Made by a program: the position numbers and the translations under genes. Source: Escherichia phage UP30. Taken from it: a stretch of DNA of 49,834 nt. The stretch is from the sequence record OX638287. The stretch is one strand, 5' to 3'. This document shows, one piece after another, positions 1 through 49,834 of this stretch (position 1 is its first letter; each line of letters opens with the position of its first letter). The notes below the pieces were generated by a model. The model saw only the letters and a list, made by a program, of their open reading frames with translations, searched no databases and was not told the origin of the DNA.

Positions 1-516
1 ATGAGCAATACCAATCAGGAATTAAAAATCACCGATATGATTCGCCTAACCTGCGATGCAATGTACCGCGACAAAGGCATGAAAGAGTTCTCTTTCGTGG
101 CTGATGATATGGCGAGAGAGGCGGTAAAATTTTACTTCCGAGATCAGGATATTTCAGATGATGAGGTGGAGCGCGGAGCTACCGGGTGGGTGAACCAGAA
201 CCAGGGCGAGGTGGAGAAGCGATTCAAGTCGGCTTTCATCACCCCGATCATTACCCGACACTTCTGCAAGTATGGCAAGGTGGCAAAGGTTAAGGTAGGC
301 AGGAATGACGCAGCAATCACTATGATAACCGTTACCGTTACCGACGAAGAGGCTCCGGTGAAGAAGCGCCGCAGCCGGAAGAAAGTTAGCCTGGCTGATT
401 GCCTGGACTCGTTTGTGGTGGATGTGCGTAAGTTGGCTGATAGCGAGCTAATGACACGTGATGTGAATGAGATCGTGCGCCAGATGAAAGAGCATATTGA
501 AAAGTGTGGACTGTAA
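1..516 (+). CDS. hypothetical early protein (171 aa)
   Basis: ATG at position 1; AGAGGA RBS lies at the window end (49823-49828), implying circular permutation; no motif recognised. Confidence 0.55.
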   Translation: MSNTNQELKITDMIRLTCDAMYRDKGMKEFSFVADDMAREAVKFYFRDQDISDDEVERGATGWVNQNQGEVEKRFKSAFITPIITRHFCKYGKVAKVKVGRNDAAITMITVTVTDEEAPVKKRRSRKKVSLADCLDSFVVDVRKLADSELMTRDVNEIVRQMKEHIEKCGL

Positions 517-528
517 GGAGAGATGACT

Positions 529-789
529 ATGAGCAAGATTAAGCATGACGCCCTGAAAGGTATTTTGATGCGACTGGAGCCGGGCGAGGCATTCCAGCTT
601 AACCCCGAAACGTTCGGATTCGTAGGCTTCTATCGGCTTGGCCTACAGATGAGTTCTCCAGCCGATGAGCTTGTCCGGTATGTGCGCAAGCAATTCGGTG
701 TCGAGATGATTAGTCTGGGCAAAGTGCAAGGCATCCAGCTATTTATCTTCAAGCCAAATAAGATTCGTTGCTTCACCCTGATGAAATAG
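529..789 (+). CDS. hypothetical protein (86 aa)
   Basis: ORF 523-789; second ATG at 529 has better spacing to AAGGAG (515-520); stop TAG is first triplet of dyad box. Confidence 0.5.
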   Translation: MSKIKHDALKGILMRLEPGEAFQLNPETFGFVGFYRLGLQMSSPADELVRYVRKQFGVEMISLGKVQGIQLFIFKPNKIRCFTLMK

Positions 790-835
790 CACTTTTTGTT
801 AAAACCGGATCGGGATAACCTGGTATAGTTATCCC
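787..835 (+). promoter_or_regulatory. early promoter module: dyad box + inverted repeat carrying TGgTATAGT
   Basis: tagcactttttgttaaaac 787-805; gggataacc...ggttatccc 812-835. Confidence 0.6.
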
Positions 836-860
836 ATCAACAACGAATGAGGAAGCGAAT

Positions 861-1055
861 ATGGAAACGCAAATTGACGTAGTGGTTGTTCAGCGTGACT
901 CTACTCATGAAAAGGGTCTGTTCAAGAAGGGAGTCGAAATCACGATAGATCTTGAGGATATGGTTGCATATCACTCGGGCCTCACCTGGAACGTGGTGCG
1001 CGTGGGTAGCGACTACAAACTCAAAGGATTTAACACTTACTTCGCGGAGGCTTAA
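861..1055 (+). CDS. hypothetical protein (64 aa)
   Basis: ORF with GAGGAAG RBS, preceded by box + hairpin promoter module. Confidence 0.55.
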   Translation: METQIDVVVVQRDSTHEKGLFKKGVEITIDLEDMVAYHSGLTWNVVRVGSDYKLKGFNTYFAEA

Positions 1056-1057
1056 TC

Positions 1058-1528
1058 ATGACAACAATCACTGTATTCTTGGCGAAAGACGAACTGGACG
1101 ACGAAATGTCATTCTTCGCGTTTGAGCACAGAACCGGATCGCACTGGCACACTTACAGCCACTACACGGTTATCTCAATCGAAGCGTACGACGGGGATTT
1201 GCTCACTGACAAGCTGAGTGATTTTATTGAAACTGTTAAGACTAGCGAAGGTTGCGAGTGGAAAGAAGATCATGAAGTTATGCGAATGTACGAGATGATT
1301 AATCCGGTTCGCCTTGAGTCGTTCGAGCTTGATCCTGATGTGACTATTAAGGTGAGAAAGCCTGGTGAGTTGTTGCCAGGGATGCGTGTGCTGACTGGTT
1401 GCACAGGCCGTAAGGTGTGGCGCACGGTATCGAAGGTTCGCCAGCGTTCAGAAACATGCTATAGCTTATTCTTTGAAGATGGTTGGAATGAGATGGCTGG
1501 TAGCGAAGTGAAGTACCTCACCAAATAG
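1058..1528 (+). CDS. hypothetical protein (156 aa)
   Basis: ORF, GGAGG RBS, stop TAG embedded in box. Confidence 0.6.
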   Translation: MTTITVFLAKDELDDEMSFFAFEHRTGSHWHTYSHYTVISIEAYDGDLLTDKLSDFIETVKTSEGCEWKEDHEVMRMYEMINPVRLESFELDPDVTIKVRKPGELLPGMRVLTGCTGRKVWRTVSKVRQRSETCYSLFFEDGWNEMAGSEVKYLTK

Positions 1529-1574
1529 CACGAATTGTTAAAACCGGATCGGGGTATCTTGATATAGTTACCCC
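1526..1574 (+). promoter_or_regulatory. early promoter module
   Basis: tagcacgaattgttaaaac; ggggtatcTTGATATAGTtacccc. Confidence 0.6.
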
Positions 1575-1606
1575 ATCGAAACGAGATACCAATCAGAGGA
1601 ATCACC

Positions 1607-1870
1607 ATGTCAATCGTCAAGAATCGCAAAGCAATCGAAGCTACCCGTCACAACAAGCAACACGCGATTTTCATCTCTCGCTACTGCTCAAATATCAATG
1701 ATGGCGCACAGTATCGACGCTATGCAGTTATTGAGCTTTCCCCGTACATTTACAAGGAGTATCTCGAGGATAACGGCAAATGGATTGAGACTGAAGGCAT
1801 GACGAGCTTCTTGATCTGGAATGGTGAATTTCAGGGTTATGACGATATCAGCACTTTAATTGAGGAATAA
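1607..1870 (+). CDS. hypothetical protein (87 aa)
   Basis: ORF preceded by promoter module and CCAATCAGAGGAAT leader. Confidence 0.55.
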   Translation: MSIVKNRKAIEATRHNKQHAIFISRYCSNINDGAQYRRYAVIELSPYIYKEYLEDNGKWIETEGMTSFLIWNGEFQGYDDISTLIEE

Positions 1871-1876
1871 ATAATT

Positions 1877-2104
1877 ATGCCGCGTTACAGCAATCTAACT
1901 CAACTAACCCGCGTCAACGGGCACATGATCCCGGCTAAATCTACTCACTGCGCGAAAGGCGCAAAGCACGGATTATATTTCAAGTGGCGCGGTCAATGGA
2001 ACTTCACGGCGGTGAGCAATTTTTACATGCGCGTTCCTGGTGATGACCCGCAATCGGTAGTAGAAAACTCAATCGGCGACAACAAGATCGAGGTACTAAA
2101 ATGA
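1877..2104 (+). CDS. hypothetical protein (75 aa)
   Basis: ORF, GAGGAATAA RBS. Confidence 0.5.
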   Translation: MPRYSNLTQLTRVNGHMIPAKSTHCAKGAKHGLYFKWRGQWNFTAVSNFYMRVPGDDPQSVVENSIGDNKIEVLK

Positions 2105-2211
2105 ACTTTAATACAGTAGCGCTATGGTCTGCCGTCTGGTTCTTCTGCATGGGTCACGTTATGGTCGGCATTGTGGTAATGCTTCTCCTGTGTGCGGGGG
2201 CGTTCGAATGA
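2101..2211 (+). CDS. putative small hydrophobic protein (36 aa, MNFNTVALWSAVWFFCMGHVMVGIVVMLLLCAGAFE)
   Basis: ATGA start/stop overlap with upstream gene and with next gene; hydrophobic; below the 60-aa ORF-track cutoff. Confidence 0.3.
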   Translation: MNFNTVALWSAVWFFCMGHVMVGIVVMLLLCAGAFE

Positions 2212-2381
2212 TGCGAATATTGATTTTCATGATGGCGGCGGTCGCCATGGCTATCCTGATAGTGTCAGGATGCGGAGAGGTCAGAGATAGCTGTCATAAG
2301 ACCGGGAACCAGGTTACTACGTTTGTGATGGTTGGCAACGTTCTGCTACCAATCACATCAAATGAAATCACTTGCGAATAG
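2208..2381 (+). CDS. putative lipoprotein (57 aa; signal peptide with lipobox IVSGC)
   Basis: In-frame internal ATGATG of ORF 2124-2381; N-terminal hydrophobic stretch then Cys lipobox. Confidence 0.4.
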   Translation: MMRILIFMMAAVAMAILIVSGCGEVRDSCHKTGNQVTTFVMVGNVLLPITSNEITCE

Positions 2382-2390
2382 GATTTAACA

Positions 2391-2582
2391 ATGGCTGATT
2401 TTATGCACCAAATGATTGCAGTATTCAAAGGCAGCGATGACCAGGAAGTGAAAGAGTGCTTTACCGTTGACAAGCCTTATAGTGCGTCGCTTACCAGCTT
2501 CGGGAACATCTCATTGCTTGATGATAATGGAGATCCCTGGATATTCGACGAAGATACTGATTGCTTCGAAATTAAAGAATAG
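2391..2582 (+). CDS. hypothetical protein (63 aa)
   Basis: ORF, stop TAG is start of box. Confidence 0.5.
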   Translation: MADFMHQMIAVFKGSDDQEVKECFTVDKPYSASLTSFGNISLLDDNGDPWIFDEDTDCFEIKE

Positions 2583-2628
2583 CACTTTTTGTTAAAACTC
2601 AATATAGGGGTTGCGCTATAGTAACCCC
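2580..2628 (+). promoter_or_regulatory. early promoter module
   Basis: tagcactttttgttaaaac; ggggttgcgcTATAGTaacccc. Confidence 0.6.
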
Positions 2629-2653
2629 ATCGACAACGAGCGAGGACGATAGC

Positions 2654-3142
2654 ATGAAAATCAAATTACTTTGCACTGGCGGTTATAAAGGCTTTACCCG
2701 AGATCTGGAAGCAGACCCTATCGTGGTTGATGCGGTGAAGTGTGATGATAGCCTCGGCGGCTACCGCGTGAAGTTTGACGACCTGGTTAAAGCTGGTGTG
2801 TACGATCTGGATTATGGACTTTCGGTTAGCCCGGTAGTCGGCCCGGCAGATTTCAACGAGAAGGACGGAACGATGTTCTTTTTTGAATGGGAAGTGCAAT
2901 CAAACATCAAGCCGCGCAAGGTTCGTCTTCTCAGCAATGGCGGCTACCCTATGCGCCCAGGTTATGAGAATCGCACGTTCCCGGTTATCGTTGACTTTGA
3001 AGAAATCACCGCACACTTAGCTTATATCAACGGTGAACAGCTTAATGCTGTTGGATTCGTGGGAGGTATGAATCAAGAGGCGCTATGCTTCTTCCATTGT
3101 AAAGCCGAGCCGTTCGATATTGAGTGCGAATTGGTTTACTAA
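2654..3142 (+). CDS. hypothetical protein (162 aa)
   Basis: ORF after promoter module, GAGGA RBS. Confidence 0.6.
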   Translation: MKIKLLCTGGYKGFTRDLEADPIVVDAVKCDDSLGGYRVKFDDLVKAGVYDLDYGLSVSPVVGPADFNEKDGTMFFFEWEVQSNIKPRKVRLLSNGGYPMRPGYENRTFPVIVDFEEITAHLAYINGEQLNAVGFVGGMNQEALCFFHCKAEPFDIECELVY

Positions 3143-3183
3143 GCACGAATTGTTAAAAGTGGATTTGGCCTGACTGGTATAAT
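3141..3183 (+). promoter_or_regulatory. early promoter module
   Basis: aagcacgaattgttaaaag; TGgTATAAT 3175-3183. Confidence 0.55.
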
Positions 3184-3213
3184 CCCCACATCAACCACTA
3201 AGAGGAAATCATT

Positions 3214-3720
3214 ATGTTGAAATTAGAAGATGTTAAATTCCCGATCAAATTTATCAGCATTGGCTGCGGTGAAATTACGTTCACCAATGAAGATAAGGGC
3301 ACCTGGGCCACTGAGGAAGTGTCTCAGCTTAAGTTGGAGTGGTTTATTGCACGGCATAACGAAGTAAACAAGGAAAATTCACCAAATAAGGACTACCACT
3401 ACATTATGAGTGACGCTCAGGATTCGTACAGCGTGTATGATAATTGGAAGTTGGAAGGTTCCATATTCAACGGTGTAAAACCAGAAATCAAGCCGACGCT
3501 ACAATGCACTCAGATCGAGAACATGCCATTGAGCGCCACACTAAAAGGTGTCCAGCTTGATAGCAAATCCTGGATTGAAATTACCGCCACACCGAAAACC
3601 ATTGAGGTGCACAACGATATCATCACGCTGTTGCTGCATCACGGTGGATTCAAGCATAAGACGGTATCGGGTGAAATCAGCATCAAGCGCGGAACGCTTG
3701 TCCGCTACGAGGTGAAATAA
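3214..3720 (+). CDS. hypothetical protein (168 aa)
   Basis: ORF after promoter module, AAGAGGAAA RBS. Confidence 0.6.
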   Translation: MLKLEDVKFPIKFISIGCGEITFTNEDKGTWATEEVSQLKLEWFIARHNEVNKENSPNKDYHYIMSDAQDSYSVYDNWKLEGSIFNGVKPEIKPTLQCTQIENMPLSATLKGVQLDSKSWIEITATPKTIEVHNDIITLLLHHGGFKHKTVSGEISIKRGTLVRYEVK

Positions 3721-3869
3721 TGGTTACCTGGGTTTTGATTATCCTGATGAGCAATGGACCGGATCACGTATATATGAACAGCCAGCATTCATGCAATGAG
3801 GCTCGGGCAGTCATTGCAGATAACAAGCCGTTCGGATACGAAGTAAAAACTATGTGCGTTAAACGATAG
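3720..3869 (+). CDS. putative small protein (49 aa, MVTWVLIILMSNGPDH...)
   Basis: TAATG overlap with upstream stop, GAGGTG RBS, stop TAG embedded in box; hydrophobic N-terminus. Confidence 0.4.
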   Translation: MVTWVLIILMSNGPDHVYMNSQHSCNEARAVIADNKPFGYEVKTMCVKR

Positions 3870-3914
3870 CACGAATTGCTAAACCTTCCGCAAGGCCATT
3901 TGATATAGTGGCCT
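3867..3914 (+). promoter_or_regulatory. early promoter module
   Basis: tagcacgaattgctaaac; aaggccatTTGATATAGTggcctt. Confidence 0.6.
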
Positions 3915-3949
3915 TATTGAAGCAGGGCAACCAATCAGAGGAATCAGCT

Positions 3950-4156
3950 ATGGCTACACGACTCACTCAGTGGCAGATTTACGACAAGGCATCACGCCTA
4001 CGTGAATCACTTCGCGGACTGACACCGAACGACCGCATGGAGATTATCGGGCACGCATTGCACGAACTCACGCCGCCGGACGTAACCTATCATTCATGCG
4101 GCAATAAATTCTGGAACGTAACATTCGAGGTGAAGAAACATGAGCAAGCGTCATAA
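3950..4156 (+). CDS. hypothetical protein (68 aa)
   Basis: Track ORF starts at 3908 inside the promoter hairpin; ATG 3950 follows CCAATCAGAGGAAT leader. Confidence 0.5.
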   Translation: MATRLTQWQIYDKASRLRESLRGLTPNDRMEIIGHALHELTPPDVTYHSCGNKFWNVTFEVKKHEQAS

Positions 4157-4427
4157 GTTAAAAATCGCTCCGGTACATTTCATCGGGGTAATGAACGGAA
4201 CCAAAACGGCTGAGTTCCGAGTCAATGACCGCAACTTCCAGCCCGGCGATATCCTGGAGCTATGCGAGTTCGAGCGCGATGAGTTTACCGGGTGGGAGGT
4301 TCACGCCAGGGTATCCGATGTTACCGATGTGACGCCATACATCAATCGCGGGTATGACGAGCAAGAATGCGACTTCACGCAATACGTGATGTTATCAATC
4401 AAGCCTTACAGGAAGATTAGGCCATGA
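4140..4427 (+). CDS. ASCH-domain-like protein (95 aa)
   Basis: GTKTAEFR matches the GxKxxExR ASCH signature. Confidence 0.45.
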   Translation: MSKRHKLKIAPVHFIGVMNGTKTAEFRVNDRNFQPGDILELCEFERDEFTGWEVHARVSDVTDVTPYINRGYDEQECDFTQYVMLSIKPYRKIRP

Positions 4428-5080
4428 AATTTGAATGCGTATCTAGTAGCGGATCTGGTTTCAAGTATGGAAAAACTTACGAAGGTGTTCGCGTAAATGA
4501 TGACAGTTTTATCATTACAGCTGAGAACGGTTGCAATGTGAACGTTGTTCGACGTAACGAATACCAGGAAATTTTCCTGCCGTATGGCGGTAGCTCAAAA
4601 TATATCTTCCATCGAATCGTAGATGGTGTTAAATTTAAAGACGTAATTGAAGCAATCAACCAACTACATAATAAAGAGGTAAAAACTATGAAATTCGAAT
4701 GTATCAGCGATAACACCAAAAAATTTACCGTTGGCAAAATCTACGACGCGCCGACTGAGAACGCAAAGCACACTGTAGCGCTAACCGATGACACGGGCCG
4801 CCACCGCATTGCAACCGTGACGCATAATGGCGAAGGTCTTCGCTGGAATAGCGGCGGCACTAAGTTTGCAACGTTCGGCAAGAAGAAGCGGAAATTTAAT
4901 ACCAGTCGAATCAAGGGCGATTTCCGCATCGAACATGGTAAGATTCACAGCGTTAAGCCAAGCGAAGTTGATGGTAAAGTCAAGCCTAAGCTGACCAACA
5001 AGGACATTGATAATCTGGCGAATCTGGCTATGGCTACCGTGCTTCTTATTTCTCTTATCGTGCTGTTTTTCGTAGTTTAA
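4424..5080 (+). CDS. membrane-anchored protein with two tandem MKFEC repeats (218 aa)
   Basis: Internal duplication (MKFECVSSSG... / MKFECISDNT...), C-terminal hydrophobic helix LAMATVLLISLIVLFFVV. Confidence 0.55.
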   Translation: MKFECVSSSGSGFKYGKTYEGVRVNDDSFIITAENGCNVNVVRRNEYQEIFLPYGGSSKYIFHRIVDGVKFKDVIEAINQLHNKEVKTMKFECISDNTKKFTVGKIYDAPTENAKHTVALTDDTGRHRIATVTHNGEGLRWNSGGTKFATFGKKKRKFNTSRIKGDFRIEHGKIHSVKPSEVDGKVKPKLTNKDIDNLANLAMATVLLISLIVLFFVV

Positions 5081-5088
5081 CTTAAAAT

Positions 5089-5120
5089 GGGAATCGTTCC
5101 TGAGCGGTTCCCTATTTTTA
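5089..5120 (+). terminator. intrinsic terminator
   Basis: 8-bp stem gggaatcg/cggttccc then TATTTTTA. Confidence 0.45.
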
Positions 5121-5237
5121 TGAGGTGAATATGAATAGCTTTATGCCTGATTTTAAGAACTGGAAAAACGAACCTCCATCATTTCATGAGTTGTTATTCT
5201 GCCTCCTGTTTCTGACTCTATCTCTTAAGGGTGTTTT

Positions 5238-5456
5238 ATGGCTACTATCATGACAGCAGAAGATGCAGCACGCGACGCAGTGGAAGGAATGCGCCCAAAT
5301 AGCTCCAGAATCGCCCACTACTACAAATCTGAGGTGTCGGCAGTGCAATTGACCCACGAAATTTTAAGGCTCCCACAGGTCGATTCAGCGCGCGTAGTGA
5401 CGTGCTTAAAAAATTATTTTTGCATTGCTATTAAAACGAATAGCACGAATTGCTAA
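5238..5456 (+). CDS. hypothetical protein (72 aa)
   Basis: ORF with AAGGGTG RBS; stop TAA embedded in box. Confidence 0.35.
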   Translation: MATIMTAEDAARDAVEGMRPNSSRIAHYYKSEVSAVQLTHEILRLPQVDSARVVTCLKNYFCIAIKTNSTNC

Positions 5457-5488
5457 AACCTATCAAGGGGAATGCGCTATGATTCCCC
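5441..5488 (+). promoter_or_regulatory. early promoter module
   Basis: tagcacgaattgctaaaac; ggggaatgcgcTATGATtcccc. Confidence 0.55.
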
Positions 5489-5513
5489 TACACCAACAAG
5501 CGAGGAAACACAC

Positions 5514-5960
5514 ATGAAACACTTAATCTGTATTGAAGCACCTAACGATGAATACACTCTTCACGGCATTGGTATGTTCAAAGGTCACTATATGACCGCA
5601 AGCATTTACGACGCGCATCGAGGTGACGGCGATCTAATGATTAAGTCAAAAGAGGTTAATCCGTACATCATGCAGAATCTTGGTAATAACGAATATATGG
5701 CCTACGGATGCAATGCGGTTTACAAGCACATCAAGATCCGCAAGCGTGTAGTGCGTGCATTCAAGAAAATTGCAATGAAGCACTGGAAGATGAGCAAGAA
5801 GGACGCCGGACGCTGGGCGCGCAATGTTGCTGACTCATACTTCTACCGTAACGGTGAGTCCTGCTACTTCCTTATCGATGAACTTATGGAAAACTGCGGA
5901 GGCGACTTCAGCCAGATTAGCTTTGACGATTGGGCTAACTATGAGATTAGTTGCTGGTAA
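5514..5960 (+). CDS. hypothetical protein (148 aa)
   Basis: Track ORF starts at 5472 inside the hairpin; ATG 5514 follows GAGGAAACA RBS. Confidence 0.5.
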   Translation: MKHLICIEAPNDEYTLHGIGMFKGHYMTASIYDAHRGDGDLMIKSKEVNPYIMQNLGNNEYMAYGCNAVYKHIKIRKRVVRAFKKIAMKHWKMSKKDAGRWARNVADSYFYRNGESCYFLIDELMENCGGDFSQISFDDWANYEISCW

Positions 5961-6009
5961 TGGCACGAATTGCTAAAACTTGCTCAAGGGTATTTGATAG
6001 AATGCCCTT
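5961..6009 (+). promoter_or_regulatory. early promoter module
   Basis: tggcacgaattgctaaaac; aagggtatTTGATAGAATgccctt. Confidence 0.55.
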
Positions 6010-6043
6010 CGTTGAGTTAAGCAACCAATCAGAGGAATAAATC

Positions 6044-6577
6044 ATGGATAAAATTACAATTTGGGGTCAGACTATCAACCTGTTTCTCGGCACGCGTCGA
6101 GTTGCAATCTTTGACTTCGACGGAACACTGAGCGACGGATCTGGTAGACTTCACCTGCTACCGACAAAGGATTTGCACTTGACTGAAAGCTGGTCCGAGT
6201 TTAACCGCGCGGCAATATTTGACAACCCTATCCAAAGCACGATCGATGTGATGAACTCTATGTTTGCAGCTGGTTATCATGTGATCATTTTAACCGGGCG
6301 AAGCGATGAGGTGCGTTACGCATCTGAGTTATGGCTTAAGCATCACGGCGCTCGATATGATTACTTAGTCATGCGACCGCACACTGACAACCGCAAAGAC
6401 ACGGTAATGAAAGAAGAGGCGGTGCGCGCGATCGGTATTGATAATATTCTGGCGGCCTGGGATGACTCACCTCAAATTATTCCATTACTCCGTTCGCTTG
6501 GAATAACCACTTACGCTGTAGTTGATTATGGCGATAAAGTTCACGATCATTTAAAATCTCACGGGGTAGATGAATGA
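6044..6577 (+). CDS. HAD-superfamily phosphatase (177 aa)
   Basis: FDFDGTL (DxDGT motif I), ILTGRS, AWDDSPQ motifs. Confidence 0.6.
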   Translation: MDKITIWGQTINLFLGTRRVAIFDFDGTLSDGSGRLHLLPTKDLHLTESWSEFNRAAIFDNPIQSTIDVMNSMFAAGYHVIILTGRSDEVRYASELWLKHHGARYDYLVMRPHTDNRKDTVMKEEAVRAIGIDNILAAWDDSPQIIPLLRSLGITTYAVVDYGDKVHDHLKSHGVDE

Positions 6578-6684
6578 ACCTATACGAATTTATTGCAGCA
6601 CATCCGGTATTGACGGTTATCATCCTGTTAATCATCAATCACACTATCATCAATGTGGCAAAATTATTTTTAGGGAGATACTAG
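6574..6684 (+). CDS. putative small membrane protein (36 aa)
   Basis: ATG at 6574 immediately precedes and is out of frame with the upstream TGA (6575-6577); hydrophobic VLTVIILLIINHTII. Confidence 0.3.
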   Translation: MNLYEFIAAHPVLTVIILLIINHTIINVAKLFLGRY

Positions 6685-6685
6685 C

Positions 6686-7258
6686 ATGAAAACAGCTATC
6701 ATTTTAAACGGCGCGCCGGGCGCTGGTAAGGACACTATCGGCGCAATCCTGGCTGACATTTACGATCACGTAGCTTTGCGCAGCTTCAAAGAGCCGATGT
6801 TTGAGATTGCTCGGGCAATACTTGGTGAAACTAACTACGAGTATTTCATGTTCTTGTATGAGGACCGTCGATACAAAGAAGAGCCAGCATCTATCCTGAA
6901 CGGTAAAAGCCCACGCCAGTTTATGATCTGGATTAGCGAAGAGGTAATCAAGCCACAGTTCGGCAATCGCTTCTTCGGTATGCGAGCGGAAAGTAAGGTG
7001 AAAGAGTCGTACTCCCTTTCGGTATTTACTGACGGTGGATTCAAAGATGAGATCTTGCAAATGATTGAAGGCGATATCCAGGTAAAGCTATGTCGAATCC
7101 ATCGCAACGGTTGCAACTTCGATAATGACAGTCGCGATTATATCTACCTGGATGATATGATCGGGGTCAACGGTTATCAGGAATGTGATTTCTTCTCTGT
7201 TGAGGGTCATCCTGAAATTACCGCTCAGCACATAGCCGCCACATTCATCAATAAATAG
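6686..7258 (+). CDS. P-loop kinase, dNMP-kinase-like (190 aa)
   Basis: N-terminal GAPGAGKDT Walker A of the GKDT type seen in phage dNMP kinases. Confidence 0.5.
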   Translation: MKTAIILNGAPGAGKDTIGAILADIYDHVALRSFKEPMFEIARAILGETNYEYFMFLYEDRRYKEEPASILNGKSPRQFMIWISEEVIKPQFGNRFFGMRAESKVKESYSLSVFTDGGFKDEILQMIEGDIQVKLCRIHRNGCNFDNDSRDYIYLDDMIGVNGYQECDFFSVEGHPEITAQHIAATFINK

Positions 7259-7303
7259 CACGAATTGCTAAAGCGTCGGTGGGGTGATTTGATATAGTTA
7301 CCT
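7256..7303 (+). promoter_or_regulatory. early promoter module
   Basis: tagcacgaattgctaaagc; TGaTATAGT 7290-7298. Confidence 0.55.
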
Positions 7304-7330
7304 CATCGACAACGAAGAGAGAAAATCGAA

Positions 7331-7540
7331 ATGATGGTATCAACTGATAAGCTTTTCACTTGCACTAAAACTTCTGAAGTATTCGAACTTATCCATACTG
7401 ATGATGGCGATTTCATGTATGACGGTTGCGACGCTTTCATTGAAGTGAAAGAAAGTGACTATGACGAAGGCGTTTATTATAATCCGGCAGTGAGCACTCA
7501 GTTTTTTACACCGATCGAAGAAGAAGGAGAAGGGGCATGA
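7331..7540 (+). CDS. hypothetical acidic protein (69 aa)
   Basis: ORF after promoter module. Confidence 0.5.
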   Translation: MMVSTDKLFTCTKTSEVFELIHTDDGDFMYDGCDAFIEVKESDYDEGVYYNPAVSTQFFTPIEEEGEGA

Positions 7541-7884
7541 TTACGATTAACCTGTCAGAGAAGCAAGCTCGTGAAATACTTGATGCTATTGGCGATCAAT
7601 TACACGTAAAGGGTGCTGCGGCTGAATTGCTAAACCAGATCGACAAACAACTAACTCCAATATCGACGAATCAAGCTGAGTTTGCAGTCTGGAAAAGTGA
7701 GCGAATCTTGCCAAATATTATCAAGGCGTGGAAGCGCAAGCATAAAAAGCAGGTTAACGTAGAGGAATTATTTACCGATGAATTAAGTCCTGCTAAGGTT
7801 GCTCAGTACCAGTTGCGATACATGGAGTCGGTTTGTAATCAGGTTTTAGGTTTGGATATAAAAATGGTAAAAGGTGATAAATAA
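7537..7884 (+). CDS. hypothetical protein (115 aa)
   Basis: ORF, ATGA overlap with upstream gene. Confidence 0.55.
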   Translation: MITINLSEKQAREILDAIGDQLHVKGAAAELLNQIDKQLTPISTNQAEFAVWKSERILPNIIKAWKRKHKKQVNVEELFTDELSPAKVAQYQLRYMESVCNQVLGLDIKMVKGDK

Positions 7885-8114
7885 TGTTCGGTTTAAGTGA
7901 AGCGGAATGGAATGTAGTAAAGCGTGCGGCTAAAGAACTAAATAAATTCGTCAGTGGCATGAAGAAAGAAGACCGTAAAAACGACAAGATCATGATTGAC
8001 GTGATTTCTACTCATCACAAAAAGGTCGAGCTACTAATTGACCGTTACAAGTTTGTATGGACCGCCGGGTATATTGCCGGGCGCGTAGGCAACAAAGAAG
8101 GGGATTACGAGTAA
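7884..8114 (+). CDS. hypothetical protein (76 aa)
   Basis: ORF, TAATG overlap. Confidence 0.5.
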   Translation: MFGLSEAEWNVVKRAAKELNKFVSGMKKEDRKNDKIMIDVISTHHKKVELLIDRYKFVWTAGYIAGRVGNKEGDYE

Positions 8115-8317
8115 TGGATAATTTACCAAAGAAAGGCAATCAGGTTCGATGCATCACTTCACGCAATGGTGATGCTTTCTCGGCGGGATGTTTGTACGAC
8201 GTTGAAAAAGTCAGTAAAGCTAAGAGACTCGTATATGTGTACGGAGATGATGGAAACATGCATGAGATTGATTACCCGCAGGATATGAGTAAGGGTCAGT
8301 TTGAAATTAATGATTGA
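8114..8317 (+). CDS. hypothetical protein (67 aa)
   Basis: In-frame ATG within ORF 8057-8317, TAATG overlap with upstream stop. Confidence 0.45.
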   Translation: MDNLPKKGNQVRCITSRNGDAFSAGCLYDVEKVSKAKRLVYVYGDDGNMHEIDYPQDMSKGQFEIND

Positions 8318-8480
8318 CCTACATCCCTGAGCGGTGATAGTATTAATCCCGTAGACAGACGAGGCGCAACGAAGCGCAACGCGTGAGACGATTCTCACTC
8401 TTCCAGCTAACAAGCTCGGTTGCATAGTTGTTAAGCAACGCCGCAGACCCGTAAGCGGCAACAATTCAAGAGGATTGCAT

Positions 8481-8645
8481 AATGCAAAACACTAAAGACG
8501 AATCAGTCAAAATTGAAATTAAAGTAACTCGCAACGGCAAAACCACTCGTTATAAGAAACGTTTGAATCCGGGCGAGGCTGTTATTGGTCGCATTTCTGG
8601 CGTTATGATTAAGGCGCAGGAAGATGAAGCGATTCAAAGTTAAAT
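8481..8645 (+). CDS. putative small basic protein (54 aa)
   Basis: ATG after AAGAGGATTGCATA RBS; not in ORF track (<60 aa). Confidence 0.3.
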
Positions 8646-8659
8646 TAATCATTCGAAAG

Positions 8660-8809
8660 ATGGGGATGTTTTGCCAGTCGTGCAAGCAATCTTTCGAAAC
8701 TGAATTATCAGCAACCAGTCAGGAAGAGGCCATCACGAAAGCTAAGAAACTTTCTGGAGCCAATCTTGACACTCACAAAATAAACATTGAATTAATAAAG
8801 GAGATTTAA
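8660..8809 (+). CDS. putative small CxxC protein (49 aa)
   Basis: In-frame internal ATG of ORF 8624-8809; start uncertain. Confidence 0.3.
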   Translation: MGMFCQSCKQSFETELSATSQEEAITKAKKLSGANLDTHKINIELIKEI

Positions 8810-8810
8810 T

Positions 8811-9038
8811 ATGACCATTTTTTTATCGATTCTTGCTGGTGTCGTTATTTTTGGTGCTGGTTTGTTTGCTGGCTTCGCACTTGTTGCGGCCGCAATTGCG
8901 ATGGACGCGAAGGATAAGACTGGCGTATGGCTGACCTACTCACCTAAGAAGGACCAATGGGAAATGTTTGGCGACTTTGCTCACTGCTACTCTAAAGCTC
9001 AGACCCACCCTAAAGGAATTAAGCGACGATTGTCGTGA
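8811..9038 (+). CDS. small membrane protein (75 aa)
   Basis: Hydrophobic N-terminal half; followed by intrinsic terminator. Confidence 0.5.
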   Translation: MTIFLSILAGVVIFGAGLFAGFALVAAAIAMDAKDKTGVWLTYSPKKDQWEMFGDFAHCYSKAQTHPKGIKRRLS

Positions 9039-9047
9039 TAAACACTA

Positions 9048-9070
9048 ACCCGCTTCGGCGGGTTTTTTTA
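9048..9070 (+). terminator. intrinsic terminator at end of early block
   Basis: cccgc-ttcg-gcggg then T7. Confidence 0.7.
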
Positions 9071-9081
9071 TGCCTGCAATA

Positions 9082-9107
9082 TGGTAAAATAGCACTAAAT
9101 GTTAAAC
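9082..9107 (+). promoter_or_regulatory. terS promoter: extended -10 TGgTAAAAT directly followed by dyad box
   Basis: TGGTAAAAT 9082-9090; tagcactaaatgttaaac 9090-9107; ATG 9123. Confidence 0.45.
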
Positions 9108-9122
9108 AAAGAGGATGTATTT

Positions 9123-9647
9123 ATGAGTGAACCTAAGAATGCTCCCGTAGTCCAGGGAGGTAATTTCAAAGAGCTATACAAGAAAAAGTTCGGCACTGTT
9201 CTTGCGAAGAACCGGGCAATGACGCCTGAGCAATTATTCGATCTATCAGTGAAGTACTTTGAATGGGCCGAAGATAATGCGATTAAGGCGTCTGAGTCTG
9301 CCAGCTTCCAGGGTGGCGTTTACGAGTCACTTGTTCATAAACCTCGCGTCTTCACCTGGACCGGATACCGACTATTCATCGGCGCAAGCGAGGCCGCGAT
9401 CATTAAATGGAAGCGCGAGGAGGAATACAGTGAGGTTATGGAGTTCGTGGAATCCGTAATCAACGAGCAAAAATTCCAACTTGCCGCCAACGGTGTTATT
9501 AACGCCTCCTTTATCGGTAAGGATTTAGGGATCGATAAGCCAGCTTCAATCAATATCGAAAACTCGGCAGCTTCCGCGTCGACCGCCGTCGCCACTACTG
9601 AGGACGCAATGAAAGAGGCAGTAAACAGCATTCTTGATATGCTTTAA
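9123..9647 (+). CDS. terS: terminase small subunit (putative)
   Basis: Position immediately upstream of TerL; size; ATG 9123 with AAAGAGGA RBS (track ORF starts at 9099 inside the box). Confidence 0.5.
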   Translation: MSEPKNAPVVQGGNFKELYKKKFGTVLAKNRAMTPEQLFDLSVKYFEWAEDNAIKASESASFQGGVYESLVHKPRVFTWTGYRLFIGASEAAIIKWKREEEYSEVMEFVESVINEQKFQLAANGVINASFIGKDLGIDKPASINIENSAASASTAVATTEDAMKEAVNSILDML

Positions 9648-9686
9648 CGTTACGGGCGTGCAAGCGCCCATACAGGAGACTTGATT

Positions 9687-11255
9687 ATGATTCAATGGGA
9701 AGAACTCGACGCAACTCAGAAGTTGGCGATCAAGAAAATGAGCGAGGCCAATTTCGAAAAAATGATTCGGATCTGGTTCCAGCTTATGCAGGCTCAGCAG
9801 TTCCAGCCTAACTGGCATCACCTTTACCTATGTCACGAAGTGGAGGAAATTATTGCAGGCCGACGCGGGAACACTATCTTTAACGTCACTCCAGGCTCCG
9901 GTAAAACTGAGGTATTCTCAATTCACCTTCCTGTATACGCGATGCTCAAGTGTAAGAAGGTGCGAAACCTTAACGTGTCGTTTGCCGACAGTCTGGTGAA
10001 GCGTAACAGTAAGCGCGTGCGTGAGATTATCAGCAGCAACGAGTTCCAGGAGCTATGGCCTTGCAAGTTTGGCACATCGAAAGACGAAGAGATGCAAGTG
10101 CTTAATGACGATGGAAAGGTTTGGTTTGAGTTAATCTCCGCTGCGGCTGGCGGTCGTATTACTGGTTCGCGTGGTGGCTACATGATGCCGGGATTTTCCG
10201 GGATGGTAATGCTCGACGATATCGACAAGCCTGATGATATGTTCTCAAAGGTTAAGCGTGAGCGTACGCATATGCTATTGAAGAACACCATTCGATCCCG
10301 TCGTATGCATAACGAAACTCCAATTATCGCAATACAGCAGCGACTACACGCACAAGATTCGACGTGGTTCATGATGAATGGCGGCATGGGTATTGAGTTC
10401 GATCAGATCTCAATTCCGGCACTAGTAACTGAAGAGTACGGCAAGACGCTTCCTGACTGGTTACAGCCTTACTTTGAGCGCGACGTTTTGTCGTCTGAAT
10501 ATGTAGAGTTGGATGGAGTTAAGCATTACTCATTCTGGCCCAGCAAGGAAAGCGTTCACGACCTGTTAGCGCTTCGAGAAGCGGACCAGTATACCTTTGA
10601 CTCTCAGTATCAGCAGAAGCCGATCGCGCTTGGTGGCTCCGTGTTTAACTCTGAGTGGTGGACTTATTACGGTAGCAGCCTTGACGCTGACGAGCCAGAT
10701 CCGGGTAAATATGATTACCGTTTTATCACTGCCGATACCGCTCAGAAGACAGGCGAGCTAAACGACTACACGGTCTTTTGTTTGTGGGGCAAGAAAAACG
10801 ATAAGGTTTACTTTATTGACGGCATTCGCGGTAAGTGGGAAGCGCCTGATATGGAGAAACAATTTACCGCATTCGTTAATCAGGCGTGGAGACACAATAA
10901 ATCAATGGGTGTGCTTCGCAAAATTTACGTGGAAGATAAAGCGAGCGGTACGGGGCTGATCCAGAATCTCAGGAAAAAGACCCCGATCTCTATCACTCCA
11001 TTGCAGCGTAACAAAGACAAAGTTACCCGCGCGATGGATGCTCAGCCAGTCATCAAGGCTGGGCGCGTAGTTCTTCCAGAAGAGCACCCTATGCTCGCGG
11101 AAATTATCGCAGAACATAGCGCGTTCACTTACGATGACACGCATCCGCACGACGATATTGTCGATAACTTCATGGACGCTGCAAACATTGAGCTACTGAC
11201 AATTGACGATCCTATCGAGCGAATGAAGCGACTCGCCGGGATGGTTAAGCGGTAA
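9687..11255 (+). CDS. terL: terminase large subunit
   Basis: ~520 aa, N-terminal ATPase region (TPGSGKTE), position before portal; ATG 9687 after AGGAG. Confidence 0.8.
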   Translation: MIQWEELDATQKLAIKKMSEANFEKMIRIWFQLMQAQQFQPNWHHLYLCHEVEEIIAGRRGNTIFNVTPGSGKTEVFSIHLPVYAMLKCKKVRNLNVSFADSLVKRNSKRVREIISSNEFQELWPCKFGTSKDEEMQVLNDDGKVWFELISAAAGGRITGSRGGYMMPGFSGMVMLDDIDKPDDMFSKVKRERTHMLLKNTIRSRRMHNETPIIAIQQRLHAQDSTWFMMNGGMGIEFDQISIPALVTEEYGKTLPDWLQPYFERDVLSSEYVELDGVKHYSFWPSKESVHDLLALREADQYTFDSQYQQKPIALGGSVFNSEWWTYYGSSLDADEPDPGKYDYRFITADTAQKTGELNDYTVFCLWGKKNDKVYFIDGIRGKWEAPDMEKQFTAFVNQAWRHNKSMGVLRKIYVEDKASGTGLIQNLRKKTPISITPLQRNKDKVTRAMDAQPVIKAGRVVLPEEHPMLAEIIAEHSAFTYDDTHPHDDIVDNFMDAANIELLTIDDPIERMKRLAGMVKR

Positions 11256-11273
11256 TAAATGAGATATAATCAA

Positions 11274-11298
11274 GGCTGTCAATTGACGGCCTTTTTTA
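11274..11298 (+). terminator. terminator/attenuator between terL and portal
   Basis: ggctgtc-aatt-gacggcc then T6. Confidence 0.45.
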
Positions 11299-11309
11299 TT
11301 GGAGGAAAC

Positions 11310-12593
11310 ATGAAAATTGTTAAGCATGATGGATATAACGATATCTTTAACGGCGGTGCGGACGGTTCACCTAAGCCATTTTTTATGTCAGATGCATCAT
11401 ATCACGTAGGATCTTTCTACAATGACAATGCCACGGCAAAGCGTATTGTAGATGTGATTCCTGAAGAGATGGTGACGGCTGGGTTTAAAATATCAGGCGT
11501 TAAGGATGAGAAAGAATTCAAATCTCTGTGGGATAGTTACAAAATTGATCCTAGCTTGGTTGACGTTCTTTGCTGGGCGCGCCTATACGGTGGAGCGGCT
11601 ATTGTAGCGATCATTAATGACAACAGAATGCTAACCAGTCCAGTTAAGCCTGGAGCTAAACTTGAAGGTGTGCGTGTTTACGATAGGTTCGCAATTACAA
11701 TCGAAAAAAGAGTAACCAATGCGCGATCGCCTCGCTATGGTGAGCCTGAGATCTATAAGGTGTCTCCTGGTGACAATATTCAACCTTACTTAATCCACCA
11801 CACGAGAATTTTCATTACTGATGGTGAGAGAGTTACCCCTCAGATGCGGAAGCAGAATCAGGGGTGGGGCGCTTCAGTTTTGAATAAGTCACTGATTGAT
11901 GCAATCTGCGACTACGACTATTGCGAATCACTTGCGACTCAGATCCTGCGGCGTAAGCAACAGGCGGTATGGAAGGTCAAAGGTCTTGCCGAAATGTGCG
12001 ATGATGACGATGCTCAGTATGCGGCGCGTCTGCGACTTGCTCAGGTTGATGATAACTCAGGCGTAGGCCGCGCGATCGGTATCGATGCTGAGACGGAAGA
12101 ATACGATGTTCTAAACTCTGATATCAGCGGAGTACCTGAGTTCTTGTCAAGCAAGATGGATCGTATTGTTTCCCTTTCCGGGATTCATGAGATTATCATC
12201 AAAAATAAGAACGTAGGCGGCGTATCAGCGAGCCAAAACACAGCGCTTGAGACTTTCTATAAGTTGGTAGATCGTAAGCGTGAGGAAGATTATAGACCGC
12301 TTCTTGAGTTCTTGTTGCCGTTCATTGTTGACGAGGAAGAGTGGTCGATCGAGTTCGAGCCGTTGTCGGTCCCGAGCAAGAAAGAAGAATCCGAGATTAC
12401 GAAGAACAATGTTGAGTCTGTGACGAAAGCTATCACTGAGCAAATCATCGATCTGGAAGAGGCTCGCGATACGTTGCGCTCTATCGCTCCTGAGTTTAAA
12501 CTCAAGGACGGTAATAACATTAACATTCGCGAACCAGAAGAAACAACCGAGCCGGAACCGGGATTAGGGGAGAAGTTAGAAGATGAAAATTAA
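11310..12593 (+). CDS. portal protein
   Basis: 427 aa directly after TerL, acidic C-terminus; ATG 11310 after GGAGGAAACA (track ORF starts inside upstream hairpin). Confidence 0.75.
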   Translation: MKIVKHDGYNDIFNGGADGSPKPFFMSDASYHVGSFYNDNATAKRIVDVIPEEMVTAGFKISGVKDEKEFKSLWDSYKIDPSLVDVLCWARLYGGAAIVAIINDNRMLTSPVKPGAKLEGVRVYDRFAITIEKRVTNARSPRYGEPEIYKVSPGDNIQPYLIHHTRIFITDGERVTPQMRKQNQGWGASVLNKSLIDAICDYDYCESLATQILRRKQQAVWKVKGLAEMCDDDDAQYAARLRLAQVDDNSGVGRAIGIDAETEEYDVLNSDISGVPEFLSSKMDRIVSLSGIHEIIIKNKNVGGVSASQNTALETFYKLVDRKREEDYRPLLEFLLPFIVDEEEWSIEFEPLSVPSKKEESEITKNNVESVTKAITEQIIDLEEARDTLRSIAPEFKLKDGNNINIREPEETTEPEPGLGEKLEDEN

Positions 12594-13344
12594 TGGCGTT
12601 GCTACTCAGTGGCGCTATCCTGAAATGAGTGAGCGTGCAATGTCGCGCTCCCTACAGGATGTAGCAGCCAAACTAACTGAAAAAATGCGTAACGAATTAA
12701 AGCCGATGAAATTTGATGCTACCGACGAAGAGATAGATCAGGCAGAAAGGTCATTGCTTGATTACGTTGAATCGCTCATCGCGCCGATTATCGGATCTCT
12801 ATCATCCGTTGCGCTCACGATCTATAAATTCAACTCTAAGCAGTGGCTGCGCATCGCTCGCAATGCTGGAGGTAAGAAGAATCAAGCTGTTATGCTACTT
12901 GCCCTGATTGGTCCCACCGCTGCCGAAAGCTGGTACTCAGGACAATATAATCTGTGGCGATCGCAGGTGACTACTTCTATCAGGAAATTTGCTGCCAACA
13001 TGGTTACTGATTTCACTGATAAACTTCGTGCAGCATCCGGTCAGGGTAAAAGCAAGGATTTCGTGGCTGAACTGGTTAAGGAGCGATTTGGCATTTACCG
13101 AAATTGGGCCAAAAACAGAGCGTCGGGAATCGTCGGAACGTGGAACAGTAGACTGATGCGGCAACGCATAAAAGACGCTGGAGTATCTTGCTACTTCTGG
13201 CGCGGGGTGATGGATTTACGCGAACGTGAAAAACATGTAAGATGGGAAGGTAAGCGCATAGCGGTAGATTCTGATCATGTATTCCCTGGTGAAGAATACA
13301 ATTGCCGTTGTTGGGCTGTTCCAGACTTTTCTACAGGAGATTAA
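12583..13344 (+). CDS. head morphogenesis protein (Mu F / SPP1 gp7-like)
   Basis: Position after portal; C-terminal HVFPGEEYNCRCW motif. Confidence 0.65.
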   Translation: MKINGVATQWRYPEMSERAMSRSLQDVAAKLTEKMRNELKPMKFDATDEEIDQAERSLLDYVESLIAPIIGSLSSVALTIYKFNSKQWLRIARNAGGKKNQAVMLLALIGPTAAESWYSGQYNLWRSQVTTSIRKFAANMVTDFTDKLRAASGQGKSKDFVAELVKERFGIYRNWAKNRASGIVGTWNSRLMRQRIKDAGVSCYFWRGVMDLREREKHVRWEGKRIAVDSDHVFPGEEYNCRCWAVPDFSTGD

Positions 13345-13346
13345 AA

Positions 13347-14459
13347 ATGAAGGCAAAGCAAAGATTCGATTCGGTAAAAATCAAGGCGCATTTTGATGAT
13401 AATGGTTTTTTGGTTGACCGTCCCATCGTAGCGCGAATCGGTGCTCAGGTTTACAAAACGCCACACGGAGATCGCGTTGAGTTTCGTCCTGCGTCCGAAG
13501 TGTTCAAACAAGACTCATTGCAAAGTTTTGCAGGCAAGCCGATTACAGTCGGGCACGTAACGGTGACGCCAAAAAATGCTAAGGATGTTGTTGTCGGATC
13601 GTGTGCTGGTGCTGGTATTGCTTCAGGGGTTGGTGTTGAAGTTCCTTTGAGTATTTACAGTGAATACGCGATCGGTAAGGCAAAAGCGAAGGAGGCCGGG
13701 GAATTGTCAGTTGGCTACACGTCAGTTGATATTGATAAACCTGGTTGGGGTTCAAACGAAACTGGAGAATATATCTTCGAAGAGGATATGAAACAGGATG
13801 AAGCGCCGCCTGAAGGATGGGTGAAGTTCGACGCGGTACAGACCAATATTAAGGTCAATCATATCGCCCTGGTCTTCAAAGGTCGTGCGGGAATTGCTAA
13901 ATTAAACCTTGATGCCGAACAGGAATTTCCGTATGATAATAACGTTCAATCAACCAACGAGGACAAGCAAATGAAAAAAATTAAGATCGATTCAGTTGAT
14001 GTGGAAGTAACCGAAGACGTTGCGAACCATATCGAAAAGTTAACCGCACAGATCGCTACCATTCAGGGCAAAGCTGATGGTTTCGAAGCAGAACGCGACG
14101 CGCTCAAGGTCAAGGTTGACTCTCTACCGGAACTGGTAAAAGCAGAAGTGGAGAAGCAGAAAGCTGACGCAGCCGCACGCGCAGAAGTCACGGCAGTAGC
14201 AGAAACCGCAGGCGTTAAGCATGACGGCCTTGAAATCAAAGACGTTAAGGTGGCGGTTGTGAAAGCAATGCTGAACAAAGACGTTAGCGAAAAATCTGAT
14301 GCATACATCGACGCCATGTTTGATGTTGCTAAGGATTCTGATATTATGGCTATTCAGCGTAAAGCGGTAAAAGGCGACTCTATCGAAGACGGCAAGCCGG
14401 AAGAGAAAAACGACGCCGCGCCTGTTACGCCAAATTCACGTTTAAGTAAAGTAATGTAA
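13347..14459 (+). CDS. putative prohead protease / scaffold protein (370 aa)
   Basis: Position between head morphogenesis gene and capsid-region genes; Lys/Glu/Ala-rich coiled-coil-like C-terminus. Confidence 0.45.
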   Translation: MKAKQRFDSVKIKAHFDDNGFLVDRPIVARIGAQVYKTPHGDRVEFRPASEVFKQDSLQSFAGKPITVGHVTVTPKNAKDVVVGSCAGAGIASGVGVEVPLSIYSEYAIGKAKAKEAGELSVGYTSVDIDKPGWGSNETGEYIFEEDMKQDEAPPEGWVKFDAVQTNIKVNHIALVFKGRAGIAKLNLDAEQEFPYDNNVQSTNEDKQMKKIKIDSVDVEVTEDVANHIEKLTAQIATIQGKADGFEAERDALKVKVDSLPELVKAEVEKQKADAAARAEVTAVAETAGVKHDGLEIKDVKVAVVKAMLNKDVSEKSDAYIDAMFDVAKDSDIMAIQRKAVKGDSIEDGKPEEKNDAAPVTPNSRLSKVM

Positions 14460-14470
14460 GGAGAAAAATT

Positions 14471-14947
14471 ATGGCACAGATTAACGCATCTTATCAGCGC
14501 GACATGGCGATCGCCCTTCCGGGTATGGTTGCTGACACTTCCAAATACAACATCGACGGCGCTTGTGTCGTTAACGAAGGTGATGTTTTTGTTGGTGCTG
14601 CTGTTCAGGTTGTCCAAGCTCAGGCTGTTGATGGTCATAAACTGGTTAAGGCTATGGAAGCGTCTAAAGTACCGTACGGCGTAGCGATTCGTTCTCACTG
14701 GCAGACTGTCAACGCTCAAAACCAGATGGTTTATGAAGAAGGTGGCGCAATCAACGTAATGACCTCCGGGCGAGTCTGGATGCTTTCAAAATCAGAAGAA
14801 GCACCAACTTTCGGAACTGCTGTTAAGTTAGATGTTGATGGTCAGGAAAAATCTGATGGCACGATCGAAACTACCTGGACTTACGCTGGCGGCTGGACTA
14901 AATACAAAGACATTCAGCTTGTAGAAGTTCAGTTGCATCAACTGTAA
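14471..14947 (+). CDS. head protein, paralog A (158 aa), possible decoration protein
   Basis: Shares TSxYNIDGACV...PYGxAxRS...GRxWxL...EAP block with the next gene. Confidence 0.5.
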   Translation: MAQINASYQRDMAIALPGMVADTSKYNIDGACVVNEGDVFVGAAVQVVQAQAVDGHKLVKAMEASKVPYGVAIRSHWQTVNAQNQMVYEEGGAINVMTSGRVWMLSKSEEAPTFGTAVKLDVDGQEKSDGTIETTWTYAGGWTKYKDIQLVEVQLHQL

Positions 14948-15007
14948 TTAGCGTTTAATATGGGGACTATCCTTTTTGGATGGTCCTTTTTTTATGGAGA
15001 AATAATT

Positions 15008-15772
15008 ATGGCTTACGAAAATTTAATGTTGCGCCCGGCGTGTCCTGGAAATCTTTCCGATACTTCAACCTACAATATTGATGGTGCTTGCGTTGCGCAG
15101 GGTGATATTGAGTTCGGCTCGGCGGTACAGGTTATCGGGATCGTTGATGGTGTTAAAGTCGTTACGGCGCTTACTGATGGTGGAACTCCTTACGGTATAG
15201 CTTTCCGTTCCCAATATGAACACCTGAGCGGTAAAATCTTAGACGGCGAAGTGTGCAACGTAGTTTCTTACGGTCGAATGTGGACGCTTACTTCTCTTGA
15301 TGAGGCTCCCGGCTTATTCTCAAAGTTGCAATTTGGATCTGGTGGCGTTGTTACTGGTGGATCTGGTTCCGTAGGTTGGACCTTCGCGGGTGGATTTGTT
15401 AAGCATGAAGACGGCTACATCATTGAGGTTCAGGTGAAACAAAATGCTTTCATCGTCCCACCGCCGCCTCCAGTTGTTCTTGTTGAATCAGCTACGATCA
15501 CTACCGACAAGGAAAGTCCTCAGCCTAACAACGTTACGATTCAGTGCGTAGCTAATGTTCTTCCTGTGAACGCTGATGATAAAACTGGCAAGTGGTCAAT
15601 TGACGCCACCAACATTGCTACTGTGGATCCGGACTCAGGTTTGGTTACTCCTGTAGGTGGAGAAGTCGTCGGTAACTTCAATATCACATGGACGGCTAAC
15701 GACGCCAGCAAGACGAAGGCAACTATTGCCTATCGCGTAGAAGCGGCTCCAACTCCAGAAGGTGAGTCATAA
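15008..15772 (+). CDS. head protein, paralog B with C-terminal Ig-like (Big_2-type) domain
   Basis: N-terminal paralogy to 14471-14947; PPPPP linker then Ig-like domain; ATG 15008 after GGAGAAATAATT. Confidence 0.5.
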   Translation: MAYENLMLRPACPGNLSDTSTYNIDGACVAQGDIEFGSAVQVIGIVDGVKVVTALTDGGTPYGIAFRSQYEHLSGKILDGEVCNVVSYGRMWTLTSLDEAPGLFSKLQFGSGGVVTGGSGSVGWTFAGGFVKHEDGYIIEVQVKQNAFIVPPPPPVVLVESATITTDKESPQPNNVTIQCVANVLPVNADDKTGKWSIDATNIATVDPDSGLVTPVGGEVVGNFNITWTANDASKTKATIAYRVEAAPTPEGES

Positions 15773-15784
15773 CACAAAAATGCT

Positions 15785-15812
15785 TTGACGCTTTAACAAA
15801 AAGTGCTATTAT
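15785..15812 (+). promoter_or_regulatory. strong sigma70-type promoter of capsid gene (TTGACG-16-TGcTATTAT) with inverted box in spacer
   Basis: -35 15785-15790, -10 15807-15812; box ttaacaaaaagtgctatta 15793-15811. Confidence 0.55.
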
Positions 15813-15816
15813 TGAA

Positions 15817-15845
15817 GCCGTGAACATAATCACGGCTTTTTTATT
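15817..15845 (+). terminator. hairpin + U-run in capsid gene 5' leader
   Basis: gccgtga-acataa-tcacggc then T6. Confidence 0.45.
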
Positions 15846-15863
15846 AACTAAGGAGAAATAATT

Positions 15864-16823
15864 ATGGCTACTAAAAAATTTGATGAAGCAGACAAAAGCA
15901 ATGTCGAAATGTATCTGATCCAGGCTGGCGTAAAGCAGGATGCAGCAGCAACTATGGGTATCTGGACCGCTCAGGAACTACACCGCATCAAAAACCAGTC
16001 TTACGAAGAAGATTACCCTGTCGGCTCCGCGCTGCGAGTATTCCCGGTTACTACCGATCTTTCTCCGACTGACAAGACTTTCGAATACATGACCTTTGAT
16101 AAGGTTGGCACGGCTCAGATTATCGCGGACTACACCGACGACCTGCCGCTTGTTGATGCCCTGGGCACTTCTGAGTTCGGTAAAGTGTTCCGTTTGGGTA
16201 ACGCGTATCTGATCTCAATCGACGAAATCAAAGCGGGTCAGGCAACTGGTCGCCCACTGTCAACTCGTAAGGCAAGTGCATGTCAGTTAGCGCATGACCA
16301 ACTGGTTAACCGTCTGGTGTTCAAAGGTTCCGTGCCGCACAAGATCGTGTCCGTGTTCAATCATCCGAACATCACCAAAATTACCTCCGGTAAGTGGATG
16401 GATGGCGCAACTCAGAAACCGGAAACAGCAGAAGCTGAATTGACTCAGGCAATCGAAACCATCGAGACGATTACTCGCGGTCAGCATCGTGCAACCAACA
16501 TTCTGATCCCGCCGTCCATGCGTAAGGTATTGGCTATTCGTATGCCTGAGACTACCATGTCTTATCTGGACTACTTCAAGTCTCAGAATGCTGGTATCGA
16601 GATCGACTCTATCGCAGAGCTTGAAGATATCGACGGCGCGGGTACTAAAGGTGTGCTGGTTTACGAAAAGAATCCGATGAACATGTCCATCGAGATCCCG
16701 GAAGCATTCAACATGCTGCCAGCACAGCCGAAAGACTTGCACTTTAAAGTGCCTTGCACCTCTAAGTGTACTGGTCTTACAATTTATCGCCCGATGACTA
16801 TTGTCTTAATCACTGGCGTGTAA
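15864..16823 (+). CDS. major capsid protein (putative)
   Basis: 319 aa, strong promoter upstream and strong terminator downstream, position in head module. Confidence 0.65.
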   Translation: MATKKFDEADKSNVEMYLIQAGVKQDAAATMGIWTAQELHRIKNQSYEEDYPVGSALRVFPVTTDLSPTDKTFEYMTFDKVGTAQIIADYTDDLPLVDALGTSEFGKVFRLGNAYLISIDEIKAGQATGRPLSTRKASACQLAHDQLVNRLVFKGSVPHKIVSVFNHPNITKITSGKWMDGATQKPETAEAELTQAIETIETITRGQHRATNILIPPSMRKVLAIRMPETTMSYLDYFKSQNAGIEIDSIAELEDIDGAGTKGVLVYEKNPMNMSIEIPEAFNMLPAQPKDLHFKVPCTSKCTGLTIYRPMTIVLITGV

Positions 16824-16830
16824 TATCATA

Positions 16831-16861
16831 GGGGCTAACTTAGTTAGTCCCTTTTTTTTTA
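16831..16861 (+). terminator. strong intrinsic terminator after capsid gene
   Basis: 8-bp stem, then T9. Confidence 0.75.
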
Positions 16862-16875
16862 TTGGAGAAATCAAA

Positions 16876-17163
16876 ATGGCTAAAGAAAAAACTGTTGTTA
16901 TCGTAAACGTTGGTGTAGCTCTTCAAATGTTCCGTCTTGAAGATGGTTCATTTGCTAAAGTTCTTCCAGATGAAGAGGTCACGCTTCCGGCGTCCGTTCT
17001 TGATTTACCTGGCCTGCGTTGCTTAATTGCTCGCGAAGAAATCGAAGTTAAAGACGATAGTGCAACCAACCGCAAAATCCGCGATGAAATGGCAAAGATC
17101 ACGAAGCCAGATCCGTGGGATAGCAAAAGCGTTAAAGAGCTTGAGGACGGCGGCGAATATTAA
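16876..17163 (+). CDS. hypothetical structural protein (95 aa)
   Basis: ORF bracketed by two terminators within the head module. Confidence 0.5.
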   Translation: MAKEKTVVIVNVGVALQMFRLEDGSFAKVLPDEEVTLPASVLDLPGLRCLIAREEIEVKDDSATNRKIRDEMAKITKPDPWDSKSVKELEDGGEY

Positions 17164-17169
17164 TCATCA

Positions 17170-17196
17170 AGGCGCTCATGTAGCGCCTTTTTTTAT
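17170..17196 (+). terminator. intrinsic terminator
   Basis: aggcgct-catgt-agcgcct then T7. Confidence 0.7.
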
Positions 17197-17207
17197 GGAG
17201 GTAAATT

Positions 17208-17618
17208 ATGAATCAAGAAACTTTAATTGCAGTTGTTGAGCAGATGCGAAAGCTGGTTCCGGCACTTCGTAAGGTTCCAGATGAAACGCTTTATGCATGG
17301 GTAGAAATGGCTGAGCTATTCGTCTGCCATAAGACCTTCAAAGATGCATACGTCAAAGCGCTTGCTCTTTATGCATTGCATCTTGCCTTCCTTGATGGCG
17401 CGCTAAAAGGTGAAGATGAAGATCTGGAGTCTTACTCACGACGCGTTACGTCATTCTCCCTGAGTGGTGAATTTAGCCAGACTTTCGGAGAGGTTACGAA
17501 GAACCAGTCAGGGAACGTGATGCTTTCAACGCCGTGGGGTAAGATGTTTGAACAGCTTAAAGCGCGCCGCCGTGGTCGATTTGCATTAATGACCGGACTC
17601 CGTGGAGGATGCCACTAA
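17208..17618 (+). CDS. head-tail connector/adaptor (putative)
   Basis: Position and size. Confidence 0.45.
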   Translation: MNQETLIAVVEQMRKLVPALRKVPDETLYAWVEMAELFVCHKTFKDAYVKALALYALHLAFLDGALKGEDEDLESYSRRVTSFSLSGEFSQTFGEVTKNQSGNVMLSTPWGKMFEQLKARRRGRFALMTGLRGGCH

Positions 17619-17989
17619 TGAACTACTCACAAATTGAACGAATGGCCCGGAAGGGTGTAGCTTTCTTCACCGACCCATCCAGGCCAATGAACCTGATAAA
17701 AAAAGGTGAATATGGTTACGACGAGAACGGATTCGAGATCCCACCGATGGAACAGGTTATTCCAATATCTGGAGCAACTCGCAGGCCAAAGGCTCGGGAG
17801 ATTGACGGGGAAACAATCCGTGCCTCAGACCTTTTGGGGATCTTCAATAATGACCATGAGATAAAAGAAGGCGACTATATAGAAATTGATGGTGTGCGTC
17901 ATGTTGTCGTTGACGCTCGTCCGGTGCAGGCATCATTAGAGCCTGTTGCCTATCGTCCAGTATTGCGGAGGATATCAGTCGGTGGCTAA
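17609..17989 (+). CDS. head closure / neck protein (putative)
   Basis: Position, overlapping start. Confidence 0.4.
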   Translation: MPLMNYSQIERMARKGVAFFTDPSRPMNLIKKGEYGYDENGFEIPPMEQVIPISGATRRPKAREIDGETIRASDLLGIFNNDHEIKEGDYIEIDGVRHVVVDARPVQASLEPVAYRPVLRRISVGG

Positions 17990-18425
17990 CTATCAGATTC
18001 GCAGGTTTCAAGGTGAGATTGATGCGTGGATTAAGGCTGCTGAGAGCACACTAGAGCACGCCATAGAGATATTCGTCAGAGATGTGCATAGCGCTCTCGT
18101 TAGCCGCTCTCCGGTCGATACGGGTCGCTTTAAGGGTAACTGGCAGATAACTTTTAACGAAATCCCCAACTACGCATTAAACCGATACGATAAAACTGGC
18201 GGCGTCGTCCGTTGGGAAGAGCAAGCCAAAACTTATGGCATGTTCAGCCGTGGCGGCGCTATAACATCCGTTCACTTCTCAAACATGTTGATTTATGCAA
18301 ACGCACTTGAATACGGTCACTCGCAACAAGCACCAAGCGGCGTCGTAGGTCTGGTGGCGCTAAGGCTGAGATCGTATATGGCAGACGCAATCAAACAAGC
18401 AAGGAGACAACAAAATGCACTATGA
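17982..18425 (+). CDS. tail completion / neck protein (putative)
   Basis: Track ORF starts at TTG 17946; GTG 17982 is a plausible start; start uncertain. Confidence 0.35.
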   Translation: MANYQIRRFQGEIDAWIKAAESTLEHAIEIFVRDVHSALVSRSPVDTGRFKGNWQITFNEIPNYALNRYDKTGGVVRWEEQAKTYGMFSRGGAITSVHFSNMLIYANALEYGHSQQAPSGVVGLVALRLRSYMADAIKQARRQQNAL

Positions 18426-18813
18426 GTTATCAGCGGCGGCACGCGCCGCCTTTCTTTCAAAATACAGGGACTTTCCTCACTACATGGAAAACCGTAACTT
18501 TACACCTCCGAAGGACGGCGGTGTGTGGCTGAGGTTCAACTACATTGAAGGCGACACGCTTTATCTATCCATTGATAGAAAATGCAAGTCTTACATTGCG
18601 ATCGTGCAAGTCGGTGTAGTGTTTCCACCAGGCTCCGGCGTTGATGAAGCAAGATTGAAAGCAAAAGAGATTGCCGATTTTTTCAAAGATGGTAAAATGC
18701 TTAACGTTGGTTATATTTTCGAGGGTGCAATCGTGCATCAAATTGTTAAACACGAAAGCGGTTGGGTGATTCCAGTTCGCTTTACAGTACGAGTAGACAC
18801 AAAGGAGACTTAA
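18415..18813 (+). CDS. tail terminator-like protein (putative)
   Basis: Position just before major tail protein. Confidence 0.4.
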   Translation: MHYELSAAARAAFLSKYRDFPHYMENRNFTPPKDGGVWLRFNYIEGDTLYLSIDRKCKSYIAIVQVGVVFPPGSGVDEARLKAKEIADFFKDGKMLNVGYIFEGAIVHQIVKHESGWVIPVRFTVRVDTKET

Positions 18814-18815
18814 TT

Positions 18816-19484
18816 ATGCACTTACCAAATGGCGCACAAATTTTCGTAGAAACCTCTCGCGGCGATGAGATTGATGCTTCTGCGGTTAGCAATGCTGAGC
18901 GACCCGTTGCAACGGTAGCATCTAAGGGTGATTTAGCTAAAGGTGATTACGTTATTGTAACTCAGTCAACTTGGGCTAAAATTGTTAGCCGAGTCCTTAT
19001 TGTGACCGACGCTCAAGAAACAGAAATTACACTGGCTGGAATTGACACATCTGATACTCTTGTTTTCCCGTCTGGCGGCACAATGAGTTTTGCAAAAATT
19101 ACTGGTTGGACTGAGATTCCATGCGTGCAGGAGATTGGTCAGGACGGTGGCGAGCAGCAGTATTACACGTATCAGTGTTTGTCTGACGACAAAGAGCAGC
19201 AGATCCCGACTTTTAAATCTGCGATCTCGCTAACTTATACTTTTGCTCACGAATTTGATAACCCGATCTACCCGATTCTGCGCAAGCTGGATGCATCTGG
19301 TCAGGTAACTGCGGTTCGAATGTATGTACCTAAAGCAAGTGAGATGCGTATGTGGGCTGGCATCTTATCGTTTAACGACATTCCATCCACGCAGGTTAAC
19401 GAGATGGAAACGGTTGAATTATCCGTATCCCTGAAAGGTGACTTTACTTTCGTATCTTCCACTCTAGCATCGCCTGGTGCTTAA
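18816..19484 (+). CDS. major tail protein (putative)
   Basis: ATG 18816 after AAAGGAG; terminator downstream; precedes G/GT chaperone. Confidence 0.55.
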   Translation: MHLPNGAQIFVETSRGDEIDASAVSNAERPVATVASKGDLAKGDYVIVTQSTWAKIVSRVLIVTDAQETEITLAGIDTSDTLVFPSGGTMSFAKITGWTEIPCVQEIGQDGGEQQYYTYQCLSDDKEQQIPTFKSAISLTYTFAHEFDNPIYPILRKLDASGQVTAVRMYVPKASEMRMWAGILSFNDIPSTQVNEMETVELSVSLKGDFTFVSSTLASPGA

Positions 19485-19496
19485 ATCATATCCACA

Positions 19497-19525
19497 GGGG
19501 GCTTGCGCCCCCTTCTTCATTTCTG
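19497..19525 (+). terminator. terminator after major tail protein gene
   Basis: ggggg-cttgc-gccccc then T-rich tract. Confidence 0.5.
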
Positions 19526-19560
19526 TAAAATCATCGTATCAACTTTATTCACTTCGTTTT

Positions 19561-19578
19561 TAACAAAAAGTGCTATTA
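19561..19578 (-). promoter_or_regulatory. dyad box, inverted relative to downstream tail chaperone gene
   Basis: taacaaaaagtgctatta; followed by CCAATCAGGAG leader. Confidence 0.45.
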
Positions 19579-19597
19579 ACCAATCAGGAGAAATATC

Positions 19598-19915
19598 ATG
19601 GCTAAATTCAATTTTGTGCTGGGCCAACTTCCAGACTTCAAACTTCCGGTAACTTTCACCATGCCAAACGGTGAAGATGCGACGATTATTTTTACCGTTC
19701 GCCACCTTTCCAGCAAAGAAGTACAGGATATGTACGCAAAACAGGGTGAAATGAATGATAGCGATTTCATCACTAAGATCGCGTCAGGCTGGAACGTTGA
19801 AGAAGAATTTAACGAAGATAACGCACGCAAACTGGTACAGTATTACCCATCCGCAGCGTACAATCTTACAGCCACTTACATTAAGGCTCTTGCCGGACAC
19901 CGCGCAAAAAACTAA
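19598..19915 (+). CDS. tail assembly chaperone (lambda gpG-like)
   Basis: Small acidic protein before tape measure; ends at slippery A_AAA_AAC. Confidence 0.65.
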   Translation: MAKFNFVLGQLPDFKLPVTFTMPNGEDATIIFTVRHLSSKEVQDMYAKQGEMNDSDFITKIASGWNVEEEFNEDNARKLVQYYPSAAYNLTATYIKALAGHRAKN

Positions 19916-20232
19916 AAAGGGCGGTCTATCTGTTATATCAGAAGCCGCCAACAGAAGAGCAACTACGATCGGTCGGCCTTAGTCTTTCTGACTATGAGGA
20001 CGAAGAACCGGAGACGATAATCGGTGACGCTGAGATGGTGAAGGCGTGGAATGTTTTTACGTCAATGCTCACTCAGTGGAGAAGTTCAGGCGCTGGCGCT
20101 TATGGTCTTGACTATAATGTTTTGCCTATGTTGTTTAAAATCTATAAAATAGAAGATGAAGAACTGGCATTGCAGGACGTTAGAATCATGGAAGCGAAAG
20201 CGCTTGAAATGATTGCTAAACAGAACAACTAA
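19598..20232 (+). CDS. tail assembly chaperone G-T fusion via -1 programmed frameshift
   Basis: Heptamer A AAA AAC at 19906-19912; -1 frame open from there to 20232. Confidence 0.55.
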
Positions 20233-20254
20233 GCCGCCGTTTGGCGGTTTTTTC
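20233..20254 (+). terminator. weak terminator/attenuator before tape measure gene
   Basis: ccgcc-gttt-ggcgg then T6. Confidence 0.4.
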
Positions 20255-20270
20255 GTATATAGGGGGTTAT

Positions 20271-23144
20271 ATGGTTGATAAGGTAGCAGGTCTTTCTCTT
20301 GACGTTGATGTGTCAACAGTACAGCGCGCCGTAAAGTCACTGAAAGAGTTTTCAAAGGCAAACGACCAAGCCGCTGACTCTATGGGGTCTTTAATCAATG
20401 AGGCAGAGGTTGCAAAGCAGAAGGCTAAGGAACACTCTGAACAACTCAAGCGACAGCGCAAAGAGTACGAAGCAGTAGAGAAAGCAATCGATCCTACAGT
20501 CGCAAAAATGGAGAAGTTAAGGGTTGCATCTCAGCAACTTGATAAGCTCTGGCAGCAAGGCGTTGTTCCAGATGACACATTTTTCCGTTTGGGTGAAATG
20601 CTGGATCTGCAAAACTCAAAACTTGCTCGCAGCCGCGCTATGCTGACGGAAGAAGGCCAGGCGGCATTACAGGAAGCAAAAGCAAAAGAGCAGGCAGCAG
20701 CGCGAAACAAAGCATTCATGGATGCTCTGAACGGTCAAGTTAACGCGATCGGCAAGACTCATGCTGAATTGATGGAACTGAAAGCGGCTGAGCTTGGTTT
20801 ATCGAAAGAAGCGGCGCCACTAATCGCAAAACTGAAAGATCAGGGTCGTGCAATGAATGCCGCAGGCATTAGCGCTGGGGAATATAAGCAGGCAATGAGG
20901 ATGCTTCCGGCACAGATTACCGATGTTGTAACCTCTCTTGCTTCCGGTATGCCTGTGTGGATGGTTGCCATCCAGCAGGGGGGTCAGATCAAGGACTCGT
21001 TTGGCGGGATTGGCAATACGTTTAAGGTATTGCTCAGCTATATTAATCCAGTCACAGCAGGTGTTGGCGTTCTCGTGGGCTCATTAGGTCTTCTGGCGAA
21101 AGCTGGATATGACTCTTACAAGTCAATCACTGATATGCAAAACGCTCTCATTGAGACTGGCGGTTATGCAGGCGTTACGGCTGATGACCTTGATTCAGTT
21201 GCTAAAAAGATTGCGCAGACGAGTAACTCAACCGTTGGAAGCATTCGTGATATTGTGACGGGGTTAGCAAGTTCTGGTAAGTACACCCGCGATCAGATCA
21301 AGAGCATCACTAAAGCTACTGCGGAGTGGTCCGCAGCAACCGGAAAATCAGCAAGCCAAATCATTGCTGAGTTCGACAAAATCGCAAGCGATCCGGTAAA
21401 AGGCTTGGAGAAGTTAAACGAACAATACAACTTCCTTGAAAAAGGACAGCTTACCTATATCGACACGTTAAGCCGGACAAAGGGCGAAACTGAGGCCGTA
21501 TCTGAAGCCACAAAATTATTCGCTGATGTGATGGAGCAGAGAATGAAGTCGATCGCGGATAATGCCACCCCACTTGAAAAGATGTGGAGCGATATTAAGC
21601 AATGGGCTTCTGACGCGTGGGGATGGGTTGGGGATCATACACTTGGTGCGCTGAACCTGATTATCGACGTTGTTCAGGGTACAGTGATTCAGGTAAAAAT
21701 GATTCTTGCGAAAGGTGACGAATACATCTCAAACTTTATCGCCTCCGCAATCAAGGCTACGCAGTCGCTGCCAGGTATGAGTAATTTTGGTGCTGATGTA
21801 CTGAAGGAGCAGGAGAACATTGTAAAAAGCTCCCGAGACAACTACGACCAGTTGGCCTCCGAACTTGACGCTATCAATGCTCGTGTAGAAAAAGGTGAGA
21901 TGGGCTACGTTGAAGCAATGAAGCAGCGACGCACTCTTGAAAAGCAGTACAGTGAGGAAACTAAGGAAGCAATAAGGAAAGAAGCGGAGGAAATCGAGAA
22001 GCGAAACCGAGAAAGAAATAAGCAGTCGAAAATTGTGCGCTCACCTACAGAGCAATTCGACAAGGAGTTAATTTCACTCAAAGCGCAGCTTAAGGTATTG
22101 CAGGAGCATAAGGAGATTGGTCAAAAACTTTCCGCACAGAGGAAGGCGTTGTTTACAACTGAGGCCACGATCGCTGTTCTTCGAGAGGCTAGTTCTAAAC
22201 GTCAGTTATCTGCGGAAGAAAAAGCATTGCTGGCAAGTCAGGAGAAAGTTGTCGAACTTGCAAAACAGAAGGCTGAGATTGGCGATCAGATTGTTAAGCA
22301 GCAGCAGTTAAACGAACTTACCGACAAGTCACTGAAGTTTGTCAATGAGATGACGGCGGCGACGGAGCAGCTAAACGCATCTCGCGGTATGAGTACCCGC
22401 GAAATGGAACGACAAGCGGAACTGGCTAAGATCACCACTGATTATATTAATGCAGGTGGCAGCGAAGGAGATGAAAAACTCCAGAACATGATCAAGGCAC
22501 AAAATGATTACTATGCTGCGGAAGATGCCAAGCGTGCTGACTGGTTAGCAGGTGCTGAAAGTGCATTTGCAGATTACGGCGATTCTGCAATGGATATGTA
22601 CGGTAACGTGTATGATGTTGCGTCAAGTTCACTTAACGGAATGAGTGATATGATGACCCAATTTCTGACTACAGGTAAGGCAAACTTTGCTGATTTTGCG
22701 AAAAACATTATCAGCATGATTATCAAGATGATTGCTCAGATGGTTATATTCAATACGATCTCTGGCATGATGGGCGGTAAGACATGGAGTTTTGCAGGTG
22801 GATTGACTTCTGGCGCTTCTGTGGCACCACAGGCAACTCCTACGCCTGCCGCCTCTGGTTTTAGGTCTTTATCTTCAGGTGTCGCTGTTACCTCGCTTGC
22901 TGCCGCTGCGGGTAGTGTGGCAACATCTGGATTTAACGCATCTAAATCAGCGCCGAAGGCAGTAAACCAATCAGCAGGTGGGACGGTCGTTGACGTTAGG
23001 GGCATGGAGGTTAAAGTTGACAACGGTTCAGATCCGAAAGGCATTTCTCAGGGCGTAGAAATGATGTTCAAAAAAATGATTCGTGAATCTTGTTCTCAAG
23101 GCGGCGAGGTTTACAATTACATTCAGGAAAAAACGGGAGGCTAA
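20271..23144 (+). CDS. tail tape measure protein (957 aa)
   Basis: Very long coiled-coil-rich ORF after G/GT, hydrophobic and Gly/Ala-rich C-terminal region; ATG 20271 after AGGGGG. Confidence 0.85.
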
Positions 23145-23146
23145 TA

Positions 23147-23500
23147 ATGGCGACACTTGACACTTTCAGTTGGTGTACGCAGGTTCAAGGGGGCGGTGGC
23201 TCCCTTACCACTACCAACAATGACCGCTCCATACAGTTTGGTAACGGATACATGCAGCTTTCATCATCTGGATTTAACACCACGAGACGAGAGTATTCAG
23301 TTGTCTATGCCGGGGAAGATTTCATGTCTGTTTACGACTTCTGCGATTCTCACCGCATTAAACCTTTCGCATGGACGCCGCCGGACGGGAAGATCGGGAT
23401 ATGGGTTGTGAAGCCTAACAGCTTGGGCGCGAAGCCAGTATCACGCGACGTGATGGAAATTAACGTAACGTTTATGGAGCAGTTCACATCTATGGAATAG
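23147..23500 (+). CDS. minor tail protein (lambda gpM-like)
   Basis: 117 aa after tape measure; ATG 23147 after GGGAGG. Confidence 0.65.
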   Translation: MATLDTFSWCTQVQGGGGSLTTTNNDRSIQFGNGYMQLSSSGFNTTRREYSVVYAGEDFMSVYDFCDSHRIKPFAWTPPDGKIGIWVVKPNSLGAKPVSRDVMEINVTFMEQFTSME

Positions 23501-23516
23501 CACCACATGACAAAAG
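23498..23516 (+). promoter_or_regulatory. degenerate dyad box
   Basis: tagcaccacatgacaaaag; stop TAG of gpM-like gene is first triplet. Confidence 0.3.
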
Positions 23517-23538
23517 CCCGCCTTGCGCGGGTTTTTTT
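23516..23538 (+). terminator. intrinsic terminator
   Basis: cccgc-cttgc-gcggg then T7; same stem as at 25696. Confidence 0.65.
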
Positions 23539-23579
23539 GTGGCTGTAGAATGGTATCAACTAAACGAGAGGAAAAAGCA

Positions 23580-24362
23580 ATGAGTGAAAACAAAAAACTT
23601 TATGATGAAGAAAGCGGAAAGAGCCTGTTCCATAACTGTCTTCAATCACTGTATCCTGGAGAAATCATTACACTGATTGAGGTTGACGGAAGCAAGTTCG
23701 GCGCTCAGGTGTACAGATTCCACGGAGAGAATATACAGTACACTCCAGAAGAAATCATGCAGGCACAGCAAACCGGAACGCTGCCGCCGAAAGAAATTAC
23801 CTTCCGTGGTGAGCAGTACGGAGCGCGACCGTTCGGTATATCCGGGATCTCGTTCGACAGTTCCGGCAGAGCTACAAAGCCACAGTTGACAGTGGCAAAC
23901 ATTGATAGTCGCGTGTCTGCTATGATTCGTGCATATAACGGATTGATGCAGGCTAAGGTGACAATCTGGATAACTCAGCGTGAGCTTATCAATTCTGATG
24001 GTTCAATCGCTGATGGTGCTTATCGTAAGCTGGTATACTATATCGAACGCCCGAGCTATGTAGATAAGAGCGTAGCTCGGTTCGATCTCACGTCGCCGTA
24101 TGATATGGATGGCATCATGATCCCGTCCCGACTCACTCAAAGCGTTTGCTATTGGGCGCAGCGTGGCTGGTATAAAACCGGAAAAGGTTGCGGATACAAC
24201 GGGCAAAATGGTTACTTTGACAAAGACAATAATCCGGTAGACGATCCCGCCCTGGATTTCTGCCCGGGAACGGTAACTGCCTGTCGCCTTCGGTTCGGTG
24301 CAAACAATGAATTGGATTTTGGCGGTTGCGCGGTTGCTTCACTACAGAGGAAAAATCAATGA
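23580..24362 (+). CDS. minor tail protein (lambda gpL-like)
   Basis: Position; C-terminal cysteine cluster consistent with an Fe-S site. Confidence 0.7.
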   Translation: MSENKKLYDEESGKSLFHNCLQSLYPGEIITLIEVDGSKFGAQVYRFHGENIQYTPEEIMQAQQTGTLPPKEITFRGEQYGARPFGISGISFDSSGRATKPQLTVANIDSRVSAMIRAYNGLMQAKVTIWITQRELINSDGSIADGAYRKLVYYIERPSYVDKSVARFDLTSPYDMDGIMIPSRLTQSVCYWAQRGWYKTGKGCGYNGQNGYFDKDNNPVDDPALDFCPGTVTACRLRFGANNELDFGGCAVASLQRKNQ

Positions 24363-25093
24363 TTAGTGCAAAAATTAAACTTGAAATTATGACTCACGCA
24401 CAAGAAGAATACCCCCGCGAATGCTGCGGGATAGTTACCCAAAAGGGGCGAGTGCAAAAATACCACAGAGTCGATAATGTTCATCGTGATCCTGAAAATC
24501 ATTTCATGATGGATGCTGTACAGTACGCCTGCATTGAGGATGACGCGGAATCAACCACGATCGCAATTGTTCATAGTCACACAGGTGATGGGGCTACAAC
24601 TCTCCCCAGCGCGCACGACACGTGCATGTGCAACGAAATGGAGGTTACATGGATTATTGTTAGCGTACCGGAAGGGGATATGCGATTCGTGAAGCCTGAG
24701 AAATTACCTCTGATTGGTCGTCCGTGGTCGTTAGGTTCATTCGACTGTTACGGCCTGGTGATGGCATGGCACAAAGAGCACGGAGTAGAGTTACGAGATC
24801 GCCGATTGAATTTTGAATGGTGGAAACCTGAGTACGGAATTAATCTCTATCAGGACTATTACAAGCAAGATGGATTTGTTGAGATTCCAGATCAGAACAA
24901 TCCTTCATTTGGTGATATGGTAATCATGCAGATAGGGCAAAACGTTACTGTATGGAATCACGCAGGGATTTACTTGGGCGATAATCAGATCTTGCATCAC
25001 GCCTTCGGTAAGTTGTCGCGACGTGATATCTATTCCGGCTGGTATCAGGAACACACAGTTTTAATTGTTCGCCATAAGGATCTAAAGCTATGA
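24359..25093 (+). CDS. tail assembly protein (lambda gpK-like; JAB/MPN + NlpC/P60-like)
   Basis: HSHTGDGATTLPSAHD JAMM-type motif, C-terminal Cys/His region; ATGA overlap with L. Confidence 0.7.
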   Translation: MISAKIKLEIMTHAQEEYPRECCGIVTQKGRVQKYHRVDNVHRDPENHFMMDAVQYACIEDDAESTTIAIVHSHTGDGATTLPSAHDTCMCNEMEVTWIIVSVPEGDMRFVKPEKLPLIGRPWSLGSFDCYGLVMAWHKEHGVELRDRRLNFEWWKPEYGINLYQDYYKQDGFVEIPDQNNPSFGDMVIMQIGQNVTVWNHAGIYLGDNQILHHAFGKLSRRDIYSGWYQEHTVLIVRHKDLKL

Positions 25094-25689
25094 ATGATGT
25101 GAAAGTAATCAAATTATCCGGTTCACTTGGAAGACGCTTCGGTGTCTTTCACAGATTCGCTGTTGACTCTTACCCGGAAGCTATCCGGGCGCTATCCAGT
25201 CAGGTAGATGGATTTAAAGAATACATGCAAAGCGAGGTGGGATCTCGTAGCAAGTTTGCAATATTCGTGGACGGCGTTAACGTTGGTCACCACGAAGAGG
25301 AAAAATTCAAATGCGCTAAAGAGATAAGAATAATCCCGATCCCGACTGGCTCTAAGTCTGGAGGTCTATTCCAGGTCGTATTGGGCGCGGCAATAATGGT
25401 TGCTGCATTCTATACCGGGGGCGCATCTCTGGCGTTAATGGGAACAATGTCCTCGTCTCTGTTTATGATGGGCGGCGCTATGGTGCTGGGAGGTGTGATG
25501 CAGATGATCTCACCGCAGCCGGGAGGTGCAAACTTCGAAGTTCAATCAAGCAAGAATAAGCCTTCATACGCGTTCGGCGGCGCTGTTAATACAACGGCGG
25601 CGGGATATCCACTTCCGGTCCCGTATGGCTATCGCGCCGGAGGTGGCGCAACGTTCTCAGCAGGTTCTTACGCTGAGGATATGAGTTAA
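25090..25689 (+). CDS. tail assembly protein (lambda gpI-like)
   Basis: Position between K and J; Gly-rich hydrophobic C-terminal half. Confidence 0.65.
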   Translation: MNDVKVIKLSGSLGRRFGVFHRFAVDSYPEAIRALSSQVDGFKEYMQSEVGSRSKFAIFVDGVNVGHHEEEKFKCAKEIRIIPIPTGSKSGGLFQVVLGAAIMVAAFYTGGASLALMGTMSSSLFMMGGAMVLGGVMQMISPQPGGANFEVQSSKNKPSYAFGGAVNTTAAGYPLPVPYGYRAGGGATFSAGSYAEDMS

Positions 25690-25695
25690 AACCAA

Positions 25696-25718
25696 CCCGC
25701 CTTGCGCGGGTTTTTTTT
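25696..25718 (+). terminator. intrinsic terminator
   Basis: cccgc-cttgc-gcggg then T8. Confidence 0.65.
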
Positions 25719-25722
25719 CGCC

Positions 25723-25764
25723 TGTATAATGGGTTCACCGATAAATAGCACAAAAAGGTAAACA
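25723..25764 (+). promoter_or_regulatory. J promoter: TGTATAAT then dyad box abutting RBS
   Basis: -10 TATAAT 25725-25730; tagcacaaaaaggtaaac 25746-25764; ATG 25767. Confidence 0.45.
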
Positions 25765-25766
25765 TC

Positions 25767-28700
25767 ATGATTCAAAAAGTGATAAGCGGATCTAAGGGCG
25801 GCTCGTCTAAGCCTCATAATCCAGTTGAAATGGAAGATAACCTGATCTCAATTAACAAGATCAAGATCCTGTTAGCTATATCTGACGGCGAGATTGACGA
25901 AACATTCAGCCTCAAGCAACTGATGTTTAACTCGGTCCCGGTGCAAAACGAGGATGGATCATTCAACTTCGAAGGGGTAAAGGCAGAGTTCAGGCCGGGC
26001 ACGCAGACTCAGGAATACATCAAAGGCATGGAAGATAGCGCCAGTGAGGTAACTGTAAACCGTGAGGTTACGACCGATAATCCGTACACGATCGCAGTAA
26101 CCAATAAAACTCTGTCGGCAATCCGTATAAAAATGTTCATGCCTCGCGGAGTACGCATTGAAAACAATGGCGATAAAAACGGCGTTAGAGTTGAGTACGA
26201 AGTGCAGCAAGCGGTTGATGGGGGTTCGTTTGAGACGGTGCTCACTGACGTAATCGAAGGCAAAACAATGTCAGGTTACGACAGAAGTCGTCGCGTAAAC
26301 CTGCCGAACTTCAATAATCAGGTGATATTCAGAGTCGTTCGCAAAACTCCAGACTCTAACGATTCGAACGTTGTCGATGCAATCCAGGTGAGAAGCTATG
26401 CCGAGGTAATTGATGCCAAATTCCGTTACCCTCTGACTGGTCTTCTTTTTGTTGAGTTTGATTCGAAGATGTTCCCGAGCCAGTTACCTACGATCTCAAT
26501 TCGTAAGCGATGGAAGATTGTAAACGTTCCGTCTAACTATGATCCAGAATCACGAACCTATAACGGGAATTGGGATGGAACTTTTAAGAAGGCGTGGACG
26601 AATAACCCTGCCTGGGTGCTTTATGACCTGATGATTAATCAGCGCTATGGACTGGATCAGAAAGAGCTTGGAATCTCCGTAGATAAATGGGCGCTATATG
26701 AGGCCGCGCAATATTGCGATCAGATGGTCCCTGACGGGAAAGGCGGTACTGAGCCTCGGTATCTTTGCGACGTGATAATCCAGTCACAGACTGATGCTTA
26801 CAAAGTTATTCGAGATATTTGCTCAATCTTCCGTGGCATGAGTTTTTGGAATGGTGAGAGCATTTCTGTAATCATCGACAGACCGCGTGAGCCTGCGTAC
26901 ATCTTCACGAACGACAACGTTGTTAATGGTGACTTCTCCTATACTTTCGCAAGCGAAAAGAGTATGTACACGACGTGTAACGTGATGTTTGATGACGAAC
27001 AAAACATGTATCAACAGGATGTTGAGCCAGTATTCGATCGTGAGGCGACTCTACGGTTCGGTAACAACGTAACGAGCATTACAGCGATCGGATGCACTCG
27101 ACGCAGTGAGGCTAACCGTCGCGGTAGGTGGATTCTGAAAACCAACCTACGCAGCACCACGGTAAACTTCGCTACCGGGCTGGAGGGAATGATTCCGACC
27201 ATCGGGGATGTTGTAGCAATAGCTGACAACTTCTGGTCAAGTAACTTGACTATGAACCTATCAGGGCGATTGCTCGAAGTGTCTGGAAGTCAGATTTTCT
27301 TGCCGTTCCGTGTGGATGCTCGCGCAGGTGACTTTATTATCGTAAATAAGCCTGATGGCAAGCCCGTGAAGCGCACAATCTCAAGTGTTAGTGCGGATGG
27401 AAAGACCATAGAGATTAACATCGGCTTCGGCTTTCCTGTGAAGCCTAACACGGTGTTTGCAATTGACCGTACCGACCTTGCGTTACAGCAGTACGTCGTG
27501 ACTAAAATCGACAAGGGTGATGACGATGAGGAATTTACCTACAAAATCACTGCGGTCGAGTACGATCCTAACAAGTACGATGAGATTGATTATGGCGTGA
27601 ACATCGATGATAGACCTACAAGCATCGTTGAGCCTGACCAGATACCTAAACCGGAAAACGTGCAGGTGTCCTCAGAGTCGAGAATCGTCCAGGGGATGAG
27701 CGTAGAAACGATGATTGTTAGCTGGGATAAAGTGCCGTACGCAGTTTTCTATGACGTCCAGTGGCGAAAGGATAACGGCAACTGGCAGAACGTTCCGCAG
27801 ACGGCAAACAAAGAGGTTTACGTTGAAGGGATTTACGCTGGTAACTATCAGGTTCGCGTTCGATCTGTGGCTGGCTCCGGTACGACTTCAGGTTGGTCAA
27901 ATATCGTAGCGGCGACGTTGACAGGTAAGCAAGGTGAACCGGGTCGACCGATTAACCTTACGGCTACGGATGATGTTGTTTTTGGTATCCGTACAAAATG
28001 GGGGTTCTCTGAAGGTTCAGGCGATACTGCCTATACAGAGTTGCAACAGTCACCGGATGGAACGGTTGACAATGCAAGTTTACTCTCTCTGGTTCCGTAT
28101 CCGCAGCATGAGTATTATCACTCACCAATGCCGGGCGGGAATATCGTGTGGTATCGGGTAAGGACGGTTGACAGGATCGGTAACGTGTCGCAGTGGACTG
28201 ATTTTGTCAGAGGCATGGCATCAACGAACGTAGACGATATTATCGGTGATATTTCTGTTGATATCGAAAACTCGCCAGGTTACGAATGGCTTGTTGATAA
28301 TGCAACCGACAACGCAGCGCAGAACGCAGCGAACGCTGAAGCATCAATTGAAAACGCACTCGCTAACGATAGAGACGCGATCCACATGAAGAAGGAGAAC
28401 GGTAAACGAAAAGCCGAGTACACCAAATCTCTTAAACTGATTGCTGACGAGACAGAGGCGCGCGTGACGGCTGTTGAGCAATTGAAAGCTAGTTTTGGAG
28501 ATCAGATTAGCGCGAGCAATAGCGAATTGCGTGAGGTTATCGCAACTGAGACAGGTGCGCTATCTCGCGAGATTGACCAACTCAAGGCAGAGATTGGTGA
28601 TGATATTCAGGCAAGTTTGACCGATATCCGTGAAGCCATCGCGAACGAGACTGAGGCAAGAACGCAAGCTGACTTAACGTTAAGCGCGCGACTTGGGGAT

Positions 28701-29216
28701 AATGAGGCGGCACTTTCTCAAAAACTTGACTCGTGGAGTAACGCGGATTCGACTGGCGCAATGTACGGCGTCAAGCTGGGACTTAAGTATAATGGTCAGG
28801 AATACAGCGCAGGCATGGCTATGTCTCTGATTGGTTCTGGCGCGGTTGTTAAGGCTCAGATTCTTTTTGAGGCGTCACGATTTGCCATCATGACAGGAAT
28901 GAATGGTCAGACTCAGTATCCTTTCGTGGTTGAGAATGGTCAAGTTATCCTGAGTAGCGCAATCATCAAGGATGGATTTATTACTAACGCAATGATTGGT
29001 AACGCAATTCAGTCTAACAATTGGGATGGATATCAAGGGTGGCATATTAACAAGAATGGTGCAGCTTACTTTATGAACGCAACAGTAAGGGGTGCTTTGT
29101 ATGCAGATAACGGATCGTTTGCATTCAACGGAACAAACAACACGGTTCAGATAAACAATAACGGGATCACGGTTAACCTACCTAACGGGGGCCGAGTGGT
29201 TGTTGGTGTCTGGTAA
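25767..29216 (+). CDS. host specificity / central tail fibre protein (lambda gpJ-like, 1149 aa)
   Basis: Size and position after I; fibronectin-III-like region; heptad-repeat-rich C-terminal part. Confidence 0.85.
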   Translation: MIQKVISGSKGGSSKPHNPVEMEDNLISINKIKILLAISDGEIDETFSLKQLMFNSVPVQNEDGSFNFEGVKAEFRPGTQTQEYIKGMEDSASEVTVNREVTTDNPYTIAVTNKTLSAIRIKMFMPRGVRIENNGDKNGVRVEYEVQQAVDGGSFETVLTDVIEGKTMSGYDRSRRVNLPNFNNQVIFRVVRKTPDSNDSNVVDAIQVRSYAEVIDAKFRYPLTGLLFVEFDSKMFPSQLPTISIRKRWKIVNVPSNYDPESRTYNGNWDGTFKKAWTNNPAWVLYDLMINQRYGLDQKELGISVDKWALYEAAQYCDQMVPDGKGGTEPRYLCDVIIQSQTDAYKVIRDICSIFRGMSFWNGESISVIIDRPREPAYIFTNDNVVNGDFSYTFASEKSMYTTCNVMFDDEQNMYQQDVEPVFDREATLRFGNNVTSITAIGCTRRSEANRRGRWILKTNLRSTTVNFATGLEGMIPTIGDVVAIADNFWSSNLTMNLSGRLLEVSGSQIFLPFRVDARAGDFIIVNKPDGKPVKRTISSVSADGKTIEINIGFGFPVKPNTVFAIDRTDLALQQYVVTKIDKGDDDEEFTYKITAVEYDPNKYDEIDYGVNIDDRPTSIVEPDQIPKPENVQVSSESRIVQGMSVETMIVSWDKVPYAVFYDVQWRKDNGNWQNVPQTANKEVYVEGIYAGNYQVRVRSVAGSGTTSGWSNIVAATLTGKQGEPGRPINLTATDDVVFGIRTKWGFSEGSGDTAYTELQQSPDGTVDNASLLSLVPYPQHEYYHSPMPGGNIVWYRVRTVDRIGNVSQWTDFVRGMASTNVDDIIGDISVDIENSPGYEWLVDNATDNAAQNAANAEASIENALANDRDAIHMKKENGKRKAEYTKSLKLIADETEARVTAVEQLKASFGDQISASNSELREVIATETGALSREIDQLKAEIGDDIQASLTDIREAIANETEARTQADLTLSARLGDNEAALSQKLDSWSNADSTGAMYGVKLGLKYNGQEYSAGMAMSLIGSGAVVKAQILFEASRFAIMTGMNGQTQYPFVVENGQVILSSAIIKDGFITNAMIGNAIQSNNWDGYQGWHINKNGAAYFMNATVRGALYADNGSFAFNGTNNTVQINNNGITVNLPNGGRVVVGVW

Positions 29217-29220
29217 CAGA

Positions 29221-29246
29221 AAGGGGCCGATTGGCCCCTTTTTTTA
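29221..29246. terminator. bidirectional terminator between convergent J and cor operon
   Basis: ggggcc-gatt-ggcccc then T7. Confidence 0.7.
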
Positions 29247-30200
29247 ATACATGTTTGGAGTGAAAGGAATTGGCATTGAAATGTTTATGTTGAATGGGAA
29301 TTGAGCGCCGCTCTGAGTAGAATAGTTACCTACCCTCGTTCCTGGTGCGCTTCTAACGTTACCTCCGCTCATGCACACGCCCTTGTATCGGATGTTATTA
29401 TATCCACCTGTAACCCTGCATATTGTGCCAGTTCTCAGTATTGGGAAAAATCCACCGCACCACTGCCAGCCGTCATTTATCGCCATAGTCCCGCCGAGAA
29501 CGAAGGGGCGTCTAACGCTTGAGAAAACGATCTGACCAGCGGGATTGCTCATAGTAATTCCCGGTCCTGGAGGTGGTGGAGTGTTATTAAATATTACGAG
29601 TTGCACGTATACGCTCGCGCCAACGTCATCAATCCCGTTATAGTTTGCATCCCTACACCATATAGTATTTCCGTCAGATTCAAGTGTTACGTTTGGGTTA
29701 TCCCACATACCGAAAGGAACGCCCTGGACTGGCAATTGAGCCTGACCGTTAACCTGGATGCCTCCAACAAATGCGGCACTCATCAACCTTGCGTTATTCG
29801 GTATCGCTGCGAAGTTGGTTGAATCGTTGACAAGTATCCCCTGATTTCCTGCCTGAGCGGGGAGAATTTCGTAACAGTTGCCATAAAATCTCATCCTTCT
29901 TCCACCGTGACCGTTAAAATTCCCTACCGTTATTCGCCCGGTTGAATCATTAACCTTCTGAAAGCTGGTTAAATAATACACCTCAGGAATATAATCCATG
30001 TCGTCTATGTAGATGGACTGAGATGGAAGGCAAAAAGCAGTAGATCCAGGACTCATTTGCAGACCAAAATCAAAAACCGATCCCGATGAGTCAACGCCGT
30101 CCGCTTGTATTGGTCCGCACCATGACGGTGCGCGAAGCCCCGAGGTTATCTCCATTGCCGGACGACCGTCATTTAAGTTTATGTATATTCCTTGTCCCAT
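29244..30200 (-). CDS. hypothetical Gly/Asn-rich protein (about 318 aa), co-operonic with Cor-like lipoprotein
   Basis: ATG 30200 lies 2 nt after upstream stop (coupling); ends at bidirectional terminator. Confidence 0.55.
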   Translation of the reverse strand: MGQGIYINLNDGRPAMEITSGLRAPSWCGPIQADGVDSSGSVFDFGLQMSPGSTAFCLPSQSIYIDDMDYIPEVYYLTSFQKVNDSTGRITVGNFNGHGGRRMRFYGNCYEILPAQAGNQGILVNDSTNFAAIPNNARLMSAAFVGGIQVNGQAQLPVQGVPFGMWDNPNVTLESDGNTIWCRDANYNGIDDVGASVYVQLVIFNNTPPPPGPGITMSNPAGQIVFSSVRRPFVLGGTMAINDGWQWCGGFFPILRTGTICRVTGGYNNIRYKGVCMSGGNVRSAPGTRVGNYSTQSGAQFPFNINISMPIPFTPNMY

Positions 30201-30202
30201 AA

Positions 30203-30433
30203 TTACCACTCTTTAGTTTTGATTGACACCTTGCCGCTAAAGTTTCCCTGGTCGTCGTCTGATGACAGACCTTTGAATCGCATGTCGATTTCTCCAGCGG
30301 GAACATTCTGCCCGTCAACGAATCGCATCATGCAAGAACCGTACGCGTAAGTAACACAGTCGCCATTTTTAAGATTCTGAGCGCAACCAGTCAGGATGAA
30401 TGCAGAAGCGATAATGGTGATTAATTTTTTCAT
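30203..30433 (-). CDS. Cor-like lipoprotein (putative superinfection exclusion)
   Basis: 76 aa, signal peptide with lipobox LTGC, GAGGAC RBS, own sigma70-like promoter; name is from T1/phi80 context, not verified. Confidence 0.5.
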   Translation of the reverse strand: MKKLITIIASAFILTGCAQNLKNGDCVTYAYGSCMMRFVDGQNVPAGEIDMRFKGLSSDDDQGNFSGKVSIKTKEW

Positions 30434-30462
30434 TTGTATGTCCTCGTCGTTAGTGTGATTGC

Positions 30463-30491
30463 ATTGTATGTCGCATTTACTTTTATTGCAA
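30463..30491 (-). promoter_or_regulatory. sigma70-type promoter of cor operon (TTGCAA-17-TACAAT)
   Basis: -35 30486-30491, -10 30463-30468 on minus strand. Confidence 0.5.
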
Positions 30492-30511
30492 TAGCTCGAT
30501 TACAATTTTTT

Positions 30512-30695
30512 CGTGTAACAGGTGTCTATTTTTGTAACCGGAATAGGTGTTACAAAATCGACCCCATCCGACCGCAGGGAGATATGATAAAAACTCTATA
30601 TAATATATATAGATAGATAATATTTAATTTTAGCTTTATATATATAATTATTGTTGTGTAACAGTTGTCTATCGTGTAACAGGTGATTTGATTGA
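30512..30695. repeat. direct repeats cgtgtaacaggtg (x2) and gtgtaacagNtgtctat (x2) flanking an AT-rich block
   Basis: 13-mer at 30512-30524 and 30673-30685; TGTAAC/GTTACA 7 times in 30514-30854. Confidence 0.6.
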
Positions 30696-30900
30696 TTCGT
30701 CAAATTTCTATCATATATGTTCAAAATTTAATCAATAGGGATTCCATTTATGGATATCTATGTATTTCTAAGAAAAAGCGGTTACAAGTGTTACGCAATA
30801 GACAGCACACAAAAACTGACTCAAGTTATTGATTCAGTTGATGCTGGTTGTAACTTGAGCAATATAGACACGCAATTACACACCAATTACATGTATTCGA

Positions 30901-30928
30901 TTGACTAAATGCTGTTAATGGCTATAAT
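30901..30928 (+). promoter_or_regulatory. canonical sigma70 promoter of recombination module (TTGACT-16-TATAAT)
   Basis: -35 30901-30906, -10 30923-30928, AAGGAG 30945-30950. Confidence 0.6.
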
Positions 30929-30959
30929 GGATTCATCGTAAACGAAGGAGATAAACGCA

Positions 30960-32024
30960 ATGTTTAAAGTATTCACATCAAGCCAGCTTTCTAATGACGA
31001 GTATCATAGCAATGAAGGTTGGGCGGCAGAGTATGTAAGCGGATCTAGCCTTGCTGAAATCTATCAGACTTGTCCGGCTAACTGGAGATTCAAGAAGAAC
31101 GAAACGACTAAAGCGCTGGAGTTCGGTACTCAGTCGCATACAAACTTTGAGAGTAGCGATCTGTTTACTGCAACGTATGCGCGTTGTCCGTCTCCGGCAG
31201 AGTTCAAAGATCTGATTACGTCACAAGCCGCGCTGGCTGCAAAATTAAAATCTTTCGGCCTGAAAGGTACATCCGGTAAGCAGTACCCGGACCTCATCAA
31301 AATGATGGTTGATTGCGGTGAAGATCTCAATGTTCAATATCTGATTGAACTGATTGCTGAAGCTGAGGCGCGTGCTGAAGGAAAGCAACTGGTTGACGCT
31401 GATAAATATGATGCCTGTATGAAGATGAGAGCCATCCTTGAGCAAAATCCCGATCATGAAGCGTGCATCAATAGCGAGACGGCCCAGCGTGAGATCTCAA
31501 TCTTCGGTGAGATATCCGGCGTAAAGGTTAAAGTTCGACTTGACCATTTGGACTATAAAGAGAATGTTCCAGGTCGTGTGCTGACTGGTTACGATGAGAA
31601 TGGCGATCCGGTATTCGAAGACGTGATTTTTCCTGAAGCACTGATTATCACCGACTTCAAAACAACTATGAGCGCTAACCCGTTAGAGTTCCCGAGACTG
31701 GCATACAATCACGGCTATTACCTGAAAATGGCATTGCAGCACGACCTGCTGCGACGTGCAATCCAGGCTGGCGCTTTTGAGGGTAACTTCCCGGAAGATA
31801 TCCCGATCGTAGTTCGATTACTGGCGCAGGAGAAAAAAGAGCCTTACATCGCCCTTGCTTACCGCATGACTATGGAGCAAATCAGGATCGGGCGTAGTCA
31901 GTATGTTAGCGTTGTCCACACCTACAAGGCTTGTTCTGAGATGGACGTTTGGCCCGGATACGCTGGCGACGCAAGCGAGATCGAACTTGAAACGCCGTCA
32001 TGGGTACGCTATCAAAACAAGTAA
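30960..32024 (+). CDS. recombination exonuclease (PD-(D/E)xK, YqaJ/RecE-like)
   Basis: ITDFKT motif; first gene of exo-Erf-SSB module; canonical promoter upstream. Confidence 0.55.
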   Translation: MFKVFTSSQLSNDEYHSNEGWAAEYVSGSSLAEIYQTCPANWRFKKNETTKALEFGTQSHTNFESSDLFTATYARCPSPAEFKDLITSQAALAAKLKSFGLKGTSGKQYPDLIKMMVDCGEDLNVQYLIELIAEAEARAEGKQLVDADKYDACMKMRAILEQNPDHEACINSETAQREISIFGEISGVKVKVRLDHLDYKENVPGRVLTGYDENGDPVFEDVIFPEALIITDFKTTMSANPLEFPRLAYNHGYYLKMALQHDLLRRAIQAGAFEGNFPEDIPIVVRLLAQEKKEPYIALAYRMTMEQIRIGRSQYVSVVHTYKACSEMDVWPGYAGDASEIELETPSWVRYQNK

Positions 32025-32026
32025 AC

Positions 32027-32074
32027 GGCACAAATAGCTAAACAAGTAATTAATGAGGTGTTATAATGCACCTC
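32027..32074 (+). promoter_or_regulatory. degenerate promoter module upstream of erf
   Basis: ggcacaaatagctaaac; hairpin gaggtgTTATAATgcacctc. Confidence 0.45.
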
Positions 32075-32098
32075 GTACACCAATCAGGAGAAGTTAAG

Positions 32099-32746
32099 AT
32101 GCAATTATCACCAGAAACCAACGAAATCCTTCCTGCACTGTTTAACGCTCGCAACAAATTCGCTAAAGCAAAGAAGGATGCTAAAAACAATCACCTGAAA
32201 AATTCATACGCAACGCTTGATGCAATGATGGCGGCAGTAAGTCCTGCGTTAACCGACAACGATATCATGATTCTGCAATCAATGCTGGACACCAGTACAG
32301 AAACGACATTCCATCTTGAGACTATGCTGATTCACAAATCAGGGCAGTGGGCCAAATTCTTCATGATGATGCCGATTGCAAAACGAGATCCGCAAGGCGT
32401 AGGTTCTGCAATGACGTATGCGCGACGTTACTCTCTCGCGGCGGCGCTTGGAATTAGCCAGAGTGATGACGACGCGCAGCTTGCGGTGAAATCTGTCAAG
32501 GATTGGAAAAAAGAACTTGATTCGTGTGAAGATATCGAATCACTGAAAGAGGTATGGGCTAACGCTTACCGCCAGACGGACACGGCAAGCAAGTCAATCA
32601 TTCAGGATCACTACAACGCACTGAAGGCTAAGTTTGAGATCGGAAAGGCTCGCGGCATTCGCCCGGCGCAACCGGAACAGAAAAAACAGGTTGAAGCAAC
32701 AAGCGCGAAACCTGTACAATCTCAATCAATCACCAATTTCGAATAA
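32099..32746 (+). CDS. erf: Erf-family single-strand annealing protein
   Basis: YATLDA and MTYARRYS motifs; ATG 32099 after CCAATCAGGAG leader. Confidence 0.65.
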   Translation: MQLSPETNEILPALFNARNKFAKAKKDAKNNHLKNSYATLDAMMAAVSPALTDNDIMILQSMLDTSTETTFHLETMLIHKSGQWAKFFMMMPIAKRDPQGVGSAMTYARRYSLAAALGISQSDDDAQLAVKSVKDWKKELDSCEDIESLKEVWANAYRQTDTASKSIIQDHYNALKAKFEIGKARGIRPAQPEQKKQVEATSAKPVQSQSITNFE

Positions 32747-32753
32747 TCATTCC

Positions 32754-32780
32754 GGGCGGCTTCGGTCGCCCATAAATTTT
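32754..32780 (+). terminator. stable UUCG-tetraloop hairpin between erf and ssb (attenuator or stabiliser)
   Basis: 7-bp stem with TTCG loop, weak U tract. Confidence 0.35.
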
Positions 32781-32793
32781 AGGAGAGAAAATC

Positions 32794-33207
32794 ATGCATA
32801 TTATCACTGGCGAGATCCGAAAAGAACCTAAGATTCTTGAACGTAACGGAGGCAATACTTATATTATTGAACTGGCAGAGAGTTACAAGCCGCGTGATGG
32901 CGATCGAGAATACACCAACTATACATTCTTTTTCAGCGATGGTGGGAAGCCCGGACTTGCTGATTGGTATCGTGAAGCGTTCCAGGTTGGTCGCGTCGTA
33001 TCAGTATCGTGCGAGACGTTGAAGATCTCATCCCGCGAGCACAACGGAACGGTTTACAATTCATTGCAGGCGGCTGATTTTCCTAAGTTGATATTCAGCC
33101 AACGAGGACAAAGCAACCAACAACGAGCGCCACAGCAACAACAGCGAACGCAATCACATCAACAGCCAAATCCTCAATCAACTTTCGACGATGATATCCC
33201 GTTCTAA
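32794..33207 (+). CDS. ssb: single-stranded DNA-binding protein
   Basis: Gln/Pro-rich tail ending DDDIPF; position after Erf. Confidence 0.8.
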   Translation: MHIITGEIRKEPKILERNGGNTYIIELAESYKPRDGDREYTNYTFFFSDGGKPGLADWYREAFQVGRVVSVSCETLKISSREHNGTVYNSLQAADFPKLIFSQRGQSNQQRAPQQQQRTQSHQQPNPQSTFDDDIPF

Positions 33208-33208
33208 C

Positions 33209-33236
33209 AAAAATCCCCGCATTGCGGGGATTTTAT
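33209..33236. terminator. bidirectional terminator between ssb and tail fibre gene
   Basis: aaaatccccgc-att-gcggggatttt. Confidence 0.7.
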
Positions 33237-35020
33237 CATTTGGACTTCAATGTTTTTATCTCTTCTTGTAACTCTTCAACTTTCTTCATTGTATCCTGCA
33301 AAGCTCTCATAGTGTCAAGCAATAAAGGAGTTGTATCAAGCTCAAGCCTTTCAACTTTTGGCCCGTTTAGCTCGTGGCTCTCATAAACCCTTCTCTTAAC
33401 ATATAGATTGTCGATCTCTTCTATCTCCTGAGCTATAACACCTCGCCTTACCCTTTCTTGCTCATCATCGTTAAATATAAAGTTCCTAAATCTCATTGAT
33501 TTTATGTTGTTGTATGCAATGCTTGATTCATCATCCTTTATGCTGTGCTTTATATTTCTGTCAGATGCCGGAATCTGTTGGAAACTTCCAGCCCCTTGCG
33601 GTCCAGCGTAAGATATTTGCCCTGAAGCCATAAACCTGAAATGCATTTGCAGACCAATATTGCCTGCTCCATCCCTATCTTGAGCGCCTACTGATATTTG
33701 TGCCCTGGGCCATTCAGGATTACCCGTAGTCATCATGCCAAATGCTACGCCGCCAACGTATCCCTGACCTCTGGTGTCGCACGATCCAGCAATAAGTGAT
33801 TGATAGTTTTCAGCGCCACTATCGGCGGTGTAAGCACCAGCCTGAAAACACGTCTCAGACCACATCTGGTTGTAACCCATATTTCCTTTATTACATAAAA
33901 GCTGAGAAGCCCTGAATCTATTATTAGTCTCGAAGTAGTTTGAACCCTCATAAAACAATAAAGTTCCAGCATAACCATCACTTCCATTACCTTTTCTGAC
34001 GTAAAGCCCTGGCACAGAAAGTCCATCCGGTGAAATAATCATAAGTGATGAAAGTATGGACTGACTACCCCAGCTAGAACCGTCCCACGAGTTCCTTCCT
34101 GCACCTATAGGACCCGTGGTGTTAATAGTAAGAAAGTTAACAGCATCATTTTCACCTAACCCAATATTTTTTCTTGACTCTTTTTTATCCTCAAGGCCAG
34201 CTAGATTGCCATCCTTAGTTAAAAGATTTTCAGCATTGATGCTATTGGCTGCGTCTTTCGCTTCTTGAGCGCTCACCGCTGCCGCATCTTTTGAGCTAAC
34301 AGCATCGTCACGCGCTGCCTGAGCGTCGTTTTTTGCAGAGGTCGCCGTTTGTGCTGCCGTTTGAGCGTCATTAACGTAACCTGACAGATCGCCTTTTGCG
34401 TCATTAATTGCCTGAATCGCCGCCGCTTCTTCTGAGTCAATGTGAGAAATGACAGATGATTCCTTTGATCCTATATCAGTTATGGCCTGATCCTTCGCCG
34501 CATTGATGCTACCGACAGCACCGTCAACAATCTGCTGTGTCTGATTCTTGATTGAGTTAGTTTCATCACGTGCGGCGTTAGCTGCGTCACGAGCTAATTC
34601 AGCCTGGTTTTGTGCGGCTTGAGAGTCTGATTTAGCCTGGTTCACCTCAGCAACTATTTGCTCAAGTTTATTCATATCAAGCTGATTTATCAGGTCTATA
34701 GCTGCTGCGATCTCAGTCTCCTTGCTTTGATAGTATCTAAGCGTCTCAGCAACGTTTTGAGCCAAGCCGTTAACAGTCAACGAATCGTTAAGCAGGATCA
34801 CATACTTACCGTCAGCGGCAGTCTGACCATCTGTAGAGATAGCCTTTAACTCAGTATCGCTCACGATATCGCTAATTACAGCCAGCTTAATCGGTTGCTC
34901 CAGAAATACGATGGTTGCACCGACTCGAATAAGAGCAAGCTGGTCTTTCCATTTTGTATCGGTTCCGCGAACCGTACCGTCTGCATCCATTGATGCTGTG
35001 CCGCGTCTATATAAAGCCAT
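33236..35020 (-). CDS. tail fibre with C-terminal intramolecular chaperone (S74-type) domain
   Basis: Coiled-coil Ala/Gln-rich shaft; C-terminal ~120 aa with GVIAQEIEEI-type motif and coiled-coil end. Confidence 0.7.
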   Translation of the reverse strand: MALYRRGTASMDADGTVRGTDTKWKDQLALIRVGATIVFLEQPIKLAVISDIVSDTELKAISTDGQTAADGKYVILLNDSLTVNGLAQNVAETLRYYQSKETEIAAAIDLINQLDMNKLEQIVAEVNQAKSDSQAAQNQAELARDAANAARDETNSIKNQTQQIVDGAVGSINAAKDQAITDIGSKESSVISHIDSEEAAAIQAINDAKGDLSGYVNDAQTAAQTATSAKNDAQAARDDAVSSKDAAAVSAQEAKDAANSINAENLLTKDGNLAGLEDKKESRKNIGLGENDAVNFLTINTTGPIGAGRNSWDGSSWGSQSILSSLMIISPDGLSVPGLYVRKGNGSDGYAGTLLFYEGSNYFETNNRFRASQLLCNKGNMGYNQMWSETCFQAGAYTADSGAENYQSLIAGSCDTRGQGYVGGVAFGMMTTGNPEWPRAQISVGAQDRDGAGNIGLQMHFRFMASGQISYAGPQGAGSFQQIPASDRNIKHSIKDDESSIAYNNIKSMRFRNFIFNDDEQERVRRGVIAQEIEEIDNLYVKRRVYESHELNGPKVERLELDTTPLLLDTMRALQDTMKKVEELQEEIKTLKSK

Positions 35021-35042
35021 AGTATAAACTCCTTAAGTAAAT

Positions 35043-35092
35043 AGCATGAATTGCTAAACACTGATTTTATCATTGCGCTAATGGTCTTGCAA
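35043..35092 (-). promoter_or_regulatory. tail fibre promoter (TTGCAA-17-TGaTAAAAT) with dyad box at the start site
   Basis: -35 35087-35092, -10 35064-35069 on minus; box 35043-35061. Confidence 0.5.
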
Positions 35093-35098
35093 CGGGCA

Positions 35099-35122
35099 AT
35101 AAAAAACCGCCCGAAGGCGGTT
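35099..35122 (-). terminator. intrinsic terminator after primase (minus strand)
   Basis: ccgcc-cgaa-ggcgg with A6 on plus strand = U-run on minus. Confidence 0.6.
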
Positions 35123-36056
35123 AGAGTAGGTCACTTGCTGAGAATAATTTGGCTTGCATTCCTGAACGGTATCCTCCAGGGTTAGGGATGATTATTTTTA
35201 ACTGCCTGTCGTCTGCCATATACAAAGTTTCTTTGTCAGATGGTTCGCACGCCACCCTTACCTCCCGATCCCCTTTGTATCTGTACGCAACCATTTCTAG
35301 GTTTTCAGGAGTAAAGCAGGCCCATACCTCTTGCTTTGTATGAAATGCAATATGTTGAGCATCAATCCAGTTTAGACACAAGTAGATCGCCTTCTCAGTT
35401 TTACCAGTCACGGCAACCGAGCAACTTGTGTATTTCTTCGCGTAAAATGATTCCCTTCCCTCTTCATCAATAATCAAAATATTGCAAAACTCGTCATCAA
35501 GCCCATCGTCATGCACAAGTTGACACGGGATAGTGTGAAATACTGACTCACCGCCATCCTCGCGACGTTTTACGCCTACGTCGAATGATTCAGTGGGTAG
35601 TGACTCAAACATACTTAGAGGCGTGTTTACGCGCTTCTCTGTGCGCTCCATAACTTTCATCACTGCATCATGGTCTGCCATCATAACATTTACGCCAGCT
35701 ACCGGAGTGCGGCGTGCTTTTTTGTTTGCCTTGACAATGTACTCCTGCGGAACCTTACCGAGAAATCTCCCCAGGATGTTTATGCATTCACTGTACGGCA
35801 TACCAGTTAATTTCATCAACCAGCCGATCCCGGAGTCGTTGCCGCATGAGTTGCAGATCGCGCCGCCGTCGCCCGGAGTATTCAAGTTATCAGTCCAACG
35901 AAAACGGTCCTTGCCGCCGCAGTTAGGGCAAGGTTGGTGCTTCTTGTTGAAAACCTCGTTAGGCAATCCGCAAACAGACTGGAATGCATCACGCCATAAC
36001 CCCTTCATATACGGCAATACGTCCTCTTTCTGAAACATCATAAATTCTTCGTTCAC
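35121..36056 (-). CDS. DNA primase (zinc-binding, putative)
   Basis: CPNCGGKDRFRW...CNSC zinc-finger motif; GTG 36056 or ATG 36041, start uncertain. Confidence 0.55.
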   Translation of the reverse strand: MNEEFMMFQKEDVLPYMKGLWRDAFQSVCGLPNEVFNKKHQPCPNCGGKDRFRWTDNLNTPGDGGAICNSCGNDSGIGWLMKLTGMPYSECINILGRFLGKVPQEYIVKANKKARRTPVAGVNVMMADHDAVMKVMERTEKRVNTPLSMFESLPTESFDVGVKRREDGGESVFHTIPCQLVHDDGLDDEFCNILIIDEEGRESFYAKKYTSCSVAVTGKTEKAIYLCLNWIDAQHIAFHTKQEVWACFTPENLEMVAYRYKGDREVRVACEPSDKETLYMADDRQLKIIIPNPGGYRSGMQAKLFSASDLL

Positions 36057-36077
36057 TTCCAGATCTCCAAATAAAAA

Positions 36078-36132
36078 CGCGTAGAAGGATGTTACCCCGC
36101 TACGCGTCGTTTGTTTTAACTAAAAATGCTAT
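36078..36132 (-). promoter_or_regulatory. dyad box plus downstream hairpin/U-run upstream of primase
   Basis: Box 36114-36132 (minus sense tagcatttttagttaaaac); stem acgcgtag/ctacgcgt 36078-36110. Confidence 0.45.
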
Positions 36133-36568
36133 TGGTCGTTCCGATATCTTCCTTCTTCACCACTCGCATAAACTTCTTGTTCTTGCATCGCTTCTCAAGG
36201 CACTTGCCGTTACCGTCAAACTTGAGGTCGAATCGCAACCATGCCGCGCGGTATCCTTTACACCCCTGGCGACGGTAAGCGCGATGTGCAGCTTCAGCAC
36301 CTTGCCACGAAATCATATTGCGCTCTTTCCAGCCTTGCACGGTCTGATTACTAACTTTCAGAGCCTTTGCGCAGGCCGCCGGGCCACCATAATATTCGAT
36401 AAGAGCATCAAGTCGCGCTCGCAGTCCGGCGCGTGTTTCTTCTTTATGGATATAGAATCCGCAGCGTTGGCGAGGCTTTTTATCTTTACCGCGTCGGGTT
36501 CCATTGTTACCATTGATGTGACGTTTATCGATTTCACCAGTTGACTCGGCAATTCGTTGCATATTCAT
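36116..36568 (-). CDS. DNA-binding protein with Cro-like HTH and possible N-terminal HNH-like motif
   Basis: ACAKALKVSNQTVQGW helix-turn-helix; RHINGNNG resembles an HNH core; AGGAG RBS. Confidence 0.45.
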   Translation of the reverse strand: MNMQRIAESTGEIDKRHINGNNGTRRGKDKKPRQRCGFYIHKEETRAGLRARLDALIEYYGGPAACAKALKVSNQTVQGWKERNMISWQGAEAAHRAYRRQGCKGYRAAWLRFDLKFDGNGKCLEKRCKNKKFMRVVKKEDIGTTNSIFS

Positions 36569-36581
36569 CTTGATTCTCCTG

Positions 36582-36648
36582 TAGCACTTTTTGCTAAAAA
36601 CGTTTACTGTATGCCGTGTATTATAGCGTAAACGTTACAACGATTCAA
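36582..36648. promoter_or_regulatory. bidirectional promoter region sharing one palindromic -10 (TATTATAG)
   Basis: Box 36582-36601; plus -10 tattat 36619-36624; minus TATAAT 36620-36625 with -35 TTGAAT 36643-36648. Confidence 0.5.
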
Positions 36649-36661
36649 AGGATTAATAGCC

Positions 36662-38680
36662 GTGACAATGAACATCAAAAAGCAGATTGCATTACTTGGC
36701 GAGGACTACATAAAACGCACTCAGGAGCGATTCACTGTTGGTGAGGTCGTTCCGTATCCGTATCAGGTTGTTGCTTATGCTGAGATAGCGAAGCGCCTGT
36801 CAAATTATGATCATCCATTCTTCGTTAAAGCGTCAGTATCTGCGGGTAAGACAATCATTTTTGCTATGGTTGCAAAACAGTGTCAGAAAATGGGGTTAAA
36901 AATGCTTGTGCTGGCACGCCAGGGTGAGATTGTCGATCAGGATAGCGAAGAGATCGACAACTTCGGTGTGACTAACTCTATCTTCTCAGCGTCACTTGGA
37001 ATAAAATCTTGCTACTTCCCGATCGTGGTTGGCTCTGAGGGTACTGTTGCAAACGGCCTCAATAATGAGTTGGCTGATTTTGTCCCGCATGTAATAGGGA
37101 TCGACGAATGTCACCAGGTGGATTGGGAAGACCTCGCGCAAGCAATCGAAGGAAAGGAAACGATTGAGCAGATGAGGGGGGAGAAAGGGAAAGTTATCAT
37201 GGAAGGGGAGATTCCTCTGATTGGTAATGATGGTAAGCCTCTTCTCGGAACTAAGCGAAGCCAGTACACGATCGTTATCATGGAGATGATGCGTCGCTGT
37301 AAAGAGGTTCACGGGCATGACCTAAGAATATTTGGTATGACGGGATCTGAATTTCGCGGCGTTGTTCCTATTCTTGTTGAGAACCCAAAGGCGTTAGGAT
37401 TCTGGCGTGAGCGCGTTACTGATATTGACACAAACTACCTCATTGAGTTTGGTTCTGTCGTTCCGACGATATTCGGTTCAACTGACGGGGTTCATTACGA
37501 TCTGGATAAGTTCAAGGCGTCGAGCGAGGACGGCGTGCAGGACTTTACAGAGAAAGATATGAAGGCGATGGAAGATGAAATCCTTCATGACAAATCTCTG
37601 ACTCAGCGAATCATGCAAATGGTCGCCAAAAAGGCTGAAGAACGCAACGCTGTTTTGATTACATGTGCCGGGGTTCGTCACTGTAAAGAGGCGGCGGCGG
37701 CACTTCCTCCGGGAAGCACCTATGCAATCATCACTGGAGATACAGACACCAAAACTCGCAAGAAGATTCTGGACGATGTGAGGGCCGGGAAGATTAAATA
37801 CACCTTTCAGGTAATGGCTCTCACGACTGGCGTTAACGTTCCAAATTGGGATTTCAGCGTCATACTTCGTAAGATAGGATCACTCACGCTGTTGATTCAA
37901 CTTTTGGGTAGGGGTATGCGACTGCTTAAATCATGGCAGGTAGCTGAAGGAATGGTCAAGCAAGATCATCTTGTATGGGATTTCGCTGGCACCATGGATG
38001 AGTTAGGCCAACTTTATTTCGATCCGATACTTGAGCAGGCTCAATTCCAGAAGCGTTTTGAAAACGGCAAAGACCCGAAAACGTGTCCGAAGTGTGGTTG
38101 CGTAAATAGCTTCTACGCTCGCCGATGCGTTAACGTTATCGACGGTGAGCGTTGTGATCATTTCTGGACTTCTCAGATTTGCGAGGACCAGGTGGATGAG
38201 CGTACCGGGAAAATCATTGTTAAAGGATGTGGTGCAGAGAATGACGTTGTTGCTCGCGTCTGCCGTTGCTGCGATGTTTCGCTTGTCGATCCTAACCTGA
38301 AGTTGTCAGGTAAAGCGTACACCAAGAATGACTGGTACGAGGTCAAGAATTTTGAGGTAACTCTAACCAAAAACCAAAAGGGCGTTATATACAAATACAC
38401 ACTGATTAACGATGATGGCGATGAGTTCAAGGCGTATGAAAAATTCTTCCCTGAGTCCGACTCTAAGATTTGCGGTACGCTATGGAAAACGAAGGGTGTA
38501 TTGCCTCATGTGTCAGATCCTAAAATGCGTCGCTACTTTATCGGAATGAAGAACGCCATCAAGATCGTGCAGTACTCGCATCATATCGCTCATCCGGTAC
38601 GTGTCACACACCGACGCAACCAGAAGAAGGAAGATATTATTTCACGTAAAGATTTCGGTATGGAGGATATCCCACAATGA
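36662..38680 (+). CDS. SF2 helicase with C-terminal zinc ribbon
   Basis: Walker A SAGKT, DECH box, CPKCGC...C-rich C-terminus; start may be ATG 36668. Confidence 0.75.
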   Translation: MTMNIKKQIALLGEDYIKRTQERFTVGEVVPYPYQVVAYAEIAKRLSNYDHPFFVKASVSAGKTIIFAMVAKQCQKMGLKMLVLARQGEIVDQDSEEIDNFGVTNSIFSASLGIKSCYFPIVVGSEGTVANGLNNELADFVPHVIGIDECHQVDWEDLAQAIEGKETIEQMRGEKGKVIMEGEIPLIGNDGKPLLGTKRSQYTIVIMEMMRRCKEVHGHDLRIFGMTGSEFRGVVPILVENPKALGFWRERVTDIDTNYLIEFGSVVPTIFGSTDGVHYDLDKFKASSEDGVQDFTEKDMKAMEDEILHDKSLTQRIMQMVAKKAEERNAVLITCAGVRHCKEAAAALPPGSTYAIITGDTDTKTRKKILDDVRAGKIKYTFQVMALTTGVNVPNWDFSVILRKIGSLTLLIQLLGRGMRLLKSWQVAEGMVKQDHLVWDFAGTMDELGQLYFDPILEQAQFQKRFENGKDPKTCPKCGCVNSFYARRCVNVIDGERCDHFWTSQICEDQVDERTGKIIVKGCGAENDVVARVCRCCDVSLVDPNLKLSGKAYTKNDWYEVKNFEVTLTKNQKGVIYKYTLINDDGDEFKAYEKFFPESDSKICGTLWKTKGVLPHVSDPKMRRYFIGMKNAIKIVQYSHHIAHPVRVTHRRNQKKEDIISRKDFGMEDIPQ

Positions 38681-39093
38681 TTACAGACAAAGGTGATTAT
38701 TTAGAGTTTTACGAACGAGATCCCAGCGACACACGAAAGGAGGACGCGCACCAGGTAGATTGCGTGTCCTGGCTGAAATACAATTTCCCACATCTTCTAT
38801 TTTGGCACACTGTAAATGAAGGTGAAAAAACAATCACCTCGGCGCTCAGGGATGAGCAGGCTGGGTTACTTAAAGGAGTGTCAGACTTCGTTATCCTGAT
38901 TGGTGTAAACTCACGCTACCCGTTCGCAGCTATCGAACTCAAGCGGGTTAATAAGTCCGGCAAGGGAAAGGCGTCACCAGTCAGCGATAAGCAAAAGGAA
39001 TTTCTCCGCAATGTTCGTCAACGAGGTGGATTTGCTGCGGTTGCATATGGATTGGAGCAATTCAAGATCGCAATTTACGAAATGATGAAATAG
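38677..39093 (+). CDS. VRR-NUC-type nuclease
   Basis: PD-(D/E)xK-like core (VSDFVIL...AAIELK); ATGA overlap with helicase. Confidence 0.6.
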   Translation: MITDKGDYLEFYERDPSDTRKEDAHQVDCVSWLKYNFPHLLFWHTVNEGEKTITSALRDEQAGLLKGVSDFVILIGVNSRYPFAAIELKRVNKSGKGKASPVSDKQKEFLRNVRQRGGFAAVAYGLEQFKIAIYEMMK

Positions 39094-39135
39094 CACTTTT
39101 TGTTAAAACTGCCGGAATGGAATCTGGCATTATTA
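39091..39135 (+). promoter_or_regulatory. promoter module upstream of dam
   Basis: tagcactttttgttaaaac; TGgCATTAT. Confidence 0.5.
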
Positions 39136-39160
39136 CCTCACCGAAACGAGAGGACTAAAA

Positions 39161-39874
39161 ATGAAAGACTTTAATGACATTGAAACTATCGACTTTGCAG
39201 AAACTGGTTGCTCATTCACTCGCGAAGCAATAGCATCAGGCGGTTATTATCAGGCATTGAAAACGCCAACCTGTAAAGAAATCTCCGGTCGTCGATATAA
39301 GGGAACAAATACGCCTGACGCAGTTCGTGATTTATGGTCTACCCCACGAGAGGTTATTGCATACCTTGAGGGTCGTTACGGAAAATACGATCTCGATGCT
39401 GCGGCAAGCGAAGAAAATAAAGTTTGCGAGAAGTTTTATTCTCAGGAAACAAACTGCTTAAAACGTTGGTGGGGTAAGAGCAAGCACGTTTGGTTAAATC
39501 CTCCTTACAGCCGCCCTGATATATTCGTCAAAAAGGCGATTGAGCAAATGGAGCACAACAATCAGATCGATATGTTGTTACCTGCCGATAATTCGACGGC
39601 GTGGTTTACTGAGGCTCGACAGCACGCGGCTGAAATTATCTGGATTGAAGCGGATTTGACTGAAGATATCGACGGTAACGAGTATGCTCGATCCGGTCGC
39701 CTGGCCTTCATATCCGGTGAAACTGGAAAGGCGGTTGACGGTAATAACAAAGGTTCGGTAATTTTCATTATGCGCGAACTGAAAGAAGGTGAGGTTCAAC
39801 AGACCCACTACATTCCAATCACAAGCATTTGCCCTTCGGTGAAGAACAAACGAGCAAAAGTGAGGAAAGTATGA
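39161..39874 (+). CDS. dam: DNA N6-adenine methyltransferase (phage Dam-like)
   Basis: YDLDAAAS and NPPYS motifs. Confidence 0.7.
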   Translation: MKDFNDIETIDFAETGCSFTREAIASGGYYQALKTPTCKEISGRRYKGTNTPDAVRDLWSTPREVIAYLEGRYGKYDLDAAASEENKVCEKFYSQETNCLKRWWGKSKHVWLNPPYSRPDIFVKKAIEQMEHNNQIDMLLPADNSTAWFTEARQHAAEIIWIEADLTEDIDGNEYARSGRLAFISGETGKAVDGNNKGSVIFIMRELKEGEVQQTHYIPITSICPSVKNKRAKVRKV

Positions 39875-40122
39875 TGAACGAAAAAATGATTCCGGTTAAG
39901 TTAACTGAGCAAGGCTTATGGCTTCTTTATCGCGCTACGTGCTGCGAAATCATGGAACAAAACGGATTGACGAAAGATGTTATTGGTTGCGACTTATGGG
40001 AGTTTACCAGTTCTCTTGATATGTCATTCGACGAGATAAAGAATGAACACATTGATTATTGGCCTTCGCTCATACAAAGAGACGTAGAAGAATTTAAATC
40101 TGATACGATCGCACAGCACTAA
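39871..40122 (+). CDS. hypothetical protein (83 aa)
   Basis: In-frame ATG of ORF 39829-40122, ATGA overlap with dam stop. Confidence 0.45.
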   Translation: MMNEKMIPVKLTEQGLWLLYRATCCEIMEQNGLTKDVIGCDLWEFTSSLDMSFDEIKNEHIDYWPSLIQRDVEEFKSDTIAQH

Positions 40123-40157
40123 TTGCTAAAACTACCCGGCGAAAGTCGGGTATAGTT
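40115..40157 (+). promoter_or_regulatory. promoter module
   Basis: agcactaattgctaaaac; cccggcgaaagtcggg then TATAGT. Confidence 0.5.
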
Positions 40158-40188
40158 ATTTCATCGAAACGAAATGAGGAATCAGAAG

Positions 40189-40398
40189 ATGGCACGCATT
40201 AACGCAAACTTTTTCAATATCGCCCAGCAGTCTGCAAAAATGGCCGTTCATATTACGAGTAAGCAAGGTGGCAACTTCGATTGGGATATTGCTATGAACT
40301 TCCTTAAAATGTCTTATTACCGTTGCTCGGTTGAAGAAGTCGAATGCTTCATCTCTGACGTGGAGAAATTAACTAATGCTGATAAAAAAGCAAGGTAA
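40189..40398 (+). CDS. hypothetical protein (69 aa)
   Basis: ATG 40189 after promoter module and GAGGAATCAGAAG leader. Confidence 0.5.
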   Translation: MARINANFFNIAQQSAKMAVHITSKQGGNFDWDIAMNFLKMSYYRCSVEEVECFISDVEKLTNADKKAR

Positions 40399-40648
40399 GC
40401 GCGAAGTGTGGGAGCATGCAAAGGAATGCGGGATCTCAGGCGATATAGCACTAATCGCTAAATACTTCGATATAAAGGATGTTAGCATTATTTCAAACGG
40501 CAAGATTTCATTTATGGAAGATATGCCGAGAAAAATGCATAGAGTACCAGCTACTCCATCGCTTGAGTTTTACCGTGAAGAAGGAAAGAGAATTGAACGA
40601 GAACGAAAAGCAGCAAAAAACATCAAGTCTTCCCGGCTTAAATATTAA
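40376..40648 (+). CDS. hypothetical protein (90 aa), overlaps next ORF in another frame
   Basis: Track ORF; possible frameshift partner of 40479-40880. Confidence 0.3.
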   Translation: MLIKKQGKREVWEHAKECGISGDIALIAKYFDIKDVSIISNGKISFMEDMPRKMHRVPATPSLEFYREEGKRIERERKAAKNIKSSRLKY

Positions 40649-40880
40649 TGCTGACGACTACCAGACAATATGGATCGGGAAAAAGCAGGTCAAGCAAATC
40701 CCCTTCTCTGATTGGTTGCCTCCTGACTTCGTTAACGTGCTTTGCACTATCGGGAACGATCAGGAATTGCACATTGGATATTATTCGCCAGGAAGAAACA
40801 GAATGATGCTTGAGGTTGACGGAAAGCTGGTTGAGTTCAAATCATCAGATCTAGGTTTCTGGTTAAAGGCTGTAGCGTGA
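40479..40880 (+). CDS. hypothetical protein (133 aa), N-terminal part uncertain
   Basis: Track ORF; C-terminal half looks protein-like, N-terminal overlaps 40376-40648. Confidence 0.35.
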   Translation: MLALFQTARFHLWKICREKCIEYQLLHRLSFTVKKERELNENEKQQKTSSLPGLNINADDYQTIWIGKKQVKQIPFSDWLPPDFVNVLCTIGNDQELHIGYYSPGRNRMMLEVDGKLVEFKSSDLGFWLKAVA

Positions 40881-40958
40881 AACTTTATTTTGCTGTAGTA
40901 TTAACACCGCTAATTTCATTTTCAGTAATGTATTTCATTATCATGTAAGGGTTAAAAT

Positions 40959-42110
40959 ATGTCACAAGCTAAAATCACTACCGAGCAACTAATCGAAGAG
41001 CGCATGAACGGCCTAACGCTTCGCGAGATCGCGGAAAAGTACGGTATGCATATCCGCACGGTTGAAGCGCGTCACGCCAAACTTGCAAAAGAAGGCCACT
41101 TTCACGGTAACGAGCATGTTGCTAAAAACGTTCCAGAAGGCTTCATGGTTAAAGGTACATCAACGATGATTCGAGGTGATGGGACCGAAGTGGTCCGCTG
41201 GGTTAAGACAGATCAGGATCGTGAGAAGATTGCCGCAATGATGGAAGCGGCTCGTATTGCATTCTGCGAAGACCTGCCGCGAGCAAAGCCAACCGAGCTA
41301 CTCACCTCGCAAGGACTTACAACCGCGATCGGTAAGCTGGCGCTCTATCCGGTATTCGACCTTCACATCGGCGCGCTTGCTCACAAGCATGAGTGCGGAG
41401 AGAACTACTCTACCGACGTAGCTGAAAAAGTGCTGGGCGACTTCTTCAATTATGCGATCGATATCGCGCCAAATGCAGAGAAAGCCGTTCTGTTAATCGG
41501 CGGTGACTTCCTTCACTCTGACGGCCTTGACGCTGTAACCCCGGCAAGCGGTCACGTTCTGGATCAGGATTCACGATACGCTAAGTTGGTGCATGTAGCG
41601 ATTCGATCGGTGCGACGAGCTATCGACAAAATGCTGACGAAACACAAAGAAGTCGAAGTCCAGGTCATTGAAGGAAACCACGACCAATCAGGAATGATTT
41701 GGCTGCGCGCTGCAATGGCTGCATACTATGAAGACGAGCCGCGAGTATTCGTTGACGTGAGTCCTATGATTCTGCATAAGACTCGCTGGGGCAATACCTT
41801 GCTGGGATACACTCACGGTCACACGATGAAAAAGGCCGACATTCGACTTGCAGCAATGGCGGCAGACTTCCGCGCAGACTTCGGTGAAAGCAAATACGTG
41901 TACACGCACAGCGGACACTGGCATCATCAGACAATCACTGAACACTCGTTAGGAATTGATGAGGTTCACGGGCAGTTAGGAGCGAAGGATGCATACGCCG
42001 CGCGAGGCGGGTGGCGCTCATATCGCCAAGCGGCGGTAATCGTTTACGACAAGCAATTTGGTGAGATAGGTCGATTCATCTATCGTCCAGAAATGACAGG
42101 ATCGCACTAA
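40959..42110 (+). CDS. calcineurin-like metallophosphoesterase with N-terminal HTH
   Basis: DLH, GDFLHSDG, EGNHD, GHT, GHWHH motifs; LTLREIAEKYGMHIRTVEARH helix-turn-helix. Confidence 0.65.
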   Translation: MSQAKITTEQLIEERMNGLTLREIAEKYGMHIRTVEARHAKLAKEGHFHGNEHVAKNVPEGFMVKGTSTMIRGDGTEVVRWVKTDQDREKIAAMMEAARIAFCEDLPRAKPTELLTSQGLTTAIGKLALYPVFDLHIGALAHKHECGENYSTDVAEKVLGDFFNYAIDIAPNAEKAVLLIGGDFLHSDGLDAVTPASGHVLDQDSRYAKLVHVAIRSVRRAIDKMLTKHKEVEVQVIEGNHDQSGMIWLRAAMAAYYEDEPRVFVDVSPMILHKTRWGNTLLGYTHGHTMKKADIRLAAMAADFRADFGESKYVYTHSGHWHHQTITEHSLGIDEVHGQLGAKDAYAARGGWRSYRQAAVIVYDKQFGEIGRFIYRPEMTGSH

Positions 42111-42150
42111 TTGCTAAAAACGCCCGAAGGGATTCGGGCATAGTAACCAC
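42104..42150 (+). promoter_or_regulatory. promoter module
   Basis: gcactaattgctaaaaac; gcccgaagggattcgggc then CATAGT. Confidence 0.5.
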
Positions 42151-42173
42151 ATCGAAAACAAATAGGTAATATC

Positions 42174-42350
42174 ATGAAACGTGTTAAATGCATCCGAAAT
42201 GATTCCAAAACTCTTCCATTCCGCGTAAATCAGATCTATAGTGTGGGTTATGATTTCGGTGGTGGATTATTTGAGATTTACGACGGTCGAGGCTCTTCAA
42301 TCCAAGCACCTCTGAACGGTCACTACCTGGAATTTATTGCAATAGATTAA
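42174..42350 (+). CDS. putative small protein (58 aa)
   Basis: ATG after promoter module; below ORF-track cutoff. Confidence 0.35.
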   Translation: MKRVKCIRNDSKTLPFRVNQIYSVGYDFGGGLFEIYDGRGSSIQAPLNGHYLEFIAID

Positions 42351-42468
42351 CAATATCATTCATCAACTTACTGGCTGGCATGGTTTACATGCTGGCCTTT
42401 TGTCGTTGTATCAAATAAATTTGAAGGTTAAAATCGACTCACTTGTTCAAAAAATATATGGTGAGATT

Positions 42469-42684
42469 ATGAAAGAATTTTTAACCGCAGCGACGTCAAG
42501 CACGGGCGGCGCTTCTCTTGTCGGGGCAGCTACCGGGCAACTTTACATTGCTGGCGCTACATTCATTTGCTTTCTGCTTTTTGGTGTGTGGGGAGCGTAC
42601 TGGAAGTATCGTGATAGCAAGGCGATTCAGGAAGCGTTAAACGATGGCGATCTAAATAAGGCACTTAAGATCAGGGGGAGATAA
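42469..42684 (+). CDS. holin (putative; possibly pinholin)
   Basis: 71 aa, hydrophobic core, charged C-terminus, immediately upstream of endolysin; GGTGAG RBS. Confidence 0.5.
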
Positions 42685-43172
42685 TGAGCTTAAAAAATAA
42701 CGTTATAGGCGCATCGATCGGGGCTGCTTTGACGTTGACGCCTACCCTGCTGGAACGAATCGAAGGGATAGAATACGAGGTGTATTACGATATCGCCGGA
42801 GTCCCTACCGTATGCAGCGGAATAACCGGGCCGGACGTCATACCTGGTAAGAAATACACTAAGCGAGAATGCGATGCATTACTGATAAAACATATCGGCG
42901 TCGCTCAGCGATACGTTGACAAAAAGGTGAATGTTGATATTCCGGTAACGATGCGCGCGTCACTGTACAGCTTCACTTTCAACGTTGGTACTGGCGCGTT
43001 CGGATCTTCTACAATGCTTAAGCTAATAAATCAGAGTAAGCACAAGGAAGCGTGCAATCAGTTATGGCGATGGGTATACTACCACAACCCAAAAACAAAA
43101 AAGCGAGAAGTGTCTAGAGGACTTAAGAACCGACGCGCTGAAGAATACGCGTATTGCGTTAAGGAATTATGA
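42684..43172 (+). CDS. SAR endolysin (T4-lysozyme-like)
   Basis: N-terminal weakly hydrophobic SAR-like segment; catalytic E-x8-D-x5-T pattern ([16 protein letters not shown]). Confidence 0.75.
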
Positions 43173-43573
43173 TGAAACTGAAGAAAACGTGCATTGCGAT
43201 TGCATTGGCTTTTGGTGTTATTTCCCTATCCGGTTGCTCGACGGCATCTGCCCTGAGCGGTTTAATCGGATCTAAACCGGAAGTTACAGCACAAATCGGA
43301 GAGGAGAACACAAAGCAATTAGCAGGAGTAACCGCAAAATCCGAAGATAAGCGAGATGTTAAAGTTGATAAGTCCAATGTAGGAAAGATTGACTCTTCCT
43401 TGAAGAAGTCAATTGAAGTGTCAACCATTAAGGCTAACACGGTTAACGCTGAAAGCATCACAGTAACAAAACCGGAAAACTGGTACGATGCTATCGTTGG
43501 CTGGATTCTCGTTTTTATCGGTCTATTGCTGGTTTATTTTTCACTTCGTAAGGACGAAAAAAAGGAGGCTTAG
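43169..43573 (+). CDS. unimolecular spanin (N-terminal lipoprotein signal, C-terminal TMD)
   Basis: Lipobox LSGC plus C-terminal transmembrane segment; architecture of the T1 gp11-type u-spanin. Confidence 0.6.
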
Positions 43574-43590
43574 CCTCCTTTGTTATTTGT
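43556..43590. terminator. bidirectional terminator between lysis cassette and leftward early block
   Basis: aggagg-cttag-cctcct flanked by A7 and T-rich tract; spanin stop codon in loop. Confidence 0.6.
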
Positions 43591-43694
43591 ACCTTTTGAC
43601 GTGGAGTAGCAACTCACCTTCCTGATCGCAAAGATTGTGCTCACTGTCGTTGTTGGCCCTCATTGAAGTGAGCAACAGACTCAACAACCCTTGC

Positions 43695-44102
43695 TCAAAT
43701 TCTTCTTTCGTAAGCTGGAGCCTTGCGCACAATTCGACGTTCCGATCTATCAACGTTTCTACGTTCGCTAAACAAGTCTTCATCACTCATTTCTCCAATG
43801 TGCATCATTTCCCATGTATATCGATTGTTGTAGCCATCAATACACATCAGCTTCATCATTACCGGGCGCTTAATCTTTCCCTTGCACCAGTAAAATCCAT
43901 CTTTGCAATCAAGATAACCCTCAGTTACACAGCGTGAGCAAAACTCCTTAGATAGCGCGCTTGTAAATTCACGGCGAGTCATCCCGGCGGCCTTAGCGAA
44001 TCGCTCACTTTCCTTGTGGGCGTATATAAATTTCGCTATGTGCTGTCGGGTGTATTTGTCGTATCCTTCGCAGAACCGGAACAGATCTAAAAGAAGAAGC
44101 AT
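43695..44102 (-). CDS. hypothetical Cys-rich protein (135 aa)
   Basis: Track ORF, start 5 nt after upstream stop; C-terminal extent uncertain because of overlap with 43583-43786. Confidence 0.4.
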   Translation of the reverse strand: MLLLLDLFRFCEGYDKYTRQHIAKFIYAHKESERFAKAAGMTRREFTSALSKEFCSRCVTEGYLDCKDGFYWCKGKIKRPVMMKLMCIDGYNNRYTWEMMHIGEMSDEDLFSERRNVDRSERRIVRKAPAYERRI

Positions 44103-44106
44103 ATAA

Positions 44107-45675
44107 TTAACCCATCAGTCGAGGATTGATGAAAACAATATCATCAATGCGGCAAGTGTAGTTCATCTCTTCGAGCGTGATCAGCAGACTGTCGATTCGC
44201 TCAGCTACCTTCTGCTGACCGTTGAACGGAGTAACGTTCCGACACTTCGCTACAATGCTATGAATCGGTGCGCGGCCTTTGTTCTTCTTCGCGATCTCAG
44301 TGATAACATCAATCAGTTTACGGGATTCAGCCTCATCACCAGCATATCCGGCAGCACTGGCAGAAGAAAGATAAGTCCTGGAAAGCTCATTGAAAATCAT
44401 AATCGCTTCCTGCATTGTTTCGAGATCAATCTCACGATTAGCTCGGTTCGGTGATTCACCCTCCCAATTCTTGATCGTGTGAAGAACTGAGGCGATACGC
44501 AGAGCGTGCTTATCGAACTTTCCGAGATGACCGCGCAGCATTGAGTGAGAGTATTTCCCCCCGGCGGCGAAATCCGGTTCCATAGCCTGACGCGCCAGGT
44601 TTAATTCACGCATAGCATTACGGCTTACAGAGAGAACAACGTTTTCCTCCTTCATGATGTTATGCACGAGTCGATAATATTTGCTAACCAGTCCGCGATC
44701 GACTTCCTTATACAGTGCATCACCATTTTCATCGCACAGAATACGAGTACCTAAAAGCGGTTCCTCACGAACTAACAAGAAGCGCTCAGATACACCGATA
44801 CCTCGTTGGCCTGCGTCCATGATACCCTTGATTGTTTCATCCTGAGCAATTACGCAGATCGAACCTACCGGGCACAGGGACAAGTTATTGTCCTGGTTGG
44901 ATCGAGCGACCTCCATGTGGTTTTTATCCCACGCCTTAAGGATAAGTTCACTGTTGGATTTCTTATCTGAACCTCCATACGTCAGTCCAAGCAATGTATT
45001 GATTGCCGTTGCTTCATCAGAGATTACGGAGAAGTGACCTTGAACAGCCGCCACTTTCGCCAGACCTTCGGGTGTAGGATCTGATACCGCGAAAACAATA
45101 TCAGCCATCTTCTTGATCTTCTCTTCCAGTTTCTCTTTGTCTTCGTACAGAGCCGCAGTCGTGTTACCCTTCTGGTCGTTCTTGATTTCCTTCTCAACCT
45201 GACGTAGCTGACTGGTTAAACGGATACGCTCCTTTTTGCGTTCTTCATTCAGTCGCTGAATCTCCGCGCGCATAGGAGTAATTGCCGCTGAGTTAATCGC
45301 TGATTTACCCGTTGACGGCGGCTGACTGATTACCATATAAAGCGCGGTCGGTTGTTCTTCGCCGTGATATTGCACCCAAAACTTCCCGAGCATCGCGGCT
45401 GAGATGCAACCGATGAAATGAGCGTACGCAGACGAAACCGGGAACTGAACTGACTCAGCCTTCGCCTTTGCATATTCGAATACCAGGTTATCGCCACCTA
45501 ACGAAATCAGCGGGAACTTATCGTTGCCGCTATTGATATCGATCGGGTCTTGCCAAAACGAAACTGAATCCCCATAACTGTTTTCACGAATTGCGATCGC
45601 CACCGGATTAACTCCAGTGCTATTGGCGATCTCAATAATCTGTTGGTAATTAAGTTTTGGCTTAATATTAAACAT
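44107..45675 (-). CDS. P-loop NTPase, probable replication-associated ATPase/helicase
   Basis: Walker A PPSTGKS, Walker B-like CVIAQDE; ATG 45675 after AAGGAG (track ORF starts 45738). Confidence 0.55.
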   Translation of the reverse strand: MFNIKPKLNYQQIIEIANSTGVNPVAIAIRENSYGDSVSFWQDPIDINSGNDKFPLISLGGDNLVFEYAKAKAESVQFPVSSAYAHFIGCISAAMLGKFWVQYHGEEQPTALYMVISQPPSTGKSAINSAAITPMRAEIQRLNEERKKERIRLTSQLRQVEKEIKNDQKGNTTAALYEDKEKLEEKIKKMADIVFAVSDPTPEGLAKVAAVQGHFSVISDEATAINTLLGLTYGGSDKKSNSELILKAWDKNHMEVARSNQDNNLSLCPVGSICVIAQDETIKGIMDAGQRGIGVSERFLLVREEPLLGTRILCDENGDALYKEVDRGLVSKYYRLVHNIMKEENVVLSVSRNAMRELNLARQAMEPDFAAGGKYSHSMLRGHLGKFDKHALRIASVLHTIKNWEGESPNRANREIDLETMQEAIMIFNELSRTYLSSASAAGYAGDEAESRKLIDVITEIAKKNKGRAPIHSIVAKCRNVTPFNGQQKVAERIDSLLITLEEMNYTCRIDDIVFINPRLMG

Positions 45676-45696
45676 CACAATGAACTCCTTAGTTGA

Positions 45697-45750
45697 CGGT
45701 GTAAATGATACACCGCCAATGGTACACGCGTTTTGCAAAAAGTGCTATTA
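45697..45750 (-). promoter_or_regulatory. promoter module (minus strand)
   Basis: Minus-sense tagcactttttgcaaaac; hairpin with TATCAT; AAGGAG. Confidence 0.5.
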
Positions 45751-45751
45751 G

Positions 45752-46168
45752 TTATAAGTATTTGGCCTCAAAGGTTGTGCCGTCCGCGATGCTGAATCCA
45801 ACCTCTTCGCGAAACAGCGTCCAGCGATATCCATCCTCATCAAAGATGTAGCCAGCCACTCCACCAAGCGCACGACCGCTTTCCACCTGGTAGCGCTTTC
45901 CAACCTTGAATGATTTTTTCATGGGGTTGCGATGTTCAAGCCCGGTGCACTTTAGCGTCTTGGTTTTAAGTTCAGTGAACTTCGCGAAGTAGATTTCATC
46001 AGATCCGTGAATCTGTAATTCATCGTGTTTCTCAAGTTTTAAATACTTTCCGCATTTTAATTTAATTTCGCGAGTTCCGTCGTAACGCTCACGACCTTTA
46101 TACAGATTGTTTACTTCGAAGCCTGTGATTTTTTCTGCGGAAGTGCATTTCAGTTTGATGGATTTCAT
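45752..46168 (-). CDS. hypothetical protein (138 aa)
   Basis: ATG 46168 after CCAATCAGGAG leader and promoter module. Confidence 0.5.
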   Translation of the reverse strand: MKSIKLKCTSAEKITGFEVNNLYKGRERYDGTREIKLKCGKYLKLEKHDELQIHGSDEIYFAKFTELKTKTLKCTGLEHRNPMKKSFKVGKRYQVESGRALGGVAGYIFDEDGYRWTLFREEVGFSIADGTTFEAKYL

Positions 46169-46199
46169 TGCGCTCACTCCTGATTGGTTTTCTTGAATA

Positions 46200-46256
46200 A
46201 GGCCACTTTATCAAATGACCTTACGGCAATATTAACAAATCGTGCTATTTACCAGG
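46200..46256 (-). promoter_or_regulatory. promoter module (minus strand)
   Basis: Minus-sense tagcacgatttgttaat; aaggtcatTTGATAAAGTggcctt. Confidence 0.5.
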
Positions 46257-46458
46257 GAATATAATCTTCGTCGTCCTCATGAGTATCATCACCAGGTAAC
46301 TCAAAATTGGGATCGTATTCGCTTTCGGCATCCATATCCATATTTCCCAAAGCCTCGTCAAGCGTAATTTCTTTATATGCAACCTTGATACACCATTCAG
46401 CACCAAGCCCGGCATCAAGAGCGGCAAAATAACGAGTCCAGAAATTATCCTGTTCCAT
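46249..46458 (-). CDS. small acidic protein (69 aa) with SSB-tail-like C-terminus DEDYIPW
   Basis: ATG 46458 after GGAG; many Asp/Glu; stop embedded in box. Confidence 0.5.
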   Translation of the reverse strand: MEQDNFWTRYFAALDAGLGAEWCIKVAYKEITLDEALGNMDMDAESEYDPNFELPGDDTHEDDEDYIPW

Positions 46459-46462
46459 TAAA

Positions 46463-46687
46463 TTAACTCCATGAATTAATGTAAATTGAGTTAGCCTCAA
46501 GCGTTGCGCGGACGTCGGCATCTGTTGCATTTACTAAGCGCGAGCCTGGCGTGCTGCCAATAACGTTATTACCGTTGCGAGTTTTAGTTACCGTCATTGA
46601 AATAAAACCGGAAGACTTATCCATTTTAATAACTACACGACCTTTAGCGTTCAGGTGCTTGATGATATTCTCAACTTTAATGCTCAT
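46463..46687 (-). CDS. hypothetical protein (74 aa)
   Basis: ATG 46687 after promoter module and AAAGGA RBS. Confidence 0.5.
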   Translation of the reverse strand: MSIKVENIIKHLNAKGRVVIKMDKSSGFISMTVTKTRNGNNVIGSTPGSRLVNATDADVRATLEANSIYINSWS

Positions 46688-46715
46688 TTCTAATTCCTTT
46701 GTTTCGTTTGGTGTG

Positions 46716-46767
46716 GGAGTAATATATATCACTCCCGATTGTATGTCTTTAGCAATTCGTGCTATCA
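46716..46767 (-). promoter_or_regulatory. promoter module (minus strand)
   Basis: Minus-sense tagcacgaattgcta; gggagTGATATATAttactccc. Confidence 0.5.
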
Positions 46768-46908
46768 GTACTCAGAAATTACTTTGCACTCTTTGATTGT
46801 TCCACCCAAAACTACTTTCTGCATCATTGCTTTTTGGTGGCTATCGTAAACGCGAACATTTTTTACGCTATTAAATTTACCCGTATAGAAGGTGTGAATA
46901 TAAATCAT
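46765..46908 (-). CDS. putative small protein (47 aa)
   Basis: ATGA coupling with upstream stop; stop TGA abuts box; below ORF-track cutoff. Confidence 0.3.
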   Translation of the reverse strand: MIYIHTFYTGKFNSVKNVRVYDSHQKAMMQKVVLGGTIKECKVISEY

Positions 46909-47225
46909 TTTTTACCGTCCCACGTTTGATATGCTGTAACCAGGTTGATGCTATGGTCGAACTCGTCAATGCTCAGCGATCCGATTCGAACCAGTTCTTT
47001 GTCATGCTTAATATCAATCATCCGGCTATATGGATGACCTGGCACATATTTAAATAGTCTCTTGCTGTCGGCAATATCAGCGTTGATTCCATAGAATCGG
47101 CCTACTGCCGCCTTCACGCGTTCCATGATGTTTTTTTCGTGGATTGCAGCCGCGTTATTCAATGCCGCGACAGTGCTCCCGTTAATCTTCGGTGACTTGG
47201 TTGTGATCTTGTAAGTGTGGTTCAT
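46905..47225 (-). CDS. hypothetical protein (106 aa)
   Basis: ATG 47225 after GGGGGAATA RBS (in-frame within ORF 46905-47291). Confidence 0.5.
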   Translation of the reverse strand: MNHTYKITTKSPKINGSTVAALNNAAAIHEKNIMERVKAAVGRFYGINADIADSKRLFKYVPGHPYSRMIDIKHDKELVRIGSLSIDEFDHSINLVTAYQTWDGKK

Positions 47226-47241
47226 TATTCCCCCTAACCGT

Positions 47242-47442
47242 TCAGGATAGCTTTTGTGCTTCGTAAATGATAACAGGTTCAAGACGTTCAAGTCGAACGC
47301 GGAACGTGTTCATGAATCCTTCGTTGTTCTTCAGCGATTCGAAGGCGTCTGTAGCTTCGATTGCGCTATCCCCCATGTAGGCAACTACGCTCTTTTGCGT
47401 CTCTCGCGAGATCGCAACAACTCGGTAGATATAATCACTCAT
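47242..47442 (-). CDS. hypothetical protein (66 aa)
   Basis: ATG 47442 after AAGGAGG RBS. Confidence 0.5.
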   Translation of the reverse strand: MSDYIYRVVAISRETQKSVVAYMGDSAIEATDAFESLKNNEGFMNTFRVRLERLEPVIIYEAQKLS

Positions 47443-47806
47443 ACAATGCCTCCTTAACACGATCCGCAATGCAGGAGTTTACGGTGATTGAGTAGTTCGC
47501 CACTCCCCACAGTGCAATATTTCCTAACTCAGTGCGCATAGATGGATTGTTAAGCTGAATGATTGTTTCTCCAGTATCGTTATCGACGAAGCGAGATACT
47601 CCTAAATGGTCCACCACGCGCGTTACTCTGTTCACACACTCCATTGCATCACTTACACCATAATAGGCGCTCAGAGCGGCTCTCACAGCCTTCTCTTGCT
47701 TGTTGTAAATCTTGCGCGCGATGTTATCGATCGCTACGTGCTCTTTCTCGTCAGTCTGGATTGCCGTGCTTGCTGTGAAGTCCAGGTCAGTGAACTGCTT
47801 AAACAT
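47435..47806 (-). CDS. hypothetical protein (123 aa)
   Basis: ATG 47806 after full promoter module and leader. Confidence 0.55.
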   Translation of the reverse strand: MFKQFTDLDFTASTAIQTDEKEHVAIDNIARKIYNKQEKAVRAALSAYYGVSDAMECVNRVTRVVDHLGVSRFVDNDTGETIIQLNNPSMRTELGNIALWGVANYSITVNSCIADRVKEALYE

Positions 47807-47831
47807 GATTCTTTCCTCATTTGCTGTTGAT

Positions 47832-47880
47832 GGGATGACTATACCAGCCATCCCGGATGCGCGTTTAGCAATTCGTGCTA
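47832..47880 (-). promoter_or_regulatory. promoter module (minus strand)
   Basis: Minus-sense tagcacgaattgctaaac; gggatggcTGGTATAGTcatccc. Confidence 0.55.
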
Positions 47881-48216
47881 TTAAGCAATATCGAACTCAG
47901 CGGCATATGCTTCCTTGAAGCCAGCTTCACGCATGGTGCGCTTGCTGATTTTGCGCTGGAATTTGTACTGGCTGTTAGGCATAACCCACCAGAAGCAGGC
48001 AGTTTCACGAACGATTTCATATTTACCGTAACGGGTGAAGGTGTCGCGTTCCATATCCGGCTGATTTACACAGGTCAGGAATTTAGCTGCCTTGTCTTCA
48101 GTTTTGATTTCTTCCCACACGAAGGAATCCATACCGTTAACCTTGCAAGCTACCATGATGTACTCAACGCCGTTTTCGATTTTGATGATTTCGTTACCGC
48201 GATTTTCGTATTTCAT
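47881..48216 (-). CDS. hypothetical protein (111 aa)
   Basis: ORF after promoter module; stop overlaps next box. Confidence 0.55.
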   Translation of the reverse strand: MKYENRGNEIIKIENGVEYIMVACKVNGMDSFVWEEIKTEDKAAKFLTCVNQPDMERDTFTRYGKYEIVRETACFWWVMPNSQYKFQRKISKRTMREAGFKEAYAAEFDIA

Positions 48217-48249
48217 TTTCCTGTTCCTGATGTGTATCTCGTTTCGATG

Positions 48250-48298
48250 AGGTAATTATGCCAAATCACACCGATCGAGTTTTAACAAAAAGTGCTAT
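48250..48298 (-). promoter_or_regulatory. promoter module (minus strand)
   Basis: Minus-sense tagcactttttgttaaaac; ggtgtgatttgGCATAATtacctc. Confidence 0.5.
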
Positions 48299-48986
48299 TT
48301 GCGATCGCTTTGAAAAATCCCCTGGGTGATAGCGATCGTATCAGCTTGGTCTTTGCAGACTTGCCGCCCAGCTTGTTCTGCTGCGCAGAGTACCCGTCAG
48401 GCAGATTTACTGGTTTTCTCTCCGGCATGACAAAGTCATCCGAGGTCCACAGGCACGTCTTCTTCGGGTAAGCATCGCGCGGCGCAATATACATCGGGAA
48501 CCAGGGGTGTACGTCATTCTCCGGTAGATAGCCGCCATACTCCCAGGGGTCGAAAGTGTGGTCAGCTTTACGCCAGGCAGATGAAAGAACGCTCACCGGA
48601 TTCTCAATGATGTAAGTCACGCCCAGGCTATCGCCAATGTTCGCAGCAATCCGGGCGGTGGCAACAGCTTTCTCCTGGAATAGCGGATCACGTTCACGCT
48701 TGCTGGCAAAATGACGAGCGCCGCTAACAGCCAGGTCAGTGCACGGCGGGAATGCCATAATGAAATCCGGCTTGCCATACACACCCGCGATCGCATCTCG
48801 CTCGAACTTCTCACCAATGAAGACGTTCACATACTCAATATTCGGATGCTCCACCCGGGCATTGTGCTTTGCATAATCTCCGTGATCGGCTCCGTCAAAG
48901 TTGAAGCACATCACCTTATAGCCTTGCTTTGCCAGTTCATGACCAGCCAGGCCGGAACCGTCGAATAGTGACCAGATTAATTTCAT
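48282..48986 (-). CDS. DNA (cytosine-5)-methyltransferase-like protein
   Basis: LFDGSG (motif I-like), PPCTDLAVSG (Pro-Cys motif IV-like), IIENPV (ENV-like); ATG 48986. Confidence 0.5.
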   Translation of the reverse strand: MKLIWSLFDGSGLAGHELAKQGYKVMCFNFDGADHGDYAKHNARVEHPNIEYVNVFIGEKFERDAIAGVYGKPDFIMAFPPCTDLAVSGARHFASKRERDPLFQEKAVATARIAANIGDSLGVTYIIENPVSVLSSAWRKADHTFDPWEYGGYLPENDVHPWFPMYIAPRDAYPKKTCLWTSDDFVMPERKPVNLPDGYSAQQNKLGGKSAKTKLIRSLSPRGFFKAIANSTFC

Positions 48987-49022
48987 TTGTTGCATTCTCC
49001 TGATTAACCTTATCGCTTACCC

Positions 49023-49148
49023 TTATCGCTTACCCTGACCGTTGCAAGCCGGACACGTGATTCGCTGCATTGTCCAGACTCCAGTGAATAAAGGAACCAG
49101 GGTAAATCCACGACCAGCGCACTGACTACAAACCTGTTTAACTTTCAT
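49023..49148 (-). CDS. putative small zinc-ribbon protein (41 aa; CSQC...CPAC)
   Basis: ATG 49148 after CCAATCAGAAGAGGAAG leader, in-frame within ORF 49023-49217. Confidence 0.4.
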   Translation of the reverse strand: MKVKQVCSQCAGRGFTLVPLFTGVWTMQRITCPACNGQGKR

Positions 49149-49164
49149 TGCTGCTTCCTCTTCT

Positions 49165-49227
49165 GATTGGTTGATGTGATGAATCATACCCTGCCAACCT
49201 GGTCCAGTCGTTAGCAAAAAATGCTAT
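49165..49227 (-). promoter_or_regulatory. promoter module (minus strand)
   Basis: Minus-sense atagcattttttgctaac; TATGAT; CCAATCAGAAGAGG leader. Confidence 0.45.
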
Positions 49228-49413
49228 TCCAATAATTGCTTATTATTCCATCAATGCTGGAATAGGTGGAATAATTTTGATTCCGATTGATTGCAAATGA
49301 TGAAACATGATTATTGCATGGTGTGCAACAGTTGGTTGATTTATTGCTGAGATTACAATGATTGTGAGAGGGAGGATCTAGTGTTACCCGGTTCGCCTGG
49401 TAGTCATCTCCAT
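49228..49413 (-). ncRNA. candidate non-coding transcript between two minus-oriented dyad boxes
   Basis: No ORF >21 aa on either strand; bracketed by boxes; ATTCC/GGAAT repeat cluster. Confidence 0.2.
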
Positions 49414-49434
49414 TTTTAGCAAAAAGTGCTACCG
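49414..49434 (-). promoter_or_regulatory. dyad box without adjacent ORF
   Basis: Minus-sense tagcactttttgctaaaa; next 190 nt leftward have no ORF >21 aa. Confidence 0.4.
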
Positions 49435-49521
49435 ATTACACTTTAACTTGTCACTGCTGTAATATTTGTCTAGAATCACACTTGTGACAAAATTACGCAC
49501 TGTGACACCTCACAATATACA

Positions 49522-49552
49522 TATAGATATATGTATCTATATAATATATATA
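49522..49552. repeat. AT-rich palindrome TATAGATA-N4-TATCTATA and 18-mer tctatataatatatatag shared with 30596-30613
   Basis: Exact 18-mer at 49535-49552 and 30596-30613. Confidence 0.55.
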
Positions 49553-49834
49553 GTATTTTTTTTATTTATATATATAGATAATTATATTGTAATAATTGTG
49601 TATAGTTGTCTTACATTGTCTAGCGTACTGTTGGCATATTTCTATCTGCATGTTTATATATACAGTACTTTTTTGAGAGCTATATATTTCTATATGGACT
49701 CTAGACAGCTAGACAAATGTTACACGGCTTAAAATCGGCTTGCAGGCATTGACAACTCTACGTCGCGCTGTCACAATGGCAATTGTTGACACGTTATGAC
49801 GCCATTTACACGCAAATAGACAAAGAGGATATAT

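Follow-up and report, generated by a model that had tools for sequence, protein, structure and literature searches.

Description of the locus

The window, that is, the whole 49,834-nt stretch of Escherichia phage UP30 DNA analysed here (record OX638287), belongs to a T1-like phage (Tunavirus, Drexlerviridae). Identity to T1 and other Tunavirus genomes is about 91–92% over the 1.3 kb that surrounds the locus. A gap of 163 bp lies between the homologue of T1 Orf58 (8114–8317) and that of Orf57 (8482–8643). The equivalent gap of T1 (T1 7591–7754) carries no feature in the annotated record, where the order 3′ of it is three small ORFs, a rho-independent terminator and terS/terL; the counterpart of the predicted RNA described below would lie at about 7624–7742 of T1 (AY216660). 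The features at the 3′ side of the gap in UP30 are as follows.

8468–8473, + strand: ribosome-binding site AAGAGG of the orf57 homologue
8482–8643, + strand: orf57 homologue, ATG at 8482, 53 aa, PHROG 6666
8624–9038, + strand: orf56 and orf55 homologues, in one transcription unit with orf57
9047–9072, + strand: strong intrinsic terminator, AACCCGC-TTCG-GCGGGTT followed by seven T, ending the unit right before terS; annotated in T1

The first-pass annotation had placed an ORF of 54 aa at 8481 behind the gap; the ORF exists, with its ATG at 8482 and a length of 53 aa. In UP30 and T1 its Shine–Dalgarno sequence starts 8 nt past the last hairpin of the gap (HP4, described below). The orf56 homologue (61 aa, with a CxxC motif) occurs 3′ of the element in nearly all relatives examined and was not seen in ES. 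Its structural model (pLDDT 87) has a small beta-beta-alpha-beta fold; structure matches are weak (PurS, ribosomal protein LX/eL20 and RNA polymerase-binding YkzG, E 0.04 or worse) and were not used as evidence. The orf55 homologue has 75 aa and one membrane helix. TerS is of the P22 gp3 type. A terminator before terS is present in 10/10 relatives scanned, with a stem of the AACCCGC/GCGGGTT type in 9/10; P818 differs.

The gap differs from the box-module intergenic regions, as had been noticed earlier: the ATAGCACnnnTTGnTAAA module is present in 27 copies, against 0.39 expected, and none of them lies in the gap. The module is the published 21-nt direct repeat of T1 and TLS (aaATAGCACnnnTTGnTAAAA), the other conserved non-coding element in the early regions of Drexlerviridae, and its meaning is listed as open (PMC11447400). 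That repeat is multi-copy (27 in UP30), whereas the element described here is single-copy and has a canonical −35/−10 and RNA structure.

Promoter and predicted start

8314–8319, + strand: −35 hexamer TTGACC, overlapping the TGA stop (8315–8317) of the Orf58 homologue
8327–8334, + strand: CTGAnnGG in the promoter spacer, conserved in relatives
8335–8343, + strand: extended −10, TGA-TAGTAT, with TG at 8335–8336 and TAGTAT at 8338–8343; spacer 18 nt

A −35 hexamer TTGACC had been reported at 8313–8318; the hexamer is present, and its correct position is 8314–8319. The 18-bp spacer and the TAGTAT behind it are as reported, with an additional TG that makes the −10 an extended one. Transcription is predicted to start at about G8351, from a distance of 7–8 nt to the −10. 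Judged from the single sequence, the UP30 promoter does not beat chance: the interval 7000–10000 holds 7 promoter-like sites, with 5.1 expected from shuffles.

Relatives are more informative on the same site. TTGAC is seen in every one examined, including L158, L195–L200 and TLS, which were matched by the covariance model only. The −10 region is found at the same place as TGGTACATT, TGGTATCTT, GGGTAACGT and similar sequences. The gaps of relatives consist of TTGAC, 17–18 nt, an extended −10, 6–8 nt, the near-invariant GUAGACAnAAGAG and hairpins. The spacing of the promoter to the conserved 5′ end is fixed in all relatives examined, even in matches found without a promoter criterion. On this comparison the site is a predicted host-type sigma-70 promoter, conserved and of the extended −10 kind.

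Parts and fold of the predicted RNA

8351–8363, + strand: predicted start and single-stranded 5′ segment GUAGACAGACGAG (13 nt), unpaired in the centroid fold
8364–8377, + strand: HP1, GCGC stem with loop AACGAA; covariation
8378–8382, + strand: linker AACGC, with a nearly invariant AA(C) behind HP1
8383–8398, + strand: HP2, GUGAGA-CGAU-UCUCAC; covariation
8405–8416, + strand: small hairpin AGCU-AACA-AGCU, T1 clade only, in the centroid fold
8416–8418, + strand: UCG before HP3; T66, C67 and G68 invariant in an 18-sequence alignment
8419–8439, + strand: HP3, GUUGC stem with loop AUAGUUGUUAA; varied complementary stems
8440–8459, + strand: HP4, GCCGC stem; loop AGACCCGUAA, with a conserved CGUAA at its 3′ end
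8460–8469, + strand: tail AACAAUUCAA; a tRNA gene is inserted right behind it in Vilniusvirus, ESCO41 and ES

The hairpin GTGAGA-CGAT-TCTCAC of the first-pass annotation is HP2. A duplication of GCGCAACG had also been pointed out; two copies exist (8364–8371 and 8374–8381), but they are not a repeat motif. They are the arms of HP1 (GCGC/GCGC), each followed by AACG, and so are a by-product of the palindromic stem.

Positions G1, U2, A5, C6, A9, A12 and G13 of the 5′ segment are invariant among 25 representatives of all three architectures (see below). Conserved unpaired nucleotides of the element are the 5′ segment, AAC, CGAU, UCG, CGUAA and the recurring CGUA(A/G), which as CGTA(A/G) occurs 2–4 times per element. 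The HP2 loop, (G)CGAU(A), is largely kept; in the HP1 loop, close relatives already diverge (AACGAA, AACUAA, AAUGAG, AGUUAG). The stretch 8405–8416 is a variable linker in other genera, e.g. GCGUCA-UUGA-UGGCGC in Vilniusvirus, and the small hairpin predicted there has no covariation support.

Judged from the UP30 sequence by itself, the fold does not beat chance (z-score −1.75 to −1.78; 11–13 of 200 shuffles fold as well). Two further pairings were considered and rejected. A closing helix between GAG of the 5′ segment and UUC/CUC of the tail is near-invariant on both sides, without covariation, and is absent in P818 and CJ19. A pseudoknot of CGA in the HP2 loop with the UCG before HP3 has 3 bp and on inspection is broken in LF82-10.

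Distribution and architectures

Syntenic loci from many genera were gathered with two queries, Orf58 in tblastn and a profile of the orf56 protein encoded downstream, and a covariance model was built from nine sequences. Each locus yields exactly one match to the model, without exception on the + strand and in the syntenic position. Matches are found in Tunavirus, Sertoctavirus, Vilniusvirus, Nouzillyvirus, Eclunavirus, Braunvirinae, Tlsvirus, Webervirus-type and SLUR29/swan01-type phages. The model also found the element in L158, L174 and L195–L200, which a promoter-based pattern had missed, and in TLS; the promoter is present there too. A putative unit of promoter and RNA is present at the same position in every Drexlerviridae genus fetched. 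BLAST with four element variants matches 73, 130, 349 and 89 phage records, with possible overlap between the sets; the hosts of these phages are E. coli, Shigella, Klebsiella, Enterobacter, Citrobacter and Salmonella. The element is not annotated in the records inspected, where the features under the BLAST matches are flanking hypothetical proteins or nothing. In at least one record a reverse-strand ORF is laid across it.

Three architectures are distinguished.

The long form (UP30, T1, SRT8, Vilniusvirus, Nouzillyvirus, Eclunavirus, ES, TLS and others) consists of the 5′ segment, HP1, HP2, the variable linker, UCG, HP3, HP4 and an 8-nt tail, without a terminator. In UP30, HP4 is followed by AACAAUUC; neither UP30 nor T1 has a U-tract there. 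A tRNA gene begins 8–25 nt after HP4 in Vilniusvirus (tRNA-Ser GCU), ESCO41 (tRNA-Arg UCU) and ES (tRNA-Arg CCU).

The short form (Webervirus and related Klebsiella phages) has HP1 behind the 5′ segment and then a GC hairpin, with the next ribosome-binding site directly downstream. The GC hairpin (GCCCC/GGGGC) and a short U-rich tail make up a weak terminator; the tail reads UUUUAUU in some of these phages and no more than AUUUAC in most.

The SLUR29/swan01/JK16-type form consists of the 5′ segment, HP1, HP2 and a long hairpin with U5–6, a strong terminator. The loop of this terminal hairpin retains CCGUAAGAC.

Comparison of the three gives a common core of promoter, 13-nt 5′ segment, HP1, AAC and HP2.

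These arrangements bear on one role that can be given to the sequence, a purely post-transcriptional 5′ UTR whose hairpins would add stability to the orf57-55 message or control how its first ORF is translated, perhaps as the operator for a phage RNA-binding protein. The last hairpin lies 5–12 nt upstream of the next Shine–Dalgarno sequence in all architectures where no tRNA intervenes, and in one clade the U-tract can pair with the Shine–Dalgarno sequence, both as such a leader would have it. The element is nevertheless kept where a tRNA gene is inserted before orf56 (Vilniusvirus, ESCO41, ES) and where an extra ORF precedes orf56 (Tunavirinae, SLUR29-type phages). Since these insertions are tolerated, and since tRNA processing would sever the element from the message, a purely post-transcriptional leader is argued against. 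An unpaired 5′ end of 13 nt is moreover unlike a 5′ stabiliser. This role is considered improbable.

Conservation, covariation and strand

The first-pass annotation proposed covariation across relatives as a check on the structure. The hairpins are kept by compensatory changes (HP1, HP2, HP4). In a model-fitted alignment of 30 long-form sequences, 95.7% of the cells pair and 16/20 pairs change on both sides; none of 500 shuffles reaches any of the measures, and controls slid along the alignment are 24–46% paired. Values for the single hairpins in this alignment are 96.6% of cells paired and 6/6 pairs changed on both sides for HP2, and 99.3% and 4/5 for HP4. In HP3, 88% of the cells pair despite a register problem in the alignment, and at least six different complementary stems occur. 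RNAalifold recovers HP1, HP2 and HP4 from the model-fitted alignment unaided. Such an alignment leans towards the structure that it is given; results based on plain MAFFT are without that bias. With plain MAFFT, RNAalifold predicts HP1 and HP2, with 7/10 pairs compensated, and in 25 sequences drawn from all architectures HP1 reaches 98% pairing, 4/4 of its pairs covarying (slid controls 24–45%).

Stem variants observed are the following.

HP1: GCGC/GCGC, GCCAC/GUGGC, GCCC/GGGU, GCGG/CCGC, CGGC/GCCG
HP2: GCAUC/GAUGC, GCAGCA/UGCUGC, GUGGC/GCCAC, GUAGC/GCUAC, GCGGC/GUCGC
HP3: GUUGG/CCAAC, GUGC/GCAC, GGGC/GCCC, GUCGAG/CUCGAC, GCUAU/AUAGC
HP4: GCCGU/ACGGC, CCGG/CCGG, CUGG/CCAG, GGGGG/CCCCC, GAGGG/CCCUC, GCGGG/CCCGC, GUGGG/CCCAC

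The stems contain 26 G-U/U-G cells and 6 A-C/C-A cells, all six of the latter in one mis-registered HP3 column. Because G-U wobbles would be mismatches on the opposite strand, the folded strand is the + strand, which is also the strand that the promoter would transcribe.

Lack of conservation in related phages had been named beforehand as part of the outcome that would speak against an RNA. The RNA is in fact more conserved than the neighbouring genes: among 15 T1-like genomes it is 96.4% identical, as against 86.8–94.0% for six flanking genes, and its variable sites fall mostly in loops and linkers. It is on this conservation and covariation in relatives, not on the UP30 sequence alone, that the feature is accepted as real. 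The earlier suggestion of a structured leader or small RNA with its own promoter is supported by the conserved promoter, the compensatory hairpins and the + strand wobbles. The pattern points to selection acting on the RNA, not on DNA or protein. The locus is very probably a functional RNA element. The RNA, of about 120 nt as predicted, is deeply conserved across the whole T1 family and apparently undescribed.

A DNA-level site (a packaging start (pac), a replication origin or an operator, with CGTAGAC at +1 and recurring downstream) would draw on the position of the element about 600–800 bp upstream of terS, on the 2–4 copies of CGTA(A/G) per element and on the conserved CTGAnnGG in the promoter spacer. 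The compensatory stems and the 26-to-6 excess of G-U over A-C point instead to a single-stranded + molecule, and GC skew at the locus is uninformative for an origin. TerS of the P22 gp3 type also stands against this reading, the pac site of P22 lying inside the terS gene. In TLS, pac is at record position 1, but the element is at 7824–7936. The TLS record starts with AGATTT, and HindIII cuts its first 11 kb only once, at 5876, in agreement with the roughly 5882 bp of the TLS paper (PMC11447400). The mapped first cut of TLS is away from the element, and identity with pac was rejected on this mapping. A DNA-level site is regarded as highly improbable.

Absence of known RNA, tRNA and protein features

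Rfam 15 gives no match at gathering thresholds in the entire 49,834-nt stretch. At E up to 10, the sole match in the interval 8280–8520 is to a plant microRNA on the − strand and is due to chance (11.6 bits, cut-off 60 bits). ARAGORN detects no tRNA in the UP30 stretch, T1 or SRT8, and the Rfam tRNA model has no match in 8280–8520. The element is not protein-coding: LF82-10, TLS and L158 have stops in all six frames, and no reading frame is conserved. No homologue is present in 5,426 complete genomes of E. coli. A motif scan of 185,579 species-representative genomes gives 18 matches, none confirmed by the covariance model. No transcript maps, RNA-seq, 5′-end mapping or small RNAs of the T1 family were found in the searchable literature.

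Real tRNAs adjoin the element, and do not lie inside it, in LF82-10, NBD2, ESCO41 and ES. The element might accordingly be read as a decayed tRNA-gene remnant at a tRNA insertion hot spot, without function of its own; tRNA-Ser or tRNA-Arg directly adjoins it in some genera, and the HP3 loop of T1 (AUAGUGGUUAA) resembles a D-loop. The GG of this supposed D-loop is not conserved, not even in UP30, and neither ARAGORN nor Rfam, even at E = 10, recognises a tRNA. The element is constrained more strongly than the adjacent genes and covaries, and a remnant would not show such constraint and covariation. An origin of this kind without function is very hard to sustain.

Proposed function: a discrete structured RNA that is also a leader

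The locus is tentatively regarded as a gene for a small structured trans-acting RNA that is also the 5′ leader of orf57-55. The sigma-70 extended −10 promoter would start transcription at about G8351. The product would have a single-stranded 5′ end of 13 nt (GUAGACAnAAGAG), HP1, HP2, the variable linker, HP3 and HP4 with loop CGUAA. The invariant 5′ segment and the single-stranded CGUA(A/G) motifs may form the contact surface for a partner (candidates: a host RNA, a protein or RNA polymerase), with the hairpins as scaffold. For relatives, either an intrinsic terminator or cutting by RNase P at the adjoining tRNA would generate the 3′ end. In UP30 and T1 the RNA would double as the 5′ leader of the orf57-orf56-orf55 message, which would end at terminator 9047; since neither a terminator nor a tRNA stands behind HP4 in these two phages, the RNA is also a 5′ leader there, and a separate small RNA would need processing.

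The discrete structured RNA is favoured because insertions behind it are tolerated, because it ends in terminators in some phages and because its unpaired nucleotides are conserved. Where a tRNA begins 8–25 nt after HP4 (Vilniusvirus, ESCO41, ES), 5′ processing of the tRNA would release the element. A terminator-ended element in two architectures, with the motif in the loop of one of the terminators, is what is expected if the released RNA is functional. Conserved unpaired nucleotides between covarying stems suit a folded RNA with a binding surface better than a bare seed. Against the discrete RNA, the UP30 element as it stands reads as a 5′ UTR, with no U-tract behind HP4. The many conserved nucleotides in loops and junctions, together with the covarying stems, also tell against an sRNA of the classical seed-pairing type and are more in keeping with a folded RNA that binds a ligand, a protein or polymerase. 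A phage target of the 5′ segment did not emerge either: within 3 mismatches only the element itself matches, and the best duplex elsewhere in the phage genome (−16.6 kcal/mol) is no better than the −16 to −23 kcal/mol of shuffled seeds. Also against it, a site behind the last canonical promoter before the terminator-rich late operon would suit a cis role equally well.

The element resembles sRNAs of the RybB and OmrA/B type in the conserved unpaired 5′ end at the predicted start, followed by hairpins, and in being terminator-ended in some relatives. It differs from them in having no U-tailed terminator in UP30 and many conserved loop nucleotides. Of the characters of Hfq-type sRNAs, its own conserved promoter and a near-invariant unpaired 5′ segment of 13 nt are present; the terminator is absent in UP30, present in the SLUR29-type and weak in the Webervirus-type. 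The small stable RNAs of T4, species 1 and 2 (rnaC/rnaD), are structured and are co-transcribed and co-processed with tRNAs. Likewise, tRNA genes stand directly behind the element in several genera; unlike the T4 species, to which it has no sequence relation, most members of the element family, UP30 included, are without a tRNA.

Possible alternative function: control of elongation in cis

In the cis role the nascent RNA, alone (as HK022 put) or with a factor or ligand, would let the transcribing polymerase pass downstream terminators and so allow transcription from this promoter to continue through orf57-55 to the terminase and structural genes. Transcripts of the last canonical sigma-70 promoter before terS would begin with the element. 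It is followed by a strong terminator in all ten relatives scanned, and in those loci no repeat module lies between this terminator and terS. The late region of UP30 (9–26 kb, + strand) contains ten good terminators; its repeat modules are one good (9089) and two weak ones with 2 mismatches (23497, 25745), and sigma-70-like sites are not enriched (29, with 26.6 expected). For TLS, 21 terminators are reported, and the intergenic sigma-70 promoters number only three (PMC11447400). Two architectures have a terminator directly between the element and the ribosome-binding site of the next ORF, with no promoter between, so that the conserved next ORFs need read-through.

In its likeness to the HK022 put sites, the element is phage-encoded and multi-hairpin, within a size of about 70–120 nt, and, like putL, it lies right at the start of a host-polymerase promoter, upstream of terminators, as a folded + strand RNA (PMC9378689). 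The location agrees with that of put: the promoter is at 8314–8343, the element would start at about 8351, and ten terminators follow, the first of them at 9047. The fold does not agree, as far as it was compared by description with the roughly 70 nt and two long bulged stem-loops of put (PMC9378689). Where put has two long bulged stems and a triplex, the element has four or five short simple hairpins behind 13 unpaired nucleotides at the 5′ end. The two share no sequence similarity, and the element of some relatives has a terminator as its final hairpin. putL starts at the very 5′ end of the transcript and stays active after its tether is cut (PMC9378689); as an RNA of this kind works when cut free, the tRNA insertions are compatible with read-through in cis.

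Several characters count against the cis role. The hairpins are short (4–6 bp), unlike the two long bulged stems of put. In SLUR29-type phages CCGUAAGAC lies inside the terminator hairpin, which is awkward for an RNA that would suppress the same hairpin. Expression of the late genes would be constitutive, driven by a promoter of host type. Terminators of partial efficiency that operate without antitermination are, besides, common in the late operons of phages. An antiterminator structure competing with the relatives' terminators was tried and rejected, the HP2 loop GCGAUA matching a terminator arm in one clade only.

The lambda PR′ promoter with its ‘6S’ RNA (Q/qut) has the order strong constitutive promoter, short RNA, terminator, long late operon with terminators. 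This layout is common to the element locus. In the element, no convincing −10-like pause element is found in +1 to +13, and the covarying stems argue for an RNA signal, unlike the DNA signal of Q/qut. Features of lambda nut (boxA, CGCUCUUA, or a boxB-type loop) were absent on inspection of the sequences of relatives, the HP1 loop varying freely, which also counts against the cis role. Taken in its general form, control of elongation in cis is the main rival of the discrete RNA, possible but on balance unlikely; the narrower proposal, that the element is a protein-independent put-like antiterminator RNA used across Drexlerviridae, is more doubtful still.

Significance

T1 is one of the original Delbrück phages. 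Its gene regulation is, to our knowledge, little described, and T1-like phages encode no polymerase, sigma factor or known antiterminator that we know of. Among the open questions named in a recent re-annotation of TLS are host shut-off and what the intergenic repeats mean (PMC11447400). The finding corrects annotations in which, as in at least one record, a reverse-strand ORF crosses the element. If the put-like proposal were true, only polymerases from this one promoter would carry the folded RNA, and they would pass the pre-terS terminator and about ten terminators of the late operon; this would explain late-gene transcription in T1-like phages. The element forms a new RNA family; its kind, that of phage small RNAs and leaders, is familiar. 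It may serve as an easily mutated handle on T1-family biology, as either a phage small RNA directed at a partner from host or phage, or a missing control element of late transcription.

Repeat modules

The repeats called box modules in the first-pass annotation, where they were noted in the other intergenic regions, are a published element, the 21-nt repeat ATAGCACnnnTTGnTAAA, of which the window has 27 copies against 0.39 expected.

Copies of the 21-nt repeat ATAGCACnnnTTGnTAAA in the window
786-803, 1525-1542, 2579-2596, 3140-3157, 3866-3883, + strand: repeat copies
5440-5457, 5960-5977, 7255-7272, 9089-9106, + strand: repeat copies
Further 18 copies, on both strands

Early copies are accompanied by an inverted repeat about 10 nt 3' of the 21-nt repeat. 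Its arms vary in sequence from copy to copy and keep their complementarity (GGGGTA..TACCCC; GGGATAAC..GTTATCCC; AAGGCCA..TGGCCTT), enclosing a -10-like TGnTATAGT. The paper on phage TLS describes the 21-nt repeat only, without the inverted repeat (PMC11447400).

Terminators and the late operon

A terminator with the stem AACCCGC/GCGGGTT and a T-run lies directly 5' of terS; among ten relatives scanned, nine retain this stem almost unchanged. No repeat module and no obvious promoter were found between the terminator and terS at those loci. The window repeat copy at 9089-9106 has its 3' end 17 nt upstream of the T1-type terS start and is therefore too close to serve as a promoter. Late operon (window 9000-26000, + strand) with ten good intrinsic terminators; sigma-70-like sites not enriched on the same strand of this interval (29 vs 26.6 expected).

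Terminators (relatives in the numbering of their own records)
Window 9047-9072: pre-terS terminator
L196 1607; L182 1658; L191 1603; L206 (TLS) 8721; L007 2098; L009 2080: pre-terS terminator in relatives
Window 9047, 11272, 14962, 15814, 16830, 17169, 18433, 19496, 20231, 25694, + strand: intrinsic terminators of the late operon

Sequences flanking the RNA element

The orf56 homologue (window 8624-8809), encoding a 61-aa CxxC protein, follows the structured RNA element on its 3' side in nearly all relatives examined; ES is one in which it was not seen. The first 20 nt of the gene lie within the 3' end of orf57. The predicted protein model is confident (pLDDT 87), with a beta-beta-alpha-beta fold. 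PurS, archaeal/eukaryotic ribosomal protein LX/eL20 and the RNA polymerase-binding protein YkzG match it only weakly, none with an E better than 0.04. In one clade (L197 967-986), pairing is possible between the U-rich tract 3' of the element's terminator and the next ORF's Shine-Dalgarno sequence (GCCTTTCTTTTCAGAGAGGC).

In ESCO41 a second tRNA-like stretch (L015 ~1640-1760) lies 3' of tRNA-Arg(UCU), with acceptor CTCGGCG/CGCCGAG and T-arm GCAGG-TTCGATT-CCTGC. The stretch, which ARAGORN does not call, is possibly a decayed tRNA or an interrupted one. ESCO41 gp18 (L015 1367-1555, - strand) is annotated as a reverse-strand ORF spanning the RNA element. For KLB19 and HazelMika (L008 1601-1849 and L011 1592-1849, + strand), the annotated start of the post-element CDS falls within the tRNA-Ser gene. 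These look like annotation errors in the public records.

Position of pac

Position 1 of the TLS record AY308796 (first bases AGATTT) is the experimentally mapped pac site. The sole HindIII site within the first 11 kb of the record, at 5876, agrees with the published figure of ~5882 bp (PMC11447400). Since the record begins at pac, T1-like gene order places pac ~8 kb upstream of terS, unlike in P22.

Follow-up and report, generated by a model that had tools for sequence, protein, structure and literature searches.

Two tandem genes upstream of the capsid gene of the T1-like phage UP30 probably encode the two capsid cement proteins of T1, the second with an Ig-like domain

Just upstream of its major capsid gene, Escherichia phage UP30 carries two similar genes in tandem, which raises the questions of what they encode and why there are two of them. 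The window analysed here, 49,834 bases long, is an essentially complete genome of a T1-like siphophage (Tunavirus, Drexlerviridae); its first 25 kb share approximately 89% identity with several Tunavirus genomes across 97-98% of those 25 kb, and in the region from 14300 to 16000 the identity is 96.5% with Escherichia phage vB_EcoS_SA32RD and 88.8% with phage T1. Gene order is that of T1: the portal gene (11259-12593), a gene for a Mu-F-like head morphogenesis protein (12583-13344), the head maturation protease gene (T1 gp50 equivalent; 13347-14459, plus strand; Pfam DUF2213; PHROG 530, E 7e-110), the two genes in question, and the major capsid gene (T1 gp47 equivalent; 15864-16823, plus strand; Pfam PF09950 Major_capside, E 3e-62; PHROG 264), whose product is 97.2% identical to T1 gp47. 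We infer that the protease starts at the ATG at 13347, as this gives a predicted coding sequence of 1113 nt, equal to that of T1. The gene pair is thus flanked by the protease gene on one side and the capsid gene on the other, as are the cement genes of T1. Scans for tRNAs and Rfam families across the whole window gave no matches. Directly after the capsid gene lies a gene for a 95-aa DUF7444 / PHROG 2716 protein (T1 gp46 equivalent; 16876-17163) that keeps this position among the T1-like phages sampled, and this protein does not appear in the list of modelled T1 virion proteins (PMC11945409).

The first gene (gene 1; 14471-14947, plus strand) encodes 158 aa and the second (gene 2; 15008-15772, plus strand) encodes 254 aa. 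Read from the sequence, a GGAG Shine-Dalgarno motif precedes each of them, at 14460-14463 (plus strand; 7 nt before the ATG at 14471) and at 14996-14999 (plus strand; 8 nt before 15008). The two are clear paralogues, with a similarity far beyond chance: BLASTP aligned their products over 143 aa with 38% identity and 61% positives (E 2e-29), and the Smith-Waterman score was 250, compared to 30.4 +/- 5.2 for 300 shuffles (z = 42). The original prediction of two tandem paralogous genes thus stands up to formal pairwise alignment, and the four motifs on which it was based are present in both products (DTSKYNIDGACV/DTSTYNIDGACV, PYGVAIRS/PYGIAFRS, GRVWML/GRMWTL, and EAP). It had placed these motifs in a conserved N-terminal block, a restriction that does not hold, as the likeness spans the entire domain of approximately 145 aa. 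In gene 2, this domain covers aa 1-146 (15008-15445, plus strand; delimited using BLASTP, Pfam, and PDB matches), and it is followed by the anticipated linker, a run of five prolines at aa 151-155 (15458-15472, plus strand, read from the sequence). The C-terminal Ig-like domain that had been proposed is also recovered, as a match to Pfam PF02368 Big_2 above the gathering cut-off (E 2e-7, 31.3 bits, cut-off 22.8). The core of this match runs from aa 175 to 239 (nt 15530-15724) and aligns with positions 17-78 of the 79 in the profile, and the domain as a whole extends over approximately aa 158-247 (15479-15748, plus strand), with outer boundaries that are an estimate. The same part of the protein matches the Ig-domain families PHROG 215, 1280, and 341. 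A single-sequence AlphaFold2 model of the gene 2 product, built with no MSA, had a mean pLDDT of 34.4, with values below 50 throughout, and a pTM of 0.19, too low for the model to be of use.

Both products belong to known cement-protein families. Against Pfam PF22758 Phage_cement, which bears the title “Structural cement protein (E217 gp24/Pam3 gp6)”, the gene 1 product scored 104.8 bits and the gene 2 product 56.7 bits (cut-off 27), and both were also above the gathering threshold of PF23982 (XM1 gp53 minor capsid protein). NCBIfam yielded no family for either product. Searches against the PDB returned near-identical chains from T1-like virions. Gene 1 matched, over residues 1-158 of 158 (E 1.2e-96), a 158-residue chain present in 9KMG, 9KMH, and 9KZJ under the name “Decoration protein | cement protein II”, and the same search gave a distant match to a chain named “Cement” in 8HDT (E 4e-4). 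Gene 2 matched 9KZJ_H, a 255-residue “BIG2 domain-containing protein”, over residues 1-252 of 254 (E 2e-157), and “Decoration protein gp29” of 9KMH (E 2e-154). The gene 1 product is 93.0% identical to T1 gp49, and that of gene 2 resembles T1 gp48 to almost the same degree in its cement domain (93.8%) and its C-terminal part (92.8%). The paper behind entry 9KZJ, which describes the head of phage T1 (Chen et al. 2025, Viruses 17:351; PMC11945409), terms gp49 and gp48 cement proteins; in the curated T1 record AY216660 they are named “capsid decoration protein” and “IgG-domain-containing decoration protein”. Putting the probability at roughly 0.93, we believe from these similarities that the products of genes 1 and 2 are the two cement proteins on the capsid of this T1-like siphophage, orthologues of T1 gp49 and gp48, respectively. 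We regard their identity as settled because near-identical structures have already been solved. The suggestion that these genes just before the capsid gene encode decoration or cement proteins is therefore borne out, and orthologues of both proteins have been modelled in T1-like virions (9KZJ, 9KMG, and 9KMH). The finding itself is an ordinary one, as the pair is already known in the form of orthologues of a structurally solved system.

Compared to gp49 and gp48 of T1, the UP30 pair has the same gene order, intergenic terminator, promoter, and lengths (158 aa for gene 1; 254 versus 255 aa for gene 2), and the only differences are point substitutions and the linker, which has five prolines in UP30 and six in both T1 and SA32RD. 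The chains in 9KMG and 9KMH (“Decoration protein” and “Decoration protein gp29”; E 1e-96 and 2e-154) represent the same two-protein system from a different Tunavirus isolate. Both entries probably come from FCWL1, a T1-like phage (Cai et al. 2025, Structure 33:663). The KanT1 paper, which cites the FCWL1 study, contains nothing on cement proteins. More distant relatives by family are E217 gp24 and Pam3 gp6 (PF22758) and XM1 gp53 (PF23982), given that both UP30 products pass both thresholds. No sequence similarity to lambda gpD was detected in the searches made here. Phage lambda has a single homotrimeric decoration protein. Shigella phage Sf11 also has a single one, a homotrimeric beta-tulip protein (Sf11 paper). 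Lambda gpD, TW1 gp56, P74-26 gp87, and Sf11 gp40 share with the T1-like proteins the fold class and the binding of trimers at threefold positions (T1 and Sf11 papers), but the T1-like pair differs from lambda gpD, TW1 gp56, and Sf11 gp40 in using two paralogues.

What the two proteins do can be read from the published T1 head, and the structural statements made here derive from such orthologues, 93-99% identical, rather than from UP30 particles. The T1 head has a T=7 shell of the HK97 fold with 415 copies of the capsid protein gp47, and cement trimers sit outside this shell at all 140 threefold and quasi-threefold positions (PMC11945409). Eighty of these trimers consist of gp49 alone and the other 60 are heterotrimers in which one gp48 joins two gp49 subunits, giving 360 copies of gp49 to 60 of gp48, a ratio of 6:1 (PMC11945409). 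Both proteins have a beta-tulip fold, as do lambda gpD and TW1 gp56, and they differ in their attachment: the N-terminus of gp49 enters the shell and touches the A-domains of two capsid subunits, whereas gp48 is attached to the outer surface only, its N-terminus included (PMC11945409). By analogy, the UP30 major capsid protein is the expected binding partner of both of its cement proteins. We infer from the published counts, and not from coordinates, that the heterotrimers occupy the 60 quasi-threefold sites adjacent to the pentons. On a T=7 lattice, the 140 trimer sites fall into orbits of 20, 60, and 60, which give each hexon one, two, and three sites, and only the penton-adjacent orbit gives two sites per hexon. 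According to the legend of Figure 2A of the T1 paper, each hexon has two heterotrimers and four homotrimers (PMC11945409), and two per hexon fits only that orbit. With five gp29 chains, 9KMH is consistent with a ring round a fivefold vertex. A heterotrimer with one gp48 and two gp49 would also match the surroundings of a penton-adjacent site, where one penton meets two hexons.

The cement family is found in 840 phage records at 1146 places, so approximately 300 genomes carry two copies. Among the phages sampled, Tunavirus, Hanrivervirus, Warwickvirus, and the K50 group have the pair, and Webervirus (phage Jurek) has a single copy. Five gene pairs from four Drexlerviridae lineages were aligned and placed in a neighbour-joining tree. 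All five sampled gene-2 proteins share two deletions, one of four residues at the N-terminus and one of two residues in a loop; the gene-2 copies group together with 75% bootstrap, the gene-1 clade is weakly supported, and gene-2 branches are longer than gene-1 branches. The shared indels and the gene-2 clade favour a single duplication, apparently followed by faster evolution of gene 2. Recurrent independent duplication was rejected on the same tree, with its 75% bootstrap for the gene-2 clade, and on the shared indels. The shorter N-terminus of the sampled gene-2 proteins would go with the surface-only attachment described for gp48.

The amount of gene 2 product may be set in the 60-nt intergenic region (14948-15007), which folds at -17.2 kcal/mol (z = -3.2). 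A terminator scan found here, on the plus strand at 14962-14994, a hairpin of terminator type (stem of 11 bp, loop of 5 nt) followed by a U-run, and the T1 and SA32RD records annotate a rho-independent terminator at the corresponding position. A hairpin with a U-run occupies this position in vojen, SECphi27, and K50 as well, with unrelated stem sequences; position and structure are thus conserved across genera, while the stem sequence is not. We consider this hairpin to be probably a partial terminator. The simplest reading of such a putative terminator is that it leaks, and leakage between the two genes would lower the expression of gene 2 towards the 360:60 observed in T1, to which a slightly weaker ribosome-binding site of gene 2 would perhaps add. 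Alternatively, the 6:1 ratio could be set at translation or at assembly. Taken together, these features allow a tentative proposal, which we hold at somewhat less than even odds: the locus would be a module in which a leaky terminator doses a fast-evolving paralogue for the penton sites at one-sixth of the main cement protein, the shortened N-terminus fits that paralogue to the local geometry, and the Ig domain is optional, having been lost in Hanrivervirus or gained elsewhere. The T1 structure paper makes no mention of a reading of this kind (PMC11945409).

The Ig-like domain itself had been predicted to lie at the surface of the particle, and the T1 structure agrees: the C-terminal 100 residues of gp48 protrude outward as weak, flexible density and were modelled using AlphaFold3 (PMC11945409). 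The proline linker would hold 60 Big_2 domains per head off the surface, where they would probably give weak, reversible adhesion to glycans of the cell or of environmental surfaces, although this is the least certain step of the proposed mechanism. T4 Hoc, T5 pb10, and phi-crAss001 offer an analogy, as they too have solvent-exposed, capsid-tethered Ig-like domains that have been proposed to aid adhesion. For T4 this is the Hoc-mucin model. The capsid-binding modules of these proteins are not known to be related to the cement pair, and Hoc and pb10 sit at hexamer centres rather than at penton-adjacent trimer sites. The comparison with T5 and crAss001 was drawn by the T1 authors, who suggested that the Ig domain of gp48 may help adsorption (PMC11945409). 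The carbohydrate binding envisaged for this domain in the original prediction is a hypothesis.

In Hanrivervirus phage vojen, the gene 2 product is 144 aa long and the Ig domain is absent. As vojen keeps the second paralogue without this domain, adhesion would not be the core role of gene 2; for the same reason, what is conserved in the second paralogue is probably a geometric role, to which the Ig domain is an optional addition. A stronger version of this argument, which we consider rather unlikely in full, holds that the second paralogue exists for geometry, as a cement subunit specific to the penton sites, and that the Ig domain is a dispensable passenger, mobile among phage structural proteins. 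Apart from vojen, it can draw on the shortened N-terminus, which the sampled gene-2 proteins have in common with or without an Ig part, on the agreement between the 60 published heterotrimers and the size of the penton-adjacent orbit, and on the matches of the Ig part to Ig domains in structural proteins, those of the tail tube among them, including a weak PDB match to the Ig domain of the tail tube protein 8HQZ. Against a mere passenger, the Ig part is present in the sampled members of Tunavirus, Warwickvirus, and the Klebsiella K50 group; the orthologues in T1 and SECphi27 (Warwickvirus) pass the Big_2 threshold, but in K50 the part is divergent, with no Pfam match, and is linked to the others only by a tblastn match of 35% identity. 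Within Tunavirus, moreover, conservation of the Ig part is close to that of the cement domain, which suggests that the Ig part is under selection. This argument is largely compatible with our preferred explanation of a dosed, penton-site cement paralogue that carries an optional Ig domain, and the two differ in emphasis. As for the wider meaning of the domain, T1-like phages are notoriously persistent laboratory contaminants, and an exposed Ig domain may bear on how they stick to surfaces or hosts. With 60 copies per head on a proline tether, it might also serve as a site for display or engineering.

The hairpin also bears on where gene 2 begins. The longest open reading frame at this place starts at an in-frame ATG at 14960 and would give a 270-aa product with a 16-residue N-terminal extension, but we consider this start very improbable: it has no preceding Shine-Dalgarno sequence, and the 48-nt extension overlaps the terminator hairpin (14962-14988). 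Furthermore, the intergenic region of T1 is one base longer, so the extension is out of frame there, and both the T1 annotation and the PDB chains begin with MAYENL. The true start is almost certainly 15008, where the GGAG lies 8 nt upstream in a context like that of gene 1 and the capsid gene. The start context of gene 2, TATGGAGAAATAATTATGGCT, recurs at the capsid gene as part of a repeat family (D6). In a near-identical form, TA(T/A)GGAGAAATAATTATGGCT, this translation-start context is found at gene 2, the capsid gene, and the DUF7444 gene, with copies at 14993-15024, 15849-15880, and 16861-16892.

Public labels suggest a different identity for the pair, in which gene 2 encodes a scaffolding or “capsid and scaffold” protein that leaves the particle and gene 1 an unrelated hypothetical protein or “zonula occludens toxin”; this has next to no likelihood, as it is based on database labels only (“scaffolding protein” on the SECphi27 homologue of gene 2, “putative zonula occludens toxin” on the vojen homologue of gene 1, and, in several T1-like records, “capsid and scaffold protein” for one gene of the region), while both proteins are modelled in mature T1-like virions by cryo-EM, the Pfam matches are confined to Phage_cement, XM1_gp53, and Big_2 and include neither a Zot nor a scaffold family, and a protease with a coiled-coil C-terminal half lies upstream of gene 1 (13347-14459). 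The scaffold and Zot annotations are already refuted by the cryo-EM models. Labels of cement genes in public records are often wrong or empty, with “HtjA” and “hypothetical protein” in use alongside “scaffolding protein” and “putative zonula occludens toxin”. The solved structures permit these genes to be renamed as those of a major cement protein and a minor, Ig-bearing cement protein, and beyond correct annotation the significance of the pair is small.

Downstream of gene 2, the gap before the capsid gene contains further putative signals. A promoter scan found a promoter-like site at 15785-15812 (plus strand; TTGACG-16-TATTAT with a TG extension, 10/12 matches) where the T1 and SA32RD records also annotate a promoter, and similar sequences were read by eye in the same gap in vojen, SECphi27, and K50. 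Right after it, at 15814-15845 (plus strand), the terminator scan found a second terminator-like hairpin with a U-run (folding z = -3.1), which is annotated as a terminator in T1 and SA32RD. A transcript from this promoter would start within the 5' arm of the hairpin and would consequently be without the full stem, so it could escape a terminator that stops transcripts arriving from upstream.

The promoter-like site also contains, inverted, a copy of a 16-nt motif, AGCACNWWTTGYTAAA (15792-15807, minus strand), that is widespread in this genome. With one mismatch allowed, the window holds 24 copies of it, compared to 0.05 expected by chance. On the plus strand they are at 788, 1527, 2581, 3142, 3868, 5442, 5962, 7257, 9091, 35043, 36583, 39092, 39483, 40115, 40447, and 42103, and on the minus strand at 15792, 19559, 45731, 46231, 46748, 47864, 48281, and 49415. 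Its direct-repeat copies lie in gaps between ORFs, as do most of the others. In the early regions the motif appears to be oriented as the flanking genes are, and the two late-region copies, at 15792 before the capsid gene and at 19559 in the gap between an ORF that ends at 19484 and one that starts at 19598, are inverted relative to the genes. In many copies a TATAGT box follows after approximately 22 nt, and an inverted repeat of variable sequence (e.g., GGGATAAC..GTTATCCC) spans this box. The first 4.5 kb of the curated T1 record has no annotated promoter. The motif could serve to bind a regulator, or it could be part of an unusual kind of promoter. A separate module (D5) occurs in three copies, at 9048-9089, 23517-23558, and 25696-25737, and consists of a GC-rich hairpin (CCCGCCTTGCGCGGG), a T-run, and a -10-like box (TAGAATGG or TATAATGG); these copies look like combined terminator-promoter units in the late region.

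Follow-up and report, generated by a model that had tools for sequence, protein, structure and literature searches.

The 91-nt gap between the head decoration gene and the major capsid gene of Escherichia phage UP30 is probably a compact boundary between two transcription units, in which a promoter, a terminator-like hairpin and a conserved sequence box overlap one another. The box is a reversed copy of a 21-nt repeat of T1-like phages, and this repeat matches the consensus marbox, the asymmetric type of site that MarA, SoxS and Rob bind as monomers. The pair of promoter and terminator is ordinary and has already been annotated in related phages, and the marbox match of the T1-family repeat is the new lead. 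The window is the whole stretch of 49,834 nucleotides that was analysed (sequence record OX638287), and all positions refer to it.

UP30 is a T1-like phage (Tunavirus). Compared with other Tunavirus genomes over 900 bases around the site, it is 94% identical to Sfin-3, 93% to SA32RD and 88% to T1. The open reading frame list places a gene for an Ig-like-domain head decoration protein upstream of the gap on the plus strand (15005–15772), and its T1 homologue, CPTT1_030, is annotated as an IgG-domain decoration protein. The start at 15005 is approximate and was set by analogy with T1, the open reading frame spanning 14960–15772; the stop codon TAA is at 15770–15772. Downstream of the gap, also on the plus strand, the gene for the major capsid protein of 319 amino acids (15864–16823) was identified from the same list and by homology. 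The capsid protein is 97–99% identical to Tunavirus capsid proteins, with 97% identity to that of T1 (L015). Its ribosome binding site, AAGGAG, is at 15850–15855 and its start codon, ATG, at 15864–15866 on the plus strand, and the T1 annotation is concordant with both. Just 3′ of the capsid gene there is a terminator-like hairpin followed by T8 (16830–16860, plus strand), the equivalent of the T1 terminator at 16107–16137. The paper on TLS describes the late region of T1 as terminator-flanked transcription modules with RpoD-type promoters inside them (PMC11447400).

The promoter scan placed the capsid promoter at 15785–15812 on the plus strand, as in the initial annotation. It has the −35 hexamer TTGACG (15785–15790), a spacer of 16 nt and the extended −10 element TGcTATTAT (15804–15812), with TG at 15804–15805 and the hexamer at 15807–15812. 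Ten of the 12 consensus positions are matched, in addition to the TG of the extended −10. The A-tract AAAAA at 15776–15780 (plus strand), about −43 to −39, lies where the proximal subsite of an UP element is expected, and from this position it may act as a UP element. The promoter had been described initially as the best match in the window, but TTGACT-16-TATAAT at 30901–30928 matches 11 of the 12 positions and several other sites match 10. The region holds 20 promoter-like sites against 16.0 ± 3.9 in shuffled sequences, so that a single consensus match is not above chance. What points to a real capsid promoter is conservation in relatives, not the consensus score. When viral contigs were scanned with the capsid protein, 63 loci with 57–99% protein identity and 46 distinct upstream sequences were obtained. 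The A-tract, the TTG of the −35 hexamer, the box, TGn and TATnnT are kept upstream of the capsid gene in all 63 relatives examined; the TAT..T of the −10 is invariant, as are four A positions of the A-tract among 18 diverse relatives. Because these elements are kept while the flanking coding sequence and the sequence of the hairpin diverge, the capsid promoter is under selection. The homologous promoter is already annotated in T1 (AY216660.1, 15062–15089) and in vB_EcoS_SA32RD, and these annotations, together with the conservation, support the earlier reading of the site as a host-type promoter. A strong sigma-70 promoter made up of the A-tract, TTGACG, the 16-nt spacer and TGcTATTAT is predicted to drive the capsid gene.

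The −10 element is followed closely by an intrinsic-terminator-like hairpin with a T-rich tail (15814–15845, plus strand). The arms are at 15814–15823 and 15830–15839, the loop is at 15824–15829, and the run of six T, which had been noted before as U6, is at 15837–15842. The stem was initially given as 7 bp, but it has 10 bp, with nine perfect pairs and one G-U. It begins 42 nt past the TAA of the decoration gene. The fold has an energy of −15.0 kcal/mol (z = −6.9), and none of 200 shuffled sequences was equally stable. RNAalifold on 20 diverse relatives gave nine consensus pairs, six of them with compensatory double changes, and 92% of the cells of the hairpin alignment were paired. Double changes were found in 24 cells against 8.9 ± 2.5 in shuffles, none of 500 shuffles was as high, and slid controls were far lower. 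At the homologous site, the annotations of T1 (15095–15121, AY216660.1), SA32RD and TLS (T35) list a rho-independent terminator. A search of Rfam with 15600–16000 gave no match at threshold.

Sigma-70 promoters initiate about 7 nt after the −10 element. From this usual spacing, the start of capsid transcription is predicted at C15819 or G15820 on the plus strand, 7–8 nt after the hexamer and inside the 5′ arm of the hairpin. The initial annotation had set the start at the foot of the hairpin and the hairpin within the 5′ leader. The predicted start is 6–7 nt into the 10-nt 5′ arm, and the hairpin is therefore not wholly in the leader. In every lineage that bears the hairpin, the base of the stem is 0–2 nt past the −10 hexamer (2 nt in UP30). 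Since initiation is expected about 7 nt after this hexamer, the transcript would be without most of the 5′ arm, and RNA that derives from the promoter and is without half of the stem could therefore not form the terminator.

This geometry bears on the earlier proposal that the hairpin and the U-run are an attenuator in the leader, by which capsid transcripts would stop at about 25 nt unless a factor of the infected cell overrides the stop. The hairpin and T6 do resemble a good intrinsic terminator and are sited between the −10 and the ribosome binding site, and the late region is rich in terminator-like hairpins that must be read through. A start unusually near the −10, at 15817, would keep a 7-bp stem of −12.2 kcal/mol. 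However, with a start 7 nt after the −10, the residual stability of the stem is −0.3 to −2.7 kcal/mol in most lineages, near zero, whereas the full stems across lineages have −9.5 to −14.5 kcal/mol. In UP30 the residual stem has −5.3 kcal/mol (−3.3 from G15820), with 4–5 bp at the predicted 5′ end, and this surviving stem stops 2–3 nt short of the U-run. Folding of the leader from 15820 gave no significant structure (z = −0.95) and no alternative antiterminator. Modelled read-through RNA from upstream, on the other hand, ends in the complete hairpin. The most distant relatives (L054–L063) have the terminator, GGGGCTTCGGCCCC-T5, upstream of the promoter and no hairpin past the −10. Here the two functions come in the conventional order, terminator first and promoter second. 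The stem geometry, the low residual stability, the unstructured leader and the upstream terminator of the distant relatives do not support leader attenuation of the capsid mRNA, which we regard as extremely unlikely; most likely the hairpin belongs to the upstream transcript.

The hairpin most likely serves the transcripts of the decoration gene, by termination, by protection of their 3′ ends or by both. The U-tract is strong in the T1- and TLS-like lineages and short or absent in several relatives, for example L049, L038 and L021. Because several lineages carry such weak U-tracts, efficient termination is uncertain, and the conserved role may be protection of RNA ends or partial termination rather than efficient termination. 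Late genes that follow similar hairpins have no promoter of their own, and these hairpins must therefore be leaky or overridden. Most other promoters of the phage have a GC-rich inverted repeat on both sides of the −10 or directly next to it (−12 to −21 kcal/mol, z from −3 to −6.7). These hairpins too would be excluded from the transcripts of their own promoters, and the phage appears to use this design generally.

A related explanation is that the hairpin is mainly an element of RNA stability or processing, which shields the 3′ end of the decoration mRNA or the 5′ end of a processed capsid mRNA, while the capsid gene is expressed largely via long read-through transcripts. Several lineages keep the stem despite a weak or missing U-tract, many other promoters of the phage have a −10 bracketed by hairpins that lack a U-run, and read-through is needed for the downstream late genes that have no promoters. 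However, U-runs are clear in the UP30, T1 and TLS copies, which several programs predict to be terminators, and a near-consensus promoter is kept in all relatives, which argues for its use. We consider this explanation unlikely as the main one, but it overlaps with the best explanation and does not exclude it. According to our preferred reading, a boundary between two units, RNA that arrives from upstream would terminate or gain 3′-end protection at the hairpin, or both. Capsid transcripts would start at about 15819/15820, without half of the stem, and continue into the capsid gene. The second terminator at 16830 would close the capsid unit and give an abundant message of about 1 kb. A search of the literature for 5′-end, 3′-end, binding or expression data or transcriptomics of T1-like phages found none.

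The third element of the gap is the box, a marbox-like 20-mer at 15790–15809, which reads ATAGCACTTTTTGTTAAAGC on the minus strand and is a reversed copy of the T1/TLS 21-nt repeat. It spans about −29 to −10, so that the TG of the extended element and the first three letters of the −10 hexamer (TAT) fall within it. The overlap with the spacer and the −10 was thus correctly noted before, as the box covers the spacer and the first half of the −10. It had been taken for an inverted dyad, but the dyad pattern CACTTT-N5-AAAGTG has 4 matches against 2.6 expected, no more than chance, and the element is an asymmetric repeat of 20/21 nt instead. The spacer sequence GCTTTAACAAAAAGTGC recurs 10 times with three or fewer mismatches, against 0.15 expected, and is the reverse complement of the T1/TLS repeat aaATAGCACnnnTTGnTAAAA, which the capsid box fits except for one end position. 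This 21-nt direct repeat was described in TLS and reported too in T1, Rtp and Rogue1 (PMC11447400). The TLS authors, who compared TLS with T1, placed the repeats about 76 nt ahead of start codons, oriented along transcription, and listed their function as an open question (PMC11447400).

The window contains 19 forward copies of the repeat and two reversed copies, the capsid copy and a copy at 19557, both in the late region. The subtypes TTT, GAA and TAA all occur in the window. The invariant positions GCAC, TG and AAA are one helical turn apart and asymmetric, and the A/T-rich centre is variable. Sixteen of the 19 forward copies are followed by a good −10 hexamer exactly 18 nt past the 20-mer (TATAGT, TATAAT, TATGAT, TAGAAT, TATTAT, CATAAT and similar) with no −35, and the T1 pattern is alike. 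We rejected a reading of the forward boxes as −35 hexamers, in which TTGTTA would give a 22-nt spacer. The second reversed box (19557–19576, minus strand) is upstream of the gene for the tape-measure chaperone (19598). It is followed on the plus strand by TATTAA, a ribosome binding site and the chaperone gene, an arrangement common to T1, and a terminator-like hairpin lies upstream of it (19496–19513).

The capsid box is reversed relative to the capsid gene, unlike the 19 forward copies, and this orientation is kept in essentially all relatives. Exactly one consensus box was found at 43 loci, on the minus strand. In Table S1 of the TLS paper, DR7 is listed on the negative strand immediately before terminator T35, and this is the equivalent of the capsid box. 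The distant group has a box of the GAA subtype at the matching place of the capsid promoter. Because the orientation is kept and the distant group carries the GAA subtype, the capsid element is selected as a box and not as a mere spacer. We also considered a leftward antisense promoter from the capsid box, but the hexamer 18 nt away (TATGAC; TATACA in T1) is without the final T and such a promoter is unlikely.

An idea raised by the TLS authors is that the repeats are UP elements (PMC11447400). More generally, the box might be a protein-independent DNA element, UP-like or curved and A/T-rich, which at the capsid promoter is merely a favourable spacer that supplies TGn. The centre of the box is A/T-rich and its GTGCTAT end does give the TG and the TAT of the extended −10. 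However, this A/T-rich centre is the part that varies between the TTT, GAA and TAA subtypes, and the invariant GCAC, TG and AAA one helical turn apart form the pattern of a site for a protein with two helix-turn-helix motifs. The forward copies are out of register with the UP-element consensus, and distant relatives hold the GAA subtype at the equivalent place of the capsid promoter. A protein-independent element is therefore very unlikely.

A protein on the capsid box would compete with RNA polymerase (sigma regions 2 and 3) and keep the promoter repressed for as long as it is active; the box covers the TG that sigma region 3 would contact. Box-dependent repression of the capsid promoter is plausible and is the effect that we favour, with moderate weight only. 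At the sigma-28 promoter flgBP2, a marbox in the spacer (−30 to −16) has an activating effect, which makes the direction of any effect at the capsid promoter uncertain.

The repeat was compared with the sites of MarA, SoxS and Rob. The 15-mer marbox consensus gcannwwntgnnaaa is matched perfectly at 21 sites of the window, where 0.97 would be expected and 100 shuffles gave four at most; all 21 are copies of the T1/TLS repeat. The 20-mer marbox consensus AYNGCACNNWNNRYYAAAYN fits most of the copies with no or one mismatch. The capsid box matches the 15-mer without a mismatch and the 19 specified bases of AYNGCACNNWNNRYYAAAYN with one. The marbox consensus is degenerate, and 17,730 matches are found in E. 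coli when two mismatches are allowed. With a position matrix derived solely from the 21 phage boxes, we searched regulatory regions of E. coli K-12. In the marC–marR region the top match was ATGCCACGTTTTGCTAAATC with 17.6 bits, a score that 0.3% of shuffles attained, and the next match had −2.3. For micF, the best upstream match was ACAGCACTGAATGTCAAAAC at −51 to −32 with 14.8 bits (1.3% of shuffles). ATGCCACGTTTTGCTAAATC (mar) and ACAGCACTGAATGTCAAAAC (micF) are the sites of the structural (crystallographic) work on MarA and Rob. The match at fumC was weaker, and there was no significant match upstream of zwf, sodA and acrAB, whose sites are weaker ones. Relative to the predicted starts, the forward copies are centred near −40.5, which is class II geometry, and have the same orientation as the marbox of micF, a class II site centred near −41. 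Our search of the literature found no paper that ties marboxes or MarA to T1-like phages.

No AraC-type domain was found by Pfam in 30 ORFs of the phage, and with MarA and SoxS as tblastn queries no match had an E value below 0.4. Searches of PDB sequences with three candidate regulators gave no match, and no AraC-type protein is listed in the HHpred-based annotation of T1. Because no AraC-type protein was found in the phage, MarA, SoxS and Rob of the host are the leading candidates for binding the box. Against them stands that unstressed cells contain little MarA or SoxS and that Rob needs inducers for most of its activity. Among the 30 ORFs, the sole regulator-like match in Pfam was a weak Cro-type helix-turn-helix in a protein of 150 amino acids (36116–36568, minus strand). 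This Cro/C2-like regulator, or an early protein, might bind the box, in which case the likeness to the marbox would be convergent. The boxes resemble one another much more closely than host marboxes do (the matrix holds 23.8 bits) and conserve extra positions, ATA before GCAC. One copy is in the leader of the regulator gene, adjoining its ribosome binding site, and many early ORFs have no known function. However, a dimer of the Cro/C2 type would be expected on a dyad and the box is asymmetric, and a phage protein with the AraC-type domain was not found in the Pfam, tblastn and PDB searches or in the T1 annotation. We consider a phage protein, which might have another fold, a rather unlikely binder.

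Beyond the capsid gene, the unexplained repeats of T1-like phages (Drexlerviridae) might be marboxes that wire the whole transcription programme to MarA, SoxS and Rob, a possibility that we hold tentatively. About 16 early and middle promoters with no −35 and with a forward box exactly 18 nt from the −10 would be regulator-dependent class II promoters. The two reversed copies of the late region, one at the capsid gene and one at the gene for the tape-measure chaperone, overlap the core promoter, and the same factor would repress there. The switch from early to late transcription would come once the factor is lost or titrated. MarA and SoxS, which are short-lived Lon substrates, would vanish after host shut-off, and replicating phage DNA would add thousands of high-affinity sites. 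If this is true, growth of the phage would be coupled to inducers of Rob and MarA in the gut, such as bile salts, fatty acids and phenolics, and the phage would offer a clear example of a virulent phage that uses a host family of stress-response activators for its temporal programme. It would also explain how transcription proceeds in a phage that encodes neither an RNA polymerase nor a sigma factor and has hardly any −35 elements. The marbox match turns the question of the TLS authors about repeat function into direct experiments.

The order of elements at the site, from the stop codon through −35, box, −10, hairpin, U-run and ribosome binding site to the capsid ATG, is the same in T1, SA32RD and TLS as in UP30. 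Their annotations omit the start inside the hairpin, the reversed repeat in the spacer and its binder, and the TLS annotation lists no promoter at the capsid site. The repeats of TLS were described as running with the direction of transcription (PMC11447400), whereas the capsid and 19557 copies are reversed and overlap the core promoter. The TLS authors proposed an analogy with the stoperators of mycobacteriophage L5 (PMC11447400), which likewise occur in many asymmetric copies across the phage genome with a bias in orientation. L5 stoperators sit in transcribed regions and block elongation via a phage repressor. The phage boxes, unlike stoperators, mostly have a fixed distance of 18 nt from the −10, a promoter position, and have no known phage repressor. 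The forward boxes resemble those of class II marbox promoters of the micF type: they likewise replace the −35, in the same orientation and with a centre near −40.5 against about −41.5 in micF. The capsid copy is out of the class II position and within the spacer. Repression by a marbox within the core promoter has reportedly been seen by Schneiders et al. (2004, 2006) at the rob, purA and hdeA promoters. In E. coli pbpG, an asymmetric marbox over the spacer of a sigma-70 promoter, as at the capsid promoter, represses the gene (PMC12052159). The sites of the mar/sox/rob regulon in the host are degenerate, whereas this virulent phage has at least 20 near-identical, high-scoring copies.

Marbox-like 20-mers that face the direction of local transcription occur on the plus strand at 786-805, 1525-1544, 2579-2598, 3140-3159, 3866-3885, 5440-5459, 5960-5979, 7255-7274, 36581-36600, 39090-39109, 40113-40132 and 42101-42120, and on the minus strand at 45748-45729, 46765-46746, 47881-47862 and 48298-48279. 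In the window, each of these forward boxes has a -10 hexamer at a fixed distance of exactly 18 nt downstream (17 nt in one case), and a -35 element is absent. TGn is also present at about 9 of 15 of these sites, and a short leader leads to a gene start 30-40 nt further on. Judged from sequence, the forward 20-mer and its -10 hexamer constitute a predicted promoter family.

In most of the forward-box promoters, a GC-rich inverted repeat brackets the -10 hexamer, with folding energies of -12 to -21 kcal/mol and z-scores of -3 to -6.7. The repeat GGGGTA..TATAGT..TACCCC at 1551-1574 is one example, and others are found at 3892-3915, 5466-5489, 7275-7310 and, on the minus strand, 47855-47832. The arm sequences vary from promoter to promoter. 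Unlike this bracketing type, the hairpins at 40133-40152 and 42121-42138 lie entirely between the box and the -10 hexamer. The bracketing repeats could supply 3'-terminal hairpins for transcripts that arrive from upstream, or their action could be at the DNA level.

Approximately 7 nt past the -10 hexamer of each forward promoter is a conserved CATCGAAACGAG, with the variants CATCGACAACGA and CATCAACAACGA (for example at 1575-1590, 2629-2643 and 39140-39152), and these sequences are located where many early and middle transcripts are predicted to begin. GATC-containing motifs (cGGATCGGG, tcGATCGG) are repeated directly downstream of several forward boxes (806-814, 1545-1553 and 48278-48270). 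The phage has a Dam methylase gene (39161-39874).

The region 36569-36661 is a divergent control region between a Cro/C2-like regulator gene on the minus strand and a helicase gene on the plus strand. The -10 hexamers of the two strands overlap almost completely (TATTAT at 36619-36624 on the plus strand and TATAAT at 36625-36620 on the minus strand). The box at 36581-36600 serves as a forward site for the helicase promoter; it is at the same time part of the regulator leader, adjoining the regulator RBS.

The forward box at 9089-9108 is directly 5' of the small terminase RBS, just past a strong terminator (9047-9064). There is no -10 hexamer 18 nt downstream of this box, whose GTGCTAT end makes TGcTATTTT when read on the other strand. 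The second reversed box, at 19557-19576, lies in the region 19496-19597, between a terminator-like hairpin (19496-19513) and the tape-measure chaperone gene. The plus-strand -10 at this box is TATTAA in the window and TATCAA in T1, the final T being missing. An antisense promoter is conceivable here from the sequence because a minus-strand hexamer having A2 and T6 is located 18 nt from the box (TACGAT in the window, TAAGAT in T1).

Upstream of the capsid gene, the terminator U-run (15837-15846) is 90% complementary to the A-rich capsid codons 3-5 (15869-15878), and such pairing would enclose the capsid RBS and ATG. Folding of the capsid leader did not reveal significant structure, and therefore the complementarity may be due to chance. 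In one relative (locus L053, found with the capsid protein; 1404-1489), GTGTGGATATT replaces GTGCTATTAT, so that the -10 hexamer and the box's GCAC are both broken. The capsid match of this locus is lower too, and GTGTGGATATT may reflect either natural variation or an error in sequencing.

Near the right end of the window (49400-49800), both strands carry a dense cluster of promoter-like sites. This is probably the early control region, from which transcription would cross the end of the permuted genome and enter the genes of the left arm. The pattern of forward box and -10 hexamer is the same in T1.

Follow-up and report, generated by a model that had tools for sequence, protein, structure and literature searches.

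A tail-assembly-chaperone cassette with a probable -1 ribosomal frameshift at A_AAA_AAC in the T1-like Escherichia phage UP30

The G/T locus of Escherichia phage UP30 is very probably (about 0.9) a conserved tail-assembly-chaperone cassette in which a -1 ribosomal frameshift takes place on the slippery heptamer A_AAA_AAC. The locus was analyzed within a window of 49,834 nucleotides, i.e., the whole stretch of DNA studied (sequence record OX638287), and all positions given here refer to this window. The frameshift is real, deeply conserved and already known for the T1-like phages and the Drexlerviridae, and the combined evidence for it is about as strong as evidence taken from sequence alone can be for a programmed frameshift. 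From this evidence we infer the ribosomal nature of the shift, its low efficiency and the roles of G and GT. The G/GT function itself rests on the assignment of G to a Pfam chaperone family, on synteny and on the recoding architecture shared with known systems.

Position of the cassette and its two reading frames

The region is 91-93% identical at the nucleotide level to T1, Shfl1, JMPW2 and other Tunavirus genomes, and judged from its sequence the window belongs to a T1-like siphophage (Tunavirus, Drexlerviridae). The genes are arranged in the order tube gene, G/T, tape measure gene and gpM-like minor tail gene. The G/T locus thus occupies the canonical position of a G/GT cassette, between the tail tube and tape measure genes. 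On each side, the cassette is bordered by an intrinsic terminator-like hairpin with a T-tract (Table 1). In T1 (NC_005833), the equivalent of the upstream one carries the annotation of a rho-independent terminator, and the equivalent of the downstream one is listed as a terminator in both T1 and Sushi.

Gene G is preceded by a Shine-Dalgarno sequence and predicts a product of 105 aa and 11.9 kDa. Its last codons are CGC GCA AAA AAC TAA, giving the C-terminal end ...A-G-H-R-A-K-N, and direct reading of the sequence bore out the claim of the earlier note that the ORF ends in RAKN-stop on the heptamer A_AAA_AAC. Membership in a Pfam family was accepted when the score exceeded the curated gathering threshold. 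By this standard G belongs to PF08748 (Phage_TAC_4), which it matches with an E-value of 2.4e-36 and 125.1 bits (cut-off 21.1); the match spans residues 1-105 of G and profile positions 1-124 of 124, that is, the full length.

In the 0 frame the heptamer is read as AAA (19907-09) and AAC (19910-12), and it allows both tRNAs to re-pair in the -1 frame, as a canonical -1 signal does. Beginning at 19885, the -1 frame stays open up to a TAA at 20230-32 and overlaps G for just 28 nt 5' of the G stop. As the 0 and -1 frames are jointly open only at 19885..19915, any shift from G to T must fall there, and the heptamer is the sole slippery motif in the overlap. The length of the -1 frame had been put at 107 codons in the earlier note; it holds 106 sense codons from 19912, and the higher figure is reached when the stop (or the re-read AAA) is counted. 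The separately listed ORF 20035-20232 is, as had been proposed, the 3' part of this frame.

The T segment matches Pfam PF08809 (DUF1799) with an E-value of 2.7e-12 and 47.2 bits, above the cut-off of 26, over profile positions 4-80 of 80. When G and T were joined into a virtual fusion, with the predicted junction ...H-R-A-K-N-L-K-R-A-V-Y..., residues 1-210 aligned end to end with positions 1-212 of 213 of phrog_17368 (E-value 7.3e-86). Phage protein collections therefore already contain full-length GT proteins of the family. A search for homologous proteins with the 211-aa fusion gave only two matches, both to ORFs in the T frame with lengths of 123-136 aa. With a mean pLDDT of 48, the AlphaFold2 single-sequence model of GT was of too low a quality for a fold search, and the PDB sequence search returned nothing meaningful, the best match being proteasome alpha-2 with an E-value of 0.08.

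Table 1. Features of the G/T locus of phage UP30 and its surroundings (window coordinates).
Feature	Position	Strand	Remarks
Major tail (tube) protein gene	18816..19484	+	Upstream neighbour; PF08813 Phage_tail_3, E 7.8e-70
Intrinsic terminator-like hairpin and T-tract	19496..19523	+	Between tail tube gene and G
Shine-Dalgarno AGGAG	19586..19590	+	7 nt 5' of G start codon; from sequence
Gene G, predicted tail assembly (tape measure) chaperone	19598..19915	+	Standard 0-frame product; PF08748; phrog_569, phrog_17368; ortholog of T1 ST40
Dual-open stretch (0 and -1 frames)	19885..19915	+	-1 frame stop TAA at 19882-84
Slippery heptamer A_AAA_AAC	19906..19912	+	X_XXY_YYZ in the register of the G frame; from sequence
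T segment, -1 frame extension	19912..20232	+	PF08809 DUF1799; 106 codons and stop
0-frame stop TAA	19913..19915	+	Directly abuts the heptamer
Predicted RNA hairpin, 6 bp + 4 bp	19920..19949	+	7-nt spacer from heptamer; candidate frameshift stimulator
Intrinsic terminator-like hairpin and T-tract	20231..20260	+	Directly 3' of T stop, 5' of tape measure gene
Tape measure protein gene	20271..23144	+	Downstream neighbour; PF06791 TMP_2, E 2.4e-73; PF09718 lambda tape-measure C-terminal domain, E 7.6e-25
GT fusion (virtual)	join(19598..19912,19912..20232)	+	211 aa, 24.1 kDa

At the frequency of stop triplets in the window, the probability that the -1 frame stays open for at least 106 codons is about 0.005. 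Heptamers of the X_XXY_YYZ type are common, with 163 on the + strand and 326 on both strands, and the evidence therefore lies in the position and the conservation of the heptamer, not in its mere presence. In only one of the 326, the site at 19906, is a long upstream 0 frame found together with a 0-frame stop close by and at least 100 codons of -1 extension. The one weaker candidate (TTTCCCG, - strand, 38212) lies antisense to a 672-aa ORF and was therefore dropped.

Conservation of the slip site and of the -1 frame

A tblastn search with GT matched 1146 phage records, and in 1090 of them a single place covered at least 80% of the query. Each such place among the 60 matches listed was split into two pieces corresponding to two frames. 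The hosts of the matched phages include Escherichia, Klebsiella, Salmonella, Ralstonia and Pseudomonas. For the comparison of the slip site itself, 79 IMG/VR loci with an alignment to G were used, 75 of them regular and four irregular.

The heptamer A_AAA_AAC with an adjacent stop was present in 61 of the 79 loci (58 TAA, 2 TGA, 1 TAG), among them relatives with as little as about 30% protein identity. G_GGA_AAC directly adjoined by TAG was carried by eight loci, the most distant (32% identity), while five (L060-L064) had GCA_AAG_GTC_TAA, which holds the tetramer A_AAG that is shift-prone in E. coli, and one had GCA_AAA_GCC (A_AAA_G). An in-register slippery motif was thus kept or swapped for another in 75/79 loci. 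As to the irregular loci, three (L082, L084 and L088) showed A5 in the place of A6, two of these (L084 and L088) together with at least one earlier indel in G, and the fourth (L081) had indels in G. All four are most likely homopolymer or assembly errors.

The conservation extends to synonymous positions. The codon for Asn105 was AAC in 67/67 cases and never AAT, although with AAT the -1 frame would retain a Leu codon (TTA), and the codon for Lys104 was AAA in 61/66. The first -1 codon, Leu106, was CTA in 71/73 and CTG in 2/73; no other Leu codon gives rise to the 0-frame stop. A stop codon stood directly 3' of the heptamer in all 69 loci with a full heptamer. By comparison, the codon entropy of the neighbouring Ala97, Leu98, Ala99 and Gly100 was 1.7-2.0 bits. 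We conclude that the heptamer and the adjacent stop are frozen at the nucleotide (synonymous-site) level.

Downstream of the site, the -1 ORF extended for 102-109 codons in the 75 regular loci, while the +1 frame 3' of the G stop was open for merely 2-67 codons. Upstream, the -1 frame was open for a variable 28-241 nt among the IMG/VR loci. Conservation of the T protein sets in at its first residue (LKRAVYL.YQKPPTDxEL), i.e., at the slip site, and the alignment of relatives contained no conserved start codon or Met for T, the Met at 20035 included. The second ORF is hence in the -1 frame and has no conserved start of its own. When the window was compared with 14 close relatives, the substitutions in the 90 nt past the G stop fell 21/6/112 on positions 1/2/3 of the -1-frame codons, so that 112 of 139 were at third positions. 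Judged from this pattern, the stretch, which has no start codon, is under purifying selection as a -1-frame protein, and T appears to be made solely as the C-terminal portion of GT.

The proposal of the earlier note that this is the G/GT arrangement of long-tailed phages is accordingly supported by PF08748, by synteny, by PF08809 in a frame without a conserved start, by phrog_17368 and by the frozen heptamer. It had also been stated that the ORF 19755-19982 lies in a third frame and is not the T segment, and this ORF is indeed in the +1 frame. As a gene it was rejected: the +1 frame is not conserved in relatives, and the substitutions there follow the 0 and -1 frames.

Proposed mechanism of the shift and alternative explanations

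In the mechanism that we propose, most ribosomes would translate G and terminate at the TAA, giving the 105-aa chaperone. A small fraction would slip one base back on A_AAA_AAC, with the Lys-tRNA re-pairing from AAA to AAA and the Asn-tRNA from AAC to AAA. Decoding would restart at CTA (19912-14) and proceed through 106 codons to yield the 211-aa GT. By analogy with gpG/gpGT of lambda, many G and few GT molecules would coat the tape measure protein via the shared G domain, while the tail tube protein would be brought in by the T domain and, again as in lambda, G and GT would be absent from the virion. The frameshift would set the G:GT ratio.

In E. coli, A_AAA_AAC is far less shift-prone than A_AAA_AAG, as the re-pairing of AAC to AAA is poorly tolerated (PMC5009743; PMC4066793). 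Therefore, the efficiency of the shift may be very low unless it is stimulated. A low efficiency would fit the large excess of G over GT that is expected by analogy with lambda, where the G:GT excess is 30:1 (PMC5009743).

A possible stimulator is the hairpin predicted 3' of the heptamer, with the arms GGCGGU/GCCGCC and UCUG/CAGA. Its MFE is -15.4 kcal/mol (z -4.9), and none of 200 shuffled sequences was as stable. Equivalent hairpins were found in T1 (-15.9) and in the Tlsvirus YSP2 (-15.5), and the one in Sushi is weaker (-10.2) and differs in its 3' arm and register. Across 50 non-redundant loci, the mean 36-nt MFE dipped to -11.5 kcal/mol at +3 to +6 nt from the first base of the stop, compared with an overall mean of -5.1 and a standard deviation of the positional means of 1.6. 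In about 30 of the 50, the window after the stop was the most or second most stable within ±300 nt.

The case for the hairpin consists of this thermodynamic stability and of the positional dip in MFE. A fixed-register covariation test on the 50 loci gave 3 double-change pairs against 4.0 expected, and RNAalifold found no consensus structure among them. The stem bases also encode the conserved residues R-A-V and K-P-P. Since the hairpin is missing in about 17 of the 50 loci despite the same heptamer, shows neither covariation nor an RNAalifold consensus, and has stem bases coding for conserved residues, we regard it as a candidate stimulator in this lineage. An upstream SD-like stimulator of the dnaX type was considered as well and rejected. 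The only upstream G-rich element is the codon of Gly100, which is fully degenerate across the relatives (GGC 17, GGT 16, GGG 16, GGA 15; the window has GGA CAC CGC), and no conserved upstream SD-like element was found among them.

The TAA that abuts the heptamer may be part of the recoding signal. It is possible, and we suggest it tentatively, that the signal in T1-like phages is a three-part unit made up of the weak A_AAA_AAC, an obligatory adjacent 0-frame stop and a hairpin 7 nt 3', the stop and the hairpin having been selected to raise or tune shifting. If this were true, the GT:G ratio would be sensitive to release-factor activity. Such a unit would differ from the signal of lambda, where the heptamer alone is thought to be sufficient.

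The stop would also have a part in a 'shifty stop', in which the Asn-tRNA slips from AAC to AAA in the P site while the 0-frame stop sits in the A site, and CTA is decoded next. Here slow termination would give time to slip, the abutting stop would be integral to the signal, and the protein product would be identical. The unbroken adjacency of the stop in the full-heptamer loci, irrespective of whether it is TAA, TGA or TAG, agrees with this, as does the restriction of the -1 Leu codon to the two choices that create a stop. In addition, lambda has five sense codons between heptamer and stop, showing that adjacency is not a general property of G/GT, and the re-pairing of AAC to AAA in the A site is disfavoured in E. 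coli (PMC4066793). On the other hand, conservation also extends to the three bases that open the heptamer (A_AA or G_GG), which is predicted by tandem slippage and is not needed if only the Asn-tRNA slips in the P site. Furthermore, in the five A_AAG variants the slip codon is one before the last sense codon and the stop is not adjacent to it, and stop adjacency could be merely inherited. On balance, we consider slippage of this kind unlikely, and tandem slippage on the heptamer is the reading that we retain.

A shift arising already in the mRNA, by slippage of RNA polymerase on A6 that adds one A to some transcripts and gives the junction ...A-K-K-L-K-R..., is very improbable. Positions 19906-19911 do form a run of six A, and the three loci with A5 indicate that its length is unstable, at any rate during sequencing or replication. 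Bacterial RNA polymerase, however, slips efficiently at runs of about 8-9 or more. A ribosomal event is favoured because the A run is only six long and thus shorter than efficiently slipping runs, because the G_GGA_AAC and GCA_AAG_GTC relatives obey tRNA re-pairing although they have no long homopolymer, and because the strict 0-frame register, together with the invariant AAC, is what ribosomal slippage requires and transcriptional slippage does not.

It is equally improbable that T is an independent small protein made without any frameshift by internal initiation, for example at the ATG present at 20035 (65 aa). A separate downstream ORF is indeed found in the records of T1, SH6, YSP2, Motto and others, but its annotated start varies by record (equivalents of 19963, 20035 and 20065), Met is not conserved at 20035 (L076, L090 and L093 have none there), the 41 -1-frame codons from the G stop to this ATG are conserved as protein with third-position substitutions, and the frozen heptamer would be left unexplained.

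Known frameshift systems and meaning for the family

The frameshift of lambda gpG/gpGT was described by Levin, Hendrix & Casjens 1993 and by Xu, Hendrix & Duda 2004, 2013 and 2014, as cited in PMC5009743. According to the account given there, which refers to Xu et al. 2013 and 2014, the tape measure protein is bound by G as well as by the G portion of GT, the tube protein is brought in by the T domain, and the virion contains neither G nor GT. The UP30 cassette resembles that of lambda in its place between the major tail and tape measure genes, in a short G ORF that is prolonged in the -1 frame by a T part lacking its own start, in the canonical X_XXY_YYZ heptamer near the end of G, and in a small G with a fusion about twice its size. 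In contrast, the proteins have no detectable sequence relationship (BLASTP E-value 2.5; hhalign E-value 0.63 and probability 0.1%). The UP30 proteins belong to PF08748 and PF08809, whereas those of lambda belong to PF06894 (gpG) and PF06223 (gpT); the Pfam search of UP30 G/T gave no match to either of the latter two, both of which the lambda proteins themselves do match. The signals differ as well. The heptamer is A_AAA_AAC, weak in E. coli, in UP30 and G_GGA_AAG in lambda; the stop is adjacent to the heptamer in the former and 5 codons downstream in the latter; and a stable hairpin 3' of the site is predicted in UP30, while lambda has none. We conclude that the UP30 cassette would work like the lambda G/GT, yet stands outside the lambda sequence families.

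Within the Drexlerviridae, gp14/gp15 of Klebsiella phage Sushi are orthologous, at about 45% identity, and share the synteny, the flanking terminators and the -1 arrangement. The Sushi record has a joined two-piece CDS at the orthologous place. Its slip site is GCA_AAA_GTT (A_AAA_G), as opposed to the full heptamer of UP30. The frameshift has also been reported in the genome papers of Citrobacter phage Stevie, Klebsiella phage Solomon and E. coli phage U136B, and in a 2026 preprint the existence of a long and a short chaperone isoform is treated as common knowledge. In the literature on T1-like phages, we found no report that G and GT are both made, needed for tails and absent from virions, nor did we find in the literature an experimental demonstration of GT in T1 itself.

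Two E. coli systems resemble the UP30 signal in part. A_AAA_AAC is a proven low-level -1 site in the E. coli IS cluster 'A_AAA_AAC_1' (PMC4066793). The likeness consists of the identical heptamer, the ribosomes of the same host, two overlapping ORFs that become fused, and the lack of an established stimulator. This cluster, which we take to be IS1 insA-insB', is different in that its product is a transposase, and it is unrelated to the UP30 cassette in sequence or context. In dnaX (gamma/tau) of E. coli, a stable hairpin likewise lies a short spacer 3' of an A-rich heptamer. However, the dnaX site has A_AAA_AAG, the efficient bacterial form, together with an SD-like stimulator, and shifts at about 50%, leading to early termination. 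In UP30 the final codon is AAC, a conserved SD-like element is absent, and the shift would lengthen the protein.

The value of the present results lies chiefly in annotation. In the records of T1 and of the nearest relatives of the window, two separate ORFs are annotated, the second with inconsistent starts, and T1 and most Tunavirus records still show two unrelated small ORFs. In their place, the locus should be annotated as G (19598..19915) and GT (join(19598..19912,19912..20232)). The current understanding of phage tail assembly or recoding is unchanged by the results. The sole, mildly new angle is that a heptamer weak in E. coli is kept throughout the family along with a stop directly next to it and, in many of the lineages, a hairpin. 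The slip site would set the ratio of G to GT on which tail assembly is expected to depend, and the combination of weak slip site, stop and, often, hairpin in this family could bear on how weak slip sites are tuned.

Slip sequences in the relatives of UP30

At the position of the A_AAA_AAC heptamer, other slip sequences are substituted in different lineages, and they are listed in the table below together with the other features located in this part of the analysis. In the A_AAG lineage, no hairpin is found downstream of the slip site. Three related phage genomes carry a run of five instead of six A residues at the slip site, which places T, the −1 frame extension, out of frame for a −1 shift. 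Two of them, L084 and L088, have at least one further indel, located earlier within the chaperone gene G. Errors in homopolymer sequencing or in assembly are the most likely source of the A5 runs; alternatively, they could reflect a genuine length instability of the run.

A genome-wide heptamer screen gave a single further match in UP30, TTTCCCG at 38212 on the minus strand, with an upstream frame of 98 codons and a −1 extension of 67 codons. This candidate, antisense to a 672-aa ORF at 36662-38680 (+), was considered spurious.

Slip-site variants in related loci and terminator-like elements of UP30
Feature	Sequence or locus	Position	Remark
GCA_AAG_GTC_TAA	L060-L064	~1503-1515	A_AAG
GCA_AAA_GCC	L076	~1428-1440	A_AAA_G
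GCA_AAA_GTT	L101 (Klebsiella phage Sushi)	611-628	A_AAA_G
G_GGA_AAC_TAG	L093-L100	~1491-1500	
A5 run	L082	~1506	IMG/VR UViG 2974785742
A5 run	L084	~1505	IMG/VR UViG 2974728900
A5 run	L088	~1505	IMG/VR UViG 2706796530
Intrinsic-terminator-like hairpin + T-tract	UP30	19496-19523	3' of tail tube gene
Intrinsic-terminator-like hairpin + T-tract	UP30	20231-20260	overlaps T stop, immediately ahead of tape measure gene

Codon usage in the hairpin arms

The third codon after the shift (19918-19920) encodes Arg in 59 of the 73 sequences compared, and 47 of these use AGG or CGG, which are rare codons in E. coli. Among the window and its relatives, 49 of 70 have GCG as the Ala codon directly following, and 46 of 51 have CCG for Pro117. 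The arms of the predicted RNA hairpin are made of bases of these Arg, Ala and Pro117 codons. Selection acting on the stem, or in favour of a translational pause, could account for the codon bias.

Annotation and database reach of the G-T cassette

Annotation of the cassette varies across the genus and is inconsistent. In the public records compared, those of T1 (MK213796 / NC_005833; L001, L104), SH2, SH6, YSP2 and Motto, the "second ORF" starts at three differing positions, equivalent to 19963, 20035 and 20065 of the window, and RefSeq applies the one name "tail length tape measure protein" to G, T and the tape measure gene alike. The family of the fusion product GT gave only two matches in a large protein database search versus more than 1100 phage genomes by tblastn; G and GT seem hard to reach via the word index of that search.

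Terminator-like elements and the tape measure start

The mechanically generated ORF list places the tape measure start at TTG 20241, within the second terminator-like element. The start annotated in relatives is an ATG equivalent to 20271, preceded by GGGGG, and is the more plausible of the two. The two terminator-like elements flank the cassette on both sides, and rho-independent terminators are annotated at the equivalent sites in the T1 and Sushi records. The pair may attenuate transcription in steps along the order of the tube, chaperone and tape measure genes.

Follow-up and report, generated by a model that had tools for sequence, protein, structure and literature searches.

The window, i.e., the whole 49,834-nt stretch of Escherichia phage UP30 DNA analyzed here (sequence record OX638287), contains two adjacent genes on the minus strand that converge on a J-like gene on the plus strand. 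The J-like gene (25767-29216) encodes a central tail-tip protein of 1149 aa, the last ~70 residues of which (about 29004-29216) are specific to the cassette type described below. The gene next to it encodes a 318-aa protein of the DUF6453 family (29244-30200; ATG at 30200, TAA at 29246-29244), which is predicted to be a receptor-binding protein that binds the extracellular face of LptD/LptE, and the second minus-strand gene encodes a 76-aa lipoprotein (30203-30433; ATG at 30433, TAA at 30205-30203). An earlier note made from the sequence alone had described these two ORFs as running opposite to the tail genes with a stop at 30203 followed by an ATG at 30200, and the ORF scan and the sequence confirmed this layout, in which 2 bases (tt) lie between the lipoprotein stop codon and the ATG of the 318-aa gene. 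In the mechanical ORF list, the 318-aa frame runs out to a GTG at 30209; we assign the start to the ATG at 30200, because every homologue begins at its equivalent, with M1 and G4 invariant. Compared with SH6 and Sfin-1, both ORFs have dN/dS ratios of 0.003-0.036 at dS values of 0.4-0.5, and these ratios indicate that both are real genes. Exceptionally strong purifying selection on the 318-aa gene (dN/dS 0.003-0.015) was considered and rejected, as neighboring genes behave alike (J, 0.019; exonuclease, 0.018; Erf, 0.004).

In the 20 lytic-phage loci examined, the lipoprotein gene lies directly upstream of the gene for the 318-aa homologue on the same strand, with one irregular locus (L019), and the two are separated by a 2-nt gap or overlap by 1 nt in each of the 18 loci in which an upstream ORF for the lipoprotein was identified. 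Based on this spacing and its conservation, the two genes are probably co-transcribed and translationally coupled. Such a transcript would combine an exclusion factor required early with a virion protein required late, a point that counts against the explanation favored below. The convergent stop codons of J and the 318-aa gene are separated by 27 nt, a gap that is filled by a hairpin at 29219-29242 with the structure GGGGCC-loop-GGCCCC, bordered by A- and T-runs on opposite sides, which give a U-run on each strand. It folds with -19.8 kcal/mol on the plus strand and -17.9 kcal/mol on the minus strand (z scores of -3.0 and -4.0, respectively, compared with shuffled sequences), so that the bidirectional terminator proposed earlier for the end of J is borne out, as an intrinsic one, by folding on both strands. 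A consensus terminator scan missed this hairpin, probably because the A/T runs are absorbed into the stem. Terminators are annotated at the equivalent place in the SA32RD record. Scans of the window for tRNAs, Rfam families and tandem repeats gave nothing relevant.

Upstream of the lipoprotein gene, a GAGGA ribosome-binding site is located at 30445-30441 on the minus strand, 7 nt before the ATG. A consensus scan identified a candidate sigma-70 promoter, TTGCAA-17-TACAAT, at 30463-30491 on the minus strand that matches 9 of 12 positions and is identical in SH6, Sfin-1 and T1. Sigma-70-like matches were no commoner in this region than in shuffled sequences (six found versus 5.4 expected), and for this reason we treat the element as a conserved candidate only. 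Thus, the proposal that the operon has its own host-type promoter stands as far as conservation and a weak consensus match make this element a plausible one, but the scan itself lends no excess of matches to it. The SA32RD annotation has a different promoter candidate further upstream, at about 30499-30528.

The region, together with 24 kb around it, has about 90-94% nucleotide identity to the Tunavirus group of Shfl1, SH6, ISF002 and Sfin-1. The gene order is that of SH6 and Rtp, i.e., J on the plus strand and the 318-aa gene and the lipoprotein gene on the minus strand, followed by genes for exonuclease VIII, Erf, SSB and the lateral tail fibre. The recorded hosts of the Shfl1-type clade are mostly Shigella.

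The 318-aa protein has the Gly/Asn-rich composition already described for it (G 13.2%, N 8.8%, P 7.5% and S 7.2%), including the PPPPGPG stretch (as NNTPPPPGPG), and the reported lack of a signal peptide holds as well; there is also no membrane segment, the maximal Kyte-Doolittle mean over 19 residues being 0.99. RefSeq and PHROG label the protein as "membrane protein / moron"; the "membrane protein" label can be discarded, as there is no hydrophobic segment. In Pfam, the protein is a full-length member of PF20051/DUF6453 (E value of 2.9e-126, profile positions 1-291 of 291). Its sole significant relative of solved structure is chain C of PDB entries 9RPT, 9RPW and 9RQI (9rpt_C, E value of 1.7e-66, residues 1-318), the sequence of which, as rebuilt from the alignment, is 100% identical to bas18_0025 of phage Oekolampad. 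The Oekolampad protein is a receptor-binding protein and was observed by cryo-EM inserted in the extracellular side of open-state LptD/LptE (Dunbar et al. 2025, PMC12685063) in complexes made with Shigella flexneri LptDE. The 318-aa protein matches the three-dimensional fold of this protein and is 42% identical to it over residues 1-318. Its homology to LptD-targeting receptor-binding proteins extends over the full length: it is 40% identical to Rtp44, 40% identical to the VogelGryff counterpart and 67.5% identical, at 100% coverage, to the Msk counterpart, Msk being near-identical to OzMSK. Published work reported that lptD mutants are resistant to VogelGryff, AugustePiccard and others (PMC8594841) as well as to OzMSK (PMC13035648). 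The protein also passes the rule for the LptD family given in a 2026 preprint, which uses >30% identity at near-full coverage (bioRxiv 10.64898/2026.04.02.716166). The SH6 protein, from which the 318-aa protein differs at about 5 residues, was already modelled by Black et al. as a predicted binder of LptD (PMC13035648); we found no published receptor test for SH6, Sfin-1, Shfl1 or another Tunavirus of the Shfl1 clade in the literature.

The best-conserved stretch of the DUF6453 family is the N-terminal ~25 residues, which were modelled with low confidence, and the cryo-EM map shows poor order in the tail-proximal part of the Oekolampad receptor-binding protein (PMC12685063). Conserved positions generally lie in the N-terminus and the core rather than in the distal loops, in agreement with Black et al., who placed the conserved residues at the base of the protein and not in the receptor-contacting loops (PMC13035648). 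In a comparison of a single contact residue, Gln299 of the Oekolampad protein aligned with Gln296 of the 318-aa protein. Judged by its family and fold, the 318-aa protein is most likely the terminal receptor-binding protein of the phage, with LptD as the most likely receptor; both LptD/LptE binding and the location at the tail tip are predicted by homology. The earlier note had listed the protein as unknown and suggested a homology and fold comparison with receptor-binding proteins, which returned the solved Oekolampad protein as a full-length homologue. Among the three roles offered for the protein at the time, a receptor-binding accessory comes nearest, except that the homologue is the receptor binder itself, and a second exclusion factor is very unlikely given the homology to a solved receptor-binding protein. 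Because of the full-length homology to the Oekolampad protein, a structural component of the tail tip is now predicted, which is the outcome that the earlier note had set against its own proposal.

The lipoprotein begins with MKKLITIIASAFILTG-C17, in which residues 1-16 form the signal peptide and L-T-G-C17 the lipobox. Cys17 is lipidatable and is followed by Ala at position +2, i.e., there is no inner-membrane retention signal. In Pfam, the protein belongs to PF24052 ("Phage lipoprotein family"), with a score of 83.3 bits (cut-off, 27), and a PDB sequence search matched it to Rtp45 (9rps_D, E value of 4.3e-9). Identity is 66% to bas18_0026 of Oekolampad and 37% overall to Rtp45 (33% in the mature part). 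The identities of the two cassette proteins to their structurally solved counterparts, 42% for the Oekolampad receptor-binding protein and 37% for Rtp45, are thus moderate, and this weighs against the explanation favored below. C26 and C34 align with the disulfide-forming residues C30 and C38 of Rtp45 and are invariant in the alignment, as is the motif VPAGE-D-R. Rtp45 has been observed by cryo-EM bound to the periplasmic side of LptDE (PDB 9RPS), where it displaces extracellular loop 4 and in this way blocks the receptor-binding protein (PMC12685063). Based on the membership of the mature part in PF24052 and its relation to Rtp45 and the Oekolampad lipoprotein, the likely target is LptD and not FhuA.

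The similarity to T1 Cor, which underlies the earlier description of the protein as Cor-like, is confined to the N-terminus. BLASTP aligned the lipoprotein with T1 Cor over residues 1-19 only (16 of 19 identical, 84%), the match to PHROG 1119 (Cor; E value of 1.9e-5) covers residues 1-33 only, and the mature 59 residues gave no BLASTP alignment with T1 Cor. We therefore rejected a Cor homologue: the likeness ends at the lipobox, and the mature part is of the PF24052/Rtp45/Oekolampad type, so that the Cor-like label fits the first 19 residues and not the remainder. Homologues of the FhuA-type partner genes of T1, ST31 and ST32, are absent from the window, and the DUF6453 gene occupies that position. 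A Pfam scan at E values up to 1 returned PF24052, PF08139 (the generic lipid-attachment motif) and one chance match but no family of the T5 Llp type, and the matches of the lipoprotein in the PDB sequence search included no FhuA-Llp chain. Judged by homology, the 76-aa protein would be an outer-membrane lipoprotein for superinfection exclusion of the Rtp45/Oekolampad type.

Gene structures, family membership, the fold match, synteny, the cassette boundaries and the co-occurrence with a specific J tip are observed here. With LptD function assigned by homology, it is highly likely that the locus is both a receptor-specificity cassette of a T1-like (Tunavirus) siphophage and of the LptD type. According to this explanation, both genes would be transcribed together away from the conserved intergenic region, with transcription ending at the hairpin shared with J. 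The 318-aa protein would be a cytoplasmic product that lacks a signal peptide and would attach non-covalently to the C-terminal tip of J, likely via its N-terminal ~25 residues. At infection, its distal loops would enter the extracellular mouth of LptD/LptE and thereby commit the phage to DNA ejection, by homology to Oekolampad (9RPT). After export and lipidation at Cys17, the 76-aa protein would be delivered to the outer membrane and reside in its inner leaflet; bound to the periplasmic side of LptD, it would push extracellular loop 4 to where the receptor-binding protein cannot engage, by homology to Rtp45 (9RPS). As a result, infected cells and lysis debris would no longer adsorb this phage and other LptD-dependent phages.

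The alternative that fares best keeps this architecture and shifts the specificity to another outer-membrane protein or to another conformational state or site of LptD. Several observations are compatible with it: identity to the structurally characterized members is just 40-42%, the conserved positions are those of the N-terminus and core and not of the distal loops (PMC13035648), recorded hosts of the clade are mostly Shigella, and the two proteins have mixed lineages, an MSK-like receptor-binding protein being combined with an Oekolampad-like lipoprotein. However, all experimentally tested members, which cover a range of 33-96% identity, use LptD (PMC8594841, PMC12685063, PMC13035648, bioRxiv 10.64898/2026.04.02.716166), the closest of those tested being OzMSK/Msk at 67.5% identity. 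Moreover, the LptDE used in the cryo-EM work was that of Shigella flexneri, and the lipoprotein retains the family cysteines as well as VPAGE-D-R. We consider a shifted specificity unlikely.

In a second alternative, the 318-aa protein would be absent from the virion and would act on the host, as an accessory or second exclusion factor that works alongside the lipoprotein in the infected cell. The co-transcription and tight coupling with an exclusion lipoprotein could be read in this way, the category given to PHROG 1265 is "moron, auxiliary metabolic gene and host takeover", and a 2026 paper speculated about such a role for unrelated genes beside cor in FhuA-type phages (PMC13164509). Lacking a signal peptide and a membrane segment, however, the 318-aa protein would have no route to the envelope from inside the cell, and it occurs together with a particular tip sequence of J. 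The J protein of the window is ~97% identical at the amino acid level to T1 J up to codon ~1079 and then switches sequence; its tip, FAFNGTNNTVQINNNGITVNLPNGGRVVVGVW, is common to the J proteins of Rtp, Oekolampad and prophages, while T1 is without it. Thus, the 318-aa gene is located next to the 3' end of a J gene that has the matching C-terminal tip. Among related IMG/VR loci, a large J-like ORF ending in the tip motif was present directly beside the DUF6453 gene in 79 of 80, of which 68 were counted by a strict pattern and the remainder by eye. In 17 of these 80 loci, J and the DUF6453 gene are convergent, and in the other 63, they are co-directional with the DUF6453 gene right after J in prophage-like tail operons. 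When the co-directional prophage-like loci were searched at E<1e-3, no lipoprotein of the Rtp45 family turned up in the surrounding ~4 kb. In one of the 63 co-directional loci, a fibre-like gene and an integrase gene follow. The placement of the 318-aa homologue in a tail operon with no lipoprotein nearby argues against this alternative, and we regard a host-acting factor as very unlikely. Under the favored explanation, the 318-aa protein probably docks on the ~70 C-terminal residues of J, and we infer that it does so via its N-terminal ~25 residues.

Least probable of all is a true Cor protein directed against FhuA-dependent phages, like those of T1, phi80 and N15: the 84% identity to T1 Cor over the first 19 residues, the PHROG 1119 match and a genomic slot and upstream region like those of T1 cor speak for it, but the likeness stops at the lipobox with the mature 59 residues unaligned, this part has its matches in PF24052, Rtp45 and the Oekolampad lipoprotein instead, and the T1 partner genes ST31 and ST32 are absent.

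The comparison with T1 also defines the borders of the LptD-type cassette. Homology to T1 extends through J to 29003 (codon ~1079) and resumes at 30383, i.e., exactly at the Cys17 codon. The module exchanged relative to T1 therefore corresponds to 29004-30382 and comprises the end of J (~70 residues), the terminator hairpin, the gene for the receptor-binding protein and, of the lipoprotein, the mature part. The right-hand recombination boundary is formed by a conserved "socket" of 138 nt (30383-30520, minus strand) that contains the candidate promoter, the 5' untranslated region and the signal-peptide codons and is 92-97% identical in 60 Tunavirus records. The gene at this socket is annotated as Cor in T1, IME18, JMPW1, phi2013 and Sfin-3 and as lipoprotein in SH6 and Shfl1. 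One conserved promoter, 5' untranslated region and signal peptide may thus drive unrelated mature exclusion domains. The relationships of the two cassette genes are discordant: the 318-aa protein is closest to that of one related locus (L010; 76% identity) and to MSK-like proteins (67-69%), the partners of which are Rtp45-type lipoproteins, while the lipoprotein of the window is closest to that of Oekolampad, unlike its MSK-like receptor-binding protein. Tentatively, we suggest a two-level modularity, in which Tunavirus phages switch between FhuA and LptD via fixed sockets (J codon ~1079 and the lipobox Cys) and the receptor-binding protein and the lipoprotein reassort independently; this is a possibility to which we give somewhat less than even weight. 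In a bolder version, the mixed pairing may reflect a binding mode or target unlike that of the solved complexes.

As such, the cassette is already known: a locus for receptor-binding proteins downstream of gpJ was first described by Maffei et al. 2021, and the cassette represents its LptD-type allele, for which Dunbar et al. 2025 provided structures and the SH6 version of which was discussed by Black et al. 2025. Two features are not spelled out in the cited literature, namely the right-hand junction exactly at the lipobox cysteine and the discordant relationships of the two genes. These leave the current understanding unchanged and are unsurprising, but are useful for engineering and annotation. 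For annotation, the labels "hypothetical", "membrane protein", "moron" and "Cor" would be replaced by LptD-type receptor-binding protein and LptD-directed exclusion lipoprotein. The predicted receptor would be the essential and conserved LptD rather than FhuA, which bears on host-range prediction and phage-therapy design, and with LptD as the receptor, T1-resistant (fhuA) laboratory strains would be expected to be lysed nonetheless. The cassette boundaries at J codon ~1079 and at the lipobox Cys codon would provide natural cut points for receptor swaps among T1-like phages.

Among characterized phages, SH6 (gp49/gp50), Sfin-1, pSf-2 and Shfl1 have essentially the same cassette as the window, with amino acid identities of 98-99.7% for the receptor-binding protein and 96-97% for the lipoprotein, although nucleotide identity is only ~91-93%; the differences are almost all synonymous. 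The deposited annotations in this group are "hypothetical protein", "membrane protein" or "lipoprotein". In Rtp, synteny from J through SSB is identical, and Rtp45 belongs to the same Pfam family as the lipoprotein of the window, with the cysteines conserved; however, rtp44 and rtp45 overlap by 1 nt as opposed to the 2-nt gap here, and the lipoprotein is of a different subtype. Oekolampad (Bas18) has the pair bas18_0025/bas18_0026 in the same order and with the same spacing, converging on J, and its lipoprotein is the 66% identical one. It differs from the window in having a Dhillonvirus rather than a Tunavirus backbone and in having the lateral tail-fibre gene next after the core, and the receptor-binding proteins are moderately similar with different distal loops. 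Binding to LptDE has been shown for Oekolampad (PDB 9RPT, 9RPW and 9RQI; PMC12685063) and is predicted here.

T1, with Cor and ST31/ST32, and T5, with pb5 and Llp, follow the same logic as the cassette of the window, in which a receptor binder at the tail tip is combined with a lipoprotein that faces the periplasm and inactivates this very receptor, but both are unrelated to it in sequence. T1 shares with the window the genomic slot, the promoter region and the signal peptide, but its mature exclusion protein is unrelated and its receptor is FhuA. In the T1 slot, J, ST32 and ST31 are on the plus strand and are followed by cor on the minus strand, so that the partner genes are on the J strand, unlike here. 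In the case of T5, Llp acts by long-range allostery, whereas Rtp45, the solved relative of the lipoprotein described here, displaces loop 4 sterically (PMC12685063).

The predicted receptor-binding protein (the 318-aa DUF6453 product) and the exclusion lipoprotein of the window differ in their closest relatives. For this comparison, we considered the pairing of the two proteins in the window (29244-30433) and in the compared loci L002, L004 and L010 to L020. The receptor-binding protein is most similar to that of L010 (76% identity), followed by the MSK-like proteins (67-69%), and all of these come paired with lipoproteins of the Rtp45 type, i.e. of the type of the Rtp exclusion lipoprotein. 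These partner lipoproteins share 73-82% identity with Rtp45 and 32-36% with the lipoprotein of the window. The nearest relative of the window lipoprotein is that of Oekolampad (66-67%), the receptor-binding protein of which is just 42% identical to that of the window. These discordant relationships at the sequence level suggest that the genes for the receptor-binding protein and the lipoprotein reassort independently within the cassette.

One Tunavirus record (IMGVR_UViG_2974611450; 50,414 bp; locus L019) has an irregular cassette. Its match to the receptor-binding protein is limited to residues 5-318, with 68% identity in the best segment, and the start of this shortened match is overlapped by the lipoprotein ORF. 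Moreover, the J tip motif, i.e. the C-terminal sequence specific to the cassette type, is absent from the convergent neighbouring ORF, which has a length of only 404 aa. Either the locus is rearranged or its assembly is faulty.

DUF6453 homologues with about 45-47% identity are also present in prophage-like elements (among the IMG/VR loci L021-L084), where they are located directly after J and on the same strand. For example, in locus L048 (813-6107; contig of about 90 kb), J is followed by the DUF6453 homologue and then by a gene for a 389-aa fibre-like protein and an integrase gene. We found no Rtp45-family lipoprotein within about 4 kb of the DUF6453 gene in the prophage-like loci. Homologues are annotated on chromosomes of Citrobacter, Salmonella and E. 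coli as well. In public annotations, DUF6453 homologues are labelled "membrane protein" in RefSeq and "exonuclease" in one Klebsiella phage record, and PHROG 1265, which corresponds to the DUF6453 protein, is placed in the category "moron, auxiliary metabolic gene and host takeover"; the lipoprotein region is labelled "u-spanin" in one Tunavirus record. None of these labels agrees with the solved structure or with the sequence.

The intergenic region from which the lipoprotein and exonuclease VIII genes diverge (30434-30959) is very AT-rich (GC content, 24-36%) and includes a near-pure A/T run of ~45 nt at about 30598-30650. It contains three copies of the 22-nt repeat TTTTCGTGTAACAGGTGTCTAT, at 30508, 30651 and 30669, together with several inverted copies of TGTTACA/TGTAACA; within the window, exact copies of the 13-nt core are confined to this region. 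In an alignment of the window, SH6, Sfin-1 and T1, column identity is 96% in the intergenic region vs ~91% in the flanking genes. Overall, the region resembles a set of operators or tandem promoters, or else an origin-like element.

In the comparison with T1, which carries cor in the same slot, the overlap between blastn pieces inside J is 133 nt for the window (28526-28658) and only 33 nt for T1, implying that J of the window has an additional segment of approximately 100 nt (~33 aa). This segment maps to the repetitive portion of J that contains the ELREVIATETGALSREIDQLKAEIGDD repeats; Tandem Repeats Finder reported no repeat there at the DNA level. The edges of the receptor cassette (29004-30382; 14380-15800 in T1) are sharp: homology to T1 ends at approximately J codon 1079 and restarts exactly at the codon for the lipobox Cys17. 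Because homology resumes at the Cys17 codon, T1 cor and the LptD-type lipoprotein gene have a common candidate promoter, 5' UTR and signal peptide. This common segment of 138 nt is 92-97% identical across 60 Tunavirus records that include both cassette types.

Follow-up and report, generated by a model that had tools for sequence, protein, structure and literature searches.

The 526-bp gap between cor and recE (30434-30959) appears to be an origin module, composed of iterons and a candidate DNA unwinding element, that has a paralogous partner elsewhere in the genome and is fused on its right to the promoter and operators of recE. From the sequence comparisons described here, we assign this reading a probability of about 0.5. 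The evidence leans toward an origin in the distal 300 bp and toward an operator in the proximal 150 bp. The module upstream of recE is designated R1 (30434-30959) and its second copy R2 (49440-49834). The element was previously unannotated and is of a kind that is already known.

The window, meaning the whole stretch of 49,834 bp that was analysed, is collinear with coliphage T1 at 85-92% identity (~90%). The first 300 bp of the T1 record match the last 500 bp of the window, with T1 coordinate 1 corresponding to window 49313, and this match between the end of one and the start of the other indicates that the window is a complete, circularly permuted genome of a Tunavirus (T1-like). In the T1 record, the equivalent cor-recE gap has no annotation of any kind. 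A 52-codon open reading frame at 30750-30908 was rejected as a gene because it has no counterpart in phages IME347 or SRT8. An Rfam scan of 30100-31100 returned nothing, similarity searches of R1 against plasmids and Escherichia coli genomes gave no match, and GATC is absent from the region. GC skew was discarded as evidence for an origin because it tracks gene orientation and transcription and is uninformative; published origins of relatives that are based on GC skew disagree with one another. The annotation of the phage includes a helicase and a primase and lacks an initiator and an origin. The papers on TLS and SU57 found no origin or iterons in T1-like phages, one 2024 paper found no iterons in TLS, and in the literature on Drexlerviridae iterons and several T1-like genome papers we found no description of the element. 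The features discussed below are collected in Table 1.

Table 1. Coordinates in the window of the features discussed in the text
Feature	Coordinates	Strand	Details
cor	30203-30433	minus	left of the 526-bp gap
Predicted leftward sigma70-type promoter of cor	30463-30491	minus	TTGCAA 30491-30486, 17-nt spacer, TACAAT 30468-30463
Further inverted TGTAAT	30499-30504		beside the left array
Left array	30514-30554	plus	units TGTAACagg/TGTCTATttt/TGTAACcgg, starting at 30514, 30523 and 30533
Inverted word of left array	30549-30554		GTTACA, after the three direct units
Variable spacer	30556-30582		weak hairpin, terminator-like on the minus strand (scan)
AT-rich core, candidate DNA unwinding element	30583-30650	plus	68 bp; box CTATATAATA at 30596-30605 and TATATATA run
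Right array A	30657-30683	plus	TGTAACagt/TGTCTATcg/TGTAACagg, 9-bp spacing
Conserved AT-rich block	30684-30750		24% GC
Right array B, inverted	30781-30804	minus	reads TGTCTATtg/CGTAACact/TGTAAC, 9-bp spacing
Candidate IHF-consensus site	30822-30834	minus	AATCAATAACTTG
Promoter-proximal words	30849-30891		TGTAAC 30849, ATAGACA 30864-30870, ATTACA 30875-30880 and 30886-30891
Rightward sigma70 promoter of recE-erf-ssb operon	30901-30928	plus	ribosome binding site AAGGAG 30945-30950, ATG 30960
Exonuclease VIII/recE	30960-32024	plus	right of the gap; followed by Erf and an SSB-like gene
P4-alpha-like primase	35124-36041		zinc ribbon; blastp 1e-12 to alpha residues 26-253
DUF3987 helicase	44110-45675		putative phage replicative helicase
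R2, paralogous copy	49440-49834	plus	core 49527-49586, CTATATAATA at 49537

The sequence-only reading of this DNA had listed seven copies of TGTAAC/GTTACA in the gap, and all of their positions were confirmed: 30514, 30533, 30657, 30675 and 30849 on the plus strand and 30549 and 30781 on the minus strand. They span 30514-30854, within 340 bp. The window as a whole contains 26 copies against 20.6 expected, i.e. no genome-wide excess, and 7 of the 26 are in this region, where the rest of the genome predicts 0.21 per 526 bp (Poisson 3e-9), in agreement with the earlier estimate of less than one by chance. Also found as described were TGTCTAT/ATAGACA, with four of the window's six copies here (30523, 30666, and 30798 and 30864 on the minus strand), the exact 13-mer CGTGTAACAGGTG, which occurs at 30511 and 30672, and the inverted pair TGTAAC-N10-GTTACA at 30533-30554, which lies inside 9-nt arms, TTTTGTAAC and GTTACAAAA. 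The repeats of both words are real, but TGTAAC is not itself the unit; TGTAAC and TGTCTAT are versions of a single TGT-initial unit of 9-10 bp, consisting of TGT and a tail of 6-7 nt, that is arranged in arrays of three at 9-10 bp spacing. Within the region the trinucleotide TGT is enriched 2.4-fold and spacings of 9-11 bp occur about twice as often as expected, and TGTAAC and TGTCTA together form the top cluster of the genome. Read on the plus strand, right array B is GTTACAagt GTTACGca ATAGACA; it is located ~100 bp to the right of array A and forms with 30666-30681 a 16-nt inverted repeat that is 88% complementary.

Between the left and right arrays is the AT-rich core, in which residues 30591-30650 have 10% GC and, by nearest-neighbour energy, rank second among the 60-mers of the 49.8 kb for low stability. 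First in this ranking is the 60-mer at 49527-49586, the core of R2, and both cores are more than 5 SD from the genome mean in duplex stability. The conserved AT-rich block to the right of array A also ranks near the bottom of the genome in stability, for 60-mers and 100-mers alike, and has few variable columns in close relatives (15 sequences, see below). An 18-mer that the earlier reading had reported to be shared with the end of the genome is indeed present at both sites (TCTATATAATATATATAG, 30595-30612), except that the second site is 49536-49553, one position from where it had been placed. The decamer CTATATAATA occurs in the genome solely at 30596 and 49537 and is invariant across R1 and R2 of the window and of TLS. 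Because the core is conserved near-perfectly, beyond what meltability needs, it could be a promoter or the site of another protein; the invariant decamer contains TATAAT, a perfect -10 hexamer, which in R2 is accompanied by a passable -35.

R2 lies between the leftward genes of the right end and the first rightward early gene. Its core is flanked by the words TGTGACA, TGTCTA/TAGACA and GTTACA, and it is enriched in TAGACA (five copies) and CTAGACA (four copies). The duplication into R1 and R2 is also present in TLS, SRT8 and IME347, so that it occurs in the four genomes examined, which are from different genera, and in the window, IME347 and SRT8 the top word clusters are exactly R1 and R2. 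In TLS, the two are clear paralogues that both comprise a TGTTC-type triplet, ACAAAAAGAACAAA, CTATATAATA, TATATATA, a further triplet, and an inverted GTGAACA..GGAACA.

Among close relatives (15 distinct sequences), both the words and the core are kept while the spacers drift. Variable columns number 9 of 70 in the words (p=0.004) and 4 of 68 in the core (p=1e-5), as compared with 96 of 328 in the other intergenic positions. The most variable parts are the spacers 30539-30548 and 30556-30582; the words of the left array are invariant whereas the spacer 30539-30548 within it varies, and the 30556-30582 spacer is not conserved in other genera. At greater distance, in IME347 (Badaguanvirus) and SRT8 (Sertoctavirus), each with 79% RecE identity, the alignment of the arrays holds at each position, the left array too having changed word tails. 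The TGT of every array unit is invariant across the window, IME347 and SRT8, and the tails (window/IME347/SRT8) are AAC/AAC/AAT in the first unit of right array A, CTA/ATA/AAG in the second and AAC/CAC/AAT in the third. IME347 belongs to the TGTAAC class, and SRT8 has 10 copies of TGTAAT and none of TGTAAC.

A wider comparison took in 46 Drexlerviridae viral contigs, each with a gene for a RecE relative (42-98% identity), and loci of up to 21 kb. Arrays and an AT core, the latter near -350, are located upstream of recE in 46 of 46 loci, and in every one of them the lowest-GC 60-mer of the fetched locus lies at -389 to -162 from the recE start. Of the 46, 38 have a looser IHF-like match, WATCAW-N4-TTR, whose position relative to the recE start is -133 to -144, 40 have a TTGACW promoter within 90 nt of that start, and R1 is constantly linked to recE-erf. 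The dominant words differ by lineage: (i) TGTAAC and TGTCTA in the T1 group, (ii) TGTAAT in SRT8, (iii) TGTAAC and TGTATA in ESCO41, and (iv) TGTTCx/TGTTTx in TLS and most other subfamilies. Since the words are replaced coordinately at many sites by lineage and the TGT register is kept, they carry the signature of a co-evolving sequence-specific protein, and a host factor is an unlikely reader because one shared host would not yield lineage-specific words. On this comparative evidence the architecture is under selection. The earlier description of it as origin-like or operator-array-like is borne out by its conservation in the 15 relatives and the 46 loci, by the unstable core and by the regulation of the promoter in T1. 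The description of the gap as a divergent control region applies to this genome but does not name an essential property. TLS keeps the whole module without a leftward gene, its R1 following tail gene J on the same strand, suggesting that the module is more than the operator of divergent promoters.

Both promoters of the sequence-only reading were recovered by a scan, TTGCAA-17-TACAAT before cor with 9 of 12 consensus positions and TTGACT-16-TATAAT before recE with 11 of 12; the predicted cor promoter has two variable columns in the 15 relatives. Each of the two -35 boxes has repeat words immediately before it, and the promoter-proximal words are candidate operators of the recE promoter. The IHF-like site is one of five exact WATCAANNNNTTR matches in the window. 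With GFP reporters, Laganenka et al. (2019) detected activity of the T1 recE promoter and found that both cAMP-CRP and the phage regulator Pir (orf23) repress it; Pir was also found to act negatively on its own promoter and positively on hol and dam (PMC6737242). The T1 reporter fragments included no more than 150 bp upstream of the start codon (PMC6737242) and correspond to window 30810-30974, a stretch that takes in the IHF-like site and the final four words but neither the arrays nor the core.

These results bear on the main alternative, a purely transcriptional control region, which we consider a serious but less likely reading. The arrays would then be operators or enhancer-like sites for Pir, Orf65 or another early regulator that, together with an IHF bend, switches recE-erf-ssb and cor and, at R2, the two terminal early operons, and the AT core would serve as a promoter or as an element of structural or UP-like type. 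Repression of the T1 recE promoter by Pir and cAMP-CRP (PMC6737242) is consistent with this, as are the words that abut both -35 boxes, some of them within the Pir-responsive fragment, and the location of R1 and R2, each of which precedes a rightward early operon that has promoter-like sites. In the 46 loci the core, the IHF-like site and the promoter stand at fixed distances from one another, a spacing that fits an enhancer-like transcription complex equally well, and the -10 hexamer in CTATATAATA, with its passable -35 in R2, would suit a promoter. However, the effects of Pir and CRP were obtained with fragments from which the arrays and core are excluded, and the words cluster solely at R1 and R2 and not at other promoters. 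TLS, moreover, retains the left array and the core where there is no leftward gene to control, and an upstream apparatus of 400 bp on the least stable DNA of the genome would be unusual for a sigma70 promoter. The CRP consensus does not explain the arrays, as its matches in the window are at chance level (201 against 199 expected) and within the region amount to just two 3-mismatch matches, which are the inverted word pair itself.

The pir promoter was also considered as a second site for the words and was set aside. In every lineage, the pir-helicase intergenic region has one ATAGCACnnnTTGnTAAAA, of a 19-nt family, followed by a conserved, -10-like TGTATTATA and a lineage-specific palindrome, without the lineage words of R1. 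The T1-type pir promoter region does include one GTTACA, inside a near-palindrome, a point for the transcriptional alternative, but in the TGTT-class phages the autoregulated pir promoter has no lineage words. A purely transcriptional function and an origin are not exclusive readings, and iteron systems commonly double as operators.

Pir is probably not the reader of the arrays, judging from its own sequence. Its helix-turn-helix is identical in IME347 (TGTAAC) and SRT8 (TGTAAT), the protein as a whole is nearly identical in the two despite their different words, and among 40 loci its Cro-like helix-turn-helix region does not sort with word class. Other proteins were compared by a crude asymmetry test, in which the sequence of the window is the same as that of IME347 and different in SRT8. 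By this three-way comparison Pir has one SRT8-unique change against five IME347-unique changes. The test flagged the 45752-46168 protein, the first early gene, Orf65 and the N terminus of Dam, which as candidate array readers are leads only. The 45752-46168 protein, encoded just upstream of the helicase, has 28 SRT8-unique changes against one unique to IME347, and its N-terminal half is replaced in SRT8; ESCO41 does not fit this pattern. A search for a protein that sides with T1 in the mosaic phage ESCO41 gave nothing decisive, the primase being slightly closer to T1.

The replicative helicase was examined as another possible reader. DUF3987 proteins are described as replicative helicases with a C-terminal winged helix (PMC4889955), and one member is a proven 5'-3' helicase (PMC11724360). 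Residues 438-521 of the phage protein match a separate PHROG. A low-confidence AlphaFold model of this C-terminal domain, computed from a two-sequence alignment, has a pLDDT of 55 and a helix-strand-helix-helix-strand-strand order that fits a winged helix. The domain had no detectable similarity to the origin-binding domain of P4 alpha or to solved structures, and a protein search provided no useful homologue set. Nor does it show clean covariation with word class, ESCO41 grouping with TLS, and on these grounds it was rejected as the array reader. DnaA boxes (TTWTNCACA) are found nowhere in the window; such boxes are not obligatory for phage origins.

In the reading that we prefer, the distal part of R1 (~30499-30804) would be a module of the origin-of-replication type. 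A lineage-specific phage DNA-binding protein would coat the arrays and melt the core, perhaps with help from IHF, which would bend the DNA at 30822-30834, and from the negative supercoils that the divergent cor and recE promoters would generate. The melted core would admit the DUF3987 helicase and the P4-alpha-like primase, and the host polymerase would elongate. R2 would act either as another origin or as a partner in cis, much as crr does in P4, and the proximal part of R1 (~30810-30959) would be the recE promoter with its operators. Protein binding at the arrays, melting of the core, helicase loading and any start of replication are steps that we infer from the layout. More tentatively, all Drexlerviridae may replicate from a bipartite, P4-like pair of modules, one upstream of recE and one near the packaging end, that is served by an unrecognised, fast-evolving initiator. 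We think such a generalization unlikely at present; the leads for the initiator that it calls for are the 45752-46168 protein and the winged-helix-like tail of the DUF3987 helicase. The two modules could also support the plasmid-like carrier state of T1.

A cis site of some other type, i.e. a pac-like packaging site, a partition site or centromere for the carrier state, or a hotspot for RecE/Erf recombination, is improbable. P1 pac and P1 parS do contain an IHF site together with repeats of six or seven bases. R2 is ~220 bp from the position of the left end of the T1 record, and such proximity would suit packaging, but R1 is ~19 kb from that mapped end, so the location expected of pac fails for R1, and a separate GATTG-rich repeat tract adjoins the end position, to the left of R2. 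T1 can persist extrachromosomally in plasmid-like carriage (PMC6737242), a point for partition, but no ParA/ParB-type genes were found among the proteins scanned and R1 had no match in plasmids or E. coli genomes. The constant linkage of R1 to recE-erf would fit a recombination site; recombination of the RecE/Erf type is not known to depend on particular sites. That the region has no function and its repeats are a chance or compositional by-product of AT-rich intergenic DNA is very improbable, for although a short hexamer can recur in such DNA, and TGTAAC does so at about its expected frequency genome-wide (26 against 20.6), the local enrichment (3e-9), the retention of words while spacers vary, the layout kept in all 46 loci even as the words are replaced in concert, and the two paralogous copies in four genomes of different genera all argue against it.

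T1, which belongs to the seven classic T phages, is notorious for contaminating laboratories and fermentations. The analysis provides two precise, family-wide candidate origin loci, by which the long-open question of the T1 origin becomes directly testable. The words of the different lineages (TGTAAC, TGTAAT, TGTATA, TGTTCx) form a ready-made specificity series, and swapping them is a way to find the initiator. With an origin defined, replicons based on T1 and controls for marker-frequency work could be built, and the reported extrachromosomal carriage would become easier to approach. The origin reading would also link the replication logic of a virulent siphovirus family to that of the P4 satellite. 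If the element is merely regulatory, it is still a conserved, duplicated early-control module.

Comparison with known systems begins with operators. As in lambda OR/OL and the stoperators of L5, there are several short candidate sites near promoters, with the proximal words in the Pir-responsive fragment. In contrast to those systems, the T1-like words are mostly direct repeats in helical phase rather than palindromes, they are concentrated at two loci around a core prone to unwinding rather than spread over many promoters, and there is no covariation between them and the regulator Pir. A different family from the TGT words is formed by the 21-nt intergenic direct repeats aaATAGCACnnnTTGnTAAAA of TLS and T1, which were reported as unexplained (PMC11447400). 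They number 27 copies over the window, co-oriented with genes, with none in 30434-30959, and unlike the lineage-specific TGT words they keep their sequence from one subfamily to another.

Iteron origins, e.g. lambda ori, pSC101, R6K and P1 oriR, have initiator-binding repeats beside an AT-rich unwinding element, often with an IHF site, and inverted copies at a nearby promoter couple Rep binding to transcription. The region resembles them in having clustered repeats in helical register that are rare elsewhere and adjoin unstable AT-rich DNA. It differs in that its units are 9-10 bp, defined mainly by TGT, as compared with 17-22 bp in plasmid and phage iteron origins, and in that there are no DnaA boxes and no recognisable rep gene adjoins it; the lambda origin, unlike the T1-like module, is within its initiator gene.

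The closest parallels in the comparison are with satellite P4. In the P4 record, the type-1 iterons, TGTTCACC, form arrays of two or three at 9-11 bp, direct and inverted, beside AT-rich DNA, and they occur at two loci, ori between divergent operons and crr 4.9 kb away. The T1-like phages similarly have TGT-initial iteron-like repeats at two separated loci (R1 and R2 in the window, IME347, SRT8 and TLS), and the T1-type primase is homologous to the primase domain of P4 alpha (1e-12). The TLS-type word GTGAACA is the core of the P4 iteron, and all word variants of the family share the initial TGT. Unlike in P4, the words of the window are TGTAAC and TGTCTA, a 6-mer rather than an 8-mer, with (G)TGAACA in TLS-class relatives only; the helicase is a separate DUF3987 protein rather than part of alpha; no homologue of the alpha origin-binding domain was found by tblastn or hhalign; and R1 and R2 are full paralogues, each with an AT core, ~19 kb apart. 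By these sequence features the module does not belong to the P4 system, from which it differs in the octamer and the alpha protein, and the resemblance to P4 is one of design.

Duplex stability across the genome is lowest in a second AT-rich core, at 49440-49834, which carries TGTCTA/TGTGACA words and has a CTATATAATA box in common with the candidate origin module at 30434-30959. This second core is a paralogue of the 30434-30959 module and is also found in TLS, SRT8, and IME347. Directly to the left of the second TGT-word module, and separate from it, is a GATTG/TGATT-rich repeat tract that has equivalents in TLS and IME347. The tract adjoins the position corresponding to coordinate 1 of the T1 record, the start of the 2.8-kb terminal repeat of T1, and is a possible pac recognition region.

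The ATG ORF within the 30434-30959 intergenic region is probably not a gene, as no counterpart was found in IME347 or SRT8. In the small protein encoded upstream of the replicative helicase, the C-terminal half is conserved. The window and IME347 have almost the same N-terminal half, which has been replaced in SRT8, the phage in which the repeat word has switched from TGTAAC to TGTAAT. The window differs from T1 in gene content at two places: a membrane protein gene adjoining cor, as in phi2457T, DELF2, and ESCO41, takes the place of T1 orf31/32, and the right end (47845-49170) has ~1.3 kb of additional small genes.

Coordinates of the features discussed
Feature	Record	Position	Strand	Remark
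ATAGCACnnnTTGnTAAAA copy	window	786-804		example, 1 of 27 sites
ATAGCACnnnTTGnTAAAA copy	window	2579-2597		example, 1 of 27 sites
ATAGCACnnnTTGnTAAAA copy	window	36581-36599		example, 1 of 27 sites
ATAGCACnnnTTGnTAAAA copy	window	39090-39108		example, 1 of 27 sites
ATAGCACnnnTTGnTAAAA copy	window	48280-48298	(-)	example, 1 of 27 sites
Membrane protein gene	window	29244-30209	(-)	321 aa; PHROG 1265, 'moron/host takeover'
ATG ORF	window	30750-30908	(+)	52 codons; within intergenic region
Small protein	window	45752-46168	(-)	138 aa; directly upstream of replicative helicase
GATTG/TGATT-rich tract	window	49308-49365
GATTG/TGATT-rich tract	TLS	1-60
GATTG/TGATT-rich tract	IME347	49930-50000

The pir-helicase intergenic gap contains a perfect 9-bp inverted repeat, AACGTTTAC...GTAAACGTT, with 20 bp between its arms (36600-36640), located around and after a -10-like box. 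Different palindromes occupy the same place in other lineages (ATGCC-N6-GGCAT in TLS), and these are candidate lineage-specific operators for the phage regulator Pir.

A dispersed ATAGCACnnnTTGnTAAAA family, with up to 3 mismatches allowed, has 27 copies in the window as compared with 1.9 expected, mostly in the same orientation as the genes downstream; in this window-wide search, none fell inside 30434-30959. Because a conserved TGTATTATA follows the copy in the pir-helicase gap by ~20 bp in every lineage, the family looks like a component of a promoter class specific to the phage, or like a site for an activator. Its equivalents in TLS are the 21-nt repeats, which are unexplained; the ATAGCACnnnTTGnTAAAA family is the T1-type version.
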